Virus record (IMG/VR): IMGVR_UViG_3300019874_000004
Coordinates: 871 to 64,870 of that record
DNA: 64,000 bases
Strand: one strand, 5' to 3'
Source of the DNA: a virus
Taxonomy: Duplodnaviria; Caudoviricetes
Shown here: piece after piece, positions 1 through 64,000 of the stretch
Position numbering within the stretch: the first letter of the stretch is position 1
Layout: each line of letters starts with the position of its first letter
Program-made: the position numbers and the translations under genes
The notes under the pieces: generated by a model
Told to the model about the DNA's origin: nothing
Databases searched by the model: none
The model's input: the letters and a program-made list of their open reading frames with translations, nothing else

Positions 1-2
1 TA

Positions 3-3000
3 TCTGGAGTTAAGGCCGTCTCCGGCGCTACAACCAAGGAGATGGACAACCTGAGAGCGATGGCTCTCAGGATTGGTAAAGACACTAGCTTCTCAGCAGG
101 AGAAGCCGCACAAGCAATCCAGGAGCTGTCTAAGGCCGGGGTATCTACCACAGACATCCTAGGCGGCGCGGCCGATGCGACCGTTAGTCTGGCTGCTGCT
201 GGGGAGATCGACCTGCCGCGCGCCGCAGAGATTGCATCTGCGGCCATGAATAACTTCGCAATCAAGGGCTCTGAGCTTCCACACGTCGCAGACCTTATTG
301 CTGGTGCAGCTAATGCATCTGCGATTGATGTGGGAGACTTCGGATTCTCCCTCACGCAGGCCGGTGCAGTTGCGCACCTTACCGGCCTATCGTTTGATGA
401 CCTCTCAGTTGCTATTGCTGAGATGGGGCAGGCCGGAATCAAGGGCTCGGACGCCGGTACCTCGATCAAGACATTTTTGACGAATCTCCAGCCGACCACC
501 GCAGCCCAGACATCCCTGTTCCGCGAGCTTGGGCTAATCACGCTCCGTACGTCAGATGCGTCAGTAGTCCTAGCCAAGCACGGGATTAAGCCGCTGGGTA
601 ACTCGTTTGGCCAAGTCCAGAAAGCGCTACAGAGCTATACGGCTGCCCATAAGGGCGGGGCCGAGGGTACAGCGAAGAATGCCAAGGCGGCTGCGGAGCT
701 GGGGAATAAGCTCGGCGTCACGGGAAATGCATTCTTCGATGCACAAGGCAAGATGAAGAAATTCTCTGATGTGCAGGATATCCTAAAGACTGCCACAGCA
801 GGGATGACCAAGGAACAGAAGCTTGCAACTCTCAATACGCTATTTGGCTCTGATGCTATTCGCGCTGCTGCTGTGTTCGCTGATCAGGGCGCGGCTGGAT
901 ATGACAAGATGTCGACGGCTATTGGCAAGGTTGGCGCTTCGGATGTTGCTAAGACTCGACTCGACAACCTAAACGGCTCGATCGAGAACCTGAAGGGAAG
1001 CTTTGAGACTGCGCAGATTACGATTGGCGAGGTATTCCTGCCAGTCGTGCGGAAGATAGTCGATGTAATCAACTCAGTGGTTAACGTCTTCAACAACCTC
1101 CCGCCCGGAGTCCAGAAGACAATCGCAATTATGATCGGACTTGGGTCGGCCTTCTCGCTAGCTACCGGCCTAGGCATCAAGCTCGCATTCATGCTTGGGC
1201 CGATGCTAGTCCGATTCCTGGGATTCAGGGCTCTGGGATCTATCTTCGGCATCTTCCGGACTGGTTTTGGCATCTGGCGCTCGGGCGCTGGCCTGGCTGC
1301 GACGCTGGCCGGGTCGATCGGTCGCGCCGGAGTGATATTCTCCCGGTTTGCGAGTATCGGACGAACGCTATTCACTGTGCTATCTGCTTTTCCAAGGCTG
1401 CTAGCAGTCCTGCGGGTTGCTAGCTCTGTGGCATTTGGGCCCTGGGGTATCGCGATTGCCCTCCTAGTTGCCGCCGCAGTCCTTGCATTCAATAAATTCA
1501 AGCCATTCCACGACCTGGTTATCAACCTTGGTAATTTCCTCAAGGGCGCGGTGTCGCAGGGCATCACCGCAATAGGAACAGCAATCGGGCATATCGTTGA
1601 TGGATTCCAAAATGGATCAACATCTGCAACAGGATTTGTTGGATTCCTAGAAAAGCTGGGCGTAATTGCACGGGTTATCGTCGCTCTAGCCTTGAATGTT
1701 GCGAATGTATTCATGACTAGCGTGGTCCCTGCGCTACAACAAGCAGGCGGCGACATCCTGAACCGGCTAATCTCAGCTTGGCAGATTCTATCTGCTGCTT
1801 TTAGAGATCAGATTATGCCCGCCCTCGCGCAGCTAGGTGCTGCATTTGTACAATTGCTCCCGCATCTACAGGAATTGTGGGTTGCGCTTCAGCCTGTTCT
1901 CAAGGTTCTCGGGATTCTGGCCCTTGTCCTCGCAGGCGCAGTTGTTCTTGAGATATTTGCACTTGCGCGGGCTATCCTATTCCTGCTTCCGTTTGTGATC
2001 CAGTTGATTTCGCAAGGTATTCAGGTCCTAATCGTAGTGCTGACTGCGACTATTGCTGTAATTATTGCAGTTGTTAGTGCTATTATTAGCTTCGCAACCG
2101 CAATAGTCGGCGCGATGGGGCCTGTGGTATCCGCAATTGCTGGGGTTGTAACCGGAATTGTGAATGTGATCAGGGGGATGGTCAATTTAGTTGTAGGTAT
2201 ATTGACAGGCGACTGGGCTCAGGCCTGGAAAGGCGTAGTGCAAATTGTAACAGGCATCAGCACTGCGCTTGGAAGTCTGTTGAATGGTATGAAGACCTTG
2301 ATCCTGGGGATAATCAAGGGTTTGATAGATGGCATTGTTGCATTCTTCAAGAGTCTATTCAACACCCTAGTCGGGCACTCGATTGTTCCTGAGATGGTTG
2401 CGGCGATCGTCGCATCTATCGCATCCCTGCCTGGTAAGTGCGTTGCTGCGATTTCGTCGCTTGTGTCTAAGATAGTCGCAATCTTCAAGAGTGTATTCAC
2501 TGGTGCTGTGAATGCAGTCAAGACCGGTATTACAACCATCATGAGTTCGGTGAATACAATTAAGGGCAAGGTCGTCGGAGCCTTCAGCGGTGCAGTTGGA
2601 TGGCTTGCTAGCGCAGGAAAGGCAATTATCGGAGGTCTAGTTTCTGGTATCCAATCTAGAATCGGCGAAGTGAAGAGTACGCTAAGCAATTTGACAAGCT
2701 TGATCCCCAAGCTTAAGGGTCCGCTGCCAGTCGACCGCAAGTTGCTGACGGAGAACGGCGAGGCAATCATCAATGGCCTAGTCACAGGATTCAACAATCA
2801 ATTCCCAGATGTAGAGCGAGCGCTAGCCTCGCTCACCCGCTCCATCCCGCAGCAAGTTACAGTGGCCCAGACCCTCCAGAAGAATTCATCAATTCCCTCC
2901 CCTATTCAGCAAGCGCAAGCTAATGCACAGCAAGGGGTAACAGTCAACAATAACTGGAAAGTATTCAACCCCATTGCTGAGAAGACATCAGTTACTACAA

Positions 3001-3044
3001 CCAGAGACGCCACTCGTCGGGCGCAGCTAGGAGTGCTCGGGTGA
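3..3044 (+). CDS. Tape measure protein (TP901-type), 5' end truncated by window edge
   Basis: Frame open from nt 3 (SGVKAVSGATTKEMDNLRAMALRIGKDTSFSAGEAA); GIKGSDAGTSIK motif; long Ala/Gly/Ile-rich amphipathic repeats; followed by tail tip genes. Confidence 0.95.
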   Translation, partial: SGVKAVSGATTKEMDNLRAMALRIGKDTSFSAGEAAQAIQELSKAGVSTTDILGGAADATVSLAAAGEIDLPRAAEIASAAMNNFAIKGSELPHVADLIAGAANASAIDVGDFGFSLTQAGAVAHLTGLSFDDLSVAIAEMGQAGIKGSDAGTSIKTFLTNLQPTTAAQTSLFRELGLITLRTSDASVVLAKHGIKPLGNSFGQVQKALQSYTAAHKGGAEGTAKNAKAAAELGNKLGVTGNAFFDAQGKMKKFSDVQDILKTATAGMTKEQKLATLNTLFGSDAIRAAAVFADQGAAGYDKMSTAIGKVGASDVAKTRLDNLNGSIENLKGSFETAQITIGEVFLPVVRKIVDVINSVVNVFNNLPPGVQKTIAIMIGLGSAFSLATGLGIKLAFMLGPMLVRFLGFRALGSIFGIFRTGFGIWRSGAGLAATLAGSIGRAGVIFSRFASIGRTLFTVLSAFPRLLAVLRVASSVAFGPWGIAIALLVAAAVLAFNKFKPFHDLVINLGNFLKGAVSQGITAIGTAIGHIVDGFQNGSTSATGFVGFLEKLGVIARVIVALALNVANVFMTSVVPALQQAGGDILNRLISAWQILSAAFRDQIMPALAQLGAAFVQLLPHLQELWVALQPVLKVLGILALVLAGAVVLEIFALARAILFLLPFVIQLISQGIQVLIVVLTATIAVIIAVVSAIISFATAIVGAMGPVVSAIAGVVTGIVNVIRGMVNLVVGILTGDWAQAWKGVVQIVTGISTALGSLLNGMKTLILGIIKGLIDGIVAFFKSLFNTLVGHSIVPEMVAAIVASIASLPGKCVAAISSLVSKIVAIFKSVFTGAVNAVKTGITTIMSSVNTIKGKVVGAFSGAVGWLASAGKAIIGGLVSGIQSRIGEVKSTLSNLTSLIPKLKGPLPVDRKLLTENGEAIINGLVTGFNNQFPDVERALASLTRSIPQQVTVAQTLQKNSSIPSPIQQAQANAQQGVTVNNNWKVFNPIAEKTSVTTTRDATRRAQLGVLG

Positions 3045-3916
3045 CAAATACCAGTGCAATACCAATGACGGTTGACGGCGTTCGGCTCGATACCTATGCC
3101 TACAATATCGAGACGCTAGCCGGACGCCTGACTGTTCCAGGTGTCCGGGGCTCCAATGTTACAGTCCCCGGGCAAGACGGCTCGGTCTTCACAGCTAACA
3201 AGGACTGGGACGACGGCAACATGGTCCTGAAGATGTGGGTGCGGGGCTGCGATGTGAATGGGGCTGTCCCCGTTATGTCATCGCAGATGGCTGAGTTCAG
3301 GAGTAACTTAGCAGCTTTGTCGACGATGTTCGGCGTTCGGCACAGGCTTCTGGATATTAGGCAGACTTGGCCTGCGGGCGATATCCAATGGATGAGCGAG
3401 GTTCGAGACGCGTATGACCTCTCTGCCACCGCAGTAAATCCCAAGGCTAGCTTTGCAGTGAACCTCGAGGTCCCTGGTGTATTCGGCCAGGACGTCTCGA
3501 CTTCAGATTACACGTCTGCAGGTGGGCTAGCCCCGGCGGTGACTCTCACCCTTGCAACATATAGCGGCTTAACGGCCCCAATCAACGATGCGATATTGGT
3601 GGTTCGTGGCCCGGCCACAAACCCAAGACTTACAAATGTGGACACAGGGGAATGGGTACAGCTAAACGCAACAATAGGTACTGGAACAGACTGGCGAATC
3701 GATTGTGGCCTGTGGACAACGATAACAGGATCTGCTATTGGGCTGAGTGGGACAACGGGCACAAATCAAGTTGTGAACACAACATTTGCAGGAGGCGGCG
3801 CGAGGTTCTTGAGGCTAACTCCGAAGTCTGGTGGACCACAGATCCGCCTAGACGGGACTAGCTTCAACACCACAACCCAAGTCCTTGCCCGAGCCAAGAG
3901 GAAGTACCTGCTGTGA
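3041..3916 (+). CDS. Distal tail (Dit-like) / minor tail protein
   Basis: 291 aa directly after the TMP with a GTGA overlap; beta-rich composition; standard siphovirus position. Confidence 0.8.
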   Translation: MTNTSAIPMTVDGVRLDTYAYNIETLAGRLTVPGVRGSNVTVPGQDGSVFTANKDWDDGNMVLKMWVRGCDVNGAVPVMSSQMAEFRSNLAALSTMFGVRHRLLDIRQTWPAGDIQWMSEVRDAYDLSATAVNPKASFAVNLEVPGVFGQDVSTSDYTSAGGLAPAVTLTLATYSGLTAPINDAILVVRGPATNPRLTNVDTGEWVQLNATIGTGTDWRIDCGLWTTITGSAIGLSGTTGTNQVVNTTFAGGGARFLRLTPKSGGPQIRLDGTSFNTTTQVLARAKRKYLL

Positions 3917-6900
3917 CCGCAACGTACATGTTCAAGGGATGCGATGGAGTTACCGGCATCCCGACTGTGTTCCTGCCGCAGTTCCAGGATGCCTCGACTT
4001 CGTTTGAGATGAGTGATGTAGGCTCGATCTCTTTTGGGTATTTGAAGACCGGGGTCAATGCGTCCTACCTGCAACAGAACCTTGTAGAGATTGCGATTTT
4101 CCAAAACGGCGTCGAAATGGACGACGGCCGATTTACGGTCCAGAGCTTTAGCAGCGATGAAATTGCTAATGATGAGCCAGTCAAGTACACCGGCGTGTCG
4201 CTGTCCAACATGCTAAAGAAGGCAATCGTCTATTCGGCCGACGATAGCCGAACGCTTGGCGTAGACCAAGTGTTCGTCGGCGCGACCGCAGGCGGAATCC
4301 TGAAAGCCTTGTTCAATCAGAACAAGGCCCGCGGCACAAACCGGGTCATGGACCGGATTACCTATGCGAGCTTCGGCAGCACAACCGATAGCAATGGAAG
4401 TCCTTGGGCATTCACAATTGGAGAGATCACCTATACGGTCGGGGTGAACTATCTGGATGTGATGCGGAACCTATTCAACAACGGCATGATCGAATGGAAG
4501 ATGGTCGGCCGGGATTTGCGTGTGTACAATGCCGGAACCATGGGCACTGATCATACTTTAGATGCAGATCCGGTCGTTTTACGGAAGGGTAGGGACCTAA
4601 CCGAAGCACCTATTAGCAGTACTAGAGAGGCAGTGTCTGCGGTTGCGCTAGTAGTCGGCAATGAAAACGTTCTATCGGAGTTCGTCGACACATCTGTGGC
4701 TGCGGCGTGGGGCGAGGATGAGACTTTCATTTCGCAGGGTGGAATTAGCGACCCCTCCACCCTCGCAGTCCTCTCGCAACAAGCGGTCGCTGCGGTGTCT
4801 GAAGTACGGGTCCAGAATACCCACAAGATTGCGCTAGCAAGCTCCGCCTGGACACCGTATGTGCACTACAAGACATCAGACTACATCTACACAGACCGGG
4901 GGCAGGGCCTAGATCGGCTCCGTATTCGGCAGATGGTAATTGACATTGAGGCTGGAGAATCCTCCTCTGTGTCGCTGGTGCTCAATGATAAGTTCCTTGA
5001 GCAGGACATTATCAACTCTCGTCGGATTAACGGCATCCTGGGTGGAGCTAGCTCGACTGGCTCAGTCGCCGTCCCGACCGATCCAGGTCCAGAAGTCGAC
5101 ACTACCATTCCGAAGGCGCCCACCGCAGTCACTGCGAATAGCGCGGTTGGGATAAATAGCGCAGGCTCTAGCGTTGCAGTTGCCTCCCTAACCTGGCCCG
5201 CAGTTGTTCAGAATACAGACGGCTCTACGCTGTCGGACCTCGACCACTATGAGACGCAATACAAGACCGATACTGCAACTAGTGTAACTCCATTCTCCGC
5301 CCTCGGTCCGGCCCGTGATGATGAAGTCATGACGCGGAAGTTTGATCGGCGCGGTAAGGGCTACGGCTGGCTCGGTGGAGACGGCGGAGATAGTCAGCGG
5401 GCTACCAGCGGCAAGGATTTCTGGGTCTTCTCAGACACAAACCTCGGTACAGCTGATCAGTCTGGTAAAATCGGCACAGACTGGTCATTCATCCATAACT
5501 CAATTGTAATCACCAATCCCACGGACACCTCTGTATTCCAGGGACAATGGGGAATGGGCAATAAGCTTTCCAAGGAGGATGCATGGTTCGACACCACGAT
5601 CGGACTATGGCAAGCAGATACGAACTGCGCGGTGATCCGGGATACTTCAGCATTCTTCTATGGCACGGCCTCTATGAAGATCACTGCGACGGCCGCAGCG
5701 GACGCCGTTGCGAGGATTGCGGCCCCTGCAACCAGCGCTTACATCGTCTCAGCCTTCGACGTGTTCTCAGCATCAGCGCGCGTAAAGACGCTGTCTGGTA
5801 CTGCGAGGAATGTGGTTCTATCCATTCGGTGGTACGACGCCAGCAATGCTCTGTTATCGACGACGACAGGCTCATCCGTAGCCGGGAGCACCACCGTATG
5901 GACTCGCTACAACGTCAAGGGCACCGCCCCGATTAACGCAGTCCGGGGGACGGTGTTAGTCACAATTAAGTCAGCTGCAGCGGCGCAGGTGTTCAACGTC
6001 GATTGTATTGGACTTTACAAAGGTGACCAGTCGTATGGTTCTTGGAACGATCCTAACCGGGGAGCGCTGGGTGGCCCGATTGCCCTCATCAATCCTGAAG
6101 ATCTGGGCGGGGCTGCCATTGCTTCTGGGAGTCTTGCTAATACCATCTATTGGATTGATTCTGTGGTTCTGGTTGGGGGAAAGCTCCTCGGCTTTCTTAT
6201 GCGATATACCCCGGTTGGGGTTTTCCAGAATACAATCCATGTAGTCCAGTGGGACGGGACTACGCACGCATTCGAGTCCATTACTGTATTCACCACGTCT
6301 GATGTAATCATCTGGAGCAGCGCGACCTACAAAGATGCATCATTTCTCTATGTGATAGGGATAGACAGCACAGCCGCGCCGACTGCCAGGACGCACTATA
6401 TCATGCGGGTCCCGATTGGGACGCCGCTGACAGGAACCAAGGAATACTGGGGTGGGTCTTCGTGGACAACAACCCGAGCCTCCGCCGCAGTCATATACAC
6501 TGGATTCCAAACCGCAATCGGTGGCATCGTCCTGATTTCGGGAGTCTTTAATGCAATCATCACGATATTCGGCGAGGGAACCGTCCGGCGGTTAACTGCT
6601 TCTGTGATTACCGGCCCATATACTGACACTGGATCCATCTACACACAGCCAGATATGGGATCTGGATTGGTTGCGTACTTCGCTCGGATTCATGAGCAGT
6701 TTGATGATAATCTGGGCGTCCTGATGTCGTATAGCGTCAATGGCTCGGTCGGCGGAGTGAATAGTCTCGGGAACATTCGCTACTATGCACCCAAGTTTTT
6801 CCGTGGACCCGCCTCACCCGCCGCAGCCCTCACGCCTATTACAGACTGGGGCGGCATCCGGATCATTGAATCTGGAACGGTAGTCGACAACATAGGAGAC

Positions 6901-8931
6901 TTGCACCCTGGAGATAACTTCCAAGGACGAGTCCGGGCTGCGGACACGAGCGGTAACTTCGGACTCTGGACAAACAGCAATATCATACGGCTGGTGGACG
7001 ATGTAACTCCGCCTAACAAGCCAAGCACCCCAATGATTAGTCCCCAGTTTAAGGGAGTGAGAATAGAGTGGGACGGTACAGACTTCCAGGGCGGGCCACC
7101 TCCGGTCGACTGGTACAAAATGGAAGTGCATCTATCGGAGGTGGCAGCGTTCCAGCCGGGTCCGCTAACATTGGTAGACACCTATCTCACTCGGCTCGGG
7201 GGCGTCACGCCGGTCCAGGGTCTCGACTATGGGCATACATACTACACGCGCTTCGTAGCAATCGACTACAGGAACAACCGATCTTTACCGAGCGACGTCG
7301 CATCCTCGGGCCTGGAACAGCTTGTCGATACGACCGAAATCGCAAACAAATTAATCCAAGGGGCGATGATCGCGGATTCCGCGATTTCGGTACGCTCGTT
7401 GACGGTCGCAGCATTCGAGCCTTCCCTAGCTCCCAACGGAGGATTTGAGGTAGAAGCAACCGATGCTGCTGGCGTCGGTCTGGGCCTACCATTCGGCTGG
7501 TCCTCTAGCTTCTGGACAATCGGGGCTGGGGCTGTAGTTGCATATGACACAACTACGCCGATCTCCGGTCTCAAATCTGTACAAATGACTATGGCTGCGG
7601 CGGCCGACGGGCTCCGCTACCAATCCTCTGTTTTCCCAGTGACAGAGGGCAAGCTCCTAGCCTGTTCGGTGAAGGTCCGGGCTTCTCGCGCAATCGCAAA
7701 CCCTGCGTTCGAGCTTCACATTGTCTGCGGCAATACTGAAGCGAATACTGGCGCGTTCCCGAGCGCGGGTGTGTCCGTATGGGGAACAAGCGCAACCGTC
7801 GTCGGTACCACCGCAGTCCAGACGCTTGAACTCCAGCGCATTGTTGATGCTAGCATGAAGTTTGCCCGGGTGTTTGTGACCTGCCTAAATGCGAATGACG
7901 GGCTCGGCGGCTGGATTGGCACGATTGATGATGTAGCAGTGTTGCCAGTAGGCGGCTCTGCGTTTATTGCAGATGCGTCAATCTTGAATGCGAAGATCGC
8001 AAACCTCGCTGTGAACGATGCAAAGATTGCAACTGTTAGCGCGGGAAAGCTGACTGTCGGCTCTCTCACCGCAGACGTCACAGTTTCTGCTAGAATAAAG
8101 ACCTCCAATACCGGCGCGCGGGTTGAGCTGAATAGCTCGGGGCTGCAGGCATTCAACACCGGTGGATCGCAGACAGTAGATGTGTCATCTGCCACTGGTT
8201 CCGTAGTTATTGTTGGAACTCTGGTAACAGGATTCACTGGGACTCGGCTACTCATTGACTCTAGCGCTGCTAACAACATTGCGTTCTATCCTAGCTCTGG
8301 TGTTAACTATTCGAGAATTGCTGCGAGTGAGGATGCTGCTCCATCGGCAAACTTATTCATGGAGACAGGAACATTCACATATAACTCAGTCACCACCAGA
8401 CACAGAATATTCATGCAGAATGCTTCTGGATTTTATATGGGCAGCATTGCTGTGTCTGGATCAACTACCAATGGGGGCATAGTCTTCCTTGGAGCTTCAA
8501 ACTCCAGCTTCTCACAATACAACTCAGGTGGGACGCAAGATGGTGGACAAGTAATTATAGATGCTACCTACTCAAGAATGCTTACTACTAACTCAGCCAC
8601 AATGGTTTCTGAAGTCCTTTTACAAGATGATGCTGCAGTTAGAATTAGCGGCTCGTTCATCAATAACCGTTCATTCTCCAACAATGCACGAGATGCGATC
8701 ATCTCAGGATCTCAGGGCGCCAGCGGGTCTTTCACAGGGGTAACAACATTCACAACGACCTATGGCGGTACTGCTACTAGCACGCCTGGTGTTGTTTATA
8801 GTCCGATTGTGACTGGATTCAGAGACTTCCGAATGACATCTTATGGGACTACTAGCTTTGTAGTTGACATGAATGGTACTGCTACAGCAGTAGCAGTGGG
8901 GTTCCACTACTGGGCCTACCGACAGATTTAA
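3913..8931 (+). CDS. Large tail tip / receptor-binding protein: Tal-like N-terminus, FN3-like segments, DUF4185/DUF5005-like propeller, two CBM-like modules
   Basis: 1672 aa after Dit; WLGGDGGDS..FWVFSDT..HNS motif; PNGGFE-type CBM4/9-like segment; PPNKPSTP..GVRIEWDG FN3-like segment; ITA.KI-type repeats near the C-terminus. Confidence 0.85.
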   Translation: MTATYMFKGCDGVTGIPTVFLPQFQDASTSFEMSDVGSISFGYLKTGVNASYLQQNLVEIAIFQNGVEMDDGRFTVQSFSSDEIANDEPVKYTGVSLSNMLKKAIVYSADDSRTLGVDQVFVGATAGGILKALFNQNKARGTNRVMDRITYASFGSTTDSNGSPWAFTIGEITYTVGVNYLDVMRNLFNNGMIEWKMVGRDLRVYNAGTMGTDHTLDADPVVLRKGRDLTEAPISSTREAVSAVALVVGNENVLSEFVDTSVAAAWGEDETFISQGGISDPSTLAVLSQQAVAAVSEVRVQNTHKIALASSAWTPYVHYKTSDYIYTDRGQGLDRLRIRQMVIDIEAGESSSVSLVLNDKFLEQDIINSRRINGILGGASSTGSVAVPTDPGPEVDTTIPKAPTAVTANSAVGINSAGSSVAVASLTWPAVVQNTDGSTLSDLDHYETQYKTDTATSVTPFSALGPARDDEVMTRKFDRRGKGYGWLGGDGGDSQRATSGKDFWVFSDTNLGTADQSGKIGTDWSFIHNSIVITNPTDTSVFQGQWGMGNKLSKEDAWFDTTIGLWQADTNCAVIRDTSAFFYGTASMKITATAAADAVARIAAPATSAYIVSAFDVFSASARVKTLSGTARNVVLSIRWYDASNALLSTTTGSSVAGSTTVWTRYNVKGTAPINAVRGTVLVTIKSAAAAQVFNVDCIGLYKGDQSYGSWNDPNRGALGGPIALINPEDLGGAAIASGSLANTIYWIDSVVLVGGKLLGFLMRYTPVGVFQNTIHVVQWDGTTHAFESITVFTTSDVIIWSSATYKDASFLYVIGIDSTAAPTARTHYIMRVPIGTPLTGTKEYWGGSSWTTTRASAAVIYTGFQTAIGGIVLISGVFNAIITIFGEGTVRRLTASVITGPYTDTGSIYTQPDMGSGLVAYFARIHEQFDDNLGVLMSYSVNGSVGGVNSLGNIRYYAPKFFRGPASPAAALTPITDWGGIRIIESGTVVDNIGDLHPGDNFQGRVRAADTSGNFGLWTNSNIIRLVDDVTPPNKPSTPMISPQFKGVRIEWDGTDFQGGPPPVDWYKMEVHLSEVAAFQPGPLTLVDTYLTRLGGVTPVQGLDYGHTYYTRFVAIDYRNNRSLPSDVASSGLEQLVDTTEIANKLIQGAMIADSAISVRSLTVAAFEPSLAPNGGFEVEATDAAGVGLGLPFGWSSSFWTIGAGAVVAYDTTTPISGLKSVQMTMAAAADGLRYQSSVFPVTEGKLLACSVKVRASRAIANPAFELHIVCGNTEANTGAFPSAGVSVWGTSATVVGTTAVQTLELQRIVDASMKFARVFVTCLNANDGLGGWIGTIDDVAVLPVGGSAFIADASILNAKIANLAVNDAKIATVSAGKLTVGSLTADVTVSARIKTSNTGARVELNSSGLQAFNTGGSQTVDVSSATGSVVIVGTLVTGFTGTRLLIDSSAANNIAFYPSSGVNYSRIAASEDAAPSANLFMETGTFTYNSVTTRHRIFMQNASGFYMGSIAVSGSTTNGGIVFLGASNSSFSQYNSGGTQDGGQVIIDATYSRMLTTNSATMVSEVLLQDDAAVRISGSFINNRSFSNNARDAIISGSQGASGSFTGVTTFTTTYGGTATSTPGVVYSPIVTGFRDFRMTSYGTTSFVVDMNGTATAVAVGFHYWAYRQI

Positions 8932-8941
8932 GGAGTTGGCT

Positions 8942-9589
8942 ATGTCAATGCGTATGAGAGAGTTGAGAAGGAATGGTACAGAGCTAATAGTCATCATGGA
9001 ACACGATCTTGAGGATGGATCTATTGGCAAGATATGTTGGAGCCTCCCGGATACTGCCTTCATGATTCGCGCGGCTGAATATGGGATGGACCCAGTTGCA
9101 GATCAGGATGCGATCTGGGACATGCTGATATATGAACCGTATGTTGATGAGTCCGCATCAATGCATCCTCCCCTTGTGACTGCGCCGACTCTTGAGGAGG
9201 CAAGAGATCTTCATCTTGCTAGGTGTAGAGCAGTCAAAGAGGAGCATGAAGCGCGTGGGGCTTCAATGCGGAAGGGTTTGGATAGCGCCCATGAAGAAGT
9301 TCATGCTGCTCTTCGCGCAGAAGTCCCCATTGACATGCAATTCATCACCCTGCACAGGGAGCGCACAAAGCAAGCAGTTAGAGCAGAACAGGGCCTAATT
9401 AAGCGAAGAGCAGAGGACCCCCGGACGCATGTACAGGTCGAAAAGAGCAGAATGCTAGATGCAATACGCGACCAGGAGGGCCTACATACATCTGAAAAAC
9501 CAGGAGCAATCCATGCGGAAATGAGAGCGATTGAAGAGGGTAGAATCGAGCTTGACAAAGGAGGGCAAGATGCTACTAAGCCAGAATAA
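8942..9589 (+). CDS. Hypothetical protein between tail tip and lysin
   Basis: ORF with AGGAG RBS at 8931-8935; no recognisable motif. Confidence 0.6.
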   Translation: MSMRMRELRRNGTELIVIMEHDLEDGSIGKICWSLPDTAFMIRAAEYGMDPVADQDAIWDMLIYEPYVDESASMHPPLVTAPTLEEARDLHLARCRAVKEEHEARGASMRKGLDSAHEEVHAALRAEVPIDMQFITLHRERTKQAVRAEQGLIKRRAEDPRTHVQVEKSRMLDAIRDQEGLHTSEKPGAIHAEMRAIEEGRIELDKGGQDATKPE

Positions 9590-10313
9590 CTGGCCAGTCC
9601 TGATACGAGAGGAATTAGTCTGGTTTGATGCTGCTGGAGGACGGTTCGCCGCAGCCGACCCGTACGTCGCATACTGCGCTGCGCATCTCATCAACCAGTT
9701 CGATGCTAAGGTCGAGAAGATCAAAGGCACAATCCTGGATGACTGGTCCTGGGCCTCGCGTCCGATTCGGGGGCAGACAAAAGGATACAGCAATCACGCC
9801 AGTGCGACGGCTTGGGACTTGAATGCGACGCAGCATCAGCGCGGTGTACGGCATACATTCACTCCAGACGAGGTCTTTGAGATCCGACAGATTCTGGATT
9901 CTATCAAGGATGATCGCGGCGCCAGGATCTTCCGATGGGGCGCAGACTATAGCGCAACGTCTACAGTGGATGACATGCACTTCGAAATAAACGTCCCGCC
10001 CAAGCATGTGATGGCCGGGGCGAAACTACTGATGGCAAAGGAGAAAGACATGGAGTGGGCAGACAAGGTCAAACTCACCGCAACAGACGCAGCGACCTAC
10101 AAGGGGGCGCACAAGGTCAATGATCTCGTGTCGGTCGGCGAGATCATCCGATATCCCCCGGGCGTTCTGCGGGTGGAGGGGGAAGTCAAGGACCTGAAGG
10201 CGCAGGTCGCATCAATGCAGGTTACGCTCAAAGCCATGAGCGAAGCCATGACCGCCCTGGCCGCCGCAGTCAATCGGGCTGTCCCGCTGCCGGAGGTTCC
10301 GCCGCATGCCTAA
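9570..10313 (+). CDS. Endolysin, peptidase M15-type
   Basis: SNHASATAWDLNA and DDMHFEI Zn-peptidase motifs; AAGGAGGG RBS before ATG 9570. Confidence 0.9.
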   Translation: MLLSQNNWPVLIREELVWFDAAGGRFAAADPYVAYCAAHLINQFDAKVEKIKGTILDDWSWASRPIRGQTKGYSNHASATAWDLNATQHQRGVRHTFTPDEVFEIRQILDSIKDDRGARIFRWGADYSATSTVDDMHFEINVPPKHVMAGAKLLMAKEKDMEWADKVKLTATDAATYKGAHKVNDLVSVGEIIRYPPGVLRVEGEVKDLKAQVASMQVTLKAMSEAMTALAAAVNRAVPLPEVPPHA

Positions 10314-10476
10314 CCCACAGCAACCAGTTCGCAGCGCTGATATGAGCGCTGTAATTGAAAACCTGAAGCTCCAGGCAGGAGAGACGGCCGTTGAGAAAGC
10401 AGCGGCCATGGCAATTATCAGTGCAATGGAGGAAGAGATCGCAGACCTCAAGGCCCGACTGCAGGAACAAACGTAG
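10306..10476 (+). CDS. Small coiled-coil protein (56 aa) in the lysis region
   Basis: Read manually: MPNPQQPVRSADMSAVIENLKLQ...IADLKARLQEQT; overlaps the lysin stop. Confidence 0.6.
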   Translation: MPNPQQPVRSADMSAVIENLKLQAGETAVEKAAAMAIISAMEEEIADLKARLQEQT

Positions 10477-10528
10477 AAAAGGAGGGCAGTCAAAGTGCCC
10501 AGCAGCAATAGAAACAGGAGCGTGGCCA

Positions 10529-10774
10529 ATGAGCCCCATGCAGAAATGGTCAGTGATCCTGCGAGACATAGCAATATGGGTGACAGGTATCTTCGGCCTG
10601 TTACATCAGGAGCTAACAGGACAAGTCAATCCTTGGTTGCTGGGCACCTATACAACAATCCTCGGAGTCCCGGGAGCAGCGTCGCTGGTGGCGGTCTTGA
10701 AGGACAGTGGAGGTGGAGGATCTTCGCAATTGGCACATCAGCAGGAGGAGTCTGCTTCGGAATCGGCGCTGTGA
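10529..10774 (+). CDS. Membrane protein, holin-like
   Basis: Two hydrophobic segments; AGGAG RBS; lies in the lysis cassette. Confidence 0.6.
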   Translation: MSPMQKWSVILRDIAIWVTGIFGLLHQELTGQVNPWLLGTYTTILGVPGAASLVAVLKDSGGGGSSQLAHQQEESASESAL

Positions 10775-10790
10775 TCTATGAGGTGCTGCG

Positions 10791-11075
10791 GTGAGACGTA
10801 GCCTCGCATATAACCTCGTGGTTGCATTTGCAACCATTGTCTTGATGGGAGGATTTGTAGTCGGGTTTGTGCAGCACGCAATCGACAAGAACAACGATGC
10901 TGTATGCGGTGTTGTTCTTGCATCCATGCAGGCTCCACCAGCCCCTCCCGTAGATGCAGACCCAAAGACGGAGTACGGGCGGCAGCTTCTAGATTACAAC
11001 AAGAAACTGGAGGTGTATAACAAAAACGTCACAGCCGACGTTCAGAAGCTCATCAAGCAATATAACTGCAAGTAG
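10791..11075 (+). CDS. Single-TM membrane protein of the lysis cassette
   Basis: N-terminal hydrophobic helix followed by a Pro-rich linker and coiled coil. Confidence 0.6.
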   Translation: MRRSLAYNLVVAFATIVLMGGFVVGFVQHAIDKNNDAVCGVVLASMQAPPAPPVDADPKTEYGRQLLDYNKKLEVYNKNVTADVQKLIKQYNCK

Positions 11076-11083
11076 GAGGAATC

Positions 11084-11416
11084 ATGACGATCGATGACTA
11101 CTGGTTGACGTTCCTCATTGCGACCGTCCTTCCCGCAGCCGTCGCAGTGGTGACGAACCGTTGGGCCTCTGGAACATTGAAGGCTTTGGTCTTGATCCTG
11201 CTCTCTGCTCTGAATGGATGGCTGACCAGCCTACTGTCTAGCGGCGGCAGGTTCGAGCTAAAGGCTGCGGCTGTGGGATTGTTTATCTCCTTCATCACCG
11301 CAGTCACTGCGCACTACGGACTGACGGGAACGAATGCACTATCCATTACCGGTCGTGATGGTACGATCCAGAAAGCTCTACCAGGAGGACTGGGAGGCGG
11401 CAATCCGGTAGAATAG
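11084..11416 (+). CDS. Holin-like membrane protein
   Basis: Three hydrophobic helices; AGGAGG RBS; last gene before a terminator. Confidence 0.65.
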   Translation: MTIDDYWLTFLIATVLPAAVAVVTNRWASGTLKALVLILLSALNGWLTSLLSSGGRFELKAAAVGLFISFITAVTAHYGLTGTNALSITGRDGTIQKALPGGLGGGNPVE

Positions 11417-11446
11417 GAATTGCTCTGAGGTGCCCTCCTTGGAATG

Positions 11447-11488
11447 AATGGCCCGGTCTGAACCCCTCCACAGGCCGGGCCATTTCAC
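11447..11488 (+). terminator. Intrinsic terminator-like hairpin ending the late operon
   Basis: AATGGCCCGGTCTG / CAGGCCGGGCCATT 14-bp stem (one G-U) with a short T run. Confidence 0.75.
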
Positions 11489-11519
11489 GCCCAAAATCCA
11501 CCGTATGTAGATTGCAGCA

Positions 11520-12085
11520 ACACAGATGCACGCATGCGCTGCCCCGGTTGGCTAGCCAACTACCGCGCGCCCGCCGCCGATTATATACCAACTTCGCGCG
11601 CGTTCTATAGGCTCGCGCGCCACCCGAGCCTGTTCGACGCGCGCGCATGCGGGAGCCTTCCCGACGCGGGCGGGTGCGCGACTCGAAACCGCGCGCATTG
11701 CGCGATGCCTATTCCCCGCGCGCATGTGTAGGCGCGCGGTCAAAGGCATCGCCCGCACGCACGCGACTGGCGCACGTGTCGAGTACCGCGCGCCCGAGGT
11801 TCGGGCCTCGCGTGCCCGCGCGTCGCGCTGGCGGTCTATAGGCTCCCGCATGCGCCTAGGCGACGTGTAGGCGCGCGAGCCGAGGGAGCTCCGGGGCCTC
11901 GCGCGGACGTACAACCTCCACGCCCGCGCGGCCGATCAGGCGACGTGCGCGATGCCTTCGACCGCGCCCGAGCATGCATATGTGCGCATGCGCGTAGTTC
12001 TCGACACGTGCACGCGCGCGGTGAATAGGATCGCGCGAGCCTCTTAGTGCGATCTAGGCCCGCGACGCGCGCGCTACGCGAGGCA
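11520..12085. repeat. Non-coding CpG-saturated, alternating purine/pyrimidine tract with degenerate internal repeats
   Basis: Dense CGCGCG, GCATGC and CACGTG; repeated CTATAGGCTC, GTGTAGGCGCGCG, CGCGATGCCT and TACCGCGCGCCCG; no credible ORF. Confidence 0.75.
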
Positions 12086-12568
12086 GAAAATTTTTTTTTA
12101 TTTTTCCGAAAAAGGGTAGACGCCGGTCCTGGGATGGAGGAGAGTTCTACTCGTAAGGTTCGGTACGGCGGAGCGGGCGGAGCGTTCGCCCCTCCGGTAC
12201 GGAAGGCTAGGCGCGGTCCGTCCGCTCTCGCGGTACGTCTCGACCCGCCTACTCGCCCTAAGGCGCTACCCGTAGGCCGTGTACGAGGCGGCGCGGAAAA
12301 AATCAGACCGAAACAGGACTCCATCAGCTCGCCGCTCACCTATGGTGACCCGCGATGATTCGAGAAAACACGCCCTGTTAGGTTGGAACCCCCTTCGGAG
12401 AGGGGCCATAGAGAGAGCCGAGAGGATACTAACCACCACGCCTGTAATGTCGCTAGTGGTGGAAGTTACGTCCGGAGTGAACTAGCAGCGGGATTAGGCC
12501 ACCGCGAGCTGGAAAGACGCTCAAATCAGTGAGTCGACCGGACAGGGAACTTGAAGGCTAAAGGTCAA

Positions 12569-12640
12569 TAGCAGGGCGGATAACAGCGAAATTGGAATTG
12601 GTGCTTATCCATAAGGGTTCGATCCCCTCCCTGCTAGCAA
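12569..12640 (+). ncRNA. tRNA-like element (acceptor plus T-arm minihelix, no D arm)
   Basis: TAGCAGGG/CCCTGCTA 8-bp stem stacked on AGGG-TTCGATC-CCCT; internal GGATAA/TTATCC hairpin. Confidence 0.45.
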
Positions 12641-12683
12641 GGACTGCGATGGTCGTAGTCCGATTTCAACAAGGAGAACTAAG

Positions 12684-13166
12684 ATGGCTGCTACACGTAC
12701 TTCCCGCAAGCCCCGTTCGGCTGTTCCGGCGGCTCCAGTCGAGCCGATCGCACCGGCGACGGTGAAGACGCCACGGCGTCGCCGTCCGGCTGCTATCCCG
12801 GCTAAGGTGGTCGAGGTGCAGGGCGATGCTCTTACCTCGGTGGCTGCGCCGACCCTGCTCGGAGCGAACGGCGAGCTCATCCGCCACACGCAGGATTACA
12901 CGGTCGACCTGCTCGACCCCGGTGCCGAGCCGGACCGGGATTATAAGAAGGTCCTTGCTAAGGACCCGTCACAGGTGCACGTCGACTTCGTTGCATGGGT
13001 GCAGAAATACGTCGGCTATGACGCCGACGTCAAGACGGTGCAGATCCTGATCTCGACGTACCACGAGTTCCAGAAGACCCCCGAGCAGAAGGCCAAGACG
13101 ATTGCGAAGCGTCTCGGCGCGGCGCAGAAGCGGGCTGAGGCTGCAAAGAAGACAGCCGCTAAGTAG
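12684..13166 (+). CDS. Basic nucleoid-like / DNA-binding protein, paralog of 21884-22363
   Basis: R/K/P/A-rich tails; core PSQVH..F...VGYDADVKTVQ..I..Y..FQKTPEQ shared with the paralog. Confidence 0.7.
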   Translation: MAATRTSRKPRSAVPAAPVEPIAPATVKTPRRRRPAAIPAKVVEVQGDALTSVAAPTLLGANGELIRHTQDYTVDLLDPGAEPDRDYKKVLAKDPSQVHVDFVAWVQKYVGYDADVKTVQILISTYHEFQKTPEQKAKTIAKRLGAAQKRAEAAKKTAAK

Positions 13167-13193
13167 GCTAGGCTCGATCCGGCCGTGATGGTT

Positions 13194-13256
13194 GTGCAGG
13201 GCGATAGAAGGTCCCCCTGCACTTCCACCCCAGTCGGGGACCGAGAGGAGAACAAG
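13194..13256 (+). promoter_or_regulatory. Early leader module copy A: hairpin with TAGAAGG loop, small hairpin, RBS
   Basis: GTGCAGGGCGA-TAGAAGG-TCCCCCTGCAC; CCCC-AGTC-GGGG; GAGGAGAACAAG-ATG. Confidence 0.7.
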
Positions 13257-13499
13257 ATGATGGATAAGGCGACGGTCATGCAGTTCGAGATGGCCGACGG
13301 TACGAAGTACAGGATTACCGACGATGAGGGAATGGAGTTGTTCCTCGATCGTCAGGTACCGGGAAGGAAGTTCGGCGCGCTGTCCAGCGAGTTCTGCTGG
13401 GAGGGGCTGGAAAGTACCGGCGTCGAGAGCGAGGACAACGGCCTGGAAGAGGCCATCATGTTCCTGCTGAAGGTCGCTCTGCGGGACACCAAGGCGTAA
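13257..13499 (+). CDS. Hypothetical early protein (80 aa, acidic)
   Basis: Strong RBS; phage-like codon usage. Confidence 0.75.
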   Translation: MMDKATVMQFEMADGTKYRITDDEGMELFLDRQVPGRKFGALSSEFCWEGLESTGVESEDNGLEEAIMFLLKVALRDTKA

Positions 13500-13514
13500 C
13501 CCGGCCGCGAGTAT

Positions 13515-13575
13515 GGTGCTGAGTTAGAAGGACTCAGCACCGTGCGCCCAGCCGGGCAACCGAAGGGAGAGCAAG
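13515..13575 (+). promoter_or_regulatory. Early leader module copy B
   Basis: GGTGCTGAGT-TAGAAGG-ACTCAGCACC; GCCC-AGCC-GGGC; GGGAGAGCAAG-ATG. Confidence 0.75.
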
Positions 13576-14034
13576 ATGATGAGGTTGGTAGAGACCAATA
13601 GCCTGCGAAAGTGGGCTGCGGGGATGCTGGATGAGGCCAGAGGAAATCTCTGGCAGGAGACCCATAGCCTGGGAGATCAGGTACACCTCGCAAACCCGCT
13701 GGAGTTTGCGGCTGGTGCTGAAGATGACGGGGCGATCGTCAGCACCGACTACACAGAGGTGGAGAATCGGGTATGGGTCAGGATGTACATGGCGAGTCGG
13801 GGCATGCCGGCCGACTATATGTGGGTTGCTGAAGGCCCATCTCGCAATGGTCCGTCCGGACAGTGGTTCGTGGAGCGCCTGGTCGGCGAGTCCATCCCGC
13901 AGCCAGAGCTGCAAGAGCCCTTCGCCAAGGAAGCGCAGCACGCACAGGCGCTCGGTCTCAATGCGCTGATCGCTACAGCCGATATCGACGGCTTCACTGA
14001 GTACGAAGCACGCCAGACGGGCGGCTCGGAGTAG
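13576..14034 (+). CDS. Hypothetical early protein
   Basis: 152-aa ORF with RBS. Confidence 0.7.
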   Translation: MMRLVETNSLRKWAAGMLDEARGNLWQETHSLGDQVHLANPLEFAAGAEDDGAIVSTDYTEVENRVWVRMYMASRGMPADYMWVAEGPSRNGPSGQWFVERLVGESIPQPELQEPFAKEAQHAQALGLNALIATADIDGFTEYEARQTGGSE

Positions 14035-14040
14035 GCACGA

Positions 14041-14105
14041 GGGCGCAGAGTTAGAAGGACTCTGCGCCCGATGCTCATTCCGGAGCAGACGATAGGGAGA
14101 ACAAG
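14041..14105 (+). promoter_or_regulatory. Early leader module copy C
   Basis: GGGCGCAGAGT-TAGAAGG-ACTCTGCGCCC; TGCTC-ATTCCG-GAGCA; GGGAGAACAAG-ATG. Confidence 0.75.
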
Positions 14106-14363
14106 ATGGCAAGAGTTTCTGTTGTTGCGCAGCAGGAGGAGTACGATGAGGTCCTGCAGCTCCTGGAAGCGCTCTCGGCGCTCTCCGAGCAGGGTCGGCC
14201 GGTCCTGAACGGAACCAAGCAGGAGGACTCGGACGGCCGAGTCTGGTACGGCTACGACTACAGCGGCGCGTCTTGGTGGATCACCAAGTCGATGGCTGCG
14301 GAGTCCGACACGACCGCAGAGCCATACGAATTCGCCGAACAGAAAGAGCCGCACACGGCGTAG
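14106..14363 (+). CDS. Hypothetical early protein
   Basis: 85-aa acidic ORF with RBS. Confidence 0.7.
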   Translation: MARVSVVAQQEEYDEVLQLLEALSALSEQGRPVLNGTKQEDSDGRVWYGYDYSGASWWITKSMAAESDTTAEPYEFAEQKEPHTA

Positions 14364-14369
14364 GCAGCA

Positions 14370-14434
14370 GGGCATAGGGAATTAGCAAGCCCTATGCCCA
14401 ATGCTCATTCCGGAGCGCAACTGAGGAGGATGCA
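14370..14434 (+). promoter_or_regulatory. Early leader module copy D
   Basis: GGGCATAGGG-AATTAGCAAG-CCCTATGCCC; GCTC-ATTCCG-GAGC; GAGGAGG RBS. Confidence 0.7.
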
Positions 14435-14587
14435 ATGCCTGCTGCGACTATCAAGGACGTCAAGGAATTCTTCGGCCTGAAGGAAGGCCAGAACCTCAAG
14501 GGCTTCACGGAGGAATGGAAGGTCCTGTCGGAAGAGGCCCGGACGCAGATCAAGGAAGGCATCGGTAACGGCTCGTTCTCTTACTGA
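14435..14587 (+). CDS. Small early protein (50 aa), below the ORF-track cutoff
   Basis: MPAATIKDVKEFFGLKEGQNLKGFTEEWKVLSEEARTQIKEGIGNGSFSY; strong RBS and host-like codons; resembles a small protein I recall from Streptomyces phages (from memory). Confidence 0.75.
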   Translation: MPAATIKDVKEFFGLKEGQNLKGFTEEWKVLSEEARTQIKEGIGNGSFSY

Positions 14588-14596
14588 GATGCAGCG

Positions 14597-14667
14597 CGGT
14601 CCACAGCTACATACGGTTGCTGTGGGCCGTGCCGCACTTCAGATCGGAGTGCAAGGAGGGAGCAATT
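14597..14667 (+). promoter_or_regulatory. Early leader module copy (between 14587 and 14668)
   Basis: CGGTCCACAGC-TACATACGGTT-GCTGTGGGCCG; GCACTTC-AGATC-GGAGTGC; AAGGAGGG RBS. Confidence 0.65.
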
Positions 14668-15219
14668 GTGAAGGGTTTGTTGTGGCTGCGCCGGATGCTC
14701 ACTACAGGGCTTACCGGAGTGGCTTTCTGGAACTCGTACAACCACACGGCCGCTTGGTTCTCGGACCACGGCCAAGCCGAGCAGTCGGGATGGCTCGCGC
14801 TTATCCCGGAAGTCGGCGTGATCCTGGTGGTGCTGACCCTATGCACCGGTAAGCTGGGTCGAGTTGAGTCTGCTATCGTCCGGGCGATCGGAGTCGGGTC
14901 GGTCGCAATCACGTTCACTGCTAACCTCGCAGGGGCATCTGCGGGGCCGATGGGAGTCACGGCCGCTCTGGTAGCGCCTGTGTTCGCGGTGCTAGGCTTC
15001 GCTCTAGAGGCGGTAAGTCTGTCGGCCGAGATCGAGCCGCCCCAGTCTCCTCCGCAGCCCGCCCGCAAGAAGCAGATGGGCAAGACGGACATTGGAATCC
15101 TCTGGGCCACTGAGCGAGACGAGTGGCCGACCACGGCGCAGATCCTGGAGAAGTTCCCAGATATCTCCGTGACGACGGCTCGCAAGATCCACAACTCCAA
15201 GAACTTGGTCAGCGTCTGA
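14668..15219 (+). CDS. Membrane protein, DUF2637/SpdA-like, with a C-terminal HTH-like tail
   Basis: Four TM segments (WNSYNH..WLALIPEVG..ITFTANL..ALVAPV) followed by a PTTAQILEKF..ARK helix-turn-helix-like end. Confidence 0.6.
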   Translation: MKGLLWLRRMLTTGLTGVAFWNSYNHTAAWFSDHGQAEQSGWLALIPEVGVILVVLTLCTGKLGRVESAIVRAIGVGSVAITFTANLAGASAGPMGVTAALVAPVFAVLGFALEAVSLSAEIEPPQSPPQPARKKQMGKTDIGILWATERDEWPTTAQILEKFPDISVTTARKIHNSKNLVSV

Positions 15220-15222
15220 GAG

Positions 15223-15287
15223 GATGGTACAGGGAGAGAAGGCCCTGTACCGTCTGCCCAGACGGGTGCTCAATCAAGGAGGGCAAC
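15223..15287 (+). promoter_or_regulatory. Early leader module copy (between 15219 and 15288)
   Basis: GATGGTACAGGG-AGAGAAGG-CCCTGTACCGTC; GCCC-AGAC-GGGT; AAGGAGGG RBS. Confidence 0.7.
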
Positions 15288-15545
15288 ATGAAAGATGAGA
15301 AGATCCTGGCTGAAGGGGAGCTTGATGCAATCAAGCTGATTCAGGCTGGGATACCTGCAGTAGTCGAGAGCGATCCGATGCAGTTCTACTACGTCCTGGC
15401 AGAGTTGTCAGATATCGAGCAGAAGTGGTTGTGCAGCGTCTGCTACTGGCGCTACTACCACGCCCGACCGATCCTGGCAACTATGTCAGAGACGCAGTTC
15501 TGCAATAACAACGAGGGCGCACACTGTAGGGAGTGTGGGGTATGA
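15288..15545 (+). CDS. Hypothetical protein with CxxC motifs
   Basis: CSVC, FCNN..HCREC; RBS present. Confidence 0.65.
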   Translation: MKDEKILAEGELDAIKLIQAGIPAVVESDPMQFYYVLAELSDIEQKWLCSVCYWRYYHARPILATMSETQFCNNNEGAHCRECGV

Positions 15546-15817
15546 ATCCTGTACATCACCTCTTCAGTGCAAGCGCCCGCATACGGTGCGCGGAGTCTGG
15601 GCATATGTGGAATGATGCATCCTTCTTTCTAGTGCATTGGATGCATAAGCCAGTCCTTGAGCGCGTGCAGAAATGCGAGCGTGTAGGCTGCAATCGTACT
15701 CGTACAGACCGGGTTTCTCCAAGCTCCCTGGAGCGCGTCAGTCGGGTCTACGGGGGTAAGATCGAGAGACTCGGACGGGTGACGCGACAGGATATGCTGA
15801 AGGAGATTATCGGCTGA
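15542..15817 (+). CDS. Hypothetical Zn-binding protein
   Basis: C..SGHMW..CERVGC; ATGA overlap with the upstream gene. Confidence 0.6.
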   Translation: MNPVHHLFSASARIRCAESGHMWNDASFFLVHWMHKPVLERVQKCERVGCNRTRTDRVSPSSLERVSRVYGGKIERLGRVTRQDMLKEIIG

Positions 15818-15921
15818 TGGATTGGGACTGCCCTTGGTGCGGGGAGCACTGCACAAGCGAGCGTGACCTAGAGGGGCACGCCGCAGAATGCGAACCATTT
15901 CTGGAGGAACAAGATGGCTGA
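15817..15921 (+). CDS. Micro Zn-finger protein (34 aa)
   Basis: MDWDCPWCGEHCTSERDLEGHAAECEPFLEEQDG; TGATG coupling and GGAG upstream. Confidence 0.5.
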   Translation: MDWDCPWCGEHCTSERDLEGHAAECEPFLEEQDG

Positions 15922-16249
15922 TGAAACGCCCGGCATCGACATGGGAACGCTGCTGGGATATGCAAGTGGAGGGATAGTGCACTCCCCAAACCCGATCTTC
16001 GCATCCCTGCTGCAGGATCTTCCTGAAGATAACTGCGTCCGGAGGATGTATGGGCTCGGGCATACGGACCACCTGATTACGACCTGGCCCAGGCCGGACG
16101 CTAAGAGCGCTCCTGCGATCGAGCCGGACCGAATCCTGCGACCGCACGAGGCAATGCAGAAAGACTTCCTGAAGAGGCGTCGCAAGAAGGATGCGCCTCC
16201 CGCTCTGAACCTGCCTCCCGCAGGGTCGCACAGGATCAGTGATCTCTGA
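15914..16249 (+). CDS. Hypothetical protein
   Basis: GGAGGAACAAG-ATG start. Confidence 0.6.
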   Translation: MADETPGIDMGTLLGYASGGIVHSPNPIFASLLQDLPEDNCVRRMYGLGHTDHLITTWPRPDAKSAPAIEPDRILRPHEAMQKDFLKRRRKKDAPPALNLPPAGSHRISDL

Positions 16250-16707
16250 TGGCGATCATCTGCGGGAATAGGTCTGCAAGCCATTGCATGGGCTCTCACC
16301 CCTCCGTCGCCGCAGTTAAAGCCTGCTATAGAGGACAGATGGTACAGGGGAGTCTGGACATGGACCCGCCCGTCCTCGCAGCCCTCCCTGAAATGAAAGA
16401 GGGGATGTGGAAGATCGGAGAGCGTGTCTTCAAAGTCCAGATTGCGCACCACGGCTCTGGTCGCCTATACTGCAAGGAACTCCTGGTGGAGGAGGATGTA
16501 CCTGGCGGTGAGCAGTATTCCCACTATTGGGAGATGCGGTCAGGCTTCATGCCGACTCTGCGCAGAGAAGGGGCGCAGATGACTCTGGAAGAGGCCAAGA
16601 AGTTCGGCGCTCTGTACGGATTCTGCTGCAACTGCGGGAAGATCCTCACCAATGAGAAGTCGATCGAACTGGGCATCGGCCCGGTTTGCAGGGGGAGATT
16701 CTCATGA
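16249..16707 (+). CDS. DUF6011-like Zn-binding protein
   Basis: C-terminal CCNCGKILTNEKSIELGIGPVC motif. Confidence 0.75.
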   Translation: MAIICGNRSASHCMGSHPSVAAVKACYRGQMVQGSLDMDPPVLAALPEMKEGMWKIGERVFKVQIAHHGSGRLYCKELLVEEDVPGGEQYSHYWEMRSGFMPTLRREGAQMTLEEAKKFGALYGFCCNCGKILTNEKSIELGIGPVCRGRFS

Positions 16708-16919
16708 GCGTCTTCCACGCAGAGGAAAAGTCTACACACGAAATCATCCGTTGTTATCAGGACCCAGAGGGCATCTGGGTAGATGATGAGAACGATCCAG
16801 GCTACATCGACGACGAGACGTTCGAGAAGTTGTACGAGCGCGTCAACTGAGCTGGGGCCGGGCGCAGGCGACTCACGTAGCTCCCTGTGCCCGGCCCCCA
16901 CCATGTTAGGAGAACAGCA

Positions 16920-17183
16920 GTGAGTGCAATTGAAGAAGCCAAGGCCGGTCTGGAAGCCGCCAAGGAGCACGCAGAGACTGCTTGGCAGGAAGCAAGCCAA
17001 GCCAAGGAGACTGCGGCCGAGACGATCGACATGATTCTGAACGTGACCGGCCCGGATCTTCCAGAGCTCGCATCTATCCCGTTCAACATGATTCAGGAGG
17101 CACAGAACCAGATCGAGCAGGCGCAAGCGCTCCTGTCTTCCGCACAGGAAGCTCTGGAAGAGTACAGCAATTCACTCGGCTAA
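16920..17183 (+). CDS. Helical-hairpin protein (87 aa)
   Basis: Two amphipathic helices joined by NVTGP; AGGAG RBS. Confidence 0.65.
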   Translation: MSAIEEAKAGLEAAKEHAETAWQEASQAKETAAETIDMILNVTGPDLPELASIPFNMIQEAQNQIEQAQALLSSAQEALEEYSNSLG

Positions 17184-17203
17184 ATAACAGCACAGGAGGA
17201 AAA

Positions 17204-17596
17204 ATGATAGTTTACGTATCGATGCCAGATCGTGGAGTCGAGCTGGAATTCCTGGCAGAGATCCTGGATACCTGCGAGTCCGAGATTCAGAGCTGGTGCG
17301 AGATCATCTCGTCCACTCGGACCGAGCAGCCAGAGTATCGGCGGATTGAGATCCTGCACGACGGCAAGGCGATCACCCTCGACCACAGTACGGTGCTGAC
17401 CGGGATTAATCGCCTGCTGAAGGACTACAATCCCAGGGTCCACAAGGGCGGCATGAACCTGGTAGTCCCGACCTTCGGGCAGATCTGTGAGTGGCTGATC
17501 ATGAGCATCAACGACGGCGACACGAGTATGGTGGACGCGGACGTCGCAGACGCCATCATCCAGTACGGCGTCTTGGGAAGTATGGAATACAGCTGA
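17204..17596 (+). CDS. Conserved phage hypothetical protein
   Basis: C-terminal DADVADAIIQYGVLG motif, common in phage proteins (from memory); AGGAGG RBS. Confidence 0.65.
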   Translation: MIVYVSMPDRGVELEFLAEILDTCESEIQSWCEIISSTRTEQPEYRRIEILHDGKAITLDHSTVLTGINRLLKDYNPRVHKGGMNLVVPTFGQICEWLIMSINDGDTSMVDADVADAIIQYGVLGSMEYS

Positions 17597-17701
17597 CAAT
17601 GGGAGACCAACAGAGGGAGGCATTCCGCAAGGCAATGAAGAGAGAGGCAAGGCGCATTCGTGTCCTTGCTATTATCAGGAAGATCTTACATGGAGGGCAC
17701 C

Positions 17702-18787
17702 ATGGTAGATGAAGGCAAGATCCTGGATCAGATCCGGCATATGCTGGCGTTGGCGAACAATCCGGCAGCTAGCGATGCCGAGCGAGAGCTTGCGCTGTCG
17801 ATGGCCAACCGGAAGATGGCCAAGCACGCTATCGACCAGGCGATGCTGGATGCGACCCGAACGTCCACTGAAAAGCGCAAGCCTACCAGCAAGCGCATAC
17901 GGTTGTTCGATGCCGACTTCCAGTGGTCTGGTTACTTCTACGGGGTGATCGGGAAGCTGGGAGAGGTGAACGGCTGCCGGATTGCCTGGCACAGCAGCTA
18001 CAATGAGATCACGCTAGTCGGAATGCAGGAGGACGTCGACTGGGCAGAGATGCTCTGGCTGCAGGTCTTCCTGGACTTCAGCTCCAAGATCAATCCGCGC
18101 TGGGAGCCGGAGCTGCGGCTGGAAGAGAACATCTTCAACTTCAAGCACGCCGGTTACAAGTGGAAAGATATCTGGGAGATCGGCAACCGCAAGCGGGCTG
18201 GCGGGATGCCAGACGGCGGCATCCAGTTCGTCCCCAACAAGTGTGGGTACATGAAGACGATGTACCACAAGCAGTGCAAGCAGCGAGAGGTCAGCCCGGT
18301 CGGCACGCAGACCTTTGAAGCCTACAAGATGACGTTCACCAACTACTTTGTCTTCCGGGTCAATACCCGCCTGGAAGAGATGGCAGAGGTGCGGGCCGAA
18401 GAGGCAGGCGCCACCTCAGGGTCTGAGCTGGCTCTCTTCGACGTCAGTAAGCTGATTGATGAGGAGCTCTGGAACCTCTTCCCAGCTCTGCACCCCGACG
18501 AGCAGGCGCGTCGTGAGGAAGCCGCGAGGAAGCTCGCTAAGGACGCCGAAGAGAGGGACGCTAGCTATCTAGCCTCGCTCTCTCCCGAGGCTCGGAAACG
18601 GGTCCTGACGGCGCGGGCGGACGCCGAACGAGCGAACGCTAAGGCCGACGCGAGGTACTACCGCACCGCCAAGAGGACCTACGACGCAGCTGGAGCGGCT
18701 GCGGGCGATCAGGCCGGAAGTAGCGTCAGCCTGGCACGGTCGGCGCGCTCAGCAGGACAGGCCGAAGCTCGCAAGGAGCTAGCGTGA
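17702..18787 (+). CDS. DUF2786-domain protein
   Basis: N-terminal KILDQIRHMLALANNPAASDAERELALSMANRKMAKHAID. Confidence 0.75.
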   Translation: MVDEGKILDQIRHMLALANNPAASDAERELALSMANRKMAKHAIDQAMLDATRTSTEKRKPTSKRIRLFDADFQWSGYFYGVIGKLGEVNGCRIAWHSSYNEITLVGMQEDVDWAEMLWLQVFLDFSSKINPRWEPELRLEENIFNFKHAGYKWKDIWEIGNRKRAGGMPDGGIQFVPNKCGYMKTMYHKQCKQREVSPVGTQTFEAYKMTFTNYFVFRVNTRLEEMAEVRAEEAGATSGSELALFDVSKLIDEELWNLFPALHPDEQARREEAARKLAKDAEERDASYLASLSPEARKRVLTARADAERANAKADARYYRTAKRTYDAAGAAAGDQAGSSVSLARSARSAGQAEARKELA

Positions 18788-19126
18788 AGTTCCTGGTGAT
18801 CTACAAACCTAGCAATGGCGTCGACTACCGCGAGGTGATCGACTGCGATGCGTTTGCTATGAATCCCAATGGCCGATTCGCATTCCTACAATTCCGTGAT
18901 CTCGCTCCCTACAAGGACTCGAACGGGATTGAATGGACGCCGATCGAAGGCGCGTTGCTATTTGCCATCCCATTCGAAGACGTGCAAAGAATCGAGGGAA
19001 TCTGATGTGGTGGTGGATCGGGGGACTTGGGACCTTAGGATTTTTTGACCTGCTACTCCACGCAGCCCGCGAGCGGTGTCTGCAGGCCGACGACATCCAC
19101 GACTATGAGGATGATGAGCCATACTG

Positions 19127-19630
19127 ATGGACATTCCAGAACTCAACAGCAAAGCAAGGTACGACATACGGTTGCTGAACGTCAACAAGGACGAGACTCT
19201 GACCGATGTAACCTGGACTCAGGGCGTCGACTACCGGCGGCTGCTTGATGCGGTCCTGGAGCTGATTGTGATGAAGGAGAGAAATGCGGAAGCGTTCGCA
19301 GGCGACATCATTATCAGCGCGGCTGGGTCACGCGATCCAATGCCTAGATATCGAAGACTGCAAGAGAGTAGCTCTGACAGTAGCAGTCCTGTCCTCCGCA
19401 GTGTACCAAGCATTGGAGAAGATGCAACCGAGCAGCGTCCCGGTCACGATCACTACTGGGGCCAAAAGCAGACCATCGAGGCAGAGAGGCTCAGGAGGAC
19501 GCAGGCCGAACTAGAGAATGTGAACTGGCAGTGCGATAACTGCTCGCACATCGCCGGTCGCCACAGTAATGTAGCTCCGTTCAGATGTATAGTTGACGGG
19601 TGCGATTGTTTCACCTGGTCAGGAGAATAG
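19127..19630 (+). CDS. Hypothetical protein with C-terminal Zn finger
   Basis: CDNCSH..H..C..CDC. Confidence 0.55.
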   Translation: MDIPELNSKARYDIRLLNVNKDETLTDVTWTQGVDYRRLLDAVLELIVMKERNAEAFAGDIIISAAGSRDPMPRYRRLQESSSDSSSPVLRSVPSIGEDATEQRPGHDHYWGQKQTIEAERLRRTQAELENVNWQCDNCSHIAGRHSNVAPFRCIVDGCDCFTWSGE

Positions 19631-21577
19631 ATGGACGCCCATGTAGAGTTAGACCCAGAGCTAAACCGGATCTTCCTGCGGGTTGAATACTACGTGGGGG
19701 TCTCGCAAGACTGTAAGGCTATCCCTGGATACAAGTGGCACCCTGATATAGAGGGAAAGCCCTGGAGCTACCCGGCAAGAATGCAAACTTGCCATGCACT
19801 GCGGAAGGTGTTCGGAAAGAAAATGACCATCGGCCCATTCCTTACAGAGTGGGCCAGGAAGAATGCGCGAGCCTATGCTAGGCAGAGATCCCTCGCAAGC
19901 AAACCGGACTCAGACCTGGCGAAAGTCAAAGCGATGTTCCCTGCGTTCTGGGATGCGATGTCAAGTCGACCATACCAACGGTCTGGCGCGGAGTTCTTGG
20001 CGACCACTGGCCACACCGCAGACTTCTCAGAGCCGGGGCTAGGCAAGACGGCGACTAGTCTCGCAGCGCTCATTCAGGCAGGGGTATTCGCAGGAGGGAG
20101 GCACCTGGTTATCGTCTCTAACAAGACCGCTATACGGTCGACCTGGAGACACGAGATTGAGAAGTGGACTCCAGGGGCGCACGTCTACCCGATGCCAGAC
20201 GGCTGGCAGAAGCGGGAGCAGGAGCTAGACAAATTCTGGGCCGACAATAGCAGCGCTGCGAAGTTCGTAGTCTGCCTTCCGCACATGCTCCAGATTAAGC
20301 AAGAGCGCTGGTGCAAGAAGTGCAAGCAGTGGGCGAACGATCCCAAGCAACTATCTGCAGAGCACTACGGGGAGTCCCACAAGGTCACGACTGAGGACTA
20401 CAGGATTGACTGGCAAGAGCTGTTCTCGATCGAGTGGGACTCCATCATCGCAGATGAGGCGCACGACTACCTCCTCAAGCTCCGCCCGGGACAATCTAAG
20501 AACCAGCCCCAATGGGCAATAGGCATGCGTCGGCTCCAGGTTAAGCAGGGCGGCGTGAAGCTGCCTATGACCGGGACGCCGATGCGCGGAAAGGAGCAGA
20601 ATCTATTCGGCATCCTGTACTGGATCGATCCCATACGGTTCTCTTCATTCTGGGCCTGGGCCGGGGCATACTTCGATGTTGTCAATAATGAATACAACCA
20701 GACAGTCGGGAAGCTGCGGCCGGAAATGGAGGAGGCATTCTATGATGTGATCGACTCCCTCTGCCTCCGCAGAACCCTGCGCGAGGTACGCAAGGACCTT
20801 CCACCGCAGCTCCCACAGGAGCACTGGGTTCCATTAGACGGCGAGCACAGGAGGCAGTATGAGGAATTTGAGGCAGAGGGGGTCGTGGCCCTGGAGTCCG
20901 GCGTGCTGGAAGGGCTAGGAACCTTGTCGGAGTTGACAAGGCTCCGACAATTAGCATTCGGCCCCTGGGACGTAGAGATAGATCAGGACGACGACAAGCA
21001 GACCATCAAGATGGTTGAACAGGTCGAGAAGTCTCCCAAGGTTCAGCTCATGATGGATATGCTGCGGGAGCGCGGCATCCCGGGTGACGTATTCACACAG
21101 CAGCGTGACGCAAAGGACGCTCGCAAGTTCATCATTGCCTCCCAGTACACGCAGATCATCGGCGGGCTGGAGCGGATGTTCAGCAACATGGGAATCGCGA
21201 CGCTTTCAATTACCGGCAAAGTTACCGGTAGCAAACGCTCCGCCGCAGTCACCTCATTCCAGAAGCCGGGTGGACCGCGAATTCTTCTCATCAATACCAA
21301 AGCAGGAGGAGCCTCGCTCACCCTCGATGCTTATTGTGATGAGATGTTCATCCTGGATGAGACCTGGATTCACGATGACCAGGTCCAGCTAATGGGTCGC
21401 ATCAATAATCGGGGGCAGCGAATCGCAACCCGGATTTACCACTTCTTCAGGACAGAGGAGACGATCGATGAAGGAATAGCAATGGGCAATGATGATCAGA
21501 ATCAGATGCAGTCTATGATCCTCGACAGTCGTCGTGGAAATCAGGTAGCCTTGAGACTACTGAAGCGGAGAGAGTAA
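19631..21577 (+). CDS. SNF2/SF2-family helicase
   Basis: EPGLGKT Walker A, IADEAH, MTGTP, QLMGRINNR; CKKC Zn insertion. Confidence 0.92.
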   Translation: MDAHVELDPELNRIFLRVEYYVGVSQDCKAIPGYKWHPDIEGKPWSYPARMQTCHALRKVFGKKMTIGPFLTEWARKNARAYARQRSLASKPDSDLAKVKAMFPAFWDAMSSRPYQRSGAEFLATTGHTADFSEPGLGKTATSLAALIQAGVFAGGRHLVIVSNKTAIRSTWRHEIEKWTPGAHVYPMPDGWQKREQELDKFWADNSSAAKFVVCLPHMLQIKQERWCKKCKQWANDPKQLSAEHYGESHKVTTEDYRIDWQELFSIEWDSIIADEAHDYLLKLRPGQSKNQPQWAIGMRRLQVKQGGVKLPMTGTPMRGKEQNLFGILYWIDPIRFSSFWAWAGAYFDVVNNEYNQTVGKLRPEMEEAFYDVIDSLCLRRTLREVRKDLPPQLPQEHWVPLDGEHRRQYEEFEAEGVVALESGVLEGLGTLSELTRLRQLAFGPWDVEIDQDDDKQTIKMVEQVEKSPKVQLMMDMLRERGIPGDVFTQQRDAKDARKFIIASQYTQIIGGLERMFSNMGIATLSITGKVTGSKRSAAVTSFQKPGGPRILLINTKAGGASLTLDAYCDEMFILDETWIHDDQVQLMGRINNRGQRIATRIYHFFRTEETIDEGIAMGNDDQNQMQSMILDSRRGNQVALRLLKRRE

Positions 21578-21838
21578 ATGATCGGTCTAATCTGGGTCAT
21601 GTGTGTTGTGACTGCATATACCGTTGCTACAGTTTCAGCAGGGTATCTATGGGGCCGTGCGCACCAGATCAATCATGACAGGCACGTGCAAGACATGATG
21701 AATGATGCTGCGGACAACGCCCGGATGGCGCAGCGGCATCGCATACGGACGGCCGAGGCTGACCTGAATTCCAACGCCCAGGTACGTACGGCTAGACTGC
21801 GGGCCTACAGATACAAGACCCCTCCGCCACGTAAGTAA
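21578..21838 (+). CDS. Single-TM hypothetical protein
   Basis: Hydrophobic N-terminus. Confidence 0.5.
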   Translation: MIGLIWVMCVVTAYTVATVSAGYLWGRAHQINHDRHVQDMMNDAADNARMAQRHRIRTAEADLNSNAQVRTARLRAYRYKTPPPRK

Positions 21839-21883
21839 ATCCGCTAGGGTAGAGCTAGTCAACCGACACAAGGAGAAACCGAA

Positions 21884-22363
21884 ATGGCACGTGCAACCAA
21901 GGCCGTCGCAAAGCCTGTCGAGCCTGAAGAGGACGACTACGAACTTGGCCACTACATGGACAAGGAGCCGTCCAAAGTCCACGAGAACTTTGCGGAGTAC
22001 GTCGGCGAGATGGTCGGCTATGATGCCGACATCAAGACCATCCAGCTCGTGATCGCCCTGTACCAGAAGTTCCAGAAGACGCCGGAACAGCAGGCATTCA
22101 ACAAGGCCAAGAAGGAAGCCAGCGCCGAAGCTGCGGAAGCTCGCGAGGCCAAGCGCGCCAAGGCTGAGAAGGCCGAAGTCTCTACCCCCAAGGCCCGGAC
22201 CTCCAGTCGTACCAAGGCTGCTTCGGCGGCCGAAGAGGTTGAGGAAGAGGAAGCTCCTGCACGCCCTGCTCGTGGACGCCGTGGTGCTGCTCCTGCCGCC
22301 CCTGTGAAGCGGGCCACGTCGCGCCGTCGTCCGGTTCCTGCCGTAGACGACATCGACGAGTAG
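21884..22363 (+). CDS. Basic nucleoid-like protein, paralog of 12684-13166
   Basis: KEPSKVHENF..VGYDADIKTIQLVIALYQKFQKTPEQ core; A/K/R/E-rich tail. Confidence 0.75.
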   Translation: MARATKAVAKPVEPEEDDYELGHYMDKEPSKVHENFAEYVGEMVGYDADIKTIQLVIALYQKFQKTPEQQAFNKAKKEASAEAAEAREAKRAKAEKAEVSTPKARTSSRTKAASAAEEVEEEEAPARPARGRRGAAPAAPVKRATSRRRPVPAVDDIDE

Positions 22364-22677
22364 CGTGCAGGTCGGTGTTCCTGTGGTCCTTCTAGCTGCA
22401 GGAACTCACGGTGGGTCCGTTAAGCCCACCCCACATACGGCCCCCAATCTCTCGGGTTGGGGGCTGCGGTGTCGGTAGTGGCCTCCCAGACCACTATACC
22501 ACTGACGCGATAAGGTGGGAGACTGAGAAGGCTCTGATCCTTGCGCACCTGACCAGCCATGGCCCATGAGCAGATCCTTGCACAAGAGATACCTCGCATA
22601 GTCCGCCAAGGAGACGGGGAAAAGGTGGTGCAATTCCACCCGGGGCCACGAACACCATCTACATACGGAGGGCAACC
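22364..22677 (+). ncRNA. Candidate structured non-coding RNA
   Basis: At least five hairpins (several with G-U pairs), a possible pseudoknot and a GGTGG-TGCAATT-CCACC T-arm-like element; no convincing ORF with RBS. Confidence 0.5.
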
Positions 22678-22960
22678 GTGGGAATGACATTGCGACAACT
22701 GATAGACAGCCTCATTGATCTGGAGGAGGCAGCCAAGACAATAGGCGACCCGCCGGTCAGGGTTGCATCTCTCGGATATGCAGAATGGCGAGAGGAAGAC
22801 CGTCTTGTTGATCTGGAAACTGTGAGCCTGCGGTTTAACAATGGAGACATAATCTTGGGAGTTGATAAGTGATGATGTGGATTGAAGGAATCGCTCTCGC
22901 ACTATGCATCCCTGGGATCTTCTTCATCCTTGGGCTCTGGGCTAACGGCTGGTTTGACGA

Positions 22961-24055
22961 ATGATCGAACTCAGGACATCCGAGAGGGCGACGTTTAAGC
23001 GCTGCCCGCAGAGATGGGAGTGGGGAGTCAAAGAGGGACTGCGACCGCACCGGGAGGCTACACCGCTCTGGTTCGGGACCGCAGTCCACATTGCGTTAAG
23101 CGAGTGGTACCTGCCCGGGTTAGCTCGCGGCCCACATCCAGCGCTGACGTTCTTGAAGGTGCTAGAGGGCGACCGGTCAATTCGCATTCCCTCGGATAAT
23201 GAGGAATGGGAAGCCGAGTACATGAAGGCCAAAGACCTTGGGCAGGAGATGCTCACGAACTATGTCGACCACTGGGGGAAGGATAACAACAAGTACTATA
23301 TCTGCACAGAGCGGACTGGCTCTATCTTCCTACCAGAGATCGGTAAGACCAAGGGTAGGCACACAAAGTATTTCTTCACCTTCGACGGCGTGTATCGGGA
23401 CGAGACCACGGGCGAGTATTGGCTAGACGAGCACAAGACAGCAGCCAGCATTGACCCGGGCTCTCTGCCTCTTAACCAGCAGGCTAGCTCCTACTGGGCC
23501 GTCGCAGAGGGCATCCTGAAGCGAACTGGTATGATGCCTAAGGACAAGCACATCCAGGGCATCATGTTTAACTTTCTACGAAAGGCCCCCAAGGATCGGC
23601 GACCCAAGAACGAAGATGGACTAGCCACTAACAAGCCGACTAAGGCTCACTTCCACGCAGCCTTTGAAGCAGCCGGGCTCCCCACGCAGCTATATCTGCG
23701 GGCGAAGATGGTCCGGCTATATGAAATTGCGCACGTTGAGCACATCAAGGTTCTGGGCGAGCCATCTAGTGTGCAGACCTCAGAGTTGTTCGAGCGACAC
23801 CCGGTCTTCCGGACGCCAGGGGAGCGCCGACAGCAACTGATTCAGGTCCGCAAGGACGCCTGGCATATCGAGCACGCCAGGAATGATCCGAACTATCCCA
23901 TTGTTAAGAATCCCACCAAGGATTGCAAGTGGGACTGCGACTTCTACAGGATGTGTCAGCTTCATGAACAGGGAGATATGGAGTCTGTGGAGGAGTTTAA
24001 ATCAGCAATGTATACAATCAGAGATCCCTATGAAGCATACAGGAAGAGTGCATAA
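22961..24055 (+). CDS. PD-(D/E)XK RecB/Cas4-like exonuclease
   Basis: LRTSERATFKRCPQRW; FGTAVH; FDGVYRD..WLDEHKT; C-terminal CKWDCDFYRMC. Confidence 0.88.
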   Translation: MIELRTSERATFKRCPQRWEWGVKEGLRPHREATPLWFGTAVHIALSEWYLPGLARGPHPALTFLKVLEGDRSIRIPSDNEEWEAEYMKAKDLGQEMLTNYVDHWGKDNNKYYICTERTGSIFLPEIGKTKGRHTKYFFTFDGVYRDETTGEYWLDEHKTAASIDPGSLPLNQQASSYWAVAEGILKRTGMMPKDKHIQGIMFNFLRKAPKDRRPKNEDGLATNKPTKAHFHAAFEAAGLPTQLYLRAKMVRLYEIAHVEHIKVLGEPSSVQTSELFERHPVFRTPGERRQQLIQVRKDAWHIEHARNDPNYPIVKNPTKDCKWDCDFYRMCQLHEQGDMESVEEFKSAMYTIRDPYEAYRKSA

Positions 24056-24220
24056 TGAGTTCTGTCCACGATCGGAACCGGGAGGGGTTAGAGTCGACCC
24101 TTAAGCGAGTAGCGAGGATGTACGCTACTGGAGAAATCGGCAAGGACAAGTTTGATCGGTTCGCTAAGACAATTGAGTCCGCATTCAAGCAGATTGATAC
24201 GATGGAAGAGGAGACTACAA

Positions 24221-25012
24221 ATGTCGAAGCCTGAGTACATCCAGCCCTTGGCACGCAACGCTAAGGTTAGGATGGCCTTGGTCACTGGTTCGGGATTCGG
24301 CAAGACTGTATTTGGAGGGACTGCGCCGAAGGCCCTCTTCCTTACCACCGACCCAGAGGGCACGATCTCCGCAGCCGAGTTCGGCTCCACCGCAGAAGAG
24401 TGGAAGATCGAGTCCTGGCAGGATGATGGCGGCCTATCTGATGCATACGAGTACATGCTGAAGGAAGGATGCAAGGAATACCAGTGGCTGATTCACGACA
24501 ACGCCACTGAGGAACAGAACCTGGGAATGTCTATGGCCATGCAGCAGGCACTGTCAAAGCCGACCGGCGCTGGCCGCAGTCCTTTCGTTCCAGACAAGCG
24601 AGAGTATCAGATCTCGCAGAACTCTTTCATCCAGATGCAGAAGCAATTCATCACCCTCCCTATTCACCAGATCTGGACAGTACACCGGAAATGGTTTGAC
24701 CCGGAGAATGGTGACGATGGCTTCTGGTCCGCAAACATCCAGGGACAGCAAGGCGCGGTTGCTGAGCAGTTCCTGGGGTACATGAATATCATCGGCCATG
24801 GAGAGGTGACAGAGAACAAACTGAAGAAGACAGTTCGCCGGTTGTACTTTGACCACTACAAGAGCTACCGGGGCAAGGATCGGTTCAATGCATTGGGCCG
24901 GTTCAAGGATGACTTCACAGTCCCGAAGATGATGCGATTGATCAAGGCGCATCAAGAGGGTGCACCCGTCAAGAAGACAGCAGTGCGACGTCGCGTCGCA
25001 CGTACCGCCTAA
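24221..25012 (+). CDS. AAA ATPase (AAA_24/Sak4-like annealing protein)
   Basis: TGSGFGKT Walker A; LIHDNATE; HQIWTVH; KDRF; follows the exonuclease. Confidence 0.8.
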   Translation: MSKPEYIQPLARNAKVRMALVTGSGFGKTVFGGTAPKALFLTTDPEGTISAAEFGSTAEEWKIESWQDDGGLSDAYEYMLKEGCKEYQWLIHDNATEEQNLGMSMAMQQALSKPTGAGRSPFVPDKREYQISQNSFIQMQKQFITLPIHQIWTVHRKWFDPENGDDGFWSANIQGQQGAVAEQFLGYMNIIGHGEVTENKLKKTVRRLYFDHYKSYRGKDRFNALGRFKDDFTVPKMMRLIKAHQEGAPVKKTAVRRRVARTA

Positions 25013-25026
25013 GAGAGGGCACTGAA

Positions 25027-25956
25027 ATGCCAAGTGTTATCAAGCGTAAGACTTCGCACGTAGCTGAGTCCGCATTCAAGATCTACGCAGGGGATGAGCC
25101 GCGCCCGGGTGGCTACCGGGGCATCCTCAAGCAGCTGAACATGGTCAAGTCCAAGGGCGACAACCTGATGTTTACTGCGGTCGTGGAGTTCGAGGCCAAG
25201 GACGGCTCGGACAAGAAGCAGTTCGATGGCTATGCCACCTTCCCGCAGATCCCGCTGACCGACAACGAGAGCAACATTCAGCGCGAGCAGGCGTTGTACG
25301 TTGCAGTCTGCGGCAAGATGGACGCCGACATCAAGGTCGATGGGACTCCAGAGAAGTTCAAGGCTGGTGACGGCCAGAAGGCCAAGGTCGTTTCGATCAA
25401 CGGCGTGAAGCCAGAGGGCAAGGTCGTCAACGTTCGGATGCGTTACGAGATCGACAACCGCGAGGGCATGAACGGCGCCCAGCAGTTGCGTTGCGATCTC
25501 ATCTTCGCAGCCCGGGGCGAGTCTCCGGTTGTTGACGAAGAGGACGACATCGAGGACGACGAGGAAACAGACGAGGAGGGTCTGCCGCTGTACGAGGAAG
25601 ATGACCTCAAGACCAAGAACCTGGTCGCCCTGCGGAAGATCCTGGTCGACGAATTGGATCAGGACGCCGCAGAGATCAAGGCCGAGAAGTCCAAGGCCGC
25701 TCTGATCGAACTCATCCTCGAGCTGCAGGAAGATGAAGAGGAGGACGAAGATGAAGAAGACGAAGAAGAGACAGATGAGGAAGAGGACGAAGACAAAGAA
25801 GCCGAAATCCGTGAAGAAGTCGACGGGATGGATCGCAACGTACTGAAGGCTGCTATCAAGAAGCGCGATTCTGCTTTCAGGGTCCTGAAGTCCACTACCG
25901 ATGAAGCCCTGCGTGAGGCGCTGGTTGCACTCATGCTCCAAGACCCGCCATTCTGA
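25027..25956 (+). CDS. SSB-like protein with acidic tract and HeH/Rho-N-like repeats
   Basis: N-terminal beta-rich domain, long D/E tract, two short helical motifs (LVALRKIL..KAALIELIL; MDRNVLKAAIK..DEALREAL); position in the recombination module. Confidence 0.6.
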   Translation: MPSVIKRKTSHVAESAFKIYAGDEPRPGGYRGILKQLNMVKSKGDNLMFTAVVEFEAKDGSDKKQFDGYATFPQIPLTDNESNIQREQALYVAVCGKMDADIKVDGTPEKFKAGDGQKAKVVSINGVKPEGKVVNVRMRYEIDNREGMNGAQQLRCDLIFAARGESPVVDEEDDIEDDEETDEEGLPLYEEDDLKTKNLVALRKILVDELDQDAAEIKAEKSKAALIELILELQEDEEEDEDEEDEEETDEEEDEDKEAEIREEVDGMDRNVLKAAIKKRDSAFRVLKSTTDEALREALVALMLQDPPF

Positions 25957-26084
25957 GTCTCTGAGGCTGCGGCTACTACAGCACTGATAGTGGGATGTCC
26001 GTAGCTAGGAGCTTGCAGGTGGCTAGGCGGTGACAGGCCCATGGCTAAGAAGTGCAGAGTCTTCTAGATCCAGAGGCAGTCTCG

Positions 26085-26107
26085 GGTGCGGTCCGTTAAG
26101 CCGCACC
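26085..26107 (+). promoter_or_regulatory. Hairpin with TCCGTTAAG loop (second copy; first at 22410-22430)
   Basis: GGTGCGG-TCCGTTAAG-CCGCACC versus GGTGGG-TCCGTTAAG-CCCACC. Confidence 0.6.
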
Positions 26108-26135
26108 ACTTAACAACAAAATTAAGGAGGGCCTT

Positions 26136-28994
26136 GTGGTCGTTAGCTTGAAGCCAGATACAATACGGTCTGGCTTTCGCGATTGGTTCGTGGGGGAAGA
26201 GAACGCAGAGGGAGAGCAGCGGGCATATTGCCCGGTGTGTGAAGATCCCGATGTGTCCTCTTCCCCTTCTGCTATGATGAACCCAGATGGAGATATCTGG
26301 AATTGTCTGAAGGGGAATCACGGCGGGTCGATTACATCCCTATCCAAGCAACTTAAGACGGAGCGCGGCTGGGATATCAGGGGCGCTGCAAATGCAGCGA
26401 CCCGCCGCACAGCTCCCGTACACTCCCCCAAGCAAACCAATAAGTCAAAAGGTCCCGCCCCATCTCCCACCGCAGTCATTGAATGGAACCAGGCCCTCTT
26501 GGAAAACAAGGGGGTCATTTCCAGCTTTATGAGCAGGCGCGGGATTGATGAAGAATCCATTATCGAGAACGAGATCGGCTGGGACGAGAAGACCCGGCGC
26601 TTTACAATCCCTGTGTACGACAAGGACGGGGAGCTAGTCAACATTCGCAAGTACAAGATGGGCGCTGGCGACAACGAGCAGAAGTTCATCAACCACCAGG
26701 GCTGGGGCAATGCGCGTCTGTTTATGCCTTGGGTCTTGGAAGACGCAGAGGGCATTATCCTGGCAGAGGGAGAGCTAGACTGTCTCTTGCTCAACCAGAT
26801 GGGGTTTCCTGCGGTGAGCGGGACGGGTGGCAGCGGAACCTGGCTGACTGCATGGTCCAAGGAGTTCACTGGTAAGACAGTCTACGTCGCATATGACCAG
26901 GACGACGCAGGGGAAAAAGGCGCATTGCTAGTGAGCAACGCGCTGCGTAACTTTGCCACCGCAGTCTACCGGGTGAAGCTCCCTACGCCTGGGTCTGACG
27001 TGACTGATTTCTTCATGAAGGAAGACTTCACTGAGGAGGACTTCGAAAAGGTCCTAGAGGCTGCCAGCGCGGCCGGCAACCGGGTCTCTACCGCGATAGA
27101 AGATATGCCAACGATCGGGACTAGGGCGAGTCTCCTTGAGTCGATGAGCGAGGGCTCTACGGGCGAGCCTCTAGAGCTAATCGTCTCTGTGACAGGCAAG
27201 ATGCAGGAGCCCTGGACCGCTCCCCGCAGAGTGGTCGGGACTTGCGACATGAGCAAGGGTGTGGCATGTGAGACTTGCCCACTCCAGAGTCGCAACGGCT
27301 CAATGGAGATCCTGACACAGGCGCACGACACCCGGCTGATTAGCTTTGTGGATATCTCCGCCACCACGCAGCACAAACTGTTGCGATCTTTGATGGGGGC
27401 TCGCTGCTCAGACCGGATTCAATTTGACATTGAAGAGATCTGGAACATTGAAGAGCTGACGGTTCAGAACAGCATTGACGAGAGAACCGACGATGTGATT
27501 GCAACTCCGACGCATCGGACGGTTTGGTCTATCGGGACCTACCGCACGCAGACCAATGAGAAGATCAGGCTCCTGGGTCAGAACGTACAGGACCCAAAAT
27601 CGGGCGGCTTGAAGTTCACCTCCTGGATCAATCAGAAGGTCGAGCTGGATATCGACAAGTTCAAGCTAGACAGTGAAAGCCGTGACCGGCTGACACAATT
27701 CCAGCCGGAAGAGGGGCAGTCTTATCTAGACAAGTGCCTAGATATCGCAAAGGATATGTCTGCGAACGTGACAGGAATCATCGGCAGAGAGTTACTCCAT
27801 GTTGGGATGGATCTAGTATGGCATTCTCCAATAGCATTCAGAGTTCGCGACAAGGACGTCGACAAGGGCTGGCTGGAGATGATGGTAGTTGGGGATACTC
27901 GTACGGGCAAAAGCGAGATAGCGACCAGTCTGATGAAGCACTATCTGAGTGGCAGACTAGTAAGCTGCGAAGGTGTGACGTTTGCGGGACTGATTGGTGG
28001 CGTCCAGCAGATCAACGGCAGATGGAACATGACCTGGGGAGCCGTCCCGATGAACGACAGACGGTTAGTTGTGCTGGACGAGGTCAGCGGAATGGCAGAG
28101 AACAACATCATCGAGCAGATGAGCCAGGTACGGTCTTCCGGCATAGCCCAGGTAACTAAGATCGCATCTGAGAGCACAAGCGCACGGGTTCGGCTGATCT
28201 GGATCTCTAACCCGGTCGGCGGCAAGTTCCTCTCCGAGAATAGATTGGGTGGTATTGGTGCTCTTATTACCGTGGTTCCCAACATGGAAGATATCGCCAG
28301 ATTTGACTTTGTCATGGCGTCAGCAAAGGGCGATGTCGGCAGTGCAGATATTAATGCTGACCATCGACAAGGCACCCCATCTTACAGTAGTGACGACTGC
28401 GAGCTGCTGGTCAAGTGGTCCTGGTCCCTGGGTAGAGATAACGTCAAAATTGGGGATCGCGCGGTTACAGCTGCCTCCCAACATGCGATTAAGATGGGTG
28501 AGCGATACACAAGTAGTCCTCCACTTGTGCAGGCCGAGAATGTTCGGTTCAAGATTCTGCGAATCGCCGCAGCAATGGCAGCTCGAACTTTCTCGATCGG
28601 CAAAACCGGTCCAGTTACCTTACAGGTTTCCAAGGCCCATGTAGAGGACGCCGTCAGATTCCTAGATGCGATTTACGGGGAGGACTCCCTAGGGTACGGT
28701 CGGATGAGCCGGGCCGAGATCGAGCGAACCAGTAACAGCGAGACGAACCTCAGCCTCACCCGGCAGCTACTCAAGCAACACCCAGGAGTATTTGAGACCT
28801 TGTTCATGAATATCGGAGGTGAGTTCAGAGTCCGGGACTTTGAGGAGTTCCAGGGCATCGAGAAGACAACTGCAAGTAATATCAGCGCAAGCCTACACAA
28901 GTGGGGCCTGACGAAGTATGCGGGCCGTGGAGTGTTCTCAATGACAGAGCAGCTAGTGAAGCTGCTAGATGAACTCAAGGAGGAGGGCATATGA
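26136..28994 (+). CDS. Primase-helicase fusion (Zn finger + TOPRIM + MCM-like AAA+)
   Basis: CPVC..WNCLKGNH; LAEGELD and AYDQDDAG TOPRIM motifs; GDTRTGKS; GLIGG..VVLDE; RFD arginine finger. Confidence 0.88.
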   Translation: MVVSLKPDTIRSGFRDWFVGEENAEGEQRAYCPVCEDPDVSSSPSAMMNPDGDIWNCLKGNHGGSITSLSKQLKTERGWDIRGAANAATRRTAPVHSPKQTNKSKGPAPSPTAVIEWNQALLENKGVISSFMSRRGIDEESIIENEIGWDEKTRRFTIPVYDKDGELVNIRKYKMGAGDNEQKFINHQGWGNARLFMPWVLEDAEGIILAEGELDCLLLNQMGFPAVSGTGGSGTWLTAWSKEFTGKTVYVAYDQDDAGEKGALLVSNALRNFATAVYRVKLPTPGSDVTDFFMKEDFTEEDFEKVLEAASAAGNRVSTAIEDMPTIGTRASLLESMSEGSTGEPLELIVSVTGKMQEPWTAPRRVVGTCDMSKGVACETCPLQSRNGSMEILTQAHDTRLISFVDISATTQHKLLRSLMGARCSDRIQFDIEEIWNIEELTVQNSIDERTDDVIATPTHRTVWSIGTYRTQTNEKIRLLGQNVQDPKSGGLKFTSWINQKVELDIDKFKLDSESRDRLTQFQPEEGQSYLDKCLDIAKDMSANVTGIIGRELLHVGMDLVWHSPIAFRVRDKDVDKGWLEMMVVGDTRTGKSEIATSLMKHYLSGRLVSCEGVTFAGLIGGVQQINGRWNMTWGAVPMNDRRLVVLDEVSGMAENNIIEQMSQVRSSGIAQVTKIASESTSARVRLIWISNPVGGKFLSENRLGGIGALITVVPNMEDIARFDFVMASAKGDVGSADINADHRQGTPSYSSDDCELLVKWSWSLGRDNVKIGDRAVTAASQHAIKMGERYTSSPPLVQAENVRFKILRIAAAMAARTFSIGKTGPVTLQVSKAHVEDAVRFLDAIYGEDSLGYGRMSRAEIERTSNSETNLSLTRQLLKQHPGVFETLFMNIGGEFRVRDFEEFQGIEKTTASNISASLHKWGLTKYAGRGVFSMTEQLVKLLDELKEEGI

Positions 28995-29330
28995 AAGACT
29001 GGGGCAATATGACGGAAGAGCAACAACGCGAGCTAGACGATCTGCGCGCAAAGTATGAGGCCCGCCCACCGCAGCTAGATCAATGCGACTGCCACGAACA
29101 CCCCCGGCCAGAGCGTTGTGAGAACGCAGCAGTCAAGGGGCAAGGCGGGCTTTGTACGCCGTGTCTATTCGGATGCGCACCATGACGCAGATGATGGATT
29201 GGTTCAGGGATCTCTGTAACCAGTGGAAGTCAGAGTCTTTCTGGAAGTGCCCGCTATGTAAGGCACTGGTCGAGAACGAAGACAGTGGCCATCATGTTGA
29301 GTGGCATCGGGAAAACGGGGCTGACTTCTA

Positions 29331-29891
29331 ATGCAGACATTCTTGACACAGAAGAGATTCGGCCGGACCGCAGCCGACCTGGATGACACGACCCTATCTA
29401 TGCAGATGACTCAGTGCATGCAGATCTTCGACACTCTGACCGGCGTGACTCCGGACTTCCAGCCGGAACACCCCGTCATGGGTATGTGGGAAGGCTACGA
29501 ATATGCGCTGGGTATCTACGCCATGATGCTGAATCTGGAGTGGACCTTCCAGCGCGGCTTTGCGCATCACGAGTGTCTGCGATTCTTCCACCAGAACATA
29601 AAGGAGATGCACGACCAAGACCCAGAATTTATCTATGAGGTTCCGCCGTGGCTGAATGATGTAGCCGTCATCAAGTCACATCGCTCGAACCTCGTCCGTC
29701 GTCTCCGCAGCCAATACGAGGATCGTTGGAAGGTGGCCCCGGATAACTGGCCGGTCCTCTGGCCTAAGATTGACTTCACAAAACCAGAGGGCTATACGCT
29801 CTGGCTCGCGAAGGGCGACAAGGAGAGGCTGCGGAAGGGCGAGCGGACTCTCCCTCCCGACGACGTAATGGAGAGGGTAGTCAATTGGTAA
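29331..29891 (+). CDS. Pyrimidine-dimer glycosylase / endonuclease V-like (MSMEG_6728-like), catalytic motif altered
   Basis: MQTFL..LD; HPVMGMWEGY; EW..RGF; SHRSNL..R; the usual KQRVE is replaced by MQMTQ. Confidence 0.75.
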   Translation: MQTFLTQKRFGRTAADLDDTTLSMQMTQCMQIFDTLTGVTPDFQPEHPVMGMWEGYEYALGIYAMMLNLEWTFQRGFAHHECLRFFHQNIKEMHDQDPEFIYEVPPWLNDVAVIKSHRSNLVRRLRSQYEDRWKVAPDNWPVLWPKIDFTKPEGYTLWLAKGDKERLRKGERTLPPDDVMERVVNW

Positions 29892-30357
29892 AAGACTTCC
29901 TCTGGATGCGATTCGAGGTCTTCCCGCAGCCCAAGATGCGGATCTACCCCTGCTTCACAATCTGGTACAGCGAGAAGGGCGGGCGGCCGGTTCTCAAAGG
30001 CGAGCGGTCCTGGACCAAGATCAGCGGCTTCATGGTTAGGACTCGGAATAGCAAATCATATTCAATCCAATTCAGGAGGGTGTACAGATACTGATGTTCC
30101 TATTCCTTGCATTTGTATTTGGGTTTGTTGGAATCACACAGAATGCGAGCTATGAGGAGGGACACGCCCACACACTCCCAGGAGTCATCATTCTGTGGAG
30201 TCTGTGCGGCTTGTGTCTTGCTCTTCATGCGTTTGAGGAGAGGCATTGACTGATATTCAGGACTTCCTCAGAGAGCAAGCTGATCTAGGCTTGCACTGTC
30301 ACATGGTAGAATACATCGATGGAGATCCCGTCACTACTTGCTTCAATGGAGACTGCG

Positions 30358-31137
30358 ATGTCGAAGATATTAATTCTCGGATGCGGACCAGCCGGACTCA
30401 TGGCGGCACATGCAGCAGTCCTGGACGGACACGAAGTGATCATCATGAGCAAGCCCAGAAAGAGCCAGATGTTCGGGGCGCAGTACCTACACGCACCAAT
30501 TCCCCTGGCCTCTAGCTCTCCGGCCTTCGATATCACCTATGAGCTGCGGGGGACGGCTGAAGGGTACCGAGAGAAGGTATACGGCCCAAACTTCCGGGGA
30601 GAGGGTAGCCCGGAGTACCTCGAAAAGACGCATTCTGCATGGGATATCCGGGAGGCATATGATTTCCTCTGGAATGCATACGGCAGCACAGTCCTAGACC
30701 GGAACTTCGCACCGAGCGCCGCAGTACAAGAGGCACTAGACTGGACTATTCCAGATATCACAATCTCCACGATCCCGGCTTACCTAGTCTGTAGGAATCA
30801 ATGTGACTTCTTCAGCCAGAAGATCTGGTCTGCCAATACCAGCGTGAATATCCCTCCAGATCACGTCATCTGCAATGGAGGGAAAACTCCGGCCTGGTAC
30901 CGCGCAGCAAATATCCAGGGCTGGACTACGGTTGAGTGGCCTCAAGAGAGCAAGCCTCCCATCCCAGAGGGTATACTCTCATCAGTCACTAAGCCGACCG
31001 GCAATAACTGTAAATGCTTCCCGGAGATCCATAGGATGGGACGCTATGGGAAATGGGAGAAGGGAGTGCTATCACACTCAGCGTTTTACGAGACCGCCCA
31101 GCTCCTCTCGCAGCCAATACAACAGAGGTTAATATGA
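30358..31137 (+). CDS. FAD/NAD-dependent oxidoreductase (UDP-galactopyranose-mutase-like fold)
   Basis: KILILGCGPAGLMAA dinucleotide-binding motif; GAQYLH; C-terminal GRYGKW. Confidence 0.8.
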   Translation: MSKILILGCGPAGLMAAHAAVLDGHEVIIMSKPRKSQMFGAQYLHAPIPLASSSPAFDITYELRGTAEGYREKVYGPNFRGEGSPEYLEKTHSAWDIREAYDFLWNAYGSTVLDRNFAPSAAVQEALDWTIPDITISTIPAYLVCRNQCDFFSQKIWSANTSVNIPPDHVICNGGKTPAWYRAANIQGWTTVEWPQESKPPIPEGILSSVTKPTGNNCKCFPEIHRMGRYGKWEKGVLSHSAFYETAQLLSQPIQQRLI

Positions 31138-31805
31138 GCTTGTACGTTCACCCGCTAGCTAATGTCATCGGCCTAGACATTGACGGGACGCTCGGCGACT
31201 ACCATTCACATTTCGTCCGGTTCTGCAATGAGATCTACTATCCCCATGGACTGCTATCTGGGCTATCTCCGAAGTGGGCTGCGACTGCAGGGGAGTTTGA
31301 GGTGGCCTTGGATTTGTCCAAGTCCGAGTACCGCGCCGCTAAGCTCGCCTACCGGATGGGCGGGCTGAAGCGGTCTATGCCGCTATTCCCCTGCGACGCG
31401 GAGGACGGGATCAAGGGTGAGATCCAGTACATACGGTCGCTCGGGATTCAGGTCTGGATCTGCACGACCCGCCCATGGCTCTCTCTGACCACAATAGACC
31501 AGGACACACAGTACTGGCTTGAGCACAACGTCGGGCCGGTAGACGGCCTGATCTACGGAGAGGACAAGTATCGGGACCTAATCAGTATCGTCGGCATGAG
31601 TCGAGTCCTGGGCGTGTTAGACGACTTGCCAGAGAATGTTGAACGCGCAAAGGCCCTCGGCCTCCGCAGCGCTCTGCGGCGTGGTCCGCACAATGTATGG
31701 TGGGCGTCTTCACACTCTCCTGTCTATCGCAACACGCAGGTATTCAATCAAGCAAGAGACATCTCATCAATCGCTGAAGAATGGAAGCAAATCCACCGTG
31801 GATAG
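31134..31805 (+). CDS. HAD-superfamily phosphatase / 5'-nucleotidase-like
   Basis: IGLDIDGTL (DxDxT), ICTTRP, K..VLDDLPEN. Confidence 0.85.
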   Translation: MSLYVHPLANVIGLDIDGTLGDYHSHFVRFCNEIYYPHGLLSGLSPKWAATAGEFEVALDLSKSEYRAAKLAYRMGGLKRSMPLFPCDAEDGIKGEIQYIRSLGIQVWICTTRPWLSLTTIDQDTQYWLEHNVGPVDGLIYGEDKYRDLISIVGMSRVLGVLDDLPENVERAKALGLRSALRRGPHNVWWASSHSPVYRNTQVFNQARDISSIAEEWKQIHRG

Positions 31806-32388
31806 GAACTCTCTACACAACTCAAGCTACGACCCCATGGAGTTCTTTTACTTTGGAATGGATCGGATCGATGCCATGCCGGATTGGCAGGCAATGGAGT
31901 ATGACCTACCCATCCTGCACCTGGGGCCAGGCAAGAAAGGGGATCAGCTAGACACGATAGACCTGGAATACCCTGAGTACGACTTCGACACCTCAATTCC
32001 ACTGATCCCTGTGCAGGAGTACTTCAATCTGCACTTGACAGAGCCGGTCTCCCCCTGGAAAGACAACTCGGTCGGCGGAATTGTGGCGACGCACGTCCTT
32101 GAGCATTTAAAGGACCCCCGCCCTTTAATCTGGGAATGCGGTCGGGTCCTGGCCCCGGGCTGTCCGCTCTCGATTGTCGTCCCCAAGGCCGGTTCTAACC
32201 TCTGGAATCAGGACCTCGACCACAAGACCGGTTTCGTCCTGGACACATGGAAGACGCTGCTTGACAGTAGTTTCTATGTGAAGGGCAAGAACATCCAGCA
32301 CAAGCTGTCTGTTGGCTTCAACATGGAGATGTCCATGAAGGAGGGCAACAACGTCATTGTAACGCAGCTCATTAAGGAGGGCGAATAG
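31798..32388 (+). CDS. Class I SAM-dependent methyltransferase-like
   Basis: ILHLGPG; PWKDNSV..HVLEHL; RVLAPG..IVVP; DLDHK. Confidence 0.8.
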   Translation: MDRNSLHNSSYDPMEFFYFGMDRIDAMPDWQAMEYDLPILHLGPGKKGDQLDTIDLEYPEYDFDTSIPLIPVQEYFNLHLTEPVSPWKDNSVGGIVATHVLEHLKDPRPLIWECGRVLAPGCPLSIVVPKAGSNLWNQDLDHKTGFVLDTWKTLLDSSFYVKGKNIQHKLSVGFNMEMSMKEGNNVIVTQLIKEGE

Positions 32389-32532
32389 ACCAAGTGCCCG
32401 ATCTGTGGCAACAACATTGAGTGGATATTGATGCCACTGCATCTCCTGATCGCGCACGTCATCAAGAAGCAATAGACATCGCGCCCGGTCTCCGGTACTC
32501 TCCGGGGATCGGGCCTAGTCATAGGGAGCGTC

Positions 32533-33108
32533 ATGAGGATCAACAAATTCGATAAGACCCCATCCATAGGAAAGCAATTGCCAATGAAGCCGGGTGAGAC
32601 GGCTTATCTGATTGAGTTGGACGGCACTGAGAATGCCGAATTCAAGCAGATTCTAGAGGGCTGGATCGACGCCCTAGAGATGCACGAATATGCCAGCCAT
32701 GACTACAAGAACCGGGAGCTGTTTGGGCTAGGTATCCGAGGTGAGTTCGTCGGGTTCTGGCGCAAGGCACAGAAGCTGCACGCAGAGGTCTGGGAGCAGA
32801 AACTCAAGCTCACCCGGGAAGGCGTTCAGGAAGTCCTCATGGATTGCATGGGTGCGGTCGGCCTCATGCTATCTGAGCAGAGGAAGAACAAAGACGGCTA
32901 CAGCGCCAGCTGGAGAGACAACCACAACAACAAGCCGACCTTCGGCCCAGGGCCGGACGACAGGCTAGCCACATTCAAACCTGCACGACAGGGGGCAACA
33001 AGCGGCACCTTCACCAACAGGACGGCATCCGGCCGACGACCTGAGGAACACGCTATAGATTGCCGCTGCCAGAAGTGCAACGACATCACCTGGGCGACAC
33101 GCGGATGA
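32533..33108 (+). CDS. Nucleotide-modification-associated domain (Nmad1/DUF1599-like)
   Basis: HDY..GLGIRG..RK..KL..E..EVLMD pattern; context next to HAD and MTase genes. Confidence 0.6.
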   Translation: MRINKFDKTPSIGKQLPMKPGETAYLIELDGTENAEFKQILEGWIDALEMHEYASHDYKNRELFGLGIRGEFVGFWRKAQKLHAEVWEQKLKLTREGVQEVLMDCMGAVGLMLSEQRKNKDGYSASWRDNHNNKPTFGPGPDDRLATFKPARQGATSGTFTNRTASGRRPEEHAIDCRCQKCNDITWATRG

Positions 33109-34034
33109 AATTTGTATCTCTACACAGCCACTCTACCTACAGCTACATGGATGGATTTGCGCTGCCAGAGGTACACGTCAAGCGAGTCGCAGAGCTAGGG
33201 ATGTCGGCGCTGGCATTAACAGAACATGGAAACGTTAGCAGTCATGTCAAGCTGGAGCTGGCTGCGGCCAAGGAGGGGATCAAGCCAATCTTTGGACTGG
33301 AAGCCTACACCGCTCCCGCAGACATGCGTGAGACTAAAAATCTGCGCAAATGGCATCAGACGATTGTGGCGATGAATCATGAAGGATATCAGAACCTTAA
33401 CCGTCTCGTTACGAGATCCTGGGATGAGGGCTTCTACAGGTGGCCGACGGTTACAGGACCTATGCTCAAGGATCTCCACAGAGGGCTTATCGTCACTAGC
33501 GGGTGTTCAGATAGCCTCGTTAATTGCTCCCTCCTTGGTGGAAAAGGAATTGAAGAGGCAGATGCAGGAGAGAGCAGAGCAATTGGCGTTATACGCAGGT
33601 ATAAGCGACTCCTCGGCGACAGATATTATCTCGAAGTTCAGCGTTTTCCAGAACTCGAAAGGACGCGCACACTCAACGCTTGGCTGGCCCAAGCCAGTAA
33701 GCGCACTGGGGTCCCCCTTGTTGCTACAGCTGATGTGCACTACCCCTTCGGTGAAGACAACCAGATGCAGAAGATTCTGCATGCAGCAGGACGCAACACT
33801 GGTACTGTCGCTGCTGCGGAGGCAGGGTGGGAATACGACATTCTCCTCACTTACCCAACAAGCGACCAGCAAATCCGCGAACAACTTATGGGAACAGGGC
33901 TATCGCGTAGCCAGGCGGAGGGAGCGATTGAGAATACGTCGGTTATAGCAGGACGATGTAATGTAGAGATCCCCAAGATGGAAAGGGTTCGGTTCCCTGG
34001 AACCATTAGGGACATGGAGGCAGAATGGGGATGA
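33105..34034 (+). CDS. dnaE: DNA polymerase III alpha, N-terminal piece (PHP domain only)
   Basis: SLHSHSTYSYMDG, LTEHG, GLEAY, WHQT, SGC, TADVHY: complete PHP metal-ligand set. Confidence 0.92.
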   Translation: MKFVSLHSHSTYSYMDGFALPEVHVKRVAELGMSALALTEHGNVSSHVKLELAAAKEGIKPIFGLEAYTAPADMRETKNLRKWHQTIVAMNHEGYQNLNRLVTRSWDEGFYRWPTVTGPMLKDLHRGLIVTSGCSDSLVNCSLLGGKGIEEADAGESRAIGVIRRYKRLLGDRYYLEVQRFPELERTRTLNAWLAQASKRTGVPLVATADVHYPFGEDNQMQKILHAAGRNTGTVAAAEAGWEYDILLTYPTSDQQIREQLMGTGLSRSQAEGAIENTSVIAGRCNVEIPKMERVRFPGTIRDMEAEWG

Positions 34035-34366
34035 CTGTTCGTGGACTTCACCTCAGGGTGATCCGCGCTAAGGGATGGGCTAGCGAATGGCCTTGTGTAT
34101 CCTGTAAGAAGACCAGTAATAAGAAATGGGGCATGGACTGGTCTCGGATTCATGGACGCTCAGGCCGGGACATCGAGGACTATGAGCCGATGTGTCGTAA
34201 GTGTCATATGCTGTATGACAGGTCAACTCTTATCGCAAGCGACGTTATAGAAATCAGAAGAATGATTGCGCGTGGAATGCCGCAGATTGATATTGCGCAT
34301 GCATTTCATGTGAGTCAGATGACCATCAGTCGTATCAATACCGGGCAGACTTGGAGTCACATCTAA
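34031..34366 (+). mobile_element. Free-standing HNH homing endonuclease with C-terminal HTH, inserted between the dnaE pieces
   Basis: CVSC..PMCRKCHMLYD; QIDIAHAFHVSQMTISRI HTH; ATGA and TAATG overlaps with both dnaE ORFs. Confidence 0.85.
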
Positions 34367-37300
34367 TGGACCGCCTAGATGAGTCAGTCCCTAGTATTGA
34401 TCTCTACTGGGAATGGCTTAGGAAGGGCTGGCACTATCGAGGGATGCACAAGCTCCCAAAGAAGATCCGTAAGGAGAACACGGACCGAGTCCATCATGAA
34501 TCAGAGATGATCATCGACAAGGACTTTGTTGATTACTTCCTGATGCTCTCTGACGCAGTCCGGGCCTGTAAGGATAATGGCATACCAGTCGGCCCGGCTC
34601 GTGGATCGGCTGCGGCTTCTCTAGTGTGCTATCTACTCAGGATCACTGAAGTCAACCCGATGCACTATCCCCTGATGCTATTCAGTCGGTTTGTTGACCC
34701 GAACCGCTTCGATCTCCCGGATGTAGACCTAGACTTTGATGATGATCTCCGGGACTATGTCCGCCAGCACCTAATCACGAGATATGGAGTTGACCGTGTT
34801 GGTAATATTGGAACCTTCACAAGATATCGTGGTAAGAATGCCATCGACGACGTTGCCCGGGTATATCAGATACCAAAGTATGACATTGCCCAGGTCAAAG
34901 ACCTTCTCGTCACAAGGTCGGGTGGTGACAGCCGGTTCGATGCGAGCATCCAGGATACCCTTGAGATGTTCCCCCAGGCTAAAGAGGTCTTCGATCGCCA
35001 TCCCAGGCTATACGAGAGCCTCAAGCTGGAGGGGAACTACAAAGGGTTCGGAGTCCACGCTGCAGGGCTTGTCGTGGGAGCTACGGCGCTCGTCGACTCA
35101 GTCGCAACGTATGTTAAGCATGATGTTGGCAAGAACAAAAACACGCTAGCAGTTCTCTCGGTCGACAAGTACGACGGCGAGAGCCTGGGGATGCTGAAGC
35201 TAGATGCACTATCCCTTTCCACAATGGGGATGATCCGACTAGCTATCGGCACGATAGGCATGTCCCTAGAAGAACTGTACGCTGTACCAATGGACGATGC
35301 CCCTACTCTCGCAGCCTTCCACAAAGGAGATGTGAAGGGCATCTTCCAGTTTGACGGCCGGACAATGAAGATGGTCTGTGAGCAGCTCAAGCCAGATGTG
35401 TTCATGGATCTCGCGGCCGTGAACGCATTGTCCCGGCCTGGACCATTGCATTCTGGGTCTACCGGCGACTACATCGCCATACGGTCCGGCGAGATTGAGC
35501 GTGAGTCATTGCATCCACTTGTAGATGCAATTACCGAGATGACTGAAGGCCAGATTATCTATCAAGAGCAGATCCTACAGATCTGTAGAGAGGTGGGGAA
35601 GTTCCCTTGGGTGCACGCCGCAGCGATCCGGAAGATCATATCGCAGAAGAAAGGGGAAGCGGCATTCGAATCGATGTGGATGGACTTCAAGGCTGGAGCG
35701 TCAAGTCAGAACATATCCGAAGAATTATCCAGGCGCATCTGGAACCGAATGGTCACGGCCGGTACATATGCCTTCTGCTGTACAGGGGAGACGATCGTTA
35801 AGACAGGTGGTCGTGGATCACATGGAGGAAAGGAATATGCACTAAGAGATCTGTGGGAGGCATATAACAGCAAGACCTCTCTCGGGGACAAGCTTAGGTA
35901 TGGCCAGAATGGCAAGAGAATCACTCTTCAGCAATTTGATGATGATGGGAGAATCCGTCCAGCGCAATTTCTGTCTATTAAAAGATCTGATGTTAAGATG
36001 CCTGTGTATAGAGTTGAGCTGGAAAATGGCAACTCATTCAATGCAACGCTCATGCATAGGATTCTCACGACAGATGGATACCAGGAGATAGGAGATTTGG
36101 TAGCTGGGGGAACATCCATCATTTGCTGCGGTGAAAGGGAGGGGCAGATCAGATCAACCACATCGCAGAAATATAGGTCTCATGGCGGGCATATGCAAGG
36201 AGAGGGCAATCCTGCATATGTCGATGGTAGATCTATGCATCTCAAGGATGCTCAGAAACAGGTCGCACATAGATCTGGTGGATGCTGTGAGAGGTGTGGA
36301 ACCTCAGGTGATGGTAAGTCTCACTCTCTTGAGTTTGCACATATGCTTTCTCTAGAGTTTAAGCAGGGTGACTACTCCCTGTATCACAATGCAAATAACA
36401 TATTGCATCTGTGCAATTCCTGTCACAAGAAATTTGACTATGAGAAGGGAGAGCGAGTATCACGACACACAGTGGGCTTACCCTCAGAATCCTCTGTGGT
36501 AAATCGCGTCGTGAAGATGAAAAATCTCCAGTGGGTCTATATGCTGGAGATGAATGATGCAAACCACAACTATGTAGCAAATGGTGTTGTGCATCATAAC
36601 AATGTAGCTCATTGTGTGTCGTACTCAATGTTAGGCTTCTGGGCTATGTGGCTAAAAGTTCATCACCCTCTTGCGTTCTATGCCGCCCAGCTACAGAAAG
36701 TGAAGGAGGAACGGCAACTTGAGCTCATGCGAGATATGCAGGACGAGAGGTTTGGGAGATCCTTCCCGGTGCTCCCACCAGACCCAAATCTGTCCGGACT
36801 TACTTGGGCTATTGACCCGTCTGGCAGAGGCGTCATCGCGGGCTTCACGCAGATCCCCGGGATTGGCCTTAGAACAGCAGAGGCAATCATTGAGGAACGC
36901 ACAGGGAACGGAGACTTTGGGTCCTGGGCCGACATCGGCTGCGTGAAGGGAGTCGGGCCCACAACGATTACAAAGATCACTGCATTCTGCAATGCAGAAG
37001 ATCCCTTCGATATCCTCAAGATCAAGAACCAGACCGCGAGGATTAAGCAGTGGCTGTCTATGGGACTGCAAGGTATCCCAATGCCTGACACTGTATCTGA
37101 CACAGTGCCCTATGATAACAAGAAATCATACCATGTGATCATGGGGATTGTGAATCACCGCAACTACCAGGACATGTTTGAGGACCACAGGGCTCGCTAT
37201 GGGGAAGAGCTCAATGTGGATGATGTCAAAGATCCGCACCTCAAGGACAGCATGACCATGTTCATGGAGGACGAGACCGGCCCAATCTCGGTCAAGGTCA

Positions 37301-37485
37301 ACAGATGGACCTACCCCAAGTACAAGGCAGACCTCTGGGGTGTAATTATCGGGCACCACTACATAGTCGCCAAGGTGGTGAAGAACGCATTCTATGGTAA
37401 GAATGTCTCTGTACAAGAACTTTGGGTAATTGACCCCTGTGATGACAAGTGCACTGCATACAAGGAAACAGAGGCAACTGACTGA
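34366..37485 (+). CDS. dnaE: DNA polymerase III alpha, catalytic piece, containing an intein
   Basis: GPARGSAAASL, LPDVDLDFDD, HAAG, KLDAL, GIFQF, IIYQEQIL, YAF|NVAH, GFTQIPGIG, OB-fold tail. Confidence 0.95.
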   Translation: MDRLDESVPSIDLYWEWLRKGWHYRGMHKLPKKIRKENTDRVHHESEMIIDKDFVDYFLMLSDAVRACKDNGIPVGPARGSAAASLVCYLLRITEVNPMHYPLMLFSRFVDPNRFDLPDVDLDFDDDLRDYVRQHLITRYGVDRVGNIGTFTRYRGKNAIDDVARVYQIPKYDIAQVKDLLVTRSGGDSRFDASIQDTLEMFPQAKEVFDRHPRLYESLKLEGNYKGFGVHAAGLVVGATALVDSVATYVKHDVGKNKNTLAVLSVDKYDGESLGMLKLDALSLSTMGMIRLAIGTIGMSLEELYAVPMDDAPTLAAFHKGDVKGIFQFDGRTMKMVCEQLKPDVFMDLAAVNALSRPGPLHSGSTGDYIAIRSGEIERESLHPLVDAITEMTEGQIIYQEQILQICREVGKFPWVHAAAIRKIISQKKGEAAFESMWMDFKAGASSQNISEELSRRIWNRMVTAGTYAFCCTGETIVKTGGRGSHGGKEYALRDLWEAYNSKTSLGDKLRYGQNGKRITLQQFDDDGRIRPAQFLSIKRSDVKMPVYRVELENGNSFNATLMHRILTTDGYQEIGDLVAGGTSIICCGEREGQIRSTTSQKYRSHGGHMQGEGNPAYVDGRSMHLKDAQKQVAHRSGGCCERCGTSGDGKSHSLEFAHMLSLEFKQGDYSLYHNANNILHLCNSCHKKFDYEKGERVSRHTVGLPSESSVVNRVVKMKNLQWVYMLEMNDANHNYVANGVVHHNNVAHCVSYSMLGFWAMWLKVHHPLAFYAAQLQKVKEERQLELMRDMQDERFGRSFPVLPPDPNLSGLTWAIDPSGRGVIAGFTQIPGIGLRTAEAIIEERTGNGDFGSWADIGCVKGVGPTTITKITAFCNAEDPFDILKIKNQTARIKQWLSMGLQGIPMPDTVSDTVPYDNKKSYHVIMGIVNHRNYQDMFEDHRARYGEELNVDDVKDPHLKDSMTMFMEDETGPISVKVNRWTYPKYKADLWGVIIGHHYIVAKVVKNAFYGKNVSVQELWVIDPCDDKCTAYKETEATD
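35776..36600 (+). mobile_element. Intein (275 aa) with HNH endonuclease; atypical C-terminal junction
   Basis: Block A CCTGETIV; block B TLMHRIL; GEGNPAY and CERC..H..LCNSCH HNH; block F/G VYMLEM..HNYVANGVVHHN; next residue is Asn. Confidence 0.9.
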
Positions 37486-37862
37486 TGGCCGGTGAAGACA
37501 AGCGCACCAGGATGCAACATAGCACTGCAGTGGGGAGGATTGAGGATCTTCTGGAAGAATGGATGTGTTCAGCAGAGGACAAAATAGCCCAGGGCAACTA
37601 TGCCATGTGGGGAGTCAACAACGCAGAGCTAGATGTGCGTGATCTCCAGGTGCTTCTGGCAATTGCACGTGCTGGTTCTGGTGATCACCGTGGATTTGTG
37701 AAGATCGCTGAGGCTGCGGTGAAGGGATGGCGAGATGCAAATATCAGACAACAAGGCATTATCAACAGAATGCGAGGCCGACGGCAGGCGGCGATAGACC
37801 TCGTGGCTAAAATGGAACTCACAGCAGAACAGAAAGTCTTACTCAGAAGGGCACTGACATGA
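37485..37862 (+). CDS. Hypothetical protein
   Basis: TGATG coupling to dnaE. Confidence 0.55.
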   Translation: MAGEDKRTRMQHSTAVGRIEDLLEEWMCSAEDKIAQGNYAMWGVNNAELDVRDLQVLLAIARAGSGDHRGFVKIAEAAVKGWRDANIRQQGIINRMRGRRQAAIDLVAKMELTAEQKVLLRRALT

Positions 37863-38353
37863 GAGAAACGCACTACACAGCCTTCATCAAGGTGGAGCGT
37901 GTTGAAAAGAATCTGGCCGTCACCAAGGAATACAACCAGACCAGCAAGCGTCAGGAGGAAATCACAACTGTCAACAACCGAGCTGTGATTGCAATTGCAC
38001 AGATGAGTATCTCAGCTGCATCTCTGGAGTCGCTCGCAGACAAAATCGGCGCTCACATGGACCTCCTGGAGGACGGAGAGATGTAGTCAGGAGGCTATTT
38101 GCAGCTATAAAACAACAAAATGCCTTCGAATCGGGATATTCGCGACTCGGATCGGCGAACCGGGACTATTTAGGCGCGTCTATCTTAATCGCGACTATTC
38201 CGACTTATGTAAGCGGGACGGGCTATCACGTATGCAGAGACCTTTCGAATCTGGTGTAAAACATGCTGCAGGGACAAAAGGGATTCTATGCGGCGTATCG
38301 GGCGATACTAGGACTTCCATCTGCTTTCGGGCGCATCTAGAGAGGGCACTAAA

Positions 38354-39415
38354 ATGACATCGAACGAGATCGAGAAATGGGCCGACTCTGCAATGTTCAA
38401 GGCGGAATCGATCGACGCATCTGCAGTCGACAAGCCCCGGGCCTATCTGATCTGGATGACTCCAGACCCCCTAGGAGCTGCAGCTGCCCTCAATTCCATG
38501 TACATTGGGGCGGTAAAACGGTCCCTCAGCGACGTCACTCGTGCTGAGAGAGCAGTCCTGCTAGAAGACATGGGCCTTACTGCATTGAAGACGCCTTTGG
38601 AGGCTATCAAACTCCATATTCTCTTCGAAGGCGTGACCCGGGCCTTCACACATCAGCTGGTAAGAAACCGGACTTCTGCATATGCACAGGAGTCAATGCG
38701 GTTTGCTGTGGTTGGACAGGATGCAGATATCCCGGTTTCCCTCCCACCCTCCCTCGCAGGCACTATGAGTGAGGACGACATTGATGTCGATGTGGATGAG
38801 ATGTCCAAGGAGCAGAGACAACGTCTAGTCTGGGATGACGCAAGAATTCGCATCCAGAATGCATACCGGCGGCTCGTTGATACCGGGATGCCTGCAGAGG
38901 ACGCCCGGGGACTGCTGCCGACCAATATCAAGACCAGAATCAACATGGTTACAGACCTCAGGACCTTGATTGATATTGCCGGGGTGCGGCTCTGCACACA
39001 GGCGCAATTCGAGTGGCGCTCGGTCTTCACCGATCTCGCCGCAGCCATCCACGACTACGCCCCACATGGCGCCACTATCGAAGCAATGACGCAGCCGAGC
39101 CGAGTCTATGACCCGATCCTCACAGACGCATTGCGGCATATGGACCTCATGGATGCCTGGCAGTTCCAGGCGATTGCGAAGGTCTTCCGGCCGATCTGCT
39201 ACAACACGGGGAAGTGCGAATTCAAGGCAACGGCCGACCGCTCCTGCACAATCAGGAATAGAGTCGACGCCAACGCGGCGCTTGGGCGGCCGTCGTCGGA
39301 ATGGCACAGGGACCTGCTCACGCCTCCCGAGGATGGGCCATTCCTGGGGCGCATGGACAACATCGAAGCAATTAACCCTGTCGAGTGGATGCTCGACCCG
39401 ACCGCAGCGAGGTAG
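38354..39415 (+). CDS. thyX: Flavin-dependent thymidylate synthase
   Basis: FEGVTRAFTHQLVRNRTSAYAQESMRF (RHRx7S variant), EDARGLLP, AQFEW. Confidence 0.92.
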   Translation: MTSNEIEKWADSAMFKAESIDASAVDKPRAYLIWMTPDPLGAAAALNSMYIGAVKRSLSDVTRAERAVLLEDMGLTALKTPLEAIKLHILFEGVTRAFTHQLVRNRTSAYAQESMRFAVVGQDADIPVSLPPSLAGTMSEDDIDVDVDEMSKEQRQRLVWDDARIRIQNAYRRLVDTGMPAEDARGLLPTNIKTRINMVTDLRTLIDIAGVRLCTQAQFEWRSVFTDLAAAIHDYAPHGATIEAMTQPSRVYDPILTDALRHMDLMDAWQFQAIAKVFRPICYNTGKCEFKATADRSCTIRNRVDANAALGRPSSEWHRDLLTPPEDGPFLGRMDNIEAINPVEWMLDPTAAR

Positions 39416-39757
39416 ACATGGTAAGGCAGATCAAAGGCCCTTCTCCATCAGAAGTGATCCGCATTGTGGGCTCTCGCCCACAAGCTTGGGCGGACCAAGA
39501 GAACACATCGTACGGCTCTCCCCTGGAGCCCCCAGTGGCGCTCGATCTCTCGGCGCTCTCCCTTATACGGAAGAAACCGAGACGGATCTTCGGCCGGAAG
39601 CGCTAGGAGCCGTTCTAAGCGCCTAAACCCCTAGACCCTTCCCGAGGGACCGGGACGGGGTTTTAGGCCGGGAGAATCGAAGCTAGGGCCGTTTCCGGGG
39701 CGGTTCCGGGGCGGTCCTAGCTTCCCGATCGAGGAAAACGACCCTGACGGAGGTTCG

Positions 39758-40141
39758 ATGAGTTATTCAGAGCTGTTTTCAGGTGAGGAAATCTGGCTCG
39801 GTCCAGACTGTGCGCCGGGGTGGATCTCCCCGTATTTGAAAGTCCTGCACACAGTGGAGATGGAGGGACAAGCAGAGCGTGATCTGCTTGAGACGCCTAT
39901 AACCAATCTTGTGGTTGACAGGGATGCAATGCTGGAGGGGGTCTGGGGGATTGAGAAGGGCTGGAGCGCTCTGGCTGTGATGGCTATGAACATCGGAGAG
40001 CTTCTGTCGATTTGTGATCCTGGGTATAAGGGAATCAACCTGCTGGAAGCAGACCAGCTGGTTGTGCGGAATGATGATTGGTCTGTTAAGTCGACTCACT
40101 ACCGCGTCCTCTGGAAGGGCGCAGACGTGGATGGTATCTAG
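39758..40141 (+). CDS. Hypothetical protein with a weak dUTPase/dCTP-deaminase-like motif
   Basis: ICDPGYKG resembles IDPG(Y/F)xG; GGAGG RBS. Confidence 0.35.
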   Translation: MSYSELFSGEEIWLGPDCAPGWISPYLKVLHTVEMEGQAERDLLETPITNLVVDRDAMLEGVWGIEKGWSALAVMAMNIGELLSICDPGYKGINLLEADQLVVRNDDWSVKSTHYRVLWKGADVDGI

Positions 40142-40776
40142 TGCTCGCTCTTATGCCAAGGCCGACTGTCTACAACAAGGACGATGGGGCGTGGGATCTC
40201 AATGATCAGGAATGGGAAATGCAATTCTGGCCGAGGATTATCTTTGCGGATTGCGGTACTGCTACTGGGGTTGCTGTTGTCTGGTTCCACCCCACCCGTC
40301 TCATGGACCTACAGAAGGCAAGCACAAGGGCAATCCTGGCCACGTGGACGAGTTATGCAGGTGGGGAAGAAAATGGGCAGGCACAGGAAATCCTGCGGCT
40401 TTGTAGGGGACTTGGTGGCCCTGCAGGACTTTGTGTTGGGCTGGAAAAGTTCACGGTCCAGAAGATTGGTAAAGAAGAGACCTTCCTATCCTCACCCAGA
40501 ATTGCGTCGAAAATTGAATTTGGTCTCTGGTCCGGCATCCGAGATCACGATGACGTCGTCCGGCGTCGGGCAGCGATATGGCAGAATCCATCTGACATCA
40601 AGAAGGGTGCAGAAGGGGATAGCCGCCTGAAGGTGCTGGGATTGTACAAGCCAGGACCAGACCATATCAATGACGCCATGAAGCACGCGCTGCTTCACCT
40701 AGGCCGGGTTAGGAATGGCGGGCTCGGGACATTCGAGCGACTCTATGGATGGGATGAGGGCTGGAAGGATGCTTAG
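40141..40776 (+). CDS. RuvC-like Holliday junction resolvase
   Basis: IIFADCGTATGVAV, VGLEKF, DHINDAMKHA acidic residue pattern. Confidence 0.7.
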   Translation: MLALMPRPTVYNKDDGAWDLNDQEWEMQFWPRIIFADCGTATGVAVVWFHPTRLMDLQKASTRAILATWTSYAGGEENGQAQEILRLCRGLGGPAGLCVGLEKFTVQKIGKEETFLSSPRIASKIEFGLWSGIRDHDDVVRRRAAIWQNPSDIKKGAEGDSRLKVLGLYKPGPDHINDAMKHALLHLGRVRNGGLGTFERLYGWDEGWKDA

Positions 40777-40784
40777 GAGGTTGG

Positions 40785-40994
40785 CCCGGGTCCGGAGGTG
40801 GACTGGCGGGGTAGGACCCCTTCTATCTCTCTCTATCTCTATATCTCTGGTGATGTCTCTCTGCAGTACTCTATTTATACCAGGGAGGGGACTGCTTACT
40901 TTACTACTGCAGTAAAAAAATTGACATTACAGTAATCCAGCGCTATAGAGAGATAGAAGGGGTTAGGTCGAAGCGGTCCACCTCCGGTACCGGG
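40785..40994. repeat. Bipartite inverted repeat around an AT-rich core (origin- or packaging-site-like)
   Basis: CCGGAGGTGGAC-N13-CCCCTTCTATCTCTCT (40792-40832) mirrored by AGAGAGATAGAAGGGG-N13-GTCCACCTCCGG (40947-40987). Confidence 0.8.
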
Positions 40995-41000
40995 TATAGT
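40995..41000 (+). promoter_or_regulatory. -10 element of a probable leaderless promoter
   Basis: TATAGT 7 nt before ATG 41008; no RBS. Confidence 0.55.
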
Positions 41001-41007
41001 AGGGCGT

Positions 41008-41676
41008 ATGATAACAGATCATGACGAAAGGGCTGCAATCCTCCTTGATGAGTTGCTTAGGGGGAGAGCGCAGAGGCTTAAGGATGTAAAGGATGTATTT
41101 GAGCGAGAAGGCATCTGGGGTTGTGTGGATCATATTCGCCGGTATCCTGGTGCGTCAATAACAAGGATTAAGATCGCTGGGGATATTTGGGTATACAAGA
41201 ATAGCAAACAGAAGCTTCGGATTAAGCAAAATGCAGCAGCATTGAGAATCCTGAATGAGTATCTACAAGTATCAGAAGACTCTCCGGTGCCTCTGCCTAT
41301 TAGCTTCTTCAAAGAGGCAAAGAATTTTAGATCACAGAATATTGGGTCTATCGACAAAGTGGCTAGAGAGATGGGACTGTACATAGTTGGAGGCGAATGG
41401 CAGGGGACTAGATACCTGAGAGGCGGCACATTGCAGTATTGTGGAGAGGAGCTGATGCCAGAAGATAGGCAATGGATGCTTAAAGAATTCAAATGGATGA
41501 TAGAAGAGAGTGGGTGGAGTCTGGGAGAAATAGATCCTGAAGAGATCTGGGATAAATATGAGGTGGTGTTTTCCCTGAGAGTCAATGAAGCACAGGTTAG
41601 AAGATGGGTCACGATAGTTAATGGAAGGAAGGACATCGACGTGTTTTTGTCGATAGAATCAATACATGGCTACTGA
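41008..41676 (+). CDS. AT-rich hypothetical protein
   Basis: 222-aa ORF, visibly lower GC than its flanks. Confidence 0.7.
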   Translation: MITDHDERAAILLDELLRGRAQRLKDVKDVFEREGIWGCVDHIRRYPGASITRIKIAGDIWVYKNSKQKLRIKQNAAALRILNEYLQVSEDSPVPLPISFFKEAKNFRSQNIGSIDKVAREMGLYIVGGEWQGTRYLRGGTLQYCGEELMPEDRQWMLKEFKWMIEESGWSLGEIDPEEIWDKYEVVFSLRVNEAQVRRWVTIVNGRKDIDVFLSIESIHGY

Positions 41677-41909
41677 TGATGAGAGTGAGTACGGTGGGGT
41701 ATCTGGAGTTATCCAGCCCGCTGCCAAGGGACACGCCGCGCTATCGGCGCAAGAGAAGCGATTTGTCAACGCTGTATTCCGGAAGCGTATGGCCGGAATC
41801 GACGTAACTCTCCCTCCCGATGATCTACATCGGCCAGCGGTAGATGAGGTCCTCGCCGATCTCCCGGTCCGCACCGCAGGACGTATTCCATCCGAAGCAG
41901 AGGGCGAGA

Positions 41910-42125
41910 ATGTCTCTTGACAATGACTTCACAATAGTACGCAATCACTTCTGTCCAAGATGCCATGCCTTACCAGGGTCCCCATGTACCAATAAGAGAG
42001 GAAGGGTTTGTGACTATCATGAAGATCGCAACCAGCTGGTCCGAAATTTCATAACATCGCAAGAGGGGCAACGCCTCTTACGCTTGCTTAGGGCTAGTGG
42101 AAGGGTCGGCTATGAAGATTGTTAA
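41910..42125 (+). CDS. Zn-finger protein
   Basis: CPRCHALPGSPC..H. Confidence 0.65.
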   Translation: MSLDNDFTIVRNHFCPRCHALPGSPCTNKRGRVCDYHEDRNQLVRNFITSQEGQRLLRLLRASGRVGYEDC

Positions 42126-42298
42126 GTTCCAGGGGTCTGTGATTGGCTTCAGGATTGGAAAGAGGTGGTTTCTGTTTGATGAGTTGACAGCGCGGGCGAT
42201 CAAGAGATCTAAGGCTTGGGGCCCAAGGCTATGACTGAGGCACAATTCATGTACTGTCTAGTTGGGGCCTGTGTGCTCTGGTTTGTGGTGGCGCTGCT

Positions 42299-42727
42299 AT
42301 GATTGTGCACATCCCGTACGATGTGATGAAGAGTGCAATCAAGTACATGCAGGAAGATTTGACAACTGAACAGATCGGGTTCTTTGGTATGGTGCCAAAC
42401 ATCGAAGGCGATGCCTTCTCTGTTGATTGGTATCCTGCCGACAATGTTTCCCCGACCCCCGCAGACAGTGCGGAGATTGAGGCGACGTGGATTGCTGAAT
42501 TGATTCTCAACTCCGCAGTGCATCCCATTGCGATGATGCATTCGCACCCGTCCGGGCAGTATGTGCCGAGTGATCATCCAGGTGGAGACTATGACCAGTT
42601 TCCATCGATGTATGTGGATGTTGCGTTTATCTGGGTGGCGCAGTATCCCGACCAGGTGACGCAGTATACGGCGACCCAGGAACTACACGTGATTGATATT
42701 GATGAGGTGCTTGTGCATGTTCAATGA
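42299..42727 (+). CDS. JAB/MPN (JAMM) metalloprotease
   Basis: EQIG..MHSHPSGQYVPSDHPGGD: JAMM motif with a 3-residue insertion before the Asp. Confidence 0.8.
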   Translation: MIVHIPYDVMKSAIKYMQEDLTTEQIGFFGMVPNIEGDAFSVDWYPADNVSPTPADSAEIEATWIAELILNSAVHPIAMMHSHPSGQYVPSDHPGGDYDQFPSMYVDVAFIWVAQYPDQVTQYTATQELHVIDIDEVLVHVQ

Positions 42728-42903
42728 AGAGCGGGTTGTGGTTGCGCCGAATACCAAGCCTGGATATCTGACGCTGGCCGATTTGCGGACGATCAGGATT
42801 GGGACTACAAGGTTGAGACCAAGGGATTCTGGTATCAAGAAGATCACGCTATTCCCCAGTACTGGGGCAAAGGGCTAGTCCTAAAGGACTAGAGAGGAAA
42901 ATC

Positions 42904-43503
42904 ATGGTGCAGAAGAGGGGGCCGAAACCTGTTCCTAAGTCACGGACCTCAGGGCTCGCTAAGTTACAAGCTGTTCCCACCAGATATCAGCAATATGTTG
43001 ATGGATCTTTGACTGCAGCAGATCTCACTCTGGATGAGCTTACGCGCGGTAAGTTGATGGATAGAAACGGGAATTTCTCTGGTCAATATCCTGCAATTAT
43101 GCCCTCTGGATTACAGTCAGCGATGATCCGAGAGCTACAAAAGCGCATGAATGATCGCTTCCGAAATCATGCCTTTGATGCGATTGATAAAATCGTTGAA
43201 GTCATGGAAACCGGTGAGGGAGAACAGGTTTCGCAATTTCAGAAGCGCGGGACCGGCCAATTCAAGGCTGCGCAATATATTGTCGAGCGGATTATCGGCA
43301 AGATTCCCAACGAGATGAACATCAACCAGAACACAACTGTCTGGGAAGGGGTGCAGGAAAGCCAAGGGCTGTTCGTTGATGTTGAAGTTGACGAGATAAT
43401 CCCCTACCAAGAGGAGCCTGTAAGTGAGCAAGAACAGCCACGCCGTAGAGGCCCCAGAACGCAGCCAAAAGCGCGTAGAAATCCGCGAGGCGCAGAGGAC
43501 TAA
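42904..43503 (+). CDS. Probable terminase small subunit
   Basis: LDELTRGKLMDRNGNFSG..KAAQYIVERIIGK pattern, typical of actinophage gene-1/TerS-like proteins (from memory). Confidence 0.5.
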   Translation: MVQKRGPKPVPKSRTSGLAKLQAVPTRYQQYVDGSLTAADLTLDELTRGKLMDRNGNFSGQYPAIMPSGLQSAMIRELQKRMNDRFRNHAFDAIDKIVEVMETGEGEQVSQFQKRGTGQFKAAQYIVERIIGKIPNEMNINQNTTVWEGVQESQGLFVDVEVDEIIPYQEEPVSEQEQPRRRGPRTQPKARRNPRGAED

Positions 43504-43691
43504 AGACCGCTGGATTAACACTCTGCACATCAAGCTAAAACCTGGATTATTCACTAAATTGAAAGAGGGTGCACACGCAAAAGACGTCTCAATAAACGTC
43601 TGGACTAAGGCAATTATCATGGAATTCACTGGTATGCACCCGGGAATTACTGGCCTATCTGCAGCAGAAATTAAGGCAATAATCCGTGGCG

Positions 43692-44192
43692 ATGTCTGAG
43701 GGGCCGGACCCCACCGTATTAACGACTGAACAGCTCCTGCGTGAGGTTGAACGGGTCAAAGAACTGATGATATCTGAGCTCAAAGGCATGAATGCTGTGT
43801 TTGAAGAGCGGTTTAACTCCATAGGAACACAGCTTGCTCTGATAGAAAGACAGCGAATAGAGCAGAAAGAGGACACTGCAACTGCTGTGCAGGCAGCTCT
43901 TAGTGCTGCAAAAGAGGCTGTCAAGGAGCAGACAACTGCTTCTGAGAAGTCGATTACCAAGACTGAAACGGCCACCAGTGAGCAATTAAGGCAGCTCTCT
44001 ACCACCTTCACAACTGCACAGGATGCGGTTGCTGACAAGGTCGACGACATTAAGACCAGAGTAGAGCGCATTGAGAACCTAAAACAGGGCAGCAAAGATG
44101 CAGTGACAGGTGCACAAGCAGGCATTGCGCTGCTGCTCGCGCTTCTGGCAATAGCGGGTATCCTCGCTGGGACGGGGGTATTTACTAGATAG
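43692..44192 (+). CDS. Coiled-coil protein with C-terminal TM helix
   Basis: Long heptad-rich helix and GIALLLALLAIAGILAG. Confidence 0.7.
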   Translation: MSEGPDPTVLTTEQLLREVERVKELMISELKGMNAVFEERFNSIGTQLALIERQRIEQKEDTATAVQAALSAAKEAVKEQTTASEKSITKTETATSEQLRQLSTTFTTAQDAVADKVDDIKTRVERIENLKQGSKDAVTGAQAGIALLLALLAIAGILAGTGVFTR

Positions 44193-44519
44193 AGAGGCCA
44201 TGTCGTGAATTATTGGGACGTCGGGGCACGTGCTTGGTTGCTGGTGGCAATCATAACGTGCTGTCCCTGGGACCTGCTGCCAGCAGCAGTGATGGGGTGG
44301 ATGCTGTATGACAGAGGATGAAGTGGCGATTCTGGCTCAATTCAAAGAGTCAGGGCGCTGGGAGTATCATGCTGGTTCATTTGGCGGGATGCTGATGGGC
44401 CCAGAAATCCTTGCAATGACGCAAGAGGAACGTGATGCCATGGTGCGAATGATCCGCTATGGATGGAAGATGCTGGAGGACCACTCATGGTTCAAGGCAT
44501 TCAAGCAGAAAGGGAAGAC

Positions 44520-44954
44520 ATGAAAGACCATACAATGTTCCTGGGGTCAATGGTAGCGACGTTTGGCCTACTCTTCACCGCAGCCAGCTGTGCAATGCCA
44601 AGCAGCGATGCAAATGGCAAGCACACAGAGACAGTGACGGTTGCTGTGCCAACAGGAAGCACAACAGGAAGCACAACAACAAGCACAACAACAAGCAGCA
44701 AAGCCAAGGTGCCTGCCAAGGTTGTAGTGGGCTATGGTCAGGGCACCTATCTGATCCCAGAAGACATGAAGCCAGGGGTATATCGGAGCAAGGGCGGCGA
44801 CCTGTGCTACTGGGAGCGGCAGCGTGATGGGGAGGGCGGCCTGAACAGCATTATCTCCAATGATGCCAGCAGTGGGCCGCAGGTGGTCACTATCAAGAAA
44901 ACAGACTGGGCCTTCAAAACGTCTGGCTGCTCAAGGTGGGTGCTGAAGAAATGA
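44520..44954 (+). CDS. Lipoprotein with actinobacterial secreted domain
   Basis: Signal peptide with TAASC lipobox-like site, S/T linker, GQGTY..PGVY..CYWER..IISN..VTI..FKTSGC..W. Confidence 0.75.
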   Translation: MKDHTMFLGSMVATFGLLFTAASCAMPSSDANGKHTETVTVAVPTGSTTGSTTTSTTTSSKAKVPAKVVVGYGQGTYLIPEDMKPGVYRSKGGDLCYWERQRDGEGGLNSIISNDASSGPQVVTIKKTDWAFKTSGCSRWVLKK

Positions 44955-45201
44955 GCTTCATCCGAGTCACCAAGCACACGCCTGAACATGGTATGCGTGA
45001 ATACTACATCGACATTGACCAGATCGCCATGGTGAACACAGGCCAGATGGCAGAGCATGATCCAGACATCACTGTGAAGCAGCAGCCACGGCGCGCGGAT
45101 GAGGGCGTGATCTGGCTTAAGGGCAGCCAGGTGTTCGTGGCCTGTGACCAAACAACCACCCAGATCATGCAAATGCTCGATGGCCTAAAGAGGGCAGCAA
45201 A

Positions 45202-45825
45202 ATGATGCTATCATGTCACGGCACTATCCAGGAGAACGGCGAGCCCTACACCATCAGGCAGTGCATCGGGGAGGCGGTCGGCCTTGCCAGCATGTGCTGG
45301 AAACCAGCGCCGGACGCAGTGTTTGATAGCGAGATGGCCAGCAGGATCGTGGATGAGGTGCTCGCCAATATCGACGCCTACGTCGACGAGAGAATCCAGC
45401 AGCACAAAGAGTCGCAGATAGCAAAGGCTGAAGCTACTGCGATGCGGCCCGGCCAGGAGAACGTCATGACGCCGCCGCGAGACAGCAATTACGGGAACCC
45501 GTCCCCCATCCACCGCAGGCACCGCGACGATCCCGGCTACGAGGACAAGCCCACAATTAACCGTGCTGTTGCGCACCCAGTAGAGACCTGCACCTGTGCG
45601 CTCTGCACAAAGTCCCGCAACGGCTACTCGGGCATCCCAATGGACGGTGACCGGCGCGATGCGATTGAAATGGAGAATCTCACAGAGCCGTTTCCTGTGC
45701 CGCCGATGTACAAGTGCGATGACTGCGGTGCGCAATATGACGCGCGCACGCAGTACATTAGCTGCCCGCATGATGATCATCCCCTCCTCAAGCGACGCCC
45801 GATTAAGGACAACCCACAGGCATGA
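45202..45825 (+). CDS. Hypothetical protein with Zn-ribbon motifs
   Basis: CTCALC and YKCDDCG..C..H. Confidence 0.55.
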   Translation: MMLSCHGTIQENGEPYTIRQCIGEAVGLASMCWKPAPDAVFDSEMASRIVDEVLANIDAYVDERIQQHKESQIAKAEATAMRPGQENVMTPPRDSNYGNPSPIHRRHRDDPGYEDKPTINRAVAHPVETCTCALCTKSRNGYSGIPMDGDRRDAIEMENLTEPFPVPPMYKCDDCGAQYDARTQYISCPHDDHPLLKRRPIKDNPQA

Positions 45826-46415
45826 TCCCCAGGGGAACAGAAGAGAAACCACTTTATGCAAAGGTAAAGCAGGAGCCTGGGCACCTATTCATGGTAACAG
45901 TAGATGCGGGCTGGATGTCTACTGTTTTGTGCAGTGACATGTATGAGCATGTCGCCGATTGGCTTGTGGAACAACTACAAGGGAAGCCATTCCCGGTAAG
46001 CTAGAGATGTGCGGGGGCCAGGGCGAGTTCTGACTGGGATGCAGGCCTGGCCCCCATGGAGATTGGAGCAATATGTCATACGCATTTCAGGTTCGCAAGG
46101 AAGACGACAAGCTGGTAATCGACCTGGCTGGGGCGCAGCTAGAGCAGGTCCTGAAGCAGATCCCGGACGGCGCTATCTACATTATCAGTGGCCACACACC
46201 TGGCCCGGAAACGTCCTCTGTCTCGCACCTACAGGTGAATCTGCTGGTTTCGTTGAAAAAGGACCCCGGGGCTGCCTATGGCACCCAGAAGCTCATAGCG
46301 TCGGCGGCTGCGTCCTATAACACAGAGGGGTAATGGCAGGCCGGAAATGTGGGCCTGTCTACTACCCGGTAGCAGACCCCTGCAAGAGAGTTATTCCTGC
46401 ATTGAGGTGGGTGCG

Positions 46416-46709
46416 ATGGTTATTGTCCTGATACGGATCTACCAGCGCTGGTTCTCCCGCTTCACCCCCAAATGTCAGCAGAATCCCAGCTGTAGCGAAT
46501 ATGCTAAGCAGATGATTAGGCGCTATGGATGGCGTGCTGGATTGCTGTTAACAATAGACAGAATGGAAGTGCCCCATGCTGCAGCCGGAGTACGACAATG
46601 TCCTGAAGGATGTTACTACTGCGCTGAAGAAATACCTCACGACAGACGGCCACCCTCAACCCTCTACGGCCCTTACTATCAAAGCCCTTGGGATGAATGG
46701 GCAGATTGA
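46416..46709 (+). CDS. YidD (membrane protein insertion efficiency factor)-like protein
   Basis: LIRIYQRWFS..KC..PSCSEYA..IRRYG..G..L..DR matches the YidD pattern; the third Cys motif (RCHP) is absent. Confidence 0.65.
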   Translation: MVIVLIRIYQRWFSRFTPKCQQNPSCSEYAKQMIRRYGWRAGLLLTIDRMEVPHAAAGVRQCPEGCYYCAEEIPHDRRPPSTLYGPYYQSPWDEWAD

Positions 46710-47907
46710 GCTCAGCTGGGTTACTGACCCGCTGCGGACCGTCCTCTCGCAGACTACCGGCCGTGACGGCGTGGATGCGAATGGCTTTGGAGTCTGGACT
46801 GGACCAGAGTCCGTCAACATCCGCAAGCGCGTGTTCTTGAATCTTGTCAACGGCACGAAGTACAATGTCAAGGTGACTGTCGTCTATACCGACGGCACCA
46901 GCGATACAGTGACAGGGGTGGCTACACCCCTGGCAGTTGTAGTGATTCCACCGGTCGACCCGCCTACCAATACCGGAGACCGGCGCATTCCACTCGTAGG
47001 TGTGAGTGGTCTGAAGTTCAACTCTCTGATATTCAAGGGCGGCTCTCCGAATCTGGCCCGTCTGAAGGCCGCCGGGACATTCCGTGGCCGGGCCTATGAT
47101 GGGGAAATGTTCTTCCTGAGCCGGGGCAGCTGGTCAGATTTCCAGAGTAGCTGGGGCGATAGCAAGCTCATGCTGGATGCCGGGCTTCTGGTTGTTGCGC
47201 GTATGCCGCATGCGCCCGAAGGCCTGGGTAAGAACATCAACCAGGACGGCTTTGTGAATAAGTTCGCCGCTGAGCAGAGAGCGTTCGGGGCTTGGCTGGT
47301 TAAGTCCGGAATGAACAAGCCAAACCTGGTCCTGTCTGTTGACTGGGAGTTCAATGGGGATTGGTATAACTGGTCTGGTAACTATGGTGGGCCGCTCAAC
47401 CTGAAAATCGCAATTGCCAATTTCGTTGTGAATGTCAGGTTGGGTGGTGCTACTGAGGTCAAGTTTGATATGTGCATGAACAAGGGGCCCAGCCAGACCG
47501 GACATGATCTGGACTGCTTCCCTGGAGAGGCATATATCGACTCGCTCTCTGTCGACTGGTATGACCAGTGGAATCCCATCTTTACCCCTGGAGATATGGC
47601 GCGCGAGTTGGCTAAGTCCCCCTCTCCGCAGTCAATTCGGGACTTCGTGCGCAAGGACGGCAAGGGGGTGATGCATGGATTGAGCGAGGGCGGAAACACC
47701 AACCCGAAGGATGCCAATCACGGGGGTGCAAACCCTGCGTACTGGGAGAATGTTGGGGCTTGGTACAATGATCCGAAGAACAACGTGGACTGCAGCTGGC
47801 ACGTTACGTACGACCATGCGGGCGATCCCCCGACGCTACATCATGAGCTGGCTTACAATGCTGCGGCTCTGTCGTCCTACAAGAAGTATTTTGGAGATGC
47901 TGGCTGA
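46576..47907 (+). CDS. FN3 domain plus glycoside hydrolase family 26
   Basis: GQIELSW..LVNGTKYNVKV FN3; WEFNGDWYNW (acid/base Glu), FPGEAYID..VDWYD, LSEGG (nucleophile Glu). Confidence 0.85.
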   Translation: MLQPEYDNVLKDVTTALKKYLTTDGHPQPSTALTIKALGMNGQIELSWVTDPLRTVLSQTTGRDGVDANGFGVWTGPESVNIRKRVFLNLVNGTKYNVKVTVVYTDGTSDTVTGVATPLAVVVIPPVDPPTNTGDRRIPLVGVSGLKFNSLIFKGGSPNLARLKAAGTFRGRAYDGEMFFLSRGSWSDFQSSWGDSKLMLDAGLLVVARMPHAPEGLGKNINQDGFVNKFAAEQRAFGAWLVKSGMNKPNLVLSVDWEFNGDWYNWSGNYGGPLNLKIAIANFVVNVRLGGATEVKFDMCMNKGPSQTGHDLDCFPGEAYIDSLSVDWYDQWNPIFTPGDMARELAKSPSPQSIRDFVRKDGKGVMHGLSEGGNTNPKDANHGGANPAYWENVGAWYNDPKNNVDCSWHVTYDHAGDPPTLHHELAYNAAALSSYKKYFGDAG

Positions 47908-48223
47908 GTACTCAGACAAGCCAGATTTCCCAGAGCGTTGAGGGGTATTCTAGCCATCGTCATTGGGATAGCCACGGCCGAGGTTGTCTTGTTATATTAC
48001 TGCGTGAGATACGGGAGGCAAAAATAAGATGTTGCGCGTCGCTCTGGCTGTGTTGCGCCATGTAGTACCGCATAACGCCAAGGGATATCCCCGGTTTGAG
48101 AATCAGGTGCAATCATGTGATGATTGCGACTCTCAATGGGTCGCAGAGTTCTGCTCTCTTACCGGGTATTTAGAATGGCGCAAGATCGCCTAGCGGCGTT
48201 GGCATCGCATTGCGGTGCCAGGC

Positions 48224-48229
48224 TATACT
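48224..48229 (+). promoter_or_regulatory. -10 element of a probable leaderless promoter
   Basis: TATACT 6 nt before ATG 48236. Confidence 0.55.
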
Positions 48230-48235
48230 TACCGT

Positions 48236-48595
48236 ATGGCCGGGACAAGAGCATATGTTCGTGGGTCTAACGGCCGGTTCGCCGGTAAGGGTCCAGGGAC
48301 TCAGGTAACTCAAGGTAGGGCAGGAGGGTTCGCAAACGGAGCCTTTCGAGCCCGAGTGGCGCAAGGACGTTTGGCCGGTGTCAGATCCCCCAGCGGGAAG
48401 GCACCGGCCTCTCGCGGTTCTAGAGTCAAGCGCACCATCAGCGCTGCAGCGCACAATAGGAAGGTACAGGCTGTAGCTCTAGCGAGCGCGGGTGGCCTCG
48501 CAGCCCACAAGATCTCAAAGCAGCCAGGTATTGTACCGACTGTGAAGAAACTAGCTGCAGCCGCAACAGGCGGCGGCACCAAGAAGAGGAGCTGA
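48236..48595 (+). CDS. Basic Gly/Arg-rich protein
   Basis: MAGTRAYVRGSNGRFAG.. Confidence 0.6.
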   Translation: MAGTRAYVRGSNGRFAGKGPGTQVTQGRAGGFANGAFRARVAQGRLAGVRSPSGKAPASRGSRVKRTISAAAHNRKVQAVALASAGGLAAHKISKQPGIVPTVKKLAAAATGGGTKKRS

Positions 48596-48596
48596 C

Positions 48597-48824
48597 ATGG
48601 CTACTGCAAGCAGCGATGACGTGGCCGGCACGCAGGTGTCGGGCTCAACCAACATTACAGGCGGCACCGATCACATCAATGGGGCCGTTGCGACGTTCGC
48701 CGATGACATCGCCAGCATCAATGCGGCCCGACAGAACGCCCTTACAATCCCAGACGACAAGGGCAAGAAGAATGGCTACTGGGGCAAGATCGTGGGAGGC
48801 AAGACAACTGATGGAGGGTTCTAA
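48597..48824 (+). CDS. Small hypothetical (virion-associated?) protein
   Basis: RBS; coupled operon. Confidence 0.55.
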   Translation: MATASSDDVAGTQVSGSTNITGGTDHINGAVATFADDIASINAARQNALTIPDDKGKKNGYWGKIVGGKTTDGGF

Positions 48825-48978
48825 CATGCCAAATACATTTGGCATCGCCTTCACTGCGGACGCTACGGTGATTAAGGCCAAGGACATTCCCAAGAAGGCA
48901 AAGCGCGGCCCGGTCTCCTCTGCGCAGGGCCAAGACCAAGACACCAATATTGAACCACGCCAAGAAGAGGACAAGTAA

Positions 48979-49350
48979 ATGACTGTAGGCATTGCGGCCG
49001 CATCGGCCAACAGCGCCCTAAATACCCTGATGGATAGCAGCTTCATAAAGCTGCACACCGGAGATCCAACTTCAGCAGGAGCCGGTGCTCCATCTGGTGA
49101 GACCACACGTAAGGCTGCGACCTTCAACACTGCTTCGGCCGGGAGCAAGACTCTCAACGGCGCGCTGACTTGGACGTCTTGGCTGGTTGGAAACAACGGC
49201 GAAGTCATCAGTCATATCTCTGCTTGGTCTGCGTCCACTGCAGGCACATTCTGGTTCTCGGCCGCCCTCACGACTGCCAAGACCATGAATACCGGCGATA
49301 CGCTCTCTCTCAACAGCATCACTGGTTCAATCACACCAATCGCAGCATGA
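48979..49350 (+). CDS. Virion structural / decoration-type beta protein
   Basis: IKLHTGDPTSAG..TRKAATF..SHISAWSASTAGTF..GDTL motif, typical of phage fibre-associated proteins. Confidence 0.65.
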   Translation: MTVGIAAASANSALNTLMDSSFIKLHTGDPTSAGAGAPSGETTRKAATFNTASAGSKTLNGALTWTSWLVGNNGEVISHISAWSASTAGTFWFSAALTTAKTMNTGDTLSLNSITGSITPIAA

Positions 49351-49694
49351 GCAAGGTCGGGCAGCTTAAGGTGCTTGTTACTGCTCCAGGGTTGTCGGGG
49401 CAAGCCTCAAGCCAGGGTCTATTCCTCACACATCGAGTATATCTCCCTGTTGGTGCTAATCTATTGGGAGTTCCTTGGTGCTCAGTAATGGCACACTGGG
49501 AGAATGAGGAGGGGCAGACCCTAGATGATTATGGCTTCTGGACTCCAAGTTCATTCGAGGATAATGCTGCACCCAACCTGAATGATCCAAATCTGAATCA
49601 AATTAATCTTTGGTTTAGGTTTCTATCGGCTCCTGGGAATGGATCTAATCCCAGGGCTGATGGATCATTTGTGGTGGCATACTTCACCGACTGA
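49347..49694 (+). CDS. Hypothetical protein
   Basis: ATGA overlap. Confidence 0.55.
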   Translation: MSKVGQLKVLVTAPGLSGQASSQGLFLTHRVYLPVGANLLGVPWCSVMAHWENEEGQTLDDYGFWTPSSFEDNAAPNLNDPNLNQINLWFRFLSAPGNGSNPRADGSFVVAYFTD

Positions 49695-49697
49695 TGT

Positions 49698-49724
49698 CTT
49701 GGGGGCGCAAGGCCCGCCCCCAAG
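49698..49724 (+). terminator. Terminator-like hairpin
   Basis: CTTGGGGGCG-CAAGGCC-CGCCCCCAAG. Confidence 0.6.
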
Positions 49725-49754
49725 CAGTCGTTTGTAAACTATTGAGAGGCAGCA

Positions 49755-52133
49755 ATGACTGTCACATTTGGAGCAGCAGGAGCAACTGCTAGCTCCACGA
49801 CAACGACCATTAGCCCCTCATACTCTGCTCTTGGGACTATCTCTGCGGGCGATCTATTGATATGCTGGGTTGGCATGAAGCCCAGCACTGCAAATAGTGG
49901 GAGCGCCACTGCCCCAACAGGATATAGCCTGATTCGCAAAGTTACTGGCATGGGTGGTTTTGGCGCCACTCTCGGCTCTGGAACAGGGAACACAAATCTA
50001 TTCTGCTTTGCAAAAGTCGCAGATGGCACTGAGACCGGTACAATATCAATCACGCTAGCTACCAATAACGTTTCTTGGGCAGCAATAGATAGGTATGCAA
50101 AGACCCTAACAGATTGGACTGTAGACTGGGCTGACGGAGAAGATGCATCTCCTACTGGAAACACATCTATAGCACTCGGACAGAATCCAGGAATAACTGC
50201 TGGTGATTTCGTTGCTTCTGCTATGTGTATCCCCTCGAACTCAAACTCAGGCGCGTTCTTCAGTGCTGAGGCAATAACAGCTACAGGACTAAGTGGTCAA
50301 ACCACAACTGAGATTGCAGAATGCCCTGTTGCATCAGGGAATCTCATTAGCGGCGTCAGGACGAGAACATCTGGATTCACTGGAACTGCGACGTCCGTCC
50401 CGACCTTCACAGCAACAGTAGCAACAGTTGCAAACGGTCGCGGCCCAATAATTGCAATTAGAATTCGTGAGATCACTCCAGGGTCTGGCCCTACATTCCT
50501 GAACTGGACCGACACCCAAGCGCAAAGCTCTGGTAGCGCTACTGTCGCGAAGCCTTTGGGTACTAAGTCTGGGCAGCTCTTAGTCTTTATGGAGGGCTAC
50601 GACAATGACGGGGTTGGGCCGCCCACAACACCGTCAGGGTTCACGTTTGCAGGAGGATATAGCAATGGCGGCGCTGTACAGATGCAGACTGCGATCTTCT
50701 ATAAGGTAGCAGGAGGCAGCGAGCCTGACACTTATGCATGGACCGGCCTATCTGGGGCGCAGAGCAATGCAATTCTGATGAACATTGCTAATGCGACTAC
50801 CATTAGTGCAATTGCAAGCACATTGACGTCAACAGGCAGCCCACAAACGAACTTCCCAGCCCCCACACAAACCATTGCTGCTGTTGGGCAGATGTATGTT
50901 GGATTCTGGAATTACGTGACTGGAGGCGGTGCAACCGCGAGCGCACCGCCCAGCACAATGACTCCAATCGGACGTCGTGGGAATCTTGTTGAGACAACCT
51001 TCTCCTGGTCTGTTGCTGGGGTAGAGGTGCCCGGCTCTACCGGCGCCACTGGCACTCGCACCATGGTGTGTACCCCTGGTATCGGCGATGGGGAAGATAC
51101 AGTAGGCACTAGCTTCCTGATATCTGGCACCACAACGCAGAATGCAGACAGCACGCCGACCCTTACCCTTGCAATTACCGCTGCTGCTACAGAGCTAAAG
51201 CAGGCCGACTCGACCGAAGCCCTCACACTAGCAATTACAGCAGCGGCTACTGAGATAAAGCAAGCAGATAGCGCGCGATCCCTGACCCTAGCCCTCACCG
51301 CAGACGCTGTAGACATCTCGCAAGCTGCATCTGCTATTGCCCTAGCCTTTACAGGAGCTGCAAGTGCCTCAATTGCAAGGCAAGCTGCTGCATCCCAGAA
51401 CTTCGCAATTGGCATTACGGCTGCTGTCACTAGCACTCATGCTGCTGATAGCAGTATTGGGCTATCGCTGGCTCTATCCTCTGCGGCATCTATACTTAGG
51501 CAGAGTGCTAGCGCCCTGGCGCTATCACTCGGACTTACAGCAAGCGCAACGGAGATCAAGAATACAGACGCTTCGGCCGCCCTCTCGCTATCTCTGACAG
51601 CAAGTGCGAGCGTCACAAGAGTTGCATTTGCAACTATTGCGCTGAGCTTCGGCGTTATTGCGGATCTGGGCGGAACACAGACTGCGCTTAGCGCGCTAGC
51701 GATGTCCCTTCCTCTCACCGCAGACGCCACCAGGATAGAGCAAGCAGCTACAGCATTGGCCCTCTCTTGGGGCATTGTGGCAGATGCTACAGAAGTAAAG
51801 CAGGCCAGCACTAACAACCTAGGATTGGCCCTAGCCCTCTCCGCAGTAGCCACGAATATTCCGTCTGGGGGCGGGCAGATATCCCTAGGTATTGCGCTAC
51901 AAGCCTCTGCTACGGTGTCAAGGGTTGCAAATGCAAACCTTGCATTAACGGCCCCCTTCTCCGCAGGCGCAGTGCGTACTTTGATCGGCGATGCTGCATT
52001 TGAATTGATGCTAGATCTGGTGGCTGCAGGCAGCGCAAGCAGCATTGAGGATATCCTCACATCCAGGGTAGGATTAAGACTGCCGTCGCTAGTCGGCCGG
52101 GTGAGTGTTGCGCTGCCTGACGACATCATATAG
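49755..52133 (+). CDS. Fibre/spike-like virion protein with two beta-sandwich domains and about 15 tandem 20-aa repeats
   Basis: Ala/Thr/Ser-rich; repeats such as ADSTEALTLAITAAATEIKQ. Confidence 0.7.
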   Translation: MTVTFGAAGATASSTTTTISPSYSALGTISAGDLLICWVGMKPSTANSGSATAPTGYSLIRKVTGMGGFGATLGSGTGNTNLFCFAKVADGTETGTISITLATNNVSWAAIDRYAKTLTDWTVDWADGEDASPTGNTSIALGQNPGITAGDFVASAMCIPSNSNSGAFFSAEAITATGLSGQTTTEIAECPVASGNLISGVRTRTSGFTGTATSVPTFTATVATVANGRGPIIAIRIREITPGSGPTFLNWTDTQAQSSGSATVAKPLGTKSGQLLVFMEGYDNDGVGPPTTPSGFTFAGGYSNGGAVQMQTAIFYKVAGGSEPDTYAWTGLSGAQSNAILMNIANATTISAIASTLTSTGSPQTNFPAPTQTIAAVGQMYVGFWNYVTGGGATASAPPSTMTPIGRRGNLVETTFSWSVAGVEVPGSTGATGTRTMVCTPGIGDGEDTVGTSFLISGTTTQNADSTPTLTLAITAAATELKQADSTEALTLAITAAATEIKQADSARSLTLALTADAVDISQAASAIALAFTGAASASIARQAAASQNFAIGITAAVTSTHAADSSIGLSLALSSAASILRQSASALALSLGLTASATEIKNTDASAALSLSLTASASVTRVAFATIALSFGVIADLGGTQTALSALAMSLPLTADATRIEQAATALALSWGIVADATEVKQASTNNLGLALALSAVATNIPSGGGQISLGIALQASATVSRVANANLALTAPFSAGAVRTLIGDAAFELMLDLVAAGSASSIEDILTSRVGLRLPSLVGRVSVALPDDII

Positions 52134-52141
52134 GAGTTGAT

Positions 52142-52495
52142 ATGCTGTTTCCATTGGTACAGCAAATTGGTGATCCTCTGCAGGTATTCAAGATGAACGT
52201 TAGGCGCAAGTCTAAGCAGATTCTGATCATTGATTGGTTTGATGACAAGGAGCTGCTTGACCCAGGGGTAGAGATCGACGGCCTCCAGATGACCATTGTG
52301 ATCGGAGAGCGTGAGACTCCCACAGCAGAATGGGCTACTACTGCAGTAAGCAATACGACGACCTGGGATATCTCAGAGATTATGTCTGATCTGGACTTCT
52401 CTCGATACCACGGCTCCATAGTGCTGCGTGGGAGCGACATGTCAGAAAGCATTGTGCTTAAGCTGGATGTTGTCGTAGACCCGTCTTGGGATTAG
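52142..52495 (+). CDS. Hypothetical protein
   Basis: GGAG RBS; immediately before terL. Confidence 0.55.
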   Translation: MLFPLVQQIGDPLQVFKMNVRRKSKQILIIDWFDDKELLDPGVEIDGLQMTIVIGERETPTAEWATTAVSNTTTWDISEIMSDLDFSRYHGSIVLRGSDMSESIVLKLDVVVDPSWD

Positions 52496-52497
52496 CA

Positions 52498-53880
52498 ATG
52501 GCTAAAGTCCTGAGCATGAGGAAGATCTTTGAGTCAGTCGAGTATGAACCGCATATTGTGCAGAGGAGTATCCATGCCGCAGCAAGACACTCCCGCTTCA
52601 GAGTTGTTTGCGCGGGTCGTAGAACAGGGAAGAGCACTCTCGGAGGGCATGAGCTTACAGCGAAGGCTATTGCCGCTTTTTACCGCAAAGATCTCGATGC
52701 TTATACGCACCGCTCCGAGCACTGGATCGTTGGCCCTGAATATACCGACGCCGAAAAGGAATTCAGAGTTTTCTGGGGAGACCTACAGCGATTGGGAATC
52801 CCACTTGACCGACCAGGAAGCTATTACGACCCCATCGGCGGCAATATGCACGTTAAGTTATGGGGCGGTAAGTTCCAGGTACATTGCAAGTCTGCGAAAT
52901 ACCCTGGCACCCTTGTTGGAGAGGGACTAGAGTCAGTCATCCTGGCTGAGGCTGCAAAGCTTAAGCCAGTGGTGTGGTCGAAGTATCTCCGTCCCACCCT
53001 CGCAGACTATCGCGGGGATGCTCTCATGACGTCCACACCCGAGGGAAAGAACTGGTTCTATGAGATGTGGCAGGTGGGGCAGGCTCAGAGGTCTGGGTTT
53101 TGGTCTATTAGGATGCCTAGTTGGGCCAACAATATTGTCTTTCCTGAAGGACGATATGATCCTGAGATTATTTCAATGGCCGAGGGAATTACAGAAGAGA
53201 AGTTTAAGCAGGAGATCGGTGCAGAGTTTACAGAGTTTGTTGGTAGGGTATTCAAGGACTTTGACGAAGAGAGCCACGTCGCAGATCGTGGTTTTGATCC
53301 GCGTTGGCCTGTATACGTTTGTACTGACTACGGGTTTACAAACCCCAATGTTGCCTTATTCGTACAGACGGATGTTTGGGACAATGTTTGGGTTTGTGGA
53401 GAGTACTACCGAACCAATCGCACCCCTGAAGAATTCGCCAGAGATGTCTTGGAGGAGCCCACTCTAGCCCGGATGCTGCCTTACGTACGGACTTTATACC
53501 CAGACCCTGAAGACCCCGGGGCCAGCGCGACGCTCGCGGACAAATGGAATGTGCAGATTGCGGGGAATACCGGTGGCCCGCTGAAGGATAGGCTGGATCT
53601 GATTCGGAGATGGACTGGAATTGGGCCTCAGTTCATTGAATTTGAGAAAGAACACCCAGACTGGAAGCCGAAATTGATGTTTGACAGGAGCTGCGTCAAC
53701 TCAATTCGGGAATTCCAGGACTATCGCTACCCAGAAAGCAAGAGCGAAGTCAATGGGCAGGAGAATCCGCTCAAGAAAGACGACCATACGCCAGAAGCGC
53801 TAGGCCGATTCTTCGGTGGGCACTATGGGCACACTGTTTCGGGCAATAAGGCCCGTCAGAGACTCGCAAAGGTAAGGTAG
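52498..53880 (+). CDS. Terminase large subunit
   Basis: AGRRTGKS Walker A, VILAEAA, TSTPEGKNWF, TDYGFTNP, DDHTPEALG. Confidence 0.95.
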   Translation: MAKVLSMRKIFESVEYEPHIVQRSIHAAARHSRFRVVCAGRRTGKSTLGGHELTAKAIAAFYRKDLDAYTHRSEHWIVGPEYTDAEKEFRVFWGDLQRLGIPLDRPGSYYDPIGGNMHVKLWGGKFQVHCKSAKYPGTLVGEGLESVILAEAAKLKPVVWSKYLRPTLADYRGDALMTSTPEGKNWFYEMWQVGQAQRSGFWSIRMPSWANNIVFPEGRYDPEIISMAEGITEEKFKQEIGAEFTEFVGRVFKDFDEESHVADRGFDPRWPVYVCTDYGFTNPNVALFVQTDVWDNVWVCGEYYRTNRTPEEFARDVLEEPTLARMLPYVRTLYPDPEDPGASATLADKWNVQIAGNTGGPLKDRLDLIRRWTGIGPQFIEFEKEHPDWKPKLMFDRSCVNSIREFQDYRYPESKSEVNGQENPLKKDDHTPEALGRFFGGHYGHTVSGNKARQRLAKVR

Positions 53881-53884
53881 GGGA

Positions 53885-55435
53885 ATGGCAGACGACAGTC
53901 TTACAGGACAGTATTCGGTAGTTGCGCCGTTCCTGACGGCATATGTGCCCTCTTGGCTGTCCGGAGATACCTTCAATGGTCTCCGGATTGCGTCTTATAC
54001 GTTCTATGAGGCTCTTTACTGGAACGATGCTGGCGGCTTCAAGATGACGCTGCGGGGAGACGAAGAATTCCCTGTATATATTCCCAGCGCACGCCGCATT
54101 ATCAACACATTCAACAGGTACGTAGCGCGCGGCATGAAGCCAGAGATTACGGCACAACAAGACGCGACTGCCCTCGCCGCAGCCTCTGCATTTGATATCC
54201 TGTTTAAGCGCGAGCGGTTCCTGTCTCTCTTCAAGCAGTCAAAGAAGATGGGACTAATCCGGGGTGATTTCATCCTGGGTCTGTTTGCAGACCCATTGAA
54301 GGCGCAGGGCTCGCGGATCTCGATCCAGGATATCCACCCGTCCCGGTACTTCCCGATTCCTGATCCTGATAACATCAATCAGCTGACTGGACAGCAATTG
54401 ATAGAACAGGTTAAGATCGGGGATAAGTTCTACATCCATGTTCAGTCTTGGTACAAGTCCAGCAATCCAGTGCATCCGAACTACAACCCTGGGGTTGCGG
54501 AGTCCCAGCCCCTCCCTATTGCCTATGAGGATGTGACGTATGAGCAGGAAAACTTCAATGACCCGCTCAAACGGAAGACGTTCAGTAATCCGGCTACAGA
54601 TGTTGCTCTTGACACCCTTGATGGCATCATTACTCTGCCTCTGTACCATTTCGGGAACGACAGAGCCAGTGATGCGATCTACGGCACAAGCGAACTCAAA
54701 GGACTTGAAAGAATCTTCCTTGCGATCAACCAGACTGGTACTGACGAAGATGTCGCCATTGCGATGGCGGGTCTTGGTTTGTACAAGTCTGATTCCACCC
54801 CTGTTGACGTGGACGGCAAGATCACTGACTGGGTACTCGGCCCGAAGCGTGTTGTTGAGATTCCGCGTGGCGGGATCTTTGACAGGGTGTCCGGCGTGGC
54901 ATCTGTTGAGCCGTCTCAAGGCCACATGAATTGGCTCCAGGGACAGGCCGAATCCGTTCTTGGGATTAGCGATGTCGCACTGGGTCAGGTAGACGTCTCG
55001 GTTGCAGAGTCTGGAATTGCACTAGCGCTGCGAATGGGTCCACTGTTAGATGCGAGTGATGAGCGGGATGCAGATATCACTGATATCCTGACGCAGATGT
55101 TCCATGATCTCAAGCAGTGGTTGCTGGTTTATGAAAAGTTGAACCTGGGCGACGACATTACCGGCGCAGTGATCATGCCAGTATACGGCGACAAGCTGCC
55201 TACCGACCGTAGCGGCGAGATGGACCGGCTCAAGCAGCTGTTCCAGGATGGCGTTATTCCTGTGCAGACGTACTGGGCCATGTTGCGCAAGCTCGGGCTT
55301 GAGCTTCCCACAGACCAGGAGATGACCAAGCTATTTGCAGATGCTGGAGATATCCTTGATCCGACCGGCGCACGTCTCGCCGCAGAGGCTACAGGATCTG
55401 GGCCCGTCTCGGCCGCAGTAACTCCGGTTAACTAA
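53885..55435 (+). CDS. Portal protein
   Basis: Follows TerL; 516 aa; YGTSELKGLE and ESGIALALR motifs. Confidence 0.9.
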   Translation: MADDSLTGQYSVVAPFLTAYVPSWLSGDTFNGLRIASYTFYEALYWNDAGGFKMTLRGDEEFPVYIPSARRIINTFNRYVARGMKPEITAQQDATALAAASAFDILFKRERFLSLFKQSKKMGLIRGDFILGLFADPLKAQGSRISIQDIHPSRYFPIPDPDNINQLTGQQLIEQVKIGDKFYIHVQSWYKSSNPVHPNYNPGVAESQPLPIAYEDVTYEQENFNDPLKRKTFSNPATDVALDTLDGIITLPLYHFGNDRASDAIYGTSELKGLERIFLAINQTGTDEDVAIAMAGLGLYKSDSTPVDVDGKITDWVLGPKRVVEIPRGGIFDRVSGVASVEPSQGHMNWLQGQAESVLGISDVALGQVDVSVAESGIALALRMGPLLDASDERDADITDILTQMFHDLKQWLLVYEKLNLGDDITGAVIMPVYGDKLPTDRSGEMDRLKQLFQDGVIPVQTYWAMLRKLGLELPTDQEMTKLFADAGDILDPTGARLAAEATGSGPVSAAVTPVN

Positions 55436-57426
55436 TGGCCGGTTTCGACAAGTACATCTTGAGCAAGCTGTTCATCGCAATTCCAGAGTTGCGAGTTGAT
55501 GAGGCCCTGCTTTCTGTTCTTAGCAAGCAGGGCCTTGTGACGGCTGATGACTTGAAGGCGGCAGAGTTTGTTCTGGGGATTAGCAAGAGCTACGGCGAGC
55601 TAGCAGCATCTATGCGGGATAAGACCGTGATCCAGAGGATCATGCTGGTTGCACCAGAGATCATGTCTGTCCCAATGATCGACCTGCTGCGGGGATGGGG
55701 CCTTATCTCTCCTGCTCTTGGAAACTCATTGCGGATCGGACTGCGGGCAGGAAAGGTTCTCGTTCCAGGAAAGCTGAGCGATGTGGTCGAGCTAGATCGC
55801 TGGCTGGCATTGGGAAGTAGTGTGCTGTCATTCCACACTATCAACCTATTGCGGAACATCGATGAAGCCAAGATTAATCTCTTGCGGAAGAATATCGCAG
55901 CAGATAGCTCCCTTGATAAGGACGAGAAGAAAGCAGCACGGGCAGCTTTGCGAGATGTTGAGAGCCTGTCTATTCTGAGGGCAAATCGGATGCGAGCCCT
56001 CCTCTCCGCAGGCCGACTCAGTGCAGAAGCAATTGCTGCAATTAAGGATGCCACAACTGTCTGGGGTGTCTTGACGATCTTTGCAGAGACGGTCTTGTCT
56101 GACAGATTGCTGCGGGATGCGATTCGGGCCGGTGCGATCTCGCAGAAAGACTATGACCTAATCTCTGCGCTAAGCAAGCTGGGCCTGAACGTCTGGAAGA
56201 AAGGCGTGAAGAGCATTGATTATGATGCGATTCAGGCGCGGTTCCTGCTGTTATCTGAGGGAATTCTGTCTCCTGAGATGATAAACGCTCTTATTCTCTT
56301 GAATGTGATTCCTCCTGAGATGGGGCTTCTCCTCAATGCAGCAGCAAGGGGGATTCGCTCTATCACTCGCGGCGAGCTAAGCAAGTACATGAAGGGGGTC
56401 AGGATCAGGGTAGTTCCTGGAGAGTCTCCGATTAAGACCTATGCGAGGATTACCGGCGCGACTGACCGGGAGATCCTTAAGCTGCTTGCTGAAGCTAGCC
56501 AGGAGGCTCGCAAGGAAGCAGAGCGCCTAGCATCTACAGAGAAGTTTGGCCGCCTGACTCGCGCAGCGCAACAGCGGCTTATCTCCGATGCATTGAATAG
56601 GCAGATGCACGCATTGTGGGAGGGAGTCGGGCATCTGACTGTATTTGGGGAAAAGGAGGCAGCTCGCGCAGCGATCTCCTCTATGGACTTCTTGGAGGGC
56701 AACTTGTGGTCACATGTGAGCACAAAAGACCTCGAATTCCGCCGTATGCTACAAAGGGAAGCAGAGAACGGGATTGATGCATTTGTGTCTCGCCGCGAGA
56801 ACCTGCTAGAGTTCAGCAAGAGGGTATACAAGAATGAAGCACTGAGCAAGGACTTGTTGAGCCGAAGGATCAACATTGGCCTCCTCCGCGGCCTGTCCCC
56901 CAAAGAACTTGCGACGTCTGTGACTAGCCTAATCAATCCTGGGGCTCCTGGCGGCGTGTCTTACAATGCCATGCGATTGGCGCGGACCGAGATTAACAAT
57001 GCATTCCATTTCTCCACAATCCGGAATACTCGGGAGATGCCCTGGGTTAAGGGCTATCAGTGGAACCTCTCTGGGTCGCACCCGCACATTGATATCTGCA
57101 ACACAATGGCACAGGCAAATCACGATGGAATCGGCAGGGGCGTATATAAGAAGGCAAACGTTCCGCCGAAGCCTCACCCGCAGTGCTTTTGCTATTTGAC
57201 GACAGTTACCGCGTCTCCCGGGGAGTTTGAGAACGCATTCGAGAAGGGGAACTATGCCCCTTACCTCCGCAGCACAGCTAAGAATGGCGCATTTCCCGAG
57301 GTGAGTAGCTGGCATTCGGTCTACAATGACCAGGCAAAAACGGTTGCAGGGTTCGGCGCGACGGTTCTCGGTACATATGCAGTAAAGAAGCTAGGGCAGG
57401 CAGCGATTAGTCAAATCCTGTCTTAA
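55435..57426 (+). CDS. MuF-like minor head protein with long helical N-terminus
   Basis: RLARTEINNA..WNLSGSH..DIC..PKPHPQCFCY. Confidence 0.8.
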   Translation: MAGFDKYILSKLFIAIPELRVDEALLSVLSKQGLVTADDLKAAEFVLGISKSYGELAASMRDKTVIQRIMLVAPEIMSVPMIDLLRGWGLISPALGNSLRIGLRAGKVLVPGKLSDVVELDRWLALGSSVLSFHTINLLRNIDEAKINLLRKNIAADSSLDKDEKKAARAALRDVESLSILRANRMRALLSAGRLSAEAIAAIKDATTVWGVLTIFAETVLSDRLLRDAIRAGAISQKDYDLISALSKLGLNVWKKGVKSIDYDAIQARFLLLSEGILSPEMINALILLNVIPPEMGLLLNAAARGIRSITRGELSKYMKGVRIRVVPGESPIKTYARITGATDREILKLLAEASQEARKEAERLASTEKFGRLTRAAQQRLISDALNRQMHALWEGVGHLTVFGEKEAARAAISSMDFLEGNLWSHVSTKDLEFRRMLQREAENGIDAFVSRRENLLEFSKRVYKNEALSKDLLSRRINIGLLRGLSPKELATSVTSLINPGAPGGVSYNAMRLARTEINNAFHFSTIRNTREMPWVKGYQWNLSGSHPHIDICNTMAQANHDGIGRGVYKKANVPPKPHPQCFCYLTTVTASPGEFENAFEKGNYAPYLRSTAKNGAFPEVSSWHSVYNDQAKTVAGFGATVLGTYAVKKLGQAAISQILS

Positions 57427-57466
57427 GATATACTTGCGGGACAAGGTCACTCCAGGAGGTTTAGCA

Positions 57467-58156
57467 ATGAAGAGCGCAAAGAGGTGGAGCCTCGATGCAA
57501 TTCTGAGTGCGGGCAATGTCTATGCTAGCGATGGCGAAGATGACAAGCCTGCACCAGACGCAGATCCTACCGGTGGAACCGGGCAGGAACCAGTTATCGA
57601 ATCCGGTAGTACTGGTGAAGATGACAAAGAGTTCACTCCTGAACAGCTCAAGGCGAAAGTCGCTGCGCTAAAGGAGGAAAAGGACCGCCATTTCAAGCAA
57701 CGACAGGACGCTGAAAAGCGGGCGGATGAACTGCAGAAAAAGCAGGATGAGGTCGATCGCAAGGGCAAGACCGAGCTTGAAAACGCCAAGAGTGATATCG
57801 AGGCGCGGGACAAGCAGATCGAAACTCTGAATGTGACTATTCGCAGGCTCGCTGTTGAAAACGCCTTTGTTGCGTTGCCTGATGTTACATGGCACAATCC
57901 AGCTACGGCGCTCAAGCTGGTGGACCTGTCCGACGTGGAGTTTGACGCGGAAACGGGTAAGCCCAAGGATATGAAGCAGCTTGTGAAAGCTGCTAAAGCT
58001 CTGGCGGCCGATAACCCCTATCTCGTCAGGCCCAAAACCGATGCATCTGATGACGCTCCGACCGGGAAGCCGACCGGTAAGCCACCGGCCAACGGTAAGC
58101 CCAACAAGGGGCTGTCTGAGGATGATCTTCGGGCCAAATACAACATCAATCGGTAG
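57467..58156 (+). CDS. Scaffolding protein
   Basis: Acidic N-terminus, coiled coil, Pro/Gly tail; TATACT -10 at 57429 and GGAGG RBS. Confidence 0.85.
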   Translation: MKSAKRWSLDAILSAGNVYASDGEDDKPAPDADPTGGTGQEPVIESGSTGEDDKEFTPEQLKAKVAALKEEKDRHFKQRQDAEKRADELQKKQDEVDRKGKTELENAKSDIEARDKQIETLNVTIRRLAVENAFVALPDVTWHNPATALKLVDLSDVEFDAETGKPKDMKQLVKAAKALAADNPYLVRPKTDASDDAPTGKPTGKPPANGKPNKGLSEDDLRAKYNINR

Positions 58157-58168
58157 GAAGGGCAGGTA

Positions 58169-58549
58169 ATGGGCGCGCGCATTGATAAGACATCATCGTC
58201 TGTCGGCGTAGTCCGTGGCACCCTGAATGCTGACATTGCTAACACTGAATGGAACAAGCTCCGCGCTGTTGGTATCAACTCCAGCGGGCTGGTTGTTCTA
58301 GGTGCAGGGCAGTCTGGCATCAAGGGTATTGCGATCATCGACAGCACCAACTACCGCGCTGGCAAGCGGGTAGACATCTTCAAGCTCGGTGAGGCCATTC
58401 TCACCAGCACCGATATCCTGGTGGCCGGAACTAGCTATACGGCGAACACCACCACTGGAGTCGTCTCCTCCGCCGCAGCCTCGGGCACCCAGATTGCTAT
58501 TGGGTACACGATCGAGTCCGACCGTTTCGTGATCCAGGGAGTTGGCTAG
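58169..58549 (+). CDS. Capsid decoration / small head protein
   Basis: Position between scaffold and MCP; beta-rich. Confidence 0.65.
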   Translation: MGARIDKTSSSVGVVRGTLNADIANTEWNKLRAVGINSSGLVVLGAGQSGIKGIAIIDSTNYRAGKRVDIFKLGEAILTSTDILVAGTSYTANTTTGVVSSAAASGTQIAIGYTIESDRFVIQGVG

Positions 58550-58551
58550 TC

Positions 58552-59793
58552 ATGACTCTCAAGACCACGAGGTGGGGTTCTACCAGTCCAACCCTGTATA
58601 TCCCGGGCGTTGCGGTTGCTTCCGCAGCCGAGCGCGGAGCCACGCTCATCAAGCTCTCCAAGCTGGGGATCTTCTCCAGCGTCGGGGCGTCTGATGTCGG
58701 CCAGGGCGGGTTCATGGCGGCCGGTGATCTGCTCACGCAGACCATCGACGGCTTCGACCTGAACACGATCTGGACTGAATTCCAGGCCGCGATTTCCCTG
58801 GTGAATGCGCAGCGGACTACTCTGACGCAGCTGCTGACCTTCCCGGTCACGGCGAATGTCGAGCGTGTAGCGCAGATTTCCCAGGCCAGCTTTGAGAAGG
58901 CGTCTGAGTACGGTGAGCCGCGCGCTCTGCGTCCTGCCGGTTCGTACTTCACTCTGGGTTACGACATCGACGACTACGACCTTGCGGCGCGGTTCACGTG
59001 GAAATTCCTGCGTGATGCTCCCCGTACGCAGGTTGAAGCGATCAACAGCATGGCCGTTGAGGCGGATAACCGCCTGATCTACAACAAGGTCATGGACTCG
59101 CTGTACAACCCGACCAACCGCATTGCCTCCATCAACGGCAGCGACGTGAACGTTTACGCGCTGTACAACAACGACGGCACTGTGCCGCCGAAGTACAAGA
59201 CGAACGTGTTCGACGGCACGCACACGCACTACCTGGTTGCAGGGAACGCGCTTGTGCAGTCTGGCGACCTGGACGACATGTACGAGCACGTTCGGCACCA
59301 CGGGTACTCGTTTGAGAACGGCGTCCGGCACCTGGTGTTTGTCAACCCGGCGCAGGCCAAGGTTATTCAGACGTTCCGTATTGCCACCGGCGCATCTTGG
59401 GACTTCATCCCGTCTACCGGGATGCCTGCGATGTTCCTGCCGAAGGATGTCACGATCTTCAATGGGTCTCAGGCCCCTGCGGTGATCTCTGGCATTCCTG
59501 TGGTGGGGTCGTACGGTCCCATGACAATCCTCGCTGACGACATGTTCCCGGCTGGGTACATGGCCCTGATCGCCACCGGCGGCCCGCAGAACTTGCGGAA
59601 CCCGGTCGGTTTCCGGGAGCACGAAAACGCATCCTTCCGTGGGCTGCGTCTCGTCAAGGGTGCTACTCCGGACTACCCGCTGATTGACTCGTTCTACCAG
59701 CGTACGTTCGGCACTGGCATTCGGCAGCGTGGTGGATCTGTCATCATGCAGATCAAGGCATCTGGGACGTACGATATCCCAGTATTCCTGTAA
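58552..59793 (+). CDS. Major capsid protein
   Basis: 413 aa; strong host-like codon bias; position; FEKASEYG..YDLAARFTW. Confidence 0.9.
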   Translation: MTLKTTRWGSTSPTLYIPGVAVASAAERGATLIKLSKLGIFSSVGASDVGQGGFMAAGDLLTQTIDGFDLNTIWTEFQAAISLVNAQRTTLTQLLTFPVTANVERVAQISQASFEKASEYGEPRALRPAGSYFTLGYDIDDYDLAARFTWKFLRDAPRTQVEAINSMAVEADNRLIYNKVMDSLYNPTNRIASINGSDVNVYALYNNDGTVPPKYKTNVFDGTHTHYLVAGNALVQSGDLDDMYEHVRHHGYSFENGVRHLVFVNPAQAKVIQTFRIATGASWDFIPSTGMPAMFLPKDVTIFNGSQAPAVISGIPVVGSYGPMTILADDMFPAGYMALIATGGPQNLRNPVGFREHENASFRGLRLVKGATPDYPLIDSFYQRTFGTGIRQRGGSVIMQIKASGTYDIPVFL

Positions 59794-59794
59794 C

Positions 59795-60136
59795 ATGCAG
59801 TACCTGCTGAGATTGCTTCGGGATATCCTTGTCCTGTTGACGGGAATCTCAAAGAAGCAGGATGAGCTAGGAAAGCAGAACGAACGCCTGGCTTTTGTGA
59901 ACAGGCAGATCATCCGTCGTCTGAACAGAATTGAGGACATCGTGAGCGCCAATCAGGACAAGCTCGACGCCGTTGCCGCACAGCTGGACGTTGCGGCCAC
60001 CGGCCTTGCGGCCGACATCCAGGCCCTGAAGGACCAGATCGCTGCTGGCACTCCCCCGGAGCAGCTCGACTTCACTGCGCTGGACGCGCGGGCCCAGGCC
60101 CTGTCCGACCTGGACGCGCAGAACCCGACCGTCTAA
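59795..60136 (+). CDS. Coiled-coil hypothetical protein (internal GTG at 59942 with GAGGA RBS is also possible)
   Basis: Heptad pattern ending LDFTALDARAQALSDL. Confidence 0.6.
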   Translation: MQYLLRLLRDILVLLTGISKKQDELGKQNERLAFVNRQIIRRLNRIEDIVSANQDKLDAVAAQLDVAATGLAADIQALKDQIAAGTPPEQLDFTALDARAQALSDLDAQNPTV

Positions 60137-60218
60137 CCAACGGTCCCAGATCGGGGAGGCAGGGGTGTCTGGCCTTGGCACCTCTGCCTCCCTTTCTACT
60201 GCACAGAAGGGAATGGTA

Positions 60219-60623
60219 ATGGCTCGGGTTATTGATCCGGAGAGCCTTGACAAAGTCGATGTCAGGTATCTCCAGGAACGGCCTTGGATGATTGAAGAGT
60301 ACGAGCGCCAGGGGCTCAAAGATCAGATGGCTGCGGTTCGCGCCGGTATGCCTTCCAAGGATGACCCCACCGACATCACTAGGGTGCATACCACCGAGAT
60401 GGCGCTGGGTAACATCCCTCCGCAGATTGAATCCCCGCGCCCGGACGGCGTGACGGATGAGGAAGGCTTGGATGACGACTATGAGTCGTGGACCAAGGAA
60501 GACCTGCTTGCGGAGATCGACGCCCGCAATGAGGAAGACGGCCGCACGAATAAGCTGCCGAAGTCTGGCAGTAAGGCCGATCTGGCCCTTCGGCTGCATC
60601 AGGATGATGCTGTAGAGGCATAG
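60219..60623 (+). CDS. Protein with C-terminal HeH/SAP-like motif
   Basis: YESWTKEDLLAEI..SGSKADLALRL. Confidence 0.65.
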   Translation: MARVIDPESLDKVDVRYLQERPWMIEEYERQGLKDQMAAVRAGMPSKDDPTDITRVHTTEMALGNIPPQIESPRPDGVTDEEGLDDDYESWTKEDLLAEIDARNEEDGRTNKLPKSGSKADLALRLHQDDAVEA

Positions 60624-60632
60624 TCCGAAACG

Positions 60633-60663
60633 GAAGGCCCGGGGCATCGCGCTCCGGGCCTTC
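60633..60663 (+). terminator. Intrinsic terminator-like hairpin
   Basis: GAAGGCCCGGGGC / GCTCCGGGCCTTC. Confidence 0.7.
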
Positions 60664-60693
60664 TGCACGTCTGGGTAAAGGTAGAATATAGCT

Positions 60694-61026
60694 ATGGCGA
60701 CACAAGAGGAAGTGACTAGGCTTCGCCGACTTGCAAACTATACTGAGTCGGACCCATACGACGATGAAGACCTGGCCATCATGTTGGATGGATTGGGGAA
60801 CATCAACTACGCAGCAGCAAGGCTCTGGACTGAAAAGGCTGCTGATCTCGCAACACTCGTCAACGTTTCGGAGTCTGGATCATCCAGACAGATGGGGGAT
60901 GCCCACAAAAATGCACTAGCAATGGCAAAGTACTTCAAGGCTCTTGGTGATGAAGATGTCATCGAGACTCCAGTCGATATGACTCTGTACGCCCGGACTC
61001 GGGCCATAGTGAGAGAGAGCGCATAG
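60694..61026 (+). CDS. Head-to-tail adaptor (leaderless; TAGAAT at 60682)
   Basis: AAARLWTEKAA..VSESGSSR motif; position. Confidence 0.7.
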   Translation: MATQEEVTRLRRLANYTESDPYDDEDLAIMLDGLGNINYAAARLWTEKAADLATLVNVSESGSSRQMGDAHKNALAMAKYFKALGDEDVIETPVDMTLYARTRAIVRESA

Positions 61027-61385
61027 TGAGAGAGGCAGAGTTGCAGCTACAGGCTAGCGCTACTCGTGCCTTCATTCTTGCAGATGCTGAGGACTTGACT
61101 CTGGTCCGCAGATCCAGACAGAGTGATGGGGCGGGAGGATACACTTACACAACTGGTGCTCCGCTAGCATCACAGACAGCCCGCCTCATCCCGCAGTCAG
61201 ATCGGACTCTTGAGGTGACAGGTGCAGATGGTAGGTCTGCACACCCTGATTGGATCTTGCTAATGGAGCCCGGCTCTGATATGCAGAGATATGACAGGTT
61301 CGATTGGAGGGGTGATACCTGGGAGATTGCGGAACTACACCAGAAGCCCGACTATGAAATGAAGGGGGATGTTATTCGTGTCTGA
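61026..61385 (+). CDS. Head-to-tail stopper / head closure
   Basis: DMQRYDRFDWRGDTWEI motif; position. Confidence 0.7.
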   Translation: MREAELQLQASATRAFILADAEDLTLVRRSRQSDGAGGYTYTTGAPLASQTARLIPQSDRTLEVTGADGRSAHPDWILLMEPGSDMQRYDRFDWRGDTWEIAELHQKPDYEMKGDVIRV

Positions 61386-61764
61386 TGAATTCGTCATTGA
61401 TGTATCCTCTGGATTTGCGCAACTGCTAATCAAGGACGGAGGGCTTAGGAGCAAGCTTCGGGACGGTTCAAAGCACGTGCTTGATGTAGCATATACGGTC
61501 GCCCAGCAGATGGCCCCTGAGTGCGAGAACTACATGAAGCAGAATGCACCATGGCAAGATCAGACCGGCGCGGCGAGATCCGGCCTTCACGCGCAAGCAT
61601 TCTCTGAAGGCGACAGCGTTGGGATTGTGCTATACGGCTCGGTTCCTTATCAGATTTACCTAGAGACCCGGTTCTCTGGAGCATTTGCAATTATTCAGCC
61701 GACCATCGATGTAATGGGACCAATCGTCATGAGCCGATTCAGCCGTATGCTGGATAGATCCTGA
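61378..61764 (+). CDS. Neck protein (HK97 gp10-like)
   Basis: APWQDQTGAARSGL..YLETRF. Confidence 0.75.
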   Translation: MSDEFVIDVSSGFAQLLIKDGGLRSKLRDGSKHVLDVAYTVAQQMAPECENYMKQNAPWQDQTGAARSGLHAQAFSEGDSVGIVLYGSVPYQIYLETRFSGAFAIIQPTIDVMGPIVMSRFSRMLDRS

Positions 61765-62150
61765 TGCGCGCGCTTGTGCTTCAGGCGATTGTAGCAAATC
61801 CTACGATCACTGCCCTCATTCCCGCAGGCAGATGGATTCAAGCAGGCTCTCTGGATGAGATGCCGGTTCGCCCGTTTGCCGTCATACGGCTCGTCGATGG
61901 GACCCAGACTGTTGTATACTCAGAACAGCCTCGATTTGAAATCTGGGTTCATGACGACAGAGGTAGCTACATCAAGATTGACCAAATCCTACGTCTGGTT
62001 AGAGAAACCCTTGTTGCCTCCGTCCCGCTGGAGGATTCCAATTCTCGCATTGTTGATATTGAATGGACCGGTAACGGTCCTGATCTCGTCGATGAGGGAT
62101 ACAATACAAACGCACGAACCGCCCGCTTTACCCTCACTGGAAGGAAATGA
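61764..62150 (+). CDS. Tail terminator
   Basis: RPFAVI..FEIWVHD..Y..ID.I pattern; position. Confidence 0.7.
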   Translation: MRALVLQAIVANPTITALIPAGRWIQAGSLDEMPVRPFAVIRLVDGTQTVVYSEQPRFEIWVHDDRGSYIKIDQILRLVRETLVASVPLEDSNSRIVDIEWTGNGPDLVDEGYNTNARTARFTLTGRK

Positions 62151-62151
62151 A

Positions 62152-62514
62152 ATGCCCACGAGTAAAACCAGCCCGACTGCGGGCGAGACTGGCGGAGACC
62201 CGGAATCCACTCCCGCAGCACCTACGGTTGCGGAAACGAACTTCCCGGACTCCCTCCCTGTGGAAGATGCCGCAGAGGCTGACAAGGCCCCAGAGCGCAA
62301 CAAGGGGGAGACCTGGTCTACCTGGAACGGGACGCAGCCAGGAGAGCGCATCTTGACGGTGCGGGATCTGAAAGAGCTGGGAGACAAGGAAGCAACCGAG
62401 CCTCTCCGGTGGGACAGGGAAAACCGCTGGACCCTTGAGATCTCGGATGTGCATCCGATGGTCGAGAAGTACATCGAATTCCAGGACGGCAGTTTCACAG
62501 TCGAACGGTTCTAG
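62152..62514 (+). CDS. Hypothetical protein
   Basis: Acidic Pro-rich N-terminus; AAGGA RBS. Confidence 0.55.
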   Translation: MPTSKTSPTAGETGGDPESTPAAPTVAETNFPDSLPVEDAAEADKAPERNKGETWSTWNGTQPGERILTVRDLKELGDKEATEPLRWDRENRWTLEISDVHPMVEKYIEFQDGSFTVERF

Positions 62515-62529
62515 GGTAGAATACCTAAC

Positions 62530-62781
62530 ATGTCGGCAATCGAACTCCGCTGCGGTGGAGGTGTGCTATTTGCTATCCTCGGTGATGGAGTCATTGAGGT
62601 TAAATGCAGAGAGCGGCATCGCTGCGGGGTCCGAAGAGGAGTGGTAGTCATCCACCGCTTCTCAGCTGTCACTGGAGAACTCCTGGAGACCTTGAAGTTC
62701 AGAGATCCCAATACTCCAGATAGAAAGGAAGGTGAACAGGATGGCCTTACCGGCAGTTGCATTGCCATACGGTCTGCGTGA
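62530..62781 (+). CDS. Com-like Zn-ribbon protein (leaderless; TAGAAT at 62517)
   Basis: IELRC..LF..IEVKCR..RC. Confidence 0.5.
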   Translation: MSAIELRCGGGVLFAILGDGVIEVKCRERHRCGVRRGVVVIHRFSAVTGELLETLKFRDPNTPDRKEGEQDGLTGSCIAIRSA

Positions 62782-63292
62782 CGTGCATCTCACTCCTGTT
62801 GCGTTTGACGGCAGCTCTCCCGGCGCGGCCGTGGATCTGCCGTACGCTCGAACCTTCACGTTCTCTGATGAAGAGGACTTTGAGGTTTTGCGAGGCGATG
62901 ACTCAGAAGTCGCTTCGCATGGTAACGGCGCCACTGTGAAGTGGGAGCTGGAAGCTGGTGGTATTTCGCTTGAGGCGTATGCCGTGTTGGCCGGTGGAAC
63001 CGTGACAACGACTGGTACAACTCCCAACATCAAGAAGACCTATCGCAAGCTCGGCACTGATCAGCGCCCGAGCTTCCGGGCTGAGGGTATTGCTATCTCA
63101 GAGTCCGGTGGCGATATGCACGGTGTGGTCTACAACTGCAAGGCGGATGACAAGCTGCAGGGCACCACGATGGAGGATGGGTCATTCTCCCTCATCAGCG
63201 CGAGCGGCGCAGGCCGCAAGCGGACTTCTGATGGTGCGTTGTACGACTTCATCCAGAACGAAACGGCCGTCCTGACTCAGCAGGCGACCTAA
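62741..63292 (+). CDS. Major tail protein
   Basis: LPYGLRDV..LRGDD..GGISLEAYAVLAGG..FRAEG..VYNCK. Confidence 0.85.
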   Translation: MALPAVALPYGLRDVHLTPVAFDGSSPGAAVDLPYARTFTFSDEEDFEVLRGDDSEVASHGNGATVKWELEAGGISLEAYAVLAGGTVTTTGTTPNIKKTYRKLGTDQRPSFRAEGIAISESGGDMHGVVYNCKADDKLQGTTMEDGSFSLISASGAGRKRTSDGALYDFIQNETAVLTQQAT

Positions 63293-63293
63293 C

Positions 63294-63626
63294 ATGGCGG
63301 CGCTGGTTACGCAGCTTATCGGCTTGCCGTCGGTGCTGCCAACGTTCGCTGCTGCGACGGTGACTACCGGCGATACGGTGGTTGCAGGGAATGACACATT
63401 CGTCGTTGTCAAGAATGGTGGCGGCTCTCCAACTGCTGTCACTGTTGTTGTGCCTGGGACGGACGAGTATGGCAATGCAAAGCCCGACCTGGCTGTGTCG
63501 GTTGTCAACGGCACAGAGAGGTACATACCGCTCCGATCTGCGGGTCTGATCGACCCTACGACCGGATTGGTGACTGTCATATGCAGCCCTGTCACATCCG
63601 TGACGATCGGCGCATTCACCACGTAG
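63294..63626 (+). CDS. Ig-like / tail decoration protein
   Basis: GDT..VVKNGGGS..VTV beta-rich protein directly after the MTP. Confidence 0.6.
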   Translation: MAALVTQLIGLPSVLPTFAAATVTTGDTVVAGNDTFVVVKNGGGSPTAVTVVVPGTDEYGNAKPDLAVSVVNGTERYIPLRSAGLIDPTTGLVTVICSPVTSVTIGAFTT

Positions 63627-63650
63627 TCTCTGAAAGGTGTAGACCACAAG

Positions 63651-64000
63651 ATGGCAACCACCCCTGCTGACAAGAAGAAAAAAGTCACCTCTGCGAAGGC
63701 TTGGAAAAAGTCCAATGATTCAGAGGTGCTTGAACTCCCAAGCGAGAATGTCTGCAAGTTGAAGCGACCGGGGCTACCGGAACTCCTCGCACAAGGTCTC
63801 CTGCCAGACATGCTGTCCTCAATCGCGCAAAACGCCGTAGAGGCAGGTGAGTCTGGAAAAGCCCTGAATGTAAAGCAGATGAACAATGAATTGAGCGCTT
63901 CCTTTCGGACTCCCGCAGGCATGTTGGAGATGTTCGACGGCGTCTCTCGGGTGACCGCATATTGCGTCCTTGAGCCCAAGGTCAGATTCCACAGGCAGAT
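63651..64000 (+). CDS. Tail assembly chaperone, truncated by window edge
   Basis: Read manually: MATTPADKKKKVTSAKAWKK..LELPSENVCKLKRPGLPELL..YCVLEPKV; position after the MTP. Confidence 0.8.
   Translation, partial: MATTPADKKKKVTSAKAWKKSNDSEVLELPSENVCKLKRPGLPELLAQGLLPDMLSSIAQNAVEAGESGKALNVKQMNNELSASFRTPAGMLEMFDGVSRVTAYCVLEPKVRFHRQ

Follow-up and report, generated by a model that had tools for sequence, protein, structure and literature searches.

What would lead a phage to place a folded RNA leader of the same design before each of six small early genes, and what might such leaders do? The question arises from an earlier note on the 64,000-nucleotide stretch of viral DNA analysed here (the window), which had described six intergenic spaces with one common layout and had proposed a cis-acting RNA element, perhaps comparable to the RNase III sites of T7, or cassette boundaries that let genes be shuffled.

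A family of covarying leaders

The common layout (main stem, small second stem, SD, start codon) was recovered in all six spacers by sequence reading and folding. Six small early genes are each headed by one folded leader copy (Table 1); the genes around them all lie on the + strand with short spacers, and the six spacers fold more stably than background (z −2.2 to −6.5). The apical loop TAGAAGG does occur three times, in A, B and C, despite differing stems, and the blocks said to be common to neighbours are present as well (GAGTTAGAAGGACTC in B and C, ATGCTCATTCCGGAGC in C and D). Homology unites leaders A, B, C, D and F, which were the input for a covariance model; across the 64 kb window this model detected no other strong copy, and it matched leader E, a divergent member, as a generic hairpin with an RBS. 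The loop of E is of a C-AUAC-G type, and AUAC-loop copies are also found in relatives (L052, positions 5365 and 5633). An Rfam search of the window gave no family match to the leaders, and seven soil-metagenome phage contigs, all syntenic, carry multi-copy homologues. The seventh hairpin that the note had added is real, but it does not belong to the leader family: its covariance-model match is again that of a generic hairpin with an RBS. Its slot, after a small gene behind a DUF6011 gene, is conserved, and long hairpins stand there in L052-L060.

Table 1. Coordinates of the leaders and of other features (covariance-model scores for window features, Rfam scores for Hammerhead_II)
Feature	Position	Strand	Class or kind	Score (bits)	Folding energy (kcal/mol)	z	Main stem	Apical loop	Lower stem and context	Alternative small hairpin	Start, after small stem and SD
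Leader A	13177-13256	+	I	64.7	−33.7	−3.2	13194-13222	TAGAAGG 13205-13211	long hairpin 13177-13238; follows gene X1 (12684-13166)	CCCC-AGTC-GGGG 13228-13239	13257
Leader B	13500-13575	+	I	79.2	−40.3	−6.7	13511-13545	TAGAAGG 13525-13531	CCCGGC 13500-13505 with GCCGGG 13551-13556	GCCC-AGCC-GGGC 13546-13557	13576
Leader C	14024-14105	+	II	80.9	−42	−6.1	14041-14069	TAGAAGG 14052-14058	5' strand 14024-14037, upstream stop TAG 14032-14034 inside	GCTC-ATTCCG-GAGC 14073-14086	14106
Leader D	14353-14434	+	II	63	−32.1	−4.4	14370-14399	AATTAGCAAG	stop TAG 14361-14363 inside 5' strand	GCTC-ATTCCG-GAGC 14403-14416	14435
Leader E	14584-14667	+	divergent	14.3	−43.1	−5.0	14594-14632	TACATACGGTT; CATACGG 14610-14616	stop TGA 14585-14587 inside	GCACTTC/GGAGTGC 14634-14652	14668 (GTG)
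Leader F	15212-15287	+	I-like	75.4	−36.6	−4.2	15222-15255	AGAGAAGG 15235-15242	CGTCTG 15213-15218 with CAGACG 15259-15264; overlaps stop TGA 15217-15219	GCCC-AGAC-GGGT 15256-15267	15288
Seventh hairpin	16854-16898	+	separate family; strong, GC-rich	17.3 (match 16857-16922)	−41.5
Partner hairpin	22377-22405	+	11-bp stem, three G.U pairs					CCTTCTA 22388-22394	directly after gene X2 (21884-22363)
Hammerhead_II	L059 7301-7366			37.5 (gathering score 37)
Hammerhead_II	L058 1743-1803			34 (gathering score 37)
Hammerhead_II	L052 4740-4799			30.7 (gathering score 37)

The stems differ while their pairing is kept, as the note had observed: among the five homologous window stems, five of eight core positions are fully compensated. 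Across the related phages covariation is strong for the main stem, both sides changing in 12 of the 14 pairs of the upper stem, and the observed score was reached by none of 500 shuffles. Both sides change in 3 of 10 pairs of the class II lower stem, and two of the four pairs of the small hairpin covary. Covariation says little about the class I lower stem, most of which does not vary (one of its pairs is UA 5 times, CG 3 times and unpaired 4 times). The argument from G-U pairs for the + strand RNA also held when extended to 20 copies from several genomes, in which G.U exceeds A.C by 39 to 7, an excess that fits a sense-strand RNA.

Fold of the leaders and processing of the early transcript

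When the upstream flank is added, each window copy becomes one long irregular hairpin, with about 20-27 pairs if mismatches are included, and this hairpin is both the MFE and the centroid structure in all six (z −3.2 to −6.7). The two stems drawn in the earlier note are therefore better seen as one long bipartite hairpin, with the second stem as an alternative 3' fold; the lower stem, with its upstream stop codon, was absent from that description. The upper stem has 12-15 bp, covaries freely and carries conserved G.U pairs, while several non-canonical pairs are conserved in the lower stem: C.A, U.U and A.G mismatches in class I, where an unpaired CGUGA faces UGCUCA, and a 3x2 loop with an A.C mismatch in class II. 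Instead of pairing there, the 3' strand of this stem can form the small hairpin, 8-20 nt before the next SD, and the 5' strand at the base of the hairpin holds or abuts the upstream stop codon in 6/6 copies.

Strong GC-rich hairpins that begin 0-12 nt past stop codons, and whose neighbours share blocks mosaically, could simply be terminators or attenuators, leaky or independent of a factor and resembling the "tail-less" type of actinobacteria, with their likeness due to duplication and gene conversion. We consider this quite unlikely. The U-run that marks an intrinsic terminator is absent behind every copy, and neither a scan nor reading of the sequence found a hairpin with a U-run on the + strand at any leader. 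Furthermore, the flanks are conserved, the small 3' hairpin covaries, the loop is kept while the stems diverge, and some equivalent slots in relatives hold hammerheads, an element that does not act as a terminator. Independent promoters, which the note had coupled to plain terminators as the case against its own proposal, fare no better: the only promoter-like site in the 14 kb scanned is at 10391, and none lies in the leaders. Covariation, the G.U excess and the lack of promoter-like sites and U-tracts support a cis-acting RNA element.

The position of the stop codon in all six copies might instead reflect translational coupling, in which the hairpin sets the upstream stop beside the downstream SD: a terminating ribosome would melt the lower stem, the small hairpin would form, and the purine-rich, SD-like loop would hold a 30S subunit at a stand-by site. 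Each of the two mutually exclusive folds has some support from covariation. But the switch would be without an evident target because the SD is unpaired in both folds, the loops are only partly complementary to the 3' end of 16S rRNA (paired by hand, with wobbles), and a hairpin complementary to the loops (see below) is left unexplained. Such coupling thus seems improbable to us.

The form of the leaders is that of RNase III signals. The form of RNase III substrates is about 22 bp with internal loops, and where one strand is cut at such a loop, a stabilising 3' hairpin remains; the early precursor of T7, of about 7 kb, carries five of these signals (PMC3867540). Similarly, each leader is an irregular hairpin that spans some two helical turns, recurs from gene to gene and lies between cistrons of a polycistronic early transcript; this holds for all six copies, as folded, and internal loops or mismatches are present in both class I and class II. 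Their sequences are unrelated to those of the T7 signals, and further differences are the alternative small 3' hairpin, the overlap of the hairpin base with the upstream stop, and the conservation of an apical loop to which another, separate hairpin is complementary. The comparison with T7 thus stands as to form, aided by the hammerheads in relatives' slots, and cleavage of the leaders with a stabilising 3' hairpin left behind is predicted. A search of RNA runs for this sequence turned up none that contains it.

Hammerhead_II matches (Rfam RF02276) were found in equivalent intergenic slots of relatives (Table 1), the one in L052 standing before the orthologue of window gene E, and their presence there points to intercistronic processing. 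Hammerheads that flank single prophage genes have been interpreted as processing transcripts (PMC3088659), and those clusters likewise place one RNA module in each intergenic slot of a phage operon; the window leaders differ in having neither a hammerhead core nor an Rfam match. No match to that core (CUGAUGA and GAAA around a three-way junction) was seen in the window even at E<=1.

The leaders could also be a new class of self-cleaving ribozyme, given the shared slots, the variable stems with conserved unpaired nucleotides and the absence of an Rfam match. Classes of self-cleaving ribozyme reportedly cluster, an observation attributed to Weinberg et al. in 2015. However, what is conserved at the core amounts to a simple internal loop between two strands, which differs by class and is nearly a continuous helix in class II, and the unit has no junction or pseudoknot; we give this idea very little credence.

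We infer, with moderate confidence, that the leader is an RNase III-type processing and stabilising module with a possible kissing layer, and that it serves also as a recombination joint. A modular sense-strand RNA element would thereby punctuate the polycistronic message read from the early genes of an uncultured, actinophage-like siphovirus and of its relatives, whose host is presumably an actinobacterium. A host double-strand RNase of the RNase III type would cut the mismatched lower part, leaving an upstream message that ends in the big hairpin and a downstream message that opens with the small one, and type II hammerheads would do the same job in the equivalent slots of related phages.

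Recombination between copies

A contig from a second, independent soil metagenome joins position 14070 to 14401 across 16 shared letters, and this joint between C and D across the shared 16-nt block deletes gene C. The repeats are thus homologous-recombination joints at which single-gene cassettes are lost or swapped. Consistently, most genes that lie between copies are ORFans, or else are reshuffled from one relative to another, and comparison of gene content between copies in relatives, which the note had suggested, gave a mosaic. The reading of the leaders as cassette boundaries gains support from the joint and the mosaic.

PeSL cassettes of T4-type phages offer a parallel: short repeated motifs precede early genes that are small ORFans, the region is plastic, and each PeSL combines a sigma-70-like early promoter with a terminator stem-loop (PMC2839356, PMC4122927). 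Recombination between PeSL copies gives indels and swaps, and a repeat-bounded indel is found here too. In contrast to PeSL, the leaders showed no promoter-like site in the scan and no hairpin with a U-run on the + strand, and their stems covary instead of being conserved.

Other actinophage repeats are tied to translation starts of non-structural genes. In Cluster K mycobacteriophages, SAS is a fixed 13-bp GGGATAGGAGCCC just before the start, and ESAS consists of 17-bp inverted repeats with a consensus sequence and a 4-13 bp spacer, of unexplained function (PMC3203893). An assignment of the leaders to SAS/ESAS was rejected: the SD regions differ and there is no sequence likeness, and the leader arms, which lack a consensus, vary with compensation, the conserved parts being the loop and the flanks.

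A partner hairpin and the conserved loop

RNase III needs no conserved apical loop, and therefore the loop requires an added idea, either kissing or a protein. A candidate partner, missed in the earlier note, lies directly after gene X2, a paralogue of gene X1: the loop of this hairpin is the exact complement of TAGAAGG, the loop that A, B and C share. The partner hairpin is syntenic and conserved in relatives, where its loop is CTTCCCT or AATTCCCTG. The purine loop, UAGAAGG in the window and AGGGAAG in relatives, is carried by a subset of copies that always includes the first after X1, and is missing from D, E and several copies in relatives. In the distant relatives L058 and L059 no purine-loop leader was seen, though the CUUCCC(C) partner loop is kept.

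Window loops form 7-8 Watson-Crick pairs with the window partner vs. 3-6 with the partners of other genomes, and relatives' loops form 5-8 pairs with their own partner (6-8 for all but one L057 copy) vs. 3-5 with that of the window. Matching pairs were found in three states (UAGAAGG/CCUUCUA, AGGGAAG/CUUCCCU and, between the first leader of L057 and its partner, GGGAAU/AUUCCC), which amount to one large and one small event of loop covariation. Between orthologous class II hairpins, window C and the L055 copy at 158, the 5' arm is identical and the 3' arm differs by one base, yet the loops are genome-specific. This complementarity suggests that a loop-loop contact with the partner hairpin possibly adds regulation.

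Two further readings bear on these loops. A phage or host RNA-binding protein, e.g., a translational repressor, an N/boxB-type antiterminator or a chaperone, might bind the loop and the mismatches and so control all early cistrons jointly, which would fit the identical loops of A, B and C on differing stems, the unpaired nucleotides conserved below the upper stem (in class I, CGUGA facing UGCUCA) and the fixed position beside the SD. A protein that recognises a purine loop would not read the pyrimidine loop of the partner hairpin, however, and so leaves the covarying complementarity unexplained; the motif is missing from many copies, and no RNA-binding domain turned up in the genes nearby. A protein site is thus unlikely in our view. 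A DNA-level element, either an ssDNA hairpin or a cruciform for recombination, replication priming or protein binding, could account for a motif that lies on the + strand in the leaders and, inverted, on the − strand at 22.4 kb, and recombination between copies does occur. But the excess of G.U over A.C holds for the leaders and for the partner hairpins (11:4, also + strand), orientation is invariant in every genome, linkage to stop codon, SD and start is tight, and the partner stem is not a reversed leader, all of which make a DNA element highly improbable.

Going beyond the processing module, we tentatively propose a kissing-loop circuit, though we doubt it more than we favor it: the single X2 hairpin, transcribed later as part of the same RNA or freed from it, may contact several leaders at once, and such contact may set their processing, decay or translation. 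In a rarer version of this proposal, the leader takes the place of hammerheads as a new RNA that cleaves itself or is cleaved in trans. The c4 RNA of P1/P7 and the CI RNA of P4 exert antisense or kissing control inside one phage operon. Those systems likewise have a short hairpin complementary to several sites of its own transcription unit, and partner sequences that change jointly between related phages. They differ in that only 6-8 nt of loop-loop complementarity are seen here, and a small RNA, occlusion of the target RBS and a function in immunity are features of the c4/CI systems, against which the present locus sets sequence complementarity. The circuit, if true, would be a multi-target loop-loop switch for shutting off actinophage early genes.

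RNase III sites in T7, PeSL in T4 and clustered hammerheads in prophages are known cases in which repeated RNA elements punctuate the early operons of phages; to our knowledge, punctuation of this kind has hardly been described in actinobacterial phages. The leader family offers a clean covarying structure without an Rfam match, a natural "swap" in which leaders and hammerheads fill the same slots, a distant candidate partner for loop-loop contact whose sequence shifts together with that of the leader loops, and direct metagenomic evidence of cassette loss at the repeats. If both processing and kissing are true, the family would provide a testable model for the handling of ORFan early genes, from expression and insulation to shut-off and shuffling, and compact insulator parts for actinobacterial synthetic biology.

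The RNA module before the early genes

The six spacers with leaders A-F, the hairpin modules preceding small early genes on the + strand, were re-read from the sequence and are laid out as the earlier note had described, with the loop sequences and shared blocks that it gave. All six fold better than shuffled sequences (z -2.2 to -6.5). The stem cores read GTGCAGGG (A), GTGCTGAG (B), GTACAGGG (F), GCGCAGAG (C) and GCATAGGG (D), each with its exact complement opposite; five of eight core positions have changed among these copies with full compensation, which bears out the claim that the stems differ while pairing is kept. The proteins encoded between the copies are unrelated ORFans, and protein look-ups of gene B and gene D (each behind the leader of the same letter) returned themselves or nothing. 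The bare word TAGAAGG is not enriched (6 observed vs 6.2 expected); it matters by location, not by frequency.

A covariance model was built from A, B, C, D and F, with E omitted because MAFFT could not place it with the others. Searched against the 64 kb window, the model found no further strong copy. Copy E (14.3 bits) matches merely as a hairpin plus ribosome-binding site (RBS), and the same holds for the hairpin that had been proposed as a seventh member (17.3 bits), which is not a member of the leader family. Using the DUF2786 protein and the SNF2 helicase as queries, syntenic contigs of related phages (L052-L060, L109 and L110) were recovered from soil and other metagenomes; a scan of JGI metagenomes with a DUF2786 alignment gave short contigs only. 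The window-derived model matches several spacers in seven related contigs (E from 1e-10 to about 3e-3); every match is on the + strand and has a start codon just downstream. In L109, a class I leader was read directly from the sequence. Two flank frames are found in the family. Class I has the 5' flank (U)CGGCCGUGAGG and the 3' flank CCUGCUCAGCCGAGC, and class II has the 5' flank GGAGUAGGCACGA, which includes the upstream UAG stop, and the 3' flank GAUGCUCAUUCCG(G)AGC. Copy E is a C-AUAC-G loop variant, and relatives have the same loop within class I frames (L052 5365 and 5633). No match to the leaders was found in Rfam at E<=1; the B/C block and the class I frame, used as patterns against IMG/VR, had chance matches only, and so had the class I frame against GTDB genomes (29 matches, none scored with the model). 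The leaders constitute a genuine RNA module, conserved and not previously described.

In the class I upper stem (12 copies), 12 of 14 pairs change on both sides and 90% of cells pair, a score reached by none of 500 shuffles; when the partner was slid by 1-3 columns, pairing fell to about 40-53%. Among seven class II copies, changes on both sides occur in 8 of 12 upper-stem and 3 of 10 lower-stem pairs. Two pairs covary in the small 3' hairpin (GC 7, CG 3, GU 1; UA 7, CG 4). Covariation is hardly a test of the class I lower stem, most of which is invariant. As the earlier note had claimed, G.U pairs favor the + strand RNA (39 G.U vs 7 A.C in 20 leaders), and two wobble positions are conserved among leaders. 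The covariation and the excess of G.U over A.C indicate that selection on the structure acts on the + strand. Given that every gene lies on that strand and no promoter-like site was found in the leader spacers, the selected molecule is the mRNA.

The proposed two-hairpin layout stands in part: its stems are present, but when the upstream flank is included one long irregular hairpin forms instead. With 15-25 nt of upstream sequence, this hairpin is both the MFE and the centroid structure in all six window copies (-32 to -43 kcal/mol, z -3.2 to -6.7), and the 3' half of the former "second stem" finds its pairing partner at the upstream stop codon. In four copies (C, D, E and F) this stop is part of the lower stem; in B it immediately precedes the stem, and in A it comes 12 nt ahead of the stem. 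The lower stem and the small hairpin are mutually exclusive, with some covariation support for each. A ribosome halting at the upstream stop would have to open the lower stem, upon which the small hairpin could form.

Genomic setting

The window covers nearly all of a 64,870-bp IMG/VR virus record; its GC content is ~55% and the + strand carries all long ORFs. Microbacterium phages are the nearest named phages (primase ~50% amino-acid identity). Among 50,697 phage records, a near-DNA search gave no match and no near-identical DNA, and IMG/VR searches with X1 (the gene before leader A) and with the primase gave no relative. The public sequencing runs containing window sequence are soil metagenome DNA only, with no RNA run listed. 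In the DNA polymerase III alpha homologue, residues 534-750 weakly match an intein-splicing domain (below the Pfam cut-off), a possible intein.

Features of the window and of related contigs
Feature	Position	Remark
Tail genes incl. tape measure	left part of window
Non-coding stretch, ~1.2 kb	about 11.5-12.65 kb
GC-rich repeat stretch	11490-12120	non-coding; ends in T-run, 12090-12106
tRNA-like fold	12570-12639	just upstream of X1
Small genes	from 12684 onward
X1	12684-13166	first early gene
Leaders A-F	13177-15287	+ strand
Proposed seventh hairpin	16854-16898	model match at 16857-16922
Replication genes DUF2786, SNF2 helicase, primase/MCM helicase, DNA pol III alpha	right of small genes
DUF2786 protein	17660-18787
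X2	21884-22363
Partner hairpin	22377-22405	directly 3' of X2
Conserved start region	22655-22682	before gene following partner hairpin
DNA polymerase III alpha homologue	34351-37485
Type II hammerhead (Rfam)	L059 7301-7366	37.5 bits (gathering score 37)
Type II hammerhead (Rfam)	L058 1743-1803	34 bits
Type II hammerhead (Rfam)	L052 4740-4799	30.7 bits
Hammerhead core	L052 3220-3292	complete, by eye
tRNA gene	L057 11332-11409	Rfam tRNA, 47.2 bits
tRNA gene	L055 about 8060-8140

The 7-mer CATACGG occurs 23 times in the window vs 5.6 expected (sites 4855-62772), a count reached by none of 100 shuffles. Between 14.6 and 35.5 kb all 13 copies are on the + strand, many inside genes, and between 4.8 and 11.5 kb five of six are on the - strand; the + bias is also seen in the early and replication region of relatives (L052-L060). 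The pattern resembles that of an oriented DNA motif of the Chi or KOPS kind, with a strand switch near 12 kb. The GC-rich repeat stretch contains many inverted repeats and iteron-like direct repeats, among them four copies of a 25-nt unit, CGCGCGCGnT.TATAGG.TCGCGCG; together with the strand switch, these repeats make the stretch a candidate for a replication origin or control region. A close relative from a second study's soil run (X3) has several substitutions and indels there. The tRNA-like fold comprises an acceptor-like stem of 7 bp (AGCAGGG/CCCTGCT), a long arm and a T-arm, GGGTTCGATCCCC, and is kept in L052, L053, L056 and L057, where the acceptor stem covaries. ARAGORN and Rfam made no call on this fold, and a tRNA/tmRNA scan of the window found none; the fold may be an RNase P/Z punctuation mark.

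A complementary loop downstream

The loop of the hairpin behind X2, CCUUCUA, is exactly complementary to UAGAAGG; read on the + strand, the hairpin contains three G.U pairs. X2 is paralogous to X1 (46% over 67 residues), which leader A follows. A strong hairpin is present at this site in every relative whose contig reaches it. The partner loop is of the CUUCCCU type in L052, L053, L054, L055 and L109, AAUUCCCUG in L057 and L110, and CUUCCC(C) in L058 and L059; the purine-loop leaders of relatives carry (A)GGGAAG, and the first leader of L057 carries GGGGAAU. The longest Watson-Crick runs of the window loops are 7-8 with the window partner vs 3-6 with other partners; relatives' loops give runs of 5-8 with their own partner (6-8 except for one L057 copy) vs 3-5 with the window partner. 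Leader C of the window and the leader at L055 158 are orthologous and precede orthologous genes; the 5' arm is the same and the 3' arm differs by one base, whereas the loops differ, each being that of its own genome.

A reversed leader copy was rejected as an explanation of the partner hairpin, as stems and flanks are unrelated. A putative loop-loop contact between the leaders and the partner hairpin is the simplest reading, and the putative kissing partner is a well-founded lead; the loop co-changes between genomes are one large and one small, and the motif is absent from some leaders. L058 and L059 keep the partner loop, and no purine-loop leader was seen in them; a purine-loop hairpin at L058 3523-3554 is not a hidden leader, as it lies inside the conserved N-terminus of a DUF6011 protein. 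For the CAUACGG loops, CCGTATG at 11501-11507 was rejected as a kissing partner because its stem is weak, and - strand copies in relatives fall inside genes or at a start codon. A trans-acting hammerhead adjoining the partner hairpin was also rejected, with no core motif there and no ribozyme match in the window.

Several further observations concern this locus. X1 and X2 share a domain and a basic Arg/Pro-rich region in swapped order, and each directly precedes one member of the complementary hairpin pair. The conserved start region, ACATACGGAGGGCAnnCCGTG, is also present in L052, L054, L055 and L057; ACGG/CCGT can pair within it, so that the loop would enclose the predicted SD, with the GTG start lying in the stem. 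Where L057 and L055 have a tRNA gene between the partner hairpin and the next gene, the window has ~270 nt of non-coding sequence with two further hairpins.

Recombination and transcript processing at the leaders

Gene content between the copies, a comparison that the earlier note had suggested, is mosaic among relatives. The X3 contigs over 11400-23000 come from a close relative (pieces mostly 90-100% alike), and one of them jumps from 14070 to 14401, skipping 330 nt, with 16 letters, ATGCTCATTCCGGAGC, fitting both sides. This joint, which rests on a single low-depth contig, is the loss of gene C and one hairpin by exchange between leaders C and D; 16 nt would be too short for an assembly-graph repeat at k=31. 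Together with the mosaic gene content, the joint favors the idea of cassette boundaries: on direct though thin evidence, the leaders are cassette joints.

Among known systems, T4-type PeSLs are the closest in evolution, but the leaders fall outside the PeSL definition, as no promoter and no U-run terminator were found. Neither in sequence nor in logic do they resemble Cluster K SAS/ESAS. In function, the T7 early RNase III signals are the closest. RNase III substrates take the form of a quasi-continuous helix with internal mismatches, and cuts at internal loops are single-stranded, leaving stabilizing 3' hairpins (PMC3867540). The leader helix has about 20-27 pairs with internal mismatches. 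An RNase III-type cut would leave the small hairpin capping the 5' end of the downstream message, which would parallel the stem I hairpin that a type II hammerhead leaves.

The hammerheads of relatives sit in early intergenic spacers, that at L052 4740 preceding the orthologue of gene E and that at L059 7301 the orthologue of X1; an Rfam ribozyme search of the window gave no match. In prophages, single genes flanked by several hammerheads have been read as a sign of long-transcript processing (Perreault et al. 2011, PMC3088659). Taken with the hammerheads before early cistrons, this suggests that some means of cutting or insulation between early cistrons is under selection in the clade; the hairpin module may be a slot-equivalent alternative to the hammerhead. 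Transcript processing or stabilization is the best-supported role of the leaders, a role that we consider evenly balanced between holding and failing.

Follow-up and report, generated by a model that had tools for sequence, protein, structure and literature searches.

A candidate loop-loop RNA contact between distant hairpins of a soil siphovirus and its metagenomic relatives

Can the loop of a hairpin that follows one phage gene pair with the loops of several hairpins lying thousands of nucleotides upstream on the same strand? The question is raised by a short non-coding element at 22377-22405 of a 64,000-nt stretch of DNA (hereafter the window), which takes in almost the whole of a 64,870-bp virus record. 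The only sequencing runs found to contain this DNA are a pair of DNA runs on a single soil metagenome sample; no RNA run was among them. It encodes a siphovirus gene set (tape measure protein, terminase, portal and major head protein) and a replication block comprising genes for an SNF2-type helicase, a PD-(D/E)XK exonuclease, an AAA_24 annealing protein, a primase-helicase and a DNA polymerase, and all of its plausible genes are carried on the plus strand. The closest cultured phages are Arthrobacter phage Wollypog and phages of Microbacterium, Gordonia and Mycobacterium, at a protein identity of only ~50%. The DNA polymerase gene of the window (34351-37485) matches HNH endonuclease families in its middle (residues about 610-745); in Wollypog, the homologous DnaE-like gene is interrupted by a separate HNH gene.

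The element, which we call the late hairpin, comes after one of two paralogous genes; the first of four early hairpins comes after the other. The features are, in window coordinates:

12684-13166, plus strand: gene for a 160-aa protein of a family of unknown function, paralogue of the 159-aa gene; early hairpin 1 comes after it
13194-13222, plus strand: early hairpin 1, loop UAGAAGG at 13205-13211, 27 nt past the stop codon of the 160-aa gene, with the ATG at 13257 lying 34 nt on
13513-13543, plus strand: early hairpin 2, loop UAGAAGG at 13525-13531, -24.4 kcal/mol (z = -8.2), with the ATG at 13576 lying 32 nt on
14041-14069, plus strand: early hairpin 3, loop UAGAAGG at 14052-14058, with the ATG at 14106 lying 36 nt on
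15220-15257, plus strand: early hairpin 4, an 8-nt loop at 15235-15242 with a 6-nt match to the late loop, and the ATG at 15288 ~30 nt on
21884-22363, plus strand: gene for a 159-aa protein of a family of unknown function, paralogue of the 160-aa gene; the late hairpin comes after it
22377-22405, plus strand: late hairpin; its stem has 11 bp, three of them G-U, and its loop at 22388-22394 is the pyrimidine 7-mer CCUUCUA

Folding reproduced the stem and loop of the late hairpin as the initial annotation had described them. The structure begins 13 nt past the stop codon of the 159-aa gene. As plus-strand RNA it is predicted to fold at -15.2 kcal/mol (z = -3.98), and none of 200 shuffled sequences did as well. 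The minus strand reached just -10.1 kcal/mol with a different, broken stem, because the three G-U pairs turn into A-C mismatches there; the accompanying claim that the hairpin folds well only as plus-strand RNA was thus upheld. The late hairpin opens a non-coding gap of roughly 310 nt, which is followed by a small gene at 22678 and then by the exonuclease gene. When the whole 317-nt gap is folded, the 5' arm of the late hairpin prefers pairing with 22643-22658, and this alternative helix is only half conserved in L112, one of the related contigs introduced below. Our scan called neither a promoter-like nor a terminator-like site close to 22377-22405.

The gap contains other elements. A degenerate tRNA may lie at 22560-22650, where a T-arm-like hairpin and an acceptor-like end can be made out. 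ARAGORN called no tRNA in the window and called one at the same place in L112 (636-707), and the corresponding gaps of L280 and L278 hold tRNA-like sequences too. A second hairpin family is marked by an invariant 9-nt loop (TCCGTTAAG) on co-varying stems. Its sites are 22411-22431 and 26086-26108 in the window, about 358-378 in L112, about 13075-13100 in L113 and about 5298-5320 in L284. The usual place of this hairpin is upstream of the primase-helicase gene, and the window and L112 have an extra copy directly after the late hairpin. An exact 11-mer of the family occurs twice in the window, where near matches number 5 against 0.75 expected. The stretches 22385-22431 and 26057-26108 are paralogous modules of ~50 nt, each consisting of a pyrimidine CTAG stretch and then the invariant-loop hairpin. 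The sequence at 26060, which had been noted as related to the late hairpin, belongs to the second module copy, and its predicted pairing partner is an upstream purine stretch. The sequence is indeed present, but no hairpin loop contains it and a relative has not kept it; as part of a duplicated module with these properties, it was rejected as a member of the system.

The three early hairpins with exact partner loops have stems of -17 to -24 kcal/mol and z-scores of -4.2 to -8.2. All four early hairpins are intercistronic, starting 3-27 nt past the preceding stop codon and ending about 30-36 nt before the next start codon, so that they leave the ribosome binding sites uncovered. In the predicted structures, closure of a U-G pair shrinks the early loops to 5 nt. 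The same loops are weak Shine-Dalgarno mimics, at -4 to -5.7 kcal/mol compared with -10.1 for the canonical sequence. Neither the late hairpin nor any of the four early hairpins is followed by a run of U residues, and none of them was listed in the terminator scan; they do not qualify as intrinsic terminators, in which such a run comes after a G+C-rich stem. The 160-aa and 159-aa proteins fall into families to which no function is assigned (PHROG 34140 and 20596), and both have arginine-rich tails. This pair of paralogues, each with a hairpin 3' of its gene, is retained even in relatives at ~40% exonuclease identity. Other strong intercistronic hairpins carry the motif CATACGG in their loops (14590-14636 in the window, and also in L116, L278, L280 and L283), and the motif recurs in the conserved ribosome binding site (RBS) context (22662-22675) of the small gene that precedes the exonuclease. 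Across 12000-27000, matches to sigma-70-like promoters numbered 0 on both strands as against 5.2 expected from shuffles, and the early and replication genes in this region may depend on few promoters or on another promoter type.

How exceptional is the match between the loops? The late loop is the exact 7-nt complement of three early loops, with the 7-mer lying within the loop at 13205, 13525 and 14052 as the initial annotation had it, and it matches the fourth early loop at six of seven positions. A distance of 7-9 kb separates the complementary sites, which share a strand; their stems are unrelated, and inspection by eye found no possible extension of the loop duplex into the stems. When the 23 strong intergenic plus-strand hairpins of the window were compared with one another (253 loop pairs), at least 6 complementary bases were found in the four early/late pairs only, every other pair having at most 5. 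A background survey of 174 related loci (719 hairpins, 2157 within-locus pairs) yielded just 13 pairs that reached 6 nt and 2 that reached 7 nt, and five of the 13 belong to the same early/late family (L113, L116, L117 and L280). The sole other 7-nt pair in the survey joins intergenic hairpins at 239 and 6854 of L231, a distant relative; it may be chance or a second example.

The bare 7-mer shows no enrichment in the window (6 found, 6.2 expected), and all six exact copies lie in non-coding DNA, which makes up ~9% of the window. Two of the copies sit, one per strand, in the inner arms of a large nested inverted repeat (40785-40994) between nucleotide-metabolism genes and the next gene block. 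A 234-nt fold of this repeat has a predicted energy of -102.6 kcal/mol (z = -6), and a terminator-like site was called at 40808-40820.

Megablast against cultured phages found no close relative of the window, and none turned up in single-protein scans of IMG/VR. Exact-pattern scans of IMG/VR with an early-loop 14-mer and a 16-mer of the conserved RBS context returned unrelated chance matches only, and profile scans of IMG/VR and metagenomes returned mostly relatives at 30-57% identity that do not have the loop-loop system. Related metagenome contigs were reached via exonuclease homologues, and an early-region contig (L286) via a homologue of the 160-aa protein.

Eight relatives (L112, L113, L116, L117, L278/L279, L280, L283 and L284) have a late hairpin at the same place, 3' of the 159-aa homologue. 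Their stems are wholly different between lineages yet paired. The late loop of these relatives is always pyrimidine, of the CUUCCCU type with small variants, such as an extra U in the L112 lineage and an initial A in those of L278 and L284, where the window has CCUUCUA. Plus-strand RNA is the more stable form in eight of nine late hairpins, and G-U pairs number 13 on the plus strand versus 3 on the minus strand. These two observations indicate that the late-hairpin structure is selected as RNA of the plus (coding) strand. For the early hairpins, the plus-strand fold is equal to or better than that of the minus strand. The arrangement does not extend to all relatives: more distant ones have hairpins after both paralogues with loops that lack complementarity, and Wollypog, the nearest cultured relative, has neither a gap nor a hairpin after its 159-aa homologue. 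L283 retains the late loop, yet the hairpin that follows its 160-aa homologue closes on an unrelated loop of 4 nt, and the 10 kb upstream yielded no intergenic early partner. Hairpins with GGGAAG loops inside the DUF6011 gene of relatives were considered and dropped, as the nearest hairpin of the window lies at a different residue position; the presence of the motif in that gene is due to a conserved Phe-Gly-Lys codon run.

If the loops do pair, a change in one should be matched in the other. In L113, L116, L117 and L286, the hairpin after the 160-aa homologue carries a GGGAAG-type loop, and loops of this type are also found on the counterparts of early hairpin 3 in L113 (2515-2543, with conserved flanks), L280 and L286. 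Early hairpin 3 and its L280 counterpart (161-191) amount to a natural loop swap, in which the same 10-bp stem bears in each phage the loop of its own class. We compared all early with all late loops by the longest complementary match. Within the window, the four early loops match the late loop over 7, 7, 7 and 6 nt, and the early loops of relatives match the late loops of relatives over 5-7 nt. Across the two groups, the values are 3-5 nt for window early loops with relatives' late loops and 3-4 nt for relatives' early loops with the window late loop. By sequence, the loops form two predicted specificity classes, UAGAAGG/CCUUCUA in the window and GGGAAG/CUUCCCU type in the relatives.

Alignment on the shared GAAG/CUUC core shows two flanking positions compensated on both sides, plus one extra pair. 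The co-variation represents one evolutionary switch, between the window lineage and the rest, with about two compensatory positions and one added pair. Co-variation of the two loop types in related phages had been named beforehand as a check on the proposed contact, and it was found, as a matched letter change across that single switch. Loop change without compensation, the opposite outcome, may have occurred in the L284 lineage. The L284 late loop begins with A instead of C, and its pairing with L286 (from the same assembly and putatively the same phage) is limited to 6 bp because L286 has no compensating change; L283, as described above, is without a partner. The matched loop classes, together with the finding that both hairpin types fold best on the plus strand, support direct contact between the loops. 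The initial annotation, which had a later-expressed RNA dock on several early leaders as an early-to-middle switch, is thereby supported in part: the results back the contact, and a separate later-made RNA and a switch role are hypotheses beyond it.

Overall, the best-supported reading, which draws on structure, complementarity, conservation, strand and one matched switch, is that the late and early hairpins are plus-strand RNA structures whose loops may be joined by a kissing contact of 6-7 bp. We give this reading about an even chance of being correct. Weighing against it are the dependence of the co-variation on a single switch, the partnerless late loop of L283, the uncompensated base in the L284 lineage, the mismatched loops of more distant relatives, the missing gap in Wollypog, the competing fold of the whole gap, the closure of the early loops to 5 nt, and the similar predicted energies of late loops on RBS hexamers.

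Three other explanations were weighed against it. A phage protein might read the 7-mer as a single motif in duplex DNA (or in an extruded single strand) in either orientation, in which case the late site would be an inverted copy and motif and protein would co-evolve. An identical 9-mer does surround the loop at 13525 and 14052 on the plus strand and at 22386 on the minus strand, the two exact 7-mers that remain beyond the hairpins form arms of the 40785-40994 repeat, the exact copies are without exception non-coding, and a class switch between phages would fit protein-DNA co-evolution as well. A duplex-binding protein would, however, have no need of co-varying stems or of the placement of five of seven sites exactly in loops. 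A protein that reads loops fares no better, since the late hairpin folds poorly on the minus strand in eight of nine genomes and the protein would not meet the same structure there. Because all genes are on the plus strand, the inverted site also has no matching direction of transcription, and no DNA-binding protein adjoining the sites was identified. We regard a DNA motif as unlikely, although it survives best of the three.

Alternatively, the two loop types could each be constrained separately and be complementary by chance; the early loops might, for example, be boxB-like sites for an arginine-rich phage protein, with the hairpins serving as 3' stabilisers or terminators. That hairpins follow both paralogues in distant relatives, with loops that do not match, is what such independence would produce, and the purine-rich early loops (as in lambda boxB), the arginine-rich tails of both paralogues and the unenriched 7-mer count agree with it. 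The background rate of a 7-nt match, ~1 in 2150 pairs, speaks against coincidence, as does the existence of the match in two letter versions at homologous hairpins; a role in termination is further opposed by the missing U-tracts and by the scan, which called none of the hairpins a terminator. Separate constraint is, in our judgement, improbable, and more so than the DNA motif.

The remaining explanation treats the late pyrimidine loop as an anti-RBS element directed at purine-rich Shine-Dalgarno regions, such as that of the small gene at 22678, the early match being a by-product of purine/pyrimidine bias. The predicted pairing energy of late loops on RBS hexamers typical of these phages, -5 to -8.4 kcal/mol, is near the values for the loop-loop pairings (-7.5 and -9.5); the RBS context ahead of the small gene is conserved across relatives; a second L112 hairpin has a loop complementary to the small-gene RBS; and L283 keeps its late loop without an early partner. 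We consider it the least probable of the three, since it leaves unexplained the two-sided change of flanking loop positions in the window, the constant loop placement of the early purine motif and the fall to 3-5 nt across classes, and since the RBS is identical between both classes.

A kissing contact between the late and early loops could form either between transcripts or inside one long transcript, and the late hairpin might act as part of such a transcript, as a processed 3' end or as an RNA of its own. Because its site is ~9 kb further along the same strand, the late hairpin would presumably be made after its partners. Once made, it could dock on loops 32-36 nt ahead of four early start codons, and docking could alter the translation, the processing or cleavage, or the stability and decay of the four early messages. 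The outcome would be a delayed feedback on early genes. In some relatives, a tRNA gene stands just downstream of the late hairpin and would offer a processing point.

A broader proposal, which we put forward tentatively and with less confidence than the contact itself, is that this clade of soil actinophage-like siphoviruses may use loop-loop contacts between RNAs as an addressable network. The replication region would supply a single pyrimidine-loop hairpin, able to dock on purine-loop hairpins before several early genes. The resulting feedback would need no protein, and the time taken to transcribe the intervening 9 kb would set its delay. The address would evolve by matched loop swaps, giving classes comparable to immunity groups. 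To our knowledge, early-gene shut-down in lytic phages that lack their own RNA polymerase is poorly understood beyond a few models, and it is essentially unstudied in actinophages. If the proposal is true, phages would have a new form of antisense control, in which a loop in one messenger region contacts several targets in others and natural compensatory variants exist. The two natural loop classes serve as built-in swap controls and so make a ready-made test available, and the loop pairs could also be used as orthogonal RNA docking modules. Should the contact not be real, the hairpins would still be a well-defined set of structured elements, conserved in a phage clade for which metagenomes are the sole source.

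How does this arrangement relate to systems already described? Among phage DNA signals, the stoperators of Cluster A mycobacteriophages are duplex DNA repressor sites that lie outside hairpin loops and in one orientation relative to transcription. The early and late sites resemble them in being a short asymmetric motif that recurs in short gaps between genes and varies from one related phage to another; they depart from them in that the late copy is inverted although the genes are all on the plus strand, and in that five copies sit in hairpin loops. A lambda-type nut site combines a purine-loop boxB hairpin, a boxA-like element and an N-like arginine-rich protein. Here purine-rich loops are present, just two window hairpins have a TGCTCA-type box after them, and the arginine-rich tails have no family match.

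Among RNA systems, the pRNA of the phi29 family makes an intermolecular loop-loop contact whose letters vary between related phages while complementarity is kept. That contact joins identical RNAs into a ring of the packaging motor, in contrast to the different hairpins in messenger regions considered here. In ColE1 RNA I/RNA II and R1 CopA/CopT, contact begins at complementary loops of ~7 nt on stable stems. Complementary loops on both stem-loops are likewise found in the window, as in ColE1. The plasmid pairs, however, are opposite strands of one locus and complementary throughout, whereas the phage hairpins are on the same strand and complementary in their loops only.

The c4 RNA of phages P1 and P7 and the CI RNA of P4 share strand and transcription unit with their targets and act through short complementary elements. 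Citron and Schuster reportedly described the P1/P7 c4 antisense RNA, from the immI operon, in 1992 (reference given in PMC8546580). The late hairpin is similar to c4 and CI in being a same-strand phage element whose letters change from phage to related phage in step with those of its target, here as two classes. The differences are that c4 and CI lie upstream of or near their targets, are cut by RNase P, and block an RBS or terminate transcription, and the late hairpin stands 9 kb downstream. No Rfam family, c4 included, reached threshold in the window, and only chance-level matches were obtained in 22300-22750. Judged on these features (no Rfam match, no cis-antisense arrangement, no RBS overlap and several targets), the late/early hairpin system is not a member of the OxyS, c4/CI or ColE1-type families.

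For the small RNA OxyS and the fhlA mRNA of Escherichia coli, PMC2946933, citing Argaman and Altuvia 2000, has the loops of stem-loops kissing at two sites. The resemblance lies in loops on RNA hairpins from different loci that pair over short stretches. A promoter of its own makes OxyS a discrete small RNA, whereas the late hairpin is a predicted structure on the coding strand, near which no promoter-like site was called. One OxyS contact covers the RBS, whereas here there are four targets, with early hairpins that end 32-36 nt before the start codons and neither cover nor abut the RBS. Of the known systems, the arrangement described here would work most like the OxyS-fhlA kissing contact.

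What the first reader, a model, noticed from the sequence alone, without database searches (positions are those of the whole stretch)
35776..36603. Intein in DnaE with no +1 nucleophile (Asn+1) and no block-F Asp
Seen: the in-frame 275-aa insert begins CCTGETIV, has TLMH (block B) and ends VYMLEM..HNYVANGVVHHN. Removing it restores AGTYAF|NVAHCVSY, the conserved DnaE YxFNxxH motif, so the first C-extein residue is Asn (AAT, 36601-36603). Established: class 1-3 inteins need Cys/Ser/Thr at +1, and the block-F position usually written VYD is here VYM. Inference: two residues used in branch formation are lost together in an essential enzyme. The element therefore either splices by a non-canonical route (for example aminolysis of the Cys1 thioester by the freed Asn alpha-amine, as proposed for some bacterial intein-like Hint domains) or only self-cleaves, leaving a polymerase that works as non-covalent pieces. 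It also carries an HNH rather than a LAGLIDADG endonuclease.
Basis: partly seen in the sequence, partly recalled or inferred. Interest (0 to 1): 0.85.

Follow-up and report, generated by a model that had tools for sequence, protein, structure and literature searches.

The report
Phage DnaE intein without +1 nucleophile
The only DNA polymerase gene of this soil phage is interrupted by a mobile self-splicing protein element (an intein) that is followed by asparagine instead of the Cys/Ser/Thr that every described intein uses to rejoin its host protein; about thirty related phages, one of them cultured, share this, so the polymerase must mature by an unusual chemistry.

Summary
Bases 35776-36600 encode a 275-aa HNH-bearing intein (Cys1, block B TLMH, terminal HHN). 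It sits between F and N of the DnaE finger motif YAF|NVAH, and about 100 intein-less homologues read straight through that site.

The +1 Asn is not an error. At least 27 homologous inteins at the same site have Asn+1, one has Val, and one a residue downstream has Ala. The members placed on the tree form one clade (SH-aLRT 99) nested among canonical Ser+1 DnaE inteins that insert two residues downstream.

The clade keeps Cys1, the block-B His and the terminal Asn, and it is under purifying selection. Its block-F Asp is relaxed.

Cultured Gordonia phage Wojtek carries the intein. Sister phages 94.5% identical lack it, and a synonymous co-conversion tract flanks the site. That indicates recent homing in a viable phage with no family A polymerase.

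Best reading (about 0.5): Cys1 thioester plus Asn cyclisation, then ligation by the freed alpha-amine, as proposed for A-type BIL domains. The main rival is double cleavage giving a two-piece polymerase. No paper describing this was found. The scan has flagged the same lineage on three other genomes.

The parts
34351..37485 (+). DnaE (Pol III alpha) core precursor ORF, 1044 aa, without a PHP domain
   Evidence: Pfam DNA_pol3_alpha, DNA_pol3_finger, HHH_6.
34351..35775 (+). N-extein, ending ...TAGTYAF
   Evidence: collinear with intein-less homologues up to F.
35776..36600 (+). 275-aa intein (HINT splicing domain with an inserted HNH endonuclease)
   Evidence: Intein_splicing, 33 bits; AF2 pLDDT 86; Ssp/Npu DnaB and Mtu RecA inteins, TM 0.8-0.89; 405 relatives.
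35776..35778 (+). Cys1 codon (TGC), block A CCTGETIV
   Evidence: Cys1 is invariant in all 87 aligned relatives.
36046..36057 (+). Block B TLMH (intein residues 91-94)
   Evidence: His94 is invariant. Residue 91 is S13/T3 in the Asn+1 group and T68/S3 in the Ser+1 group.
36217..36534 (+). HNH homing endonuclease domain (CxxC...H...N...CxxCH)
   Evidence: phrog_119 HNH, E 7e-9, residues 148-253. C171, C174, H189, N208, C213, C216 and H217 are invariant or nearly so.
36535..36552 (+). Block F VYMLEM; Met (36541-36543) replaces the usual Asp
   Evidence: Asp in 85 of 88 relatives outside the clade. Within the clade: D10, M5, E4, S1.
36580..36600 (+). Block G NGVVHHN with penultimate His and terminal Asn
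   Evidence: Asn275 is invariant; His274 is present in 15 of 16.
36601..36603 (+). +1 residue Asn (AAT), the N of the DnaE F-N-x-A-H motif
   Evidence: The intein-less allele L004 uses the same AAT GTA GC.
36601..37485 (+). C-extein NVAHCVSY... to the stop codon
33060..34034 (+). Separate PHP-domain ORF (context: the polymerase is already encoded in pieces)
   Evidence: PF02811, 1e-34.
34025..34366 (+). 113-aa ORF between the PHP and core genes, with weak HNH-endonuclease/HTH matches (context)

Best explanation
This is a functional, mobile, HNH-carrying intein from a distinct lineage that has no Cys/Ser/Thr at +1. It sits two residues upstream of the site used by its canonical relatives, directly in front of the invariant Asn of the DnaE finger motif. 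Shown by the data: the lineage has a single origin, keeps Cys1, the block-B His, the penultimate His and the terminal Asn, is under purifying selection, still homes, and lives in a viable phage with no family A polymerase. Inferred mechanism: an N-to-S acyl shift at Cys1 makes the thioester. The terminal Asn cyclises and releases the C-extein. The freed alpha-amine of Asn+1 attacks the thioester directly. This rejoins YAF-NVAH without a branched intermediate, the route proposed for A-type bacterial intein-like (BIL) domains.
For: Boundaries and Asn+1 are certain. At least 27 sequences carry the homologous intein at F|N with Asn+1. One sequence has Ala+1 at N|A (P0146) and one has Val+1 (P0269). 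None has Cys, Ser or Thr. The 19 Asn+1 members plus the Ala+1 member placed on the tree form one clade (SH-aLRT 99) nested within Ser+1 DnaE HNH inteins. Cys1, His94 and Asn275 are invariant and His274 is present in 15 of 16. The intein changes more slowly at non-synonymous sites than its host polymerase: pN 0.091 against 0.15-0.16, with pS about 0.72 (dN/dS about 0.04). For the window and its nearest relative the figures are 0.30 against 0.33-0.43. The block-F Asp, which serves the branch step, is relaxed only in this clade: 5 replacements on 10.8 units of tree against 3 on 59.6 (P 0.003). The model has a HINT fold. Cultured Gordonia phage Wojtek carries the intein. Sister phages LuckyLeo and Apeppi (94.5% nt identity) lack it. 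Of 66 flank mismatches, 16 lie within -19..+45 and all 16 are synonymous (P 3e-7). This phage genome (64,870 nt, CheckV 100%) has one DnaE and no family A or B polymerase. Wojtek has no family A polymerase. Precedent: A-type BILs form the thioester, cyclise Asn and ligate through the free amine (PMC4031507, citing Dassa 2004 and Aranko 2013).
Against: No product has been observed. [quoted passage not shown] Generic aminolysis does not explain why the lineage sits at F|N rather than at the homologous x|A site. That the phage DnaE is essential is assumed, not tested. Family B polymerase was not searched in Wojtek.
Confidence: 0.5

Rival explanations
1. Cleavage only. The thioester is hydrolysed and Asn cyclisation frees the C-extein. 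The intein drops out and the polymerase works as non-covalently associated fragments.
For: HINT domains without a +1 nucleophile give mostly cleavage products. This polymerase already tolerates being encoded in pieces, with PHP as a separate ORF. Conservation of Cys1 and the terminal Asn fits this reading as well as it fits splicing.
Against: The break would fall inside the most conserved finger motif rather than at a domain boundary. The flanking extein residues are identical to those of intein-less alleles. The lineage homes into contiguous genes of otherwise ordinary phages such as Wojtek with no other visible adaptation.
Confidence: 0.22
2. Asn+1 is itself the branch nucleophile. Its side-chain amide attacks the Cys1 thioester to form an imide-linked branch. 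After Asn cyclisation the branch resolves by an N-to-N acyl shift.
For: This would explain the two-residue slide from the canonical K|S site to a position directly in front of Asn. HINT active sites already drive an Asn side-chain amide to attack a carbonyl at the C-terminal junction (established mechanism, PMC4031507).
Against: Clade members P0146 (+1 Ala, +1..+5 AAHAA) and P0269 (+1 Val) have no such side chain. The Asn is invariant in intein-less DnaE too, so its conservation says nothing about the intein. There is no chemical precedent in inteins.
Confidence: 0.08
3. A remote C-extein nucleophile (Cys/Ser at +5, NVAH-C) takes the N-extein, followed by a long-range acyl shift to the Asn+1 amine.
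For: Position +5 is Cys or Ser in most clade members.
Against: Position +5 is Ala in L011 and P0171, and the equivalent residue is Ala in P0146. Intein-less alleles show the same C/S/A mix, so there is no enrichment.
Confidence: 0.05
4. There is no processing that matters. Either the insert is retained or dead and the phage relies on the host polymerase, or the DnaE tolerates the insert.
For: Essentiality of the phage DnaE has not been tested.
Against: Catalytic residues are invariant across 35-60% identical members, and dN/dS is about 0.04. The insert splits a conserved motif. The phage keeps a complete PHP plus core DnaE as its only polymerase.
Confidence: 0.08
5. Sequencing or assembly artefact at the +1 codon.
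For: None.
Against: At least 27 independent sequences from different samples have Asn+1, including a finished cultured phage genome.
Confidence: 0.01

Closest known systems
Canonical class 1 HNH-bearing DnaE inteins at the Y-G-F-N-K|S-H site (76 of 108 relatives analysed)
   Same: They share the intein family (35-44% identity, E down to 1e-56) and the same HNH insertion. They also share Cys1, block B T/SxxH and terminal HN, and they sit in the same host motif.
   Different: They insert two residues downstream and use the motif's Ser as +1. Their block-F Asp is nearly invariant and the residue before the penultimate His is Ser/Thr. The window's clade has Asn (rarely Ala or Val) at +1, a relaxed block-F Asp, and often His before the penultimate His.
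A-type bacterial intein-like (BIL) domains (Amitai 2003; Dassa 2004; Aranko 2013, via PMC4031507)
   Same: Both are HINT domains with an N-terminal Cys and a C-terminal His-Asn but no +1 nucleophile. The proposed chemistry is the same: thioester, Asn cyclisation, ligation by the free amine.
   Different: BILs lie in variable regions of non-conserved bacterial proteins, have no homing endonuclease, and mainly cleave. This element sits in a conserved motif of an essential replication gene, has intein-less alleles, carries an HNH nuclease and homes. By sequence and phylogeny it is an intein, not a BIL.
Cyanobacterial split DnaE intein (Ssp/Npu DnaE; native flanks AEY | CFN)
   Same: It uses the same DnaE motif. 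Its site (Y|x-F-N) is also used by six Ser+1 and one Thr+1 members of this HNH-intein family.
   Different: It inserts two residues upstream of the window's site, the extein supplies Cys at +1, and the intein is split with no endonuclease.
Mycobacteriophage ThyX (TdS) HNH inteins (Bixzunavirus; Kelley et al. 2016, PMC5050341)
   Same: These are actinophage HNH inteins, about 25% identical over the full length.
   Different: They sit in a different host protein and have a canonical Ser at +1.
IMG/VR relatives L030 (Y-G-F|C-S-A-H), L038 (F-N|C-S-H) and L025 (F-N|S-A-H)
   Same: They belong to the same intein family. L030 uses the same F|x site as the window, and L038 and L025 use the N|x site of P0146.
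   Different: In these the extein residue has been replaced by Cys or Ser, which is the canonical solution. They form a separate, distant branch of the tree.

Membership tests
Intein (class 1) | HINT fold | tested here: met
   AF2 model pLDDT 86. Foldseek top hits are Ssp/Npu DnaB and Mtu RecA inteins, TM 0.8-0.89, prob 1.00.
Intein (class 1) | Cys/Ser at position 1, block B T/SxxH, C-terminal His-Asn | tested here: met
   Cys1, TLMH and HHN are read from the sequence. They are conserved across 87 relatives.
Intein (class 1) | Cys, Ser or Thr as first C-extein residue (+1) | tested here: not met
   Position +1 is Asn (AAT, 36601-36603). The same holds in at least 27 clade members; the other two have Ala or Val.
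Intein (class 1) | In-frame insertion at a conserved host-protein site, with intein-less alleles | tested here: met
   About 100 intein-less homologues read through with no gap. Wojtek and LuckyLeo differ by presence or absence of the intein.
Intein (class 1) | Mobility through a homing endonuclease | tested here: met
   The HNH domain has invariant catalytic and zinc ligands. A synonymous co-conversion tract flanks the insertion in Wojtek. Nuclease activity itself was not assayed.
Intein (class 1) | Block F Asp | tested here: not met
   Met in the window. This is not strictly defining, since the Asp is conserved in about 60% of inteins (PMC7765530). It is relaxed in this clade only.
Intein (class 1) | Protein splicing (excision with ligation of the exteins) | not testable with these tools
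   Needs expression and mass spectrometry.
Class 3 intein | No position-1 nucleophile; WCT triplet with Cys at block F position 4 | tested here: not met
   Cys1 is present, and block F position 4 is Met/Asp/Glu/Ser.
A-type BIL domain | C-terminal His-Asn and no +1 nucleophile | tested here: met
A-type BIL domain | Located in variable regions of non-conserved bacterial proteins, with no homing endonuclease | tested here: not met
   It sits in a conserved DnaE motif of phages and carries an HNH nuclease. It is nested phylogenetically within true DnaE inteins.
HNH (His-Me finger) endonuclease | HNH catalytic motif with CxxC...CxxC zinc ligands | tested here: met
   PHROG HNH families score E 7e-9. 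Pfam HNH is weak at E 0.0096. H189, N208 and H217 plus four Cys are invariant or nearly so.

The most novel reading that the evidence does not exclude
The +1 Asn is itself the branch nucleophile. Its side-chain amide attacks the Cys1 thioester to give an imide-linked branched intermediate, which resolves by an N-to-N acyl shift once the intein's terminal Asn has cyclised. This would be a fourth splicing chemistry. It would also explain why the lineage slid two residues upstream to sit directly in front of Asn.
Probability: 0.08. Interest if true: 0.95.

Novelty: new variant of a known kind. Interest (0 to 1): 0.8.

Why it matters
The textbook rule is that a true intein needs Cys, Ser or Thr at +1. 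This rule also restricts where engineered inteins can be placed and leaves a scar residue. Here a natural, mobile, selectively maintained intein lineage sits in an essential polymerase without that residue. If it splices, it shows that nucleophile-free (traceless) ligation can be efficient enough for viability. It would define a further mechanistic class that bridges inteins and BIL domains, and it would offer a scaffold for scarless protein ligation. If it only cleaves, it shows a replicative polymerase working when cut through its most conserved finger motif. It would also be a natural intermediate on the way to split genes. In either case the cultured phage Wojtek and its intein-less sisters make the question directly testable.

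Tried and rejected
- **Sequencing error at AAT:** rejected, because Asn+1 recurs in at least 27 independent sequences.
- **Sliding the junction:** rejected. No residue is shared between the insert ends and the flanks, and the alignment to intein-less alleles has no gap.
- **The second Cys of CCTGE as a special nucleophile:** rejected. Among clade members it is also seen only in L011 and P0270.
- **Cys/Ser at +5 as nucleophile:** disfavoured, because L011, P0171 and P0146 have Ala there.
- **Sequence search of the PDB with the intein:** only marginal hits, E above 0.1. Fold search was needed.
- **Pfam Intein_splicing:** scores just under its cut-off.
- **Single-sequence scan of IMG/VR:** found only the window's own record. 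A profile scan found 31 loci.
- **Scan of 185,579 bacterial and archaeal species genomes with the clade profile:** no confirmed relative. No chromosomal or prophage copy was seen with those patterns, which is weak negative evidence.
- **dN/dS between the window and its nearest relative:** synonymous sites are saturated, so only pN could be compared.
- **Literature:** seven searches found no description of an intein with Asn, or any non-nucleophile, at +1, nor of an intein in Wojtek or in DnaE-like phage polymerases. An eighth query was rejected for syntax. The library lacks most subscription journals, so this is not proof of novelty.
- **Model geometry:** distances between Cys1, Asn+1 and Cys+5 could not be measured, because model coordinates are not returned.

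Full report
**What is in the window**

The ORF 34351-37485 (+) encodes a 1044-aa DnaE core. Pfam finds DNA_pol3_alpha at 6e-61, DNA_pol3_finger at 4e-35 and HHH domains.

Residues 476-750 (nt 35776-36600) form an in-frame 275-aa insert. It begins CCTGETIV, contains TLMH, and ends WVYMLEM...NGVVHHN. The next residues are NVAHCVSY. The codons are TGC (35776-35778) for Cys1, CAT CAT AAC (36592-36600) for HHN, and AAT (36601-36603) for +1 Asn.

The insert matches Pfam Intein_splicing at 33.4 bits, just under the 35.8 cut-off. It also matches PHROG HNH endonuclease families at E 7e-9.

An AlphaFold2 model of the insert with short flanks is confident (pLDDT 86). Its best structural matches are mini-inteins: Ssp and Npu DnaB and Mtu RecA, with target TM 0.8-0.89 and probability 1.00.

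**The boundaries are exact and Asn+1 is real**

About 100 intein-less homologues, up to 85% identical, read ...TAGTYAF-N[VIA]AH[CSA].SY with no gap. No residue is shared between the ends of the insert and its flanks, so the junction cannot be shifted.

The nearest intein-less allele (L004) uses the same AAT GTA GC after TTC.

Every other DnaE carrying a homologous insert at this site also has Asn at +1:
- 12 among the closest full-length homologues;
- more among representatives of a 1.84-billion-protein library;
- IMG/VR loci L011 and L027;
- P0270-P0275 and P0277.

That makes at least 27 sequences. A sequencing error is excluded.

**Family context**

A phmmer search with the intein alone found 405 relatives. 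Nearly all those examined are HNH inteins inside the same DnaE finger motif, Y-G/A-F-N-K-S/A-H. They occupy four adjacent sites:
- **(d) FNK|SH**, +1 Ser: 76 of 108 analysed.
- **(a) Y|SFNKAH**, +1 Ser or Thr: 7 members. By established knowledge of its AEY|CFN flanks, this is the site of the cyanobacterial split DnaE intein.
- **(b) F|N**, +1 Asn: 19 in the tree.
- **(c) FN|x**: P0146 with +1 Ala.

A separate, distant branch uses sites b and c canonically, with the extein residue replaced by a nucleophile: L030 (YGF|CSAH), L038 (FN|CSH) and L025 (FN|SAH). One further clade-like sequence, P0269, has Val at +1 and Ala at block F position 4.

**Single origin**

In maximum-likelihood trees of the inteins, all Asn+1 members plus P0146 form one clade. 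Support is SH-aLRT 97 with 89 rows and 99 with 108 rows. The clade is nested among Ser+1 inteins of site d.

The host DnaEs of this clade all carry F-N-x-A-H. They have Ala where the canonical site supplies Ser.

**The splicing machinery is maintained**

Clade members are only 35-60% identical. Even so, Cys1, the block-B His (position 94) and the terminal Asn are invariant, and the penultimate His is kept in 15 of 16.

Between P0084 and P0085, synonymous sites are near saturation (pS 0.72). The intein's non-synonymous divergence (pN 0.091, dN/dS about 0.04) is lower than that of the flanking polymerase (0.154 and 0.164).

Between the window and its nearest relative, pN is 0.30 for the intein and 0.33-0.43 for the exteins. 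Both the HINT and the HNH parts are constrained.

**What has changed in the active site**

- **Block F position 4** is Asp in 85 of 88 relatives outside the clade. Inside it the counts are D10, M5, E4, S1.
  - By parsimony this is 5 replacements on 10.8 units of branch length, against 3 on 59.6 (binomial P 0.003).
  - This Asp is tied to the branch-forming step in class 1 inteins (PMC7765530). Its relaxation fits disuse of that step.
- **The residue before the penultimate His** is Ser/Thr in the Ser+1 group (70 of 71). In the clade it is mostly His.
- **The block B Thr** is mostly Ser in the clade.

**Mobility and viability**

Among 50,697 phage records, only Gordonia phage Wojtek (OL455890.1, gene 72, annotated "DnaE-like DNA polymerase III alpha") carries a clade member: TYSF|CVTGDTVL...NGFIHHN|NIAHCVSY.

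Its sister phages LuckyLeo and Apeppi, 94.5% identical in the flanks, have the uninterrupted gene.

Of 66 mismatches in 1203 nt of flank, 16 lie between -19 and +45 of the insertion point. All 16 are synonymous, including AGC/TCG serine codon swaps (binomial P 3e-7). This is the pattern expected of a co-conversion tract or a recoded endonuclease target, so the intein arrived recently by homing.

Wojtek is a plaque-forming isolate and has no family A polymerase.

The window's genome is an IMG/VR record of 64,870 nt rated 100% complete. It has one DnaE and no family A or B polymerase.

**Mechanism**

Shown: both junction chemistries are under selection (Cys1 with the block-B His, and His-Asn at the C terminus), and no +1 side-chain nucleophile exists.

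Inferred: the thioester forms at Cys1, the terminal Asn cyclises, and the released alpha-amine of Asn+1 attacks the thioester. This is the route proposed for A-type BIL domains (Mills, Johnson and Perler 2014, PMC4031507, citing Dassa 2004 and Aranko 2013).

The chief rival is double cleavage with a non-covalent two-piece polymerase. BILs mostly cleave (PMC7664689), and this phage already encodes its PHP domain separately.

A remote Cys/Ser at +5 is unlikely. L011, P0171 and P0146 have Ala there, and intein-less alleles show the same residue mix.

An Asn side-chain nucleophile would explain the slide to F|N. The Ala+1 and Val+1 members argue against it, though each is a single metagenomic sequence.

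**Comparison with what is known**

The element is an intein by fold, motifs, phylogeny, insertion logic and mobility. It fails one defining feature of all three described intein classes, the +1 Cys/Ser/Thr (PMC4031507).

It resembles A-type BILs in chemistry. It is not a BIL, because it sits in a conserved site of an essential gene, has intein-less alleles and carries a homing endonuclease.

HNH inteins are already known (Dalgaard 1997, cited in PMC5050341).

Seven literature searches found no report of such an intein; an eighth query was rejected for syntax. The library is incomplete.

Earlier notes of this scan flagged the same lineage on three other genomes and reached the same reading. I re-derived those claims here independently, and the notes are not counted as evidence.

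**Caveats**

No processing product has been observed. The essentiality of the phage DnaE is assumed. Family B polymerase was not searched in Wojtek. P0146 and P0269 are singletons and could be decaying copies.

Noticed in passing
window 33060-34366: The DnaE is encoded in pieces. A PHP-domain ORF (33060-34034) is followed by a 113-aa ORF (34025-34366) with weak HNH-endonuclease/HTH matches, and then by the core ORF. The intein-less relative L004 also has separate PHP and core genes but no ORF between them. Other close relatives (P0004-P0010, about 1070 aa) have PHP fused to the core, so the split is polymorphic.
   Followed up: partly
L018, L025, L030, L038 and P0159, P0168, P0182, P0185, P0193, P0243: This HNH-intein family has moved repeatedly between four adjacent insertion points within one 5-residue DnaE motif (Y|, F|, N|, K|). 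Site a alone needs at least 3-5 changes on the tree. Outside the Asn+1 clade, the extein residue at +1 is always Ser, Thr or Cys, sometimes at the cost of a conserved motif residue (L030: the motif Asn is replaced by Cys).
   Followed up: partly
L008:2436-3269 (P0146) and P0269: Two singleton relatives lack a nucleophile in other ways. P0146 sits at YAFN|AAHAA with +1 Ala. P0269 sits at YAF|VYSH with +1 Val, which replaces the otherwise invariant motif Asn, and has Ala at block F position 4.
   Followed up: partly
L027:~900-1806: This Asn+1 clade member has an extra Cys-rich (CxxC...CxxC) segment inserted near the intein N terminus, an atypical block A (CLNENTLV) and a penultimate Ala (SAN).
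   Followed up: no
L001:2980-3000 and 3813-3843 (Wojtek) versus L009 (LuckyLeo): Synonymous recoding is dense around the intein insertion point, including serine AGC/TCG swaps. It may be a co-conversion tract, protection against the intein's own HNH nuclease, or both.
   Followed up: partly
L002 (Mycobacterium phage Norm and other Bixzunavirus ThyX genes): The ThyX (TdS) inteins of cluster C mycobacteriophages are distant relatives (25% identity) with the same HNH architecture and a canonical Ser+1. Some records annotate the gene only as an HNH endonuclease.
   Followed up: no
OL455890.1 gene 72 (L001:718-4758): The GenBank annotation of Wojtek gene 72 does not mention the intein.
   Followed up: no
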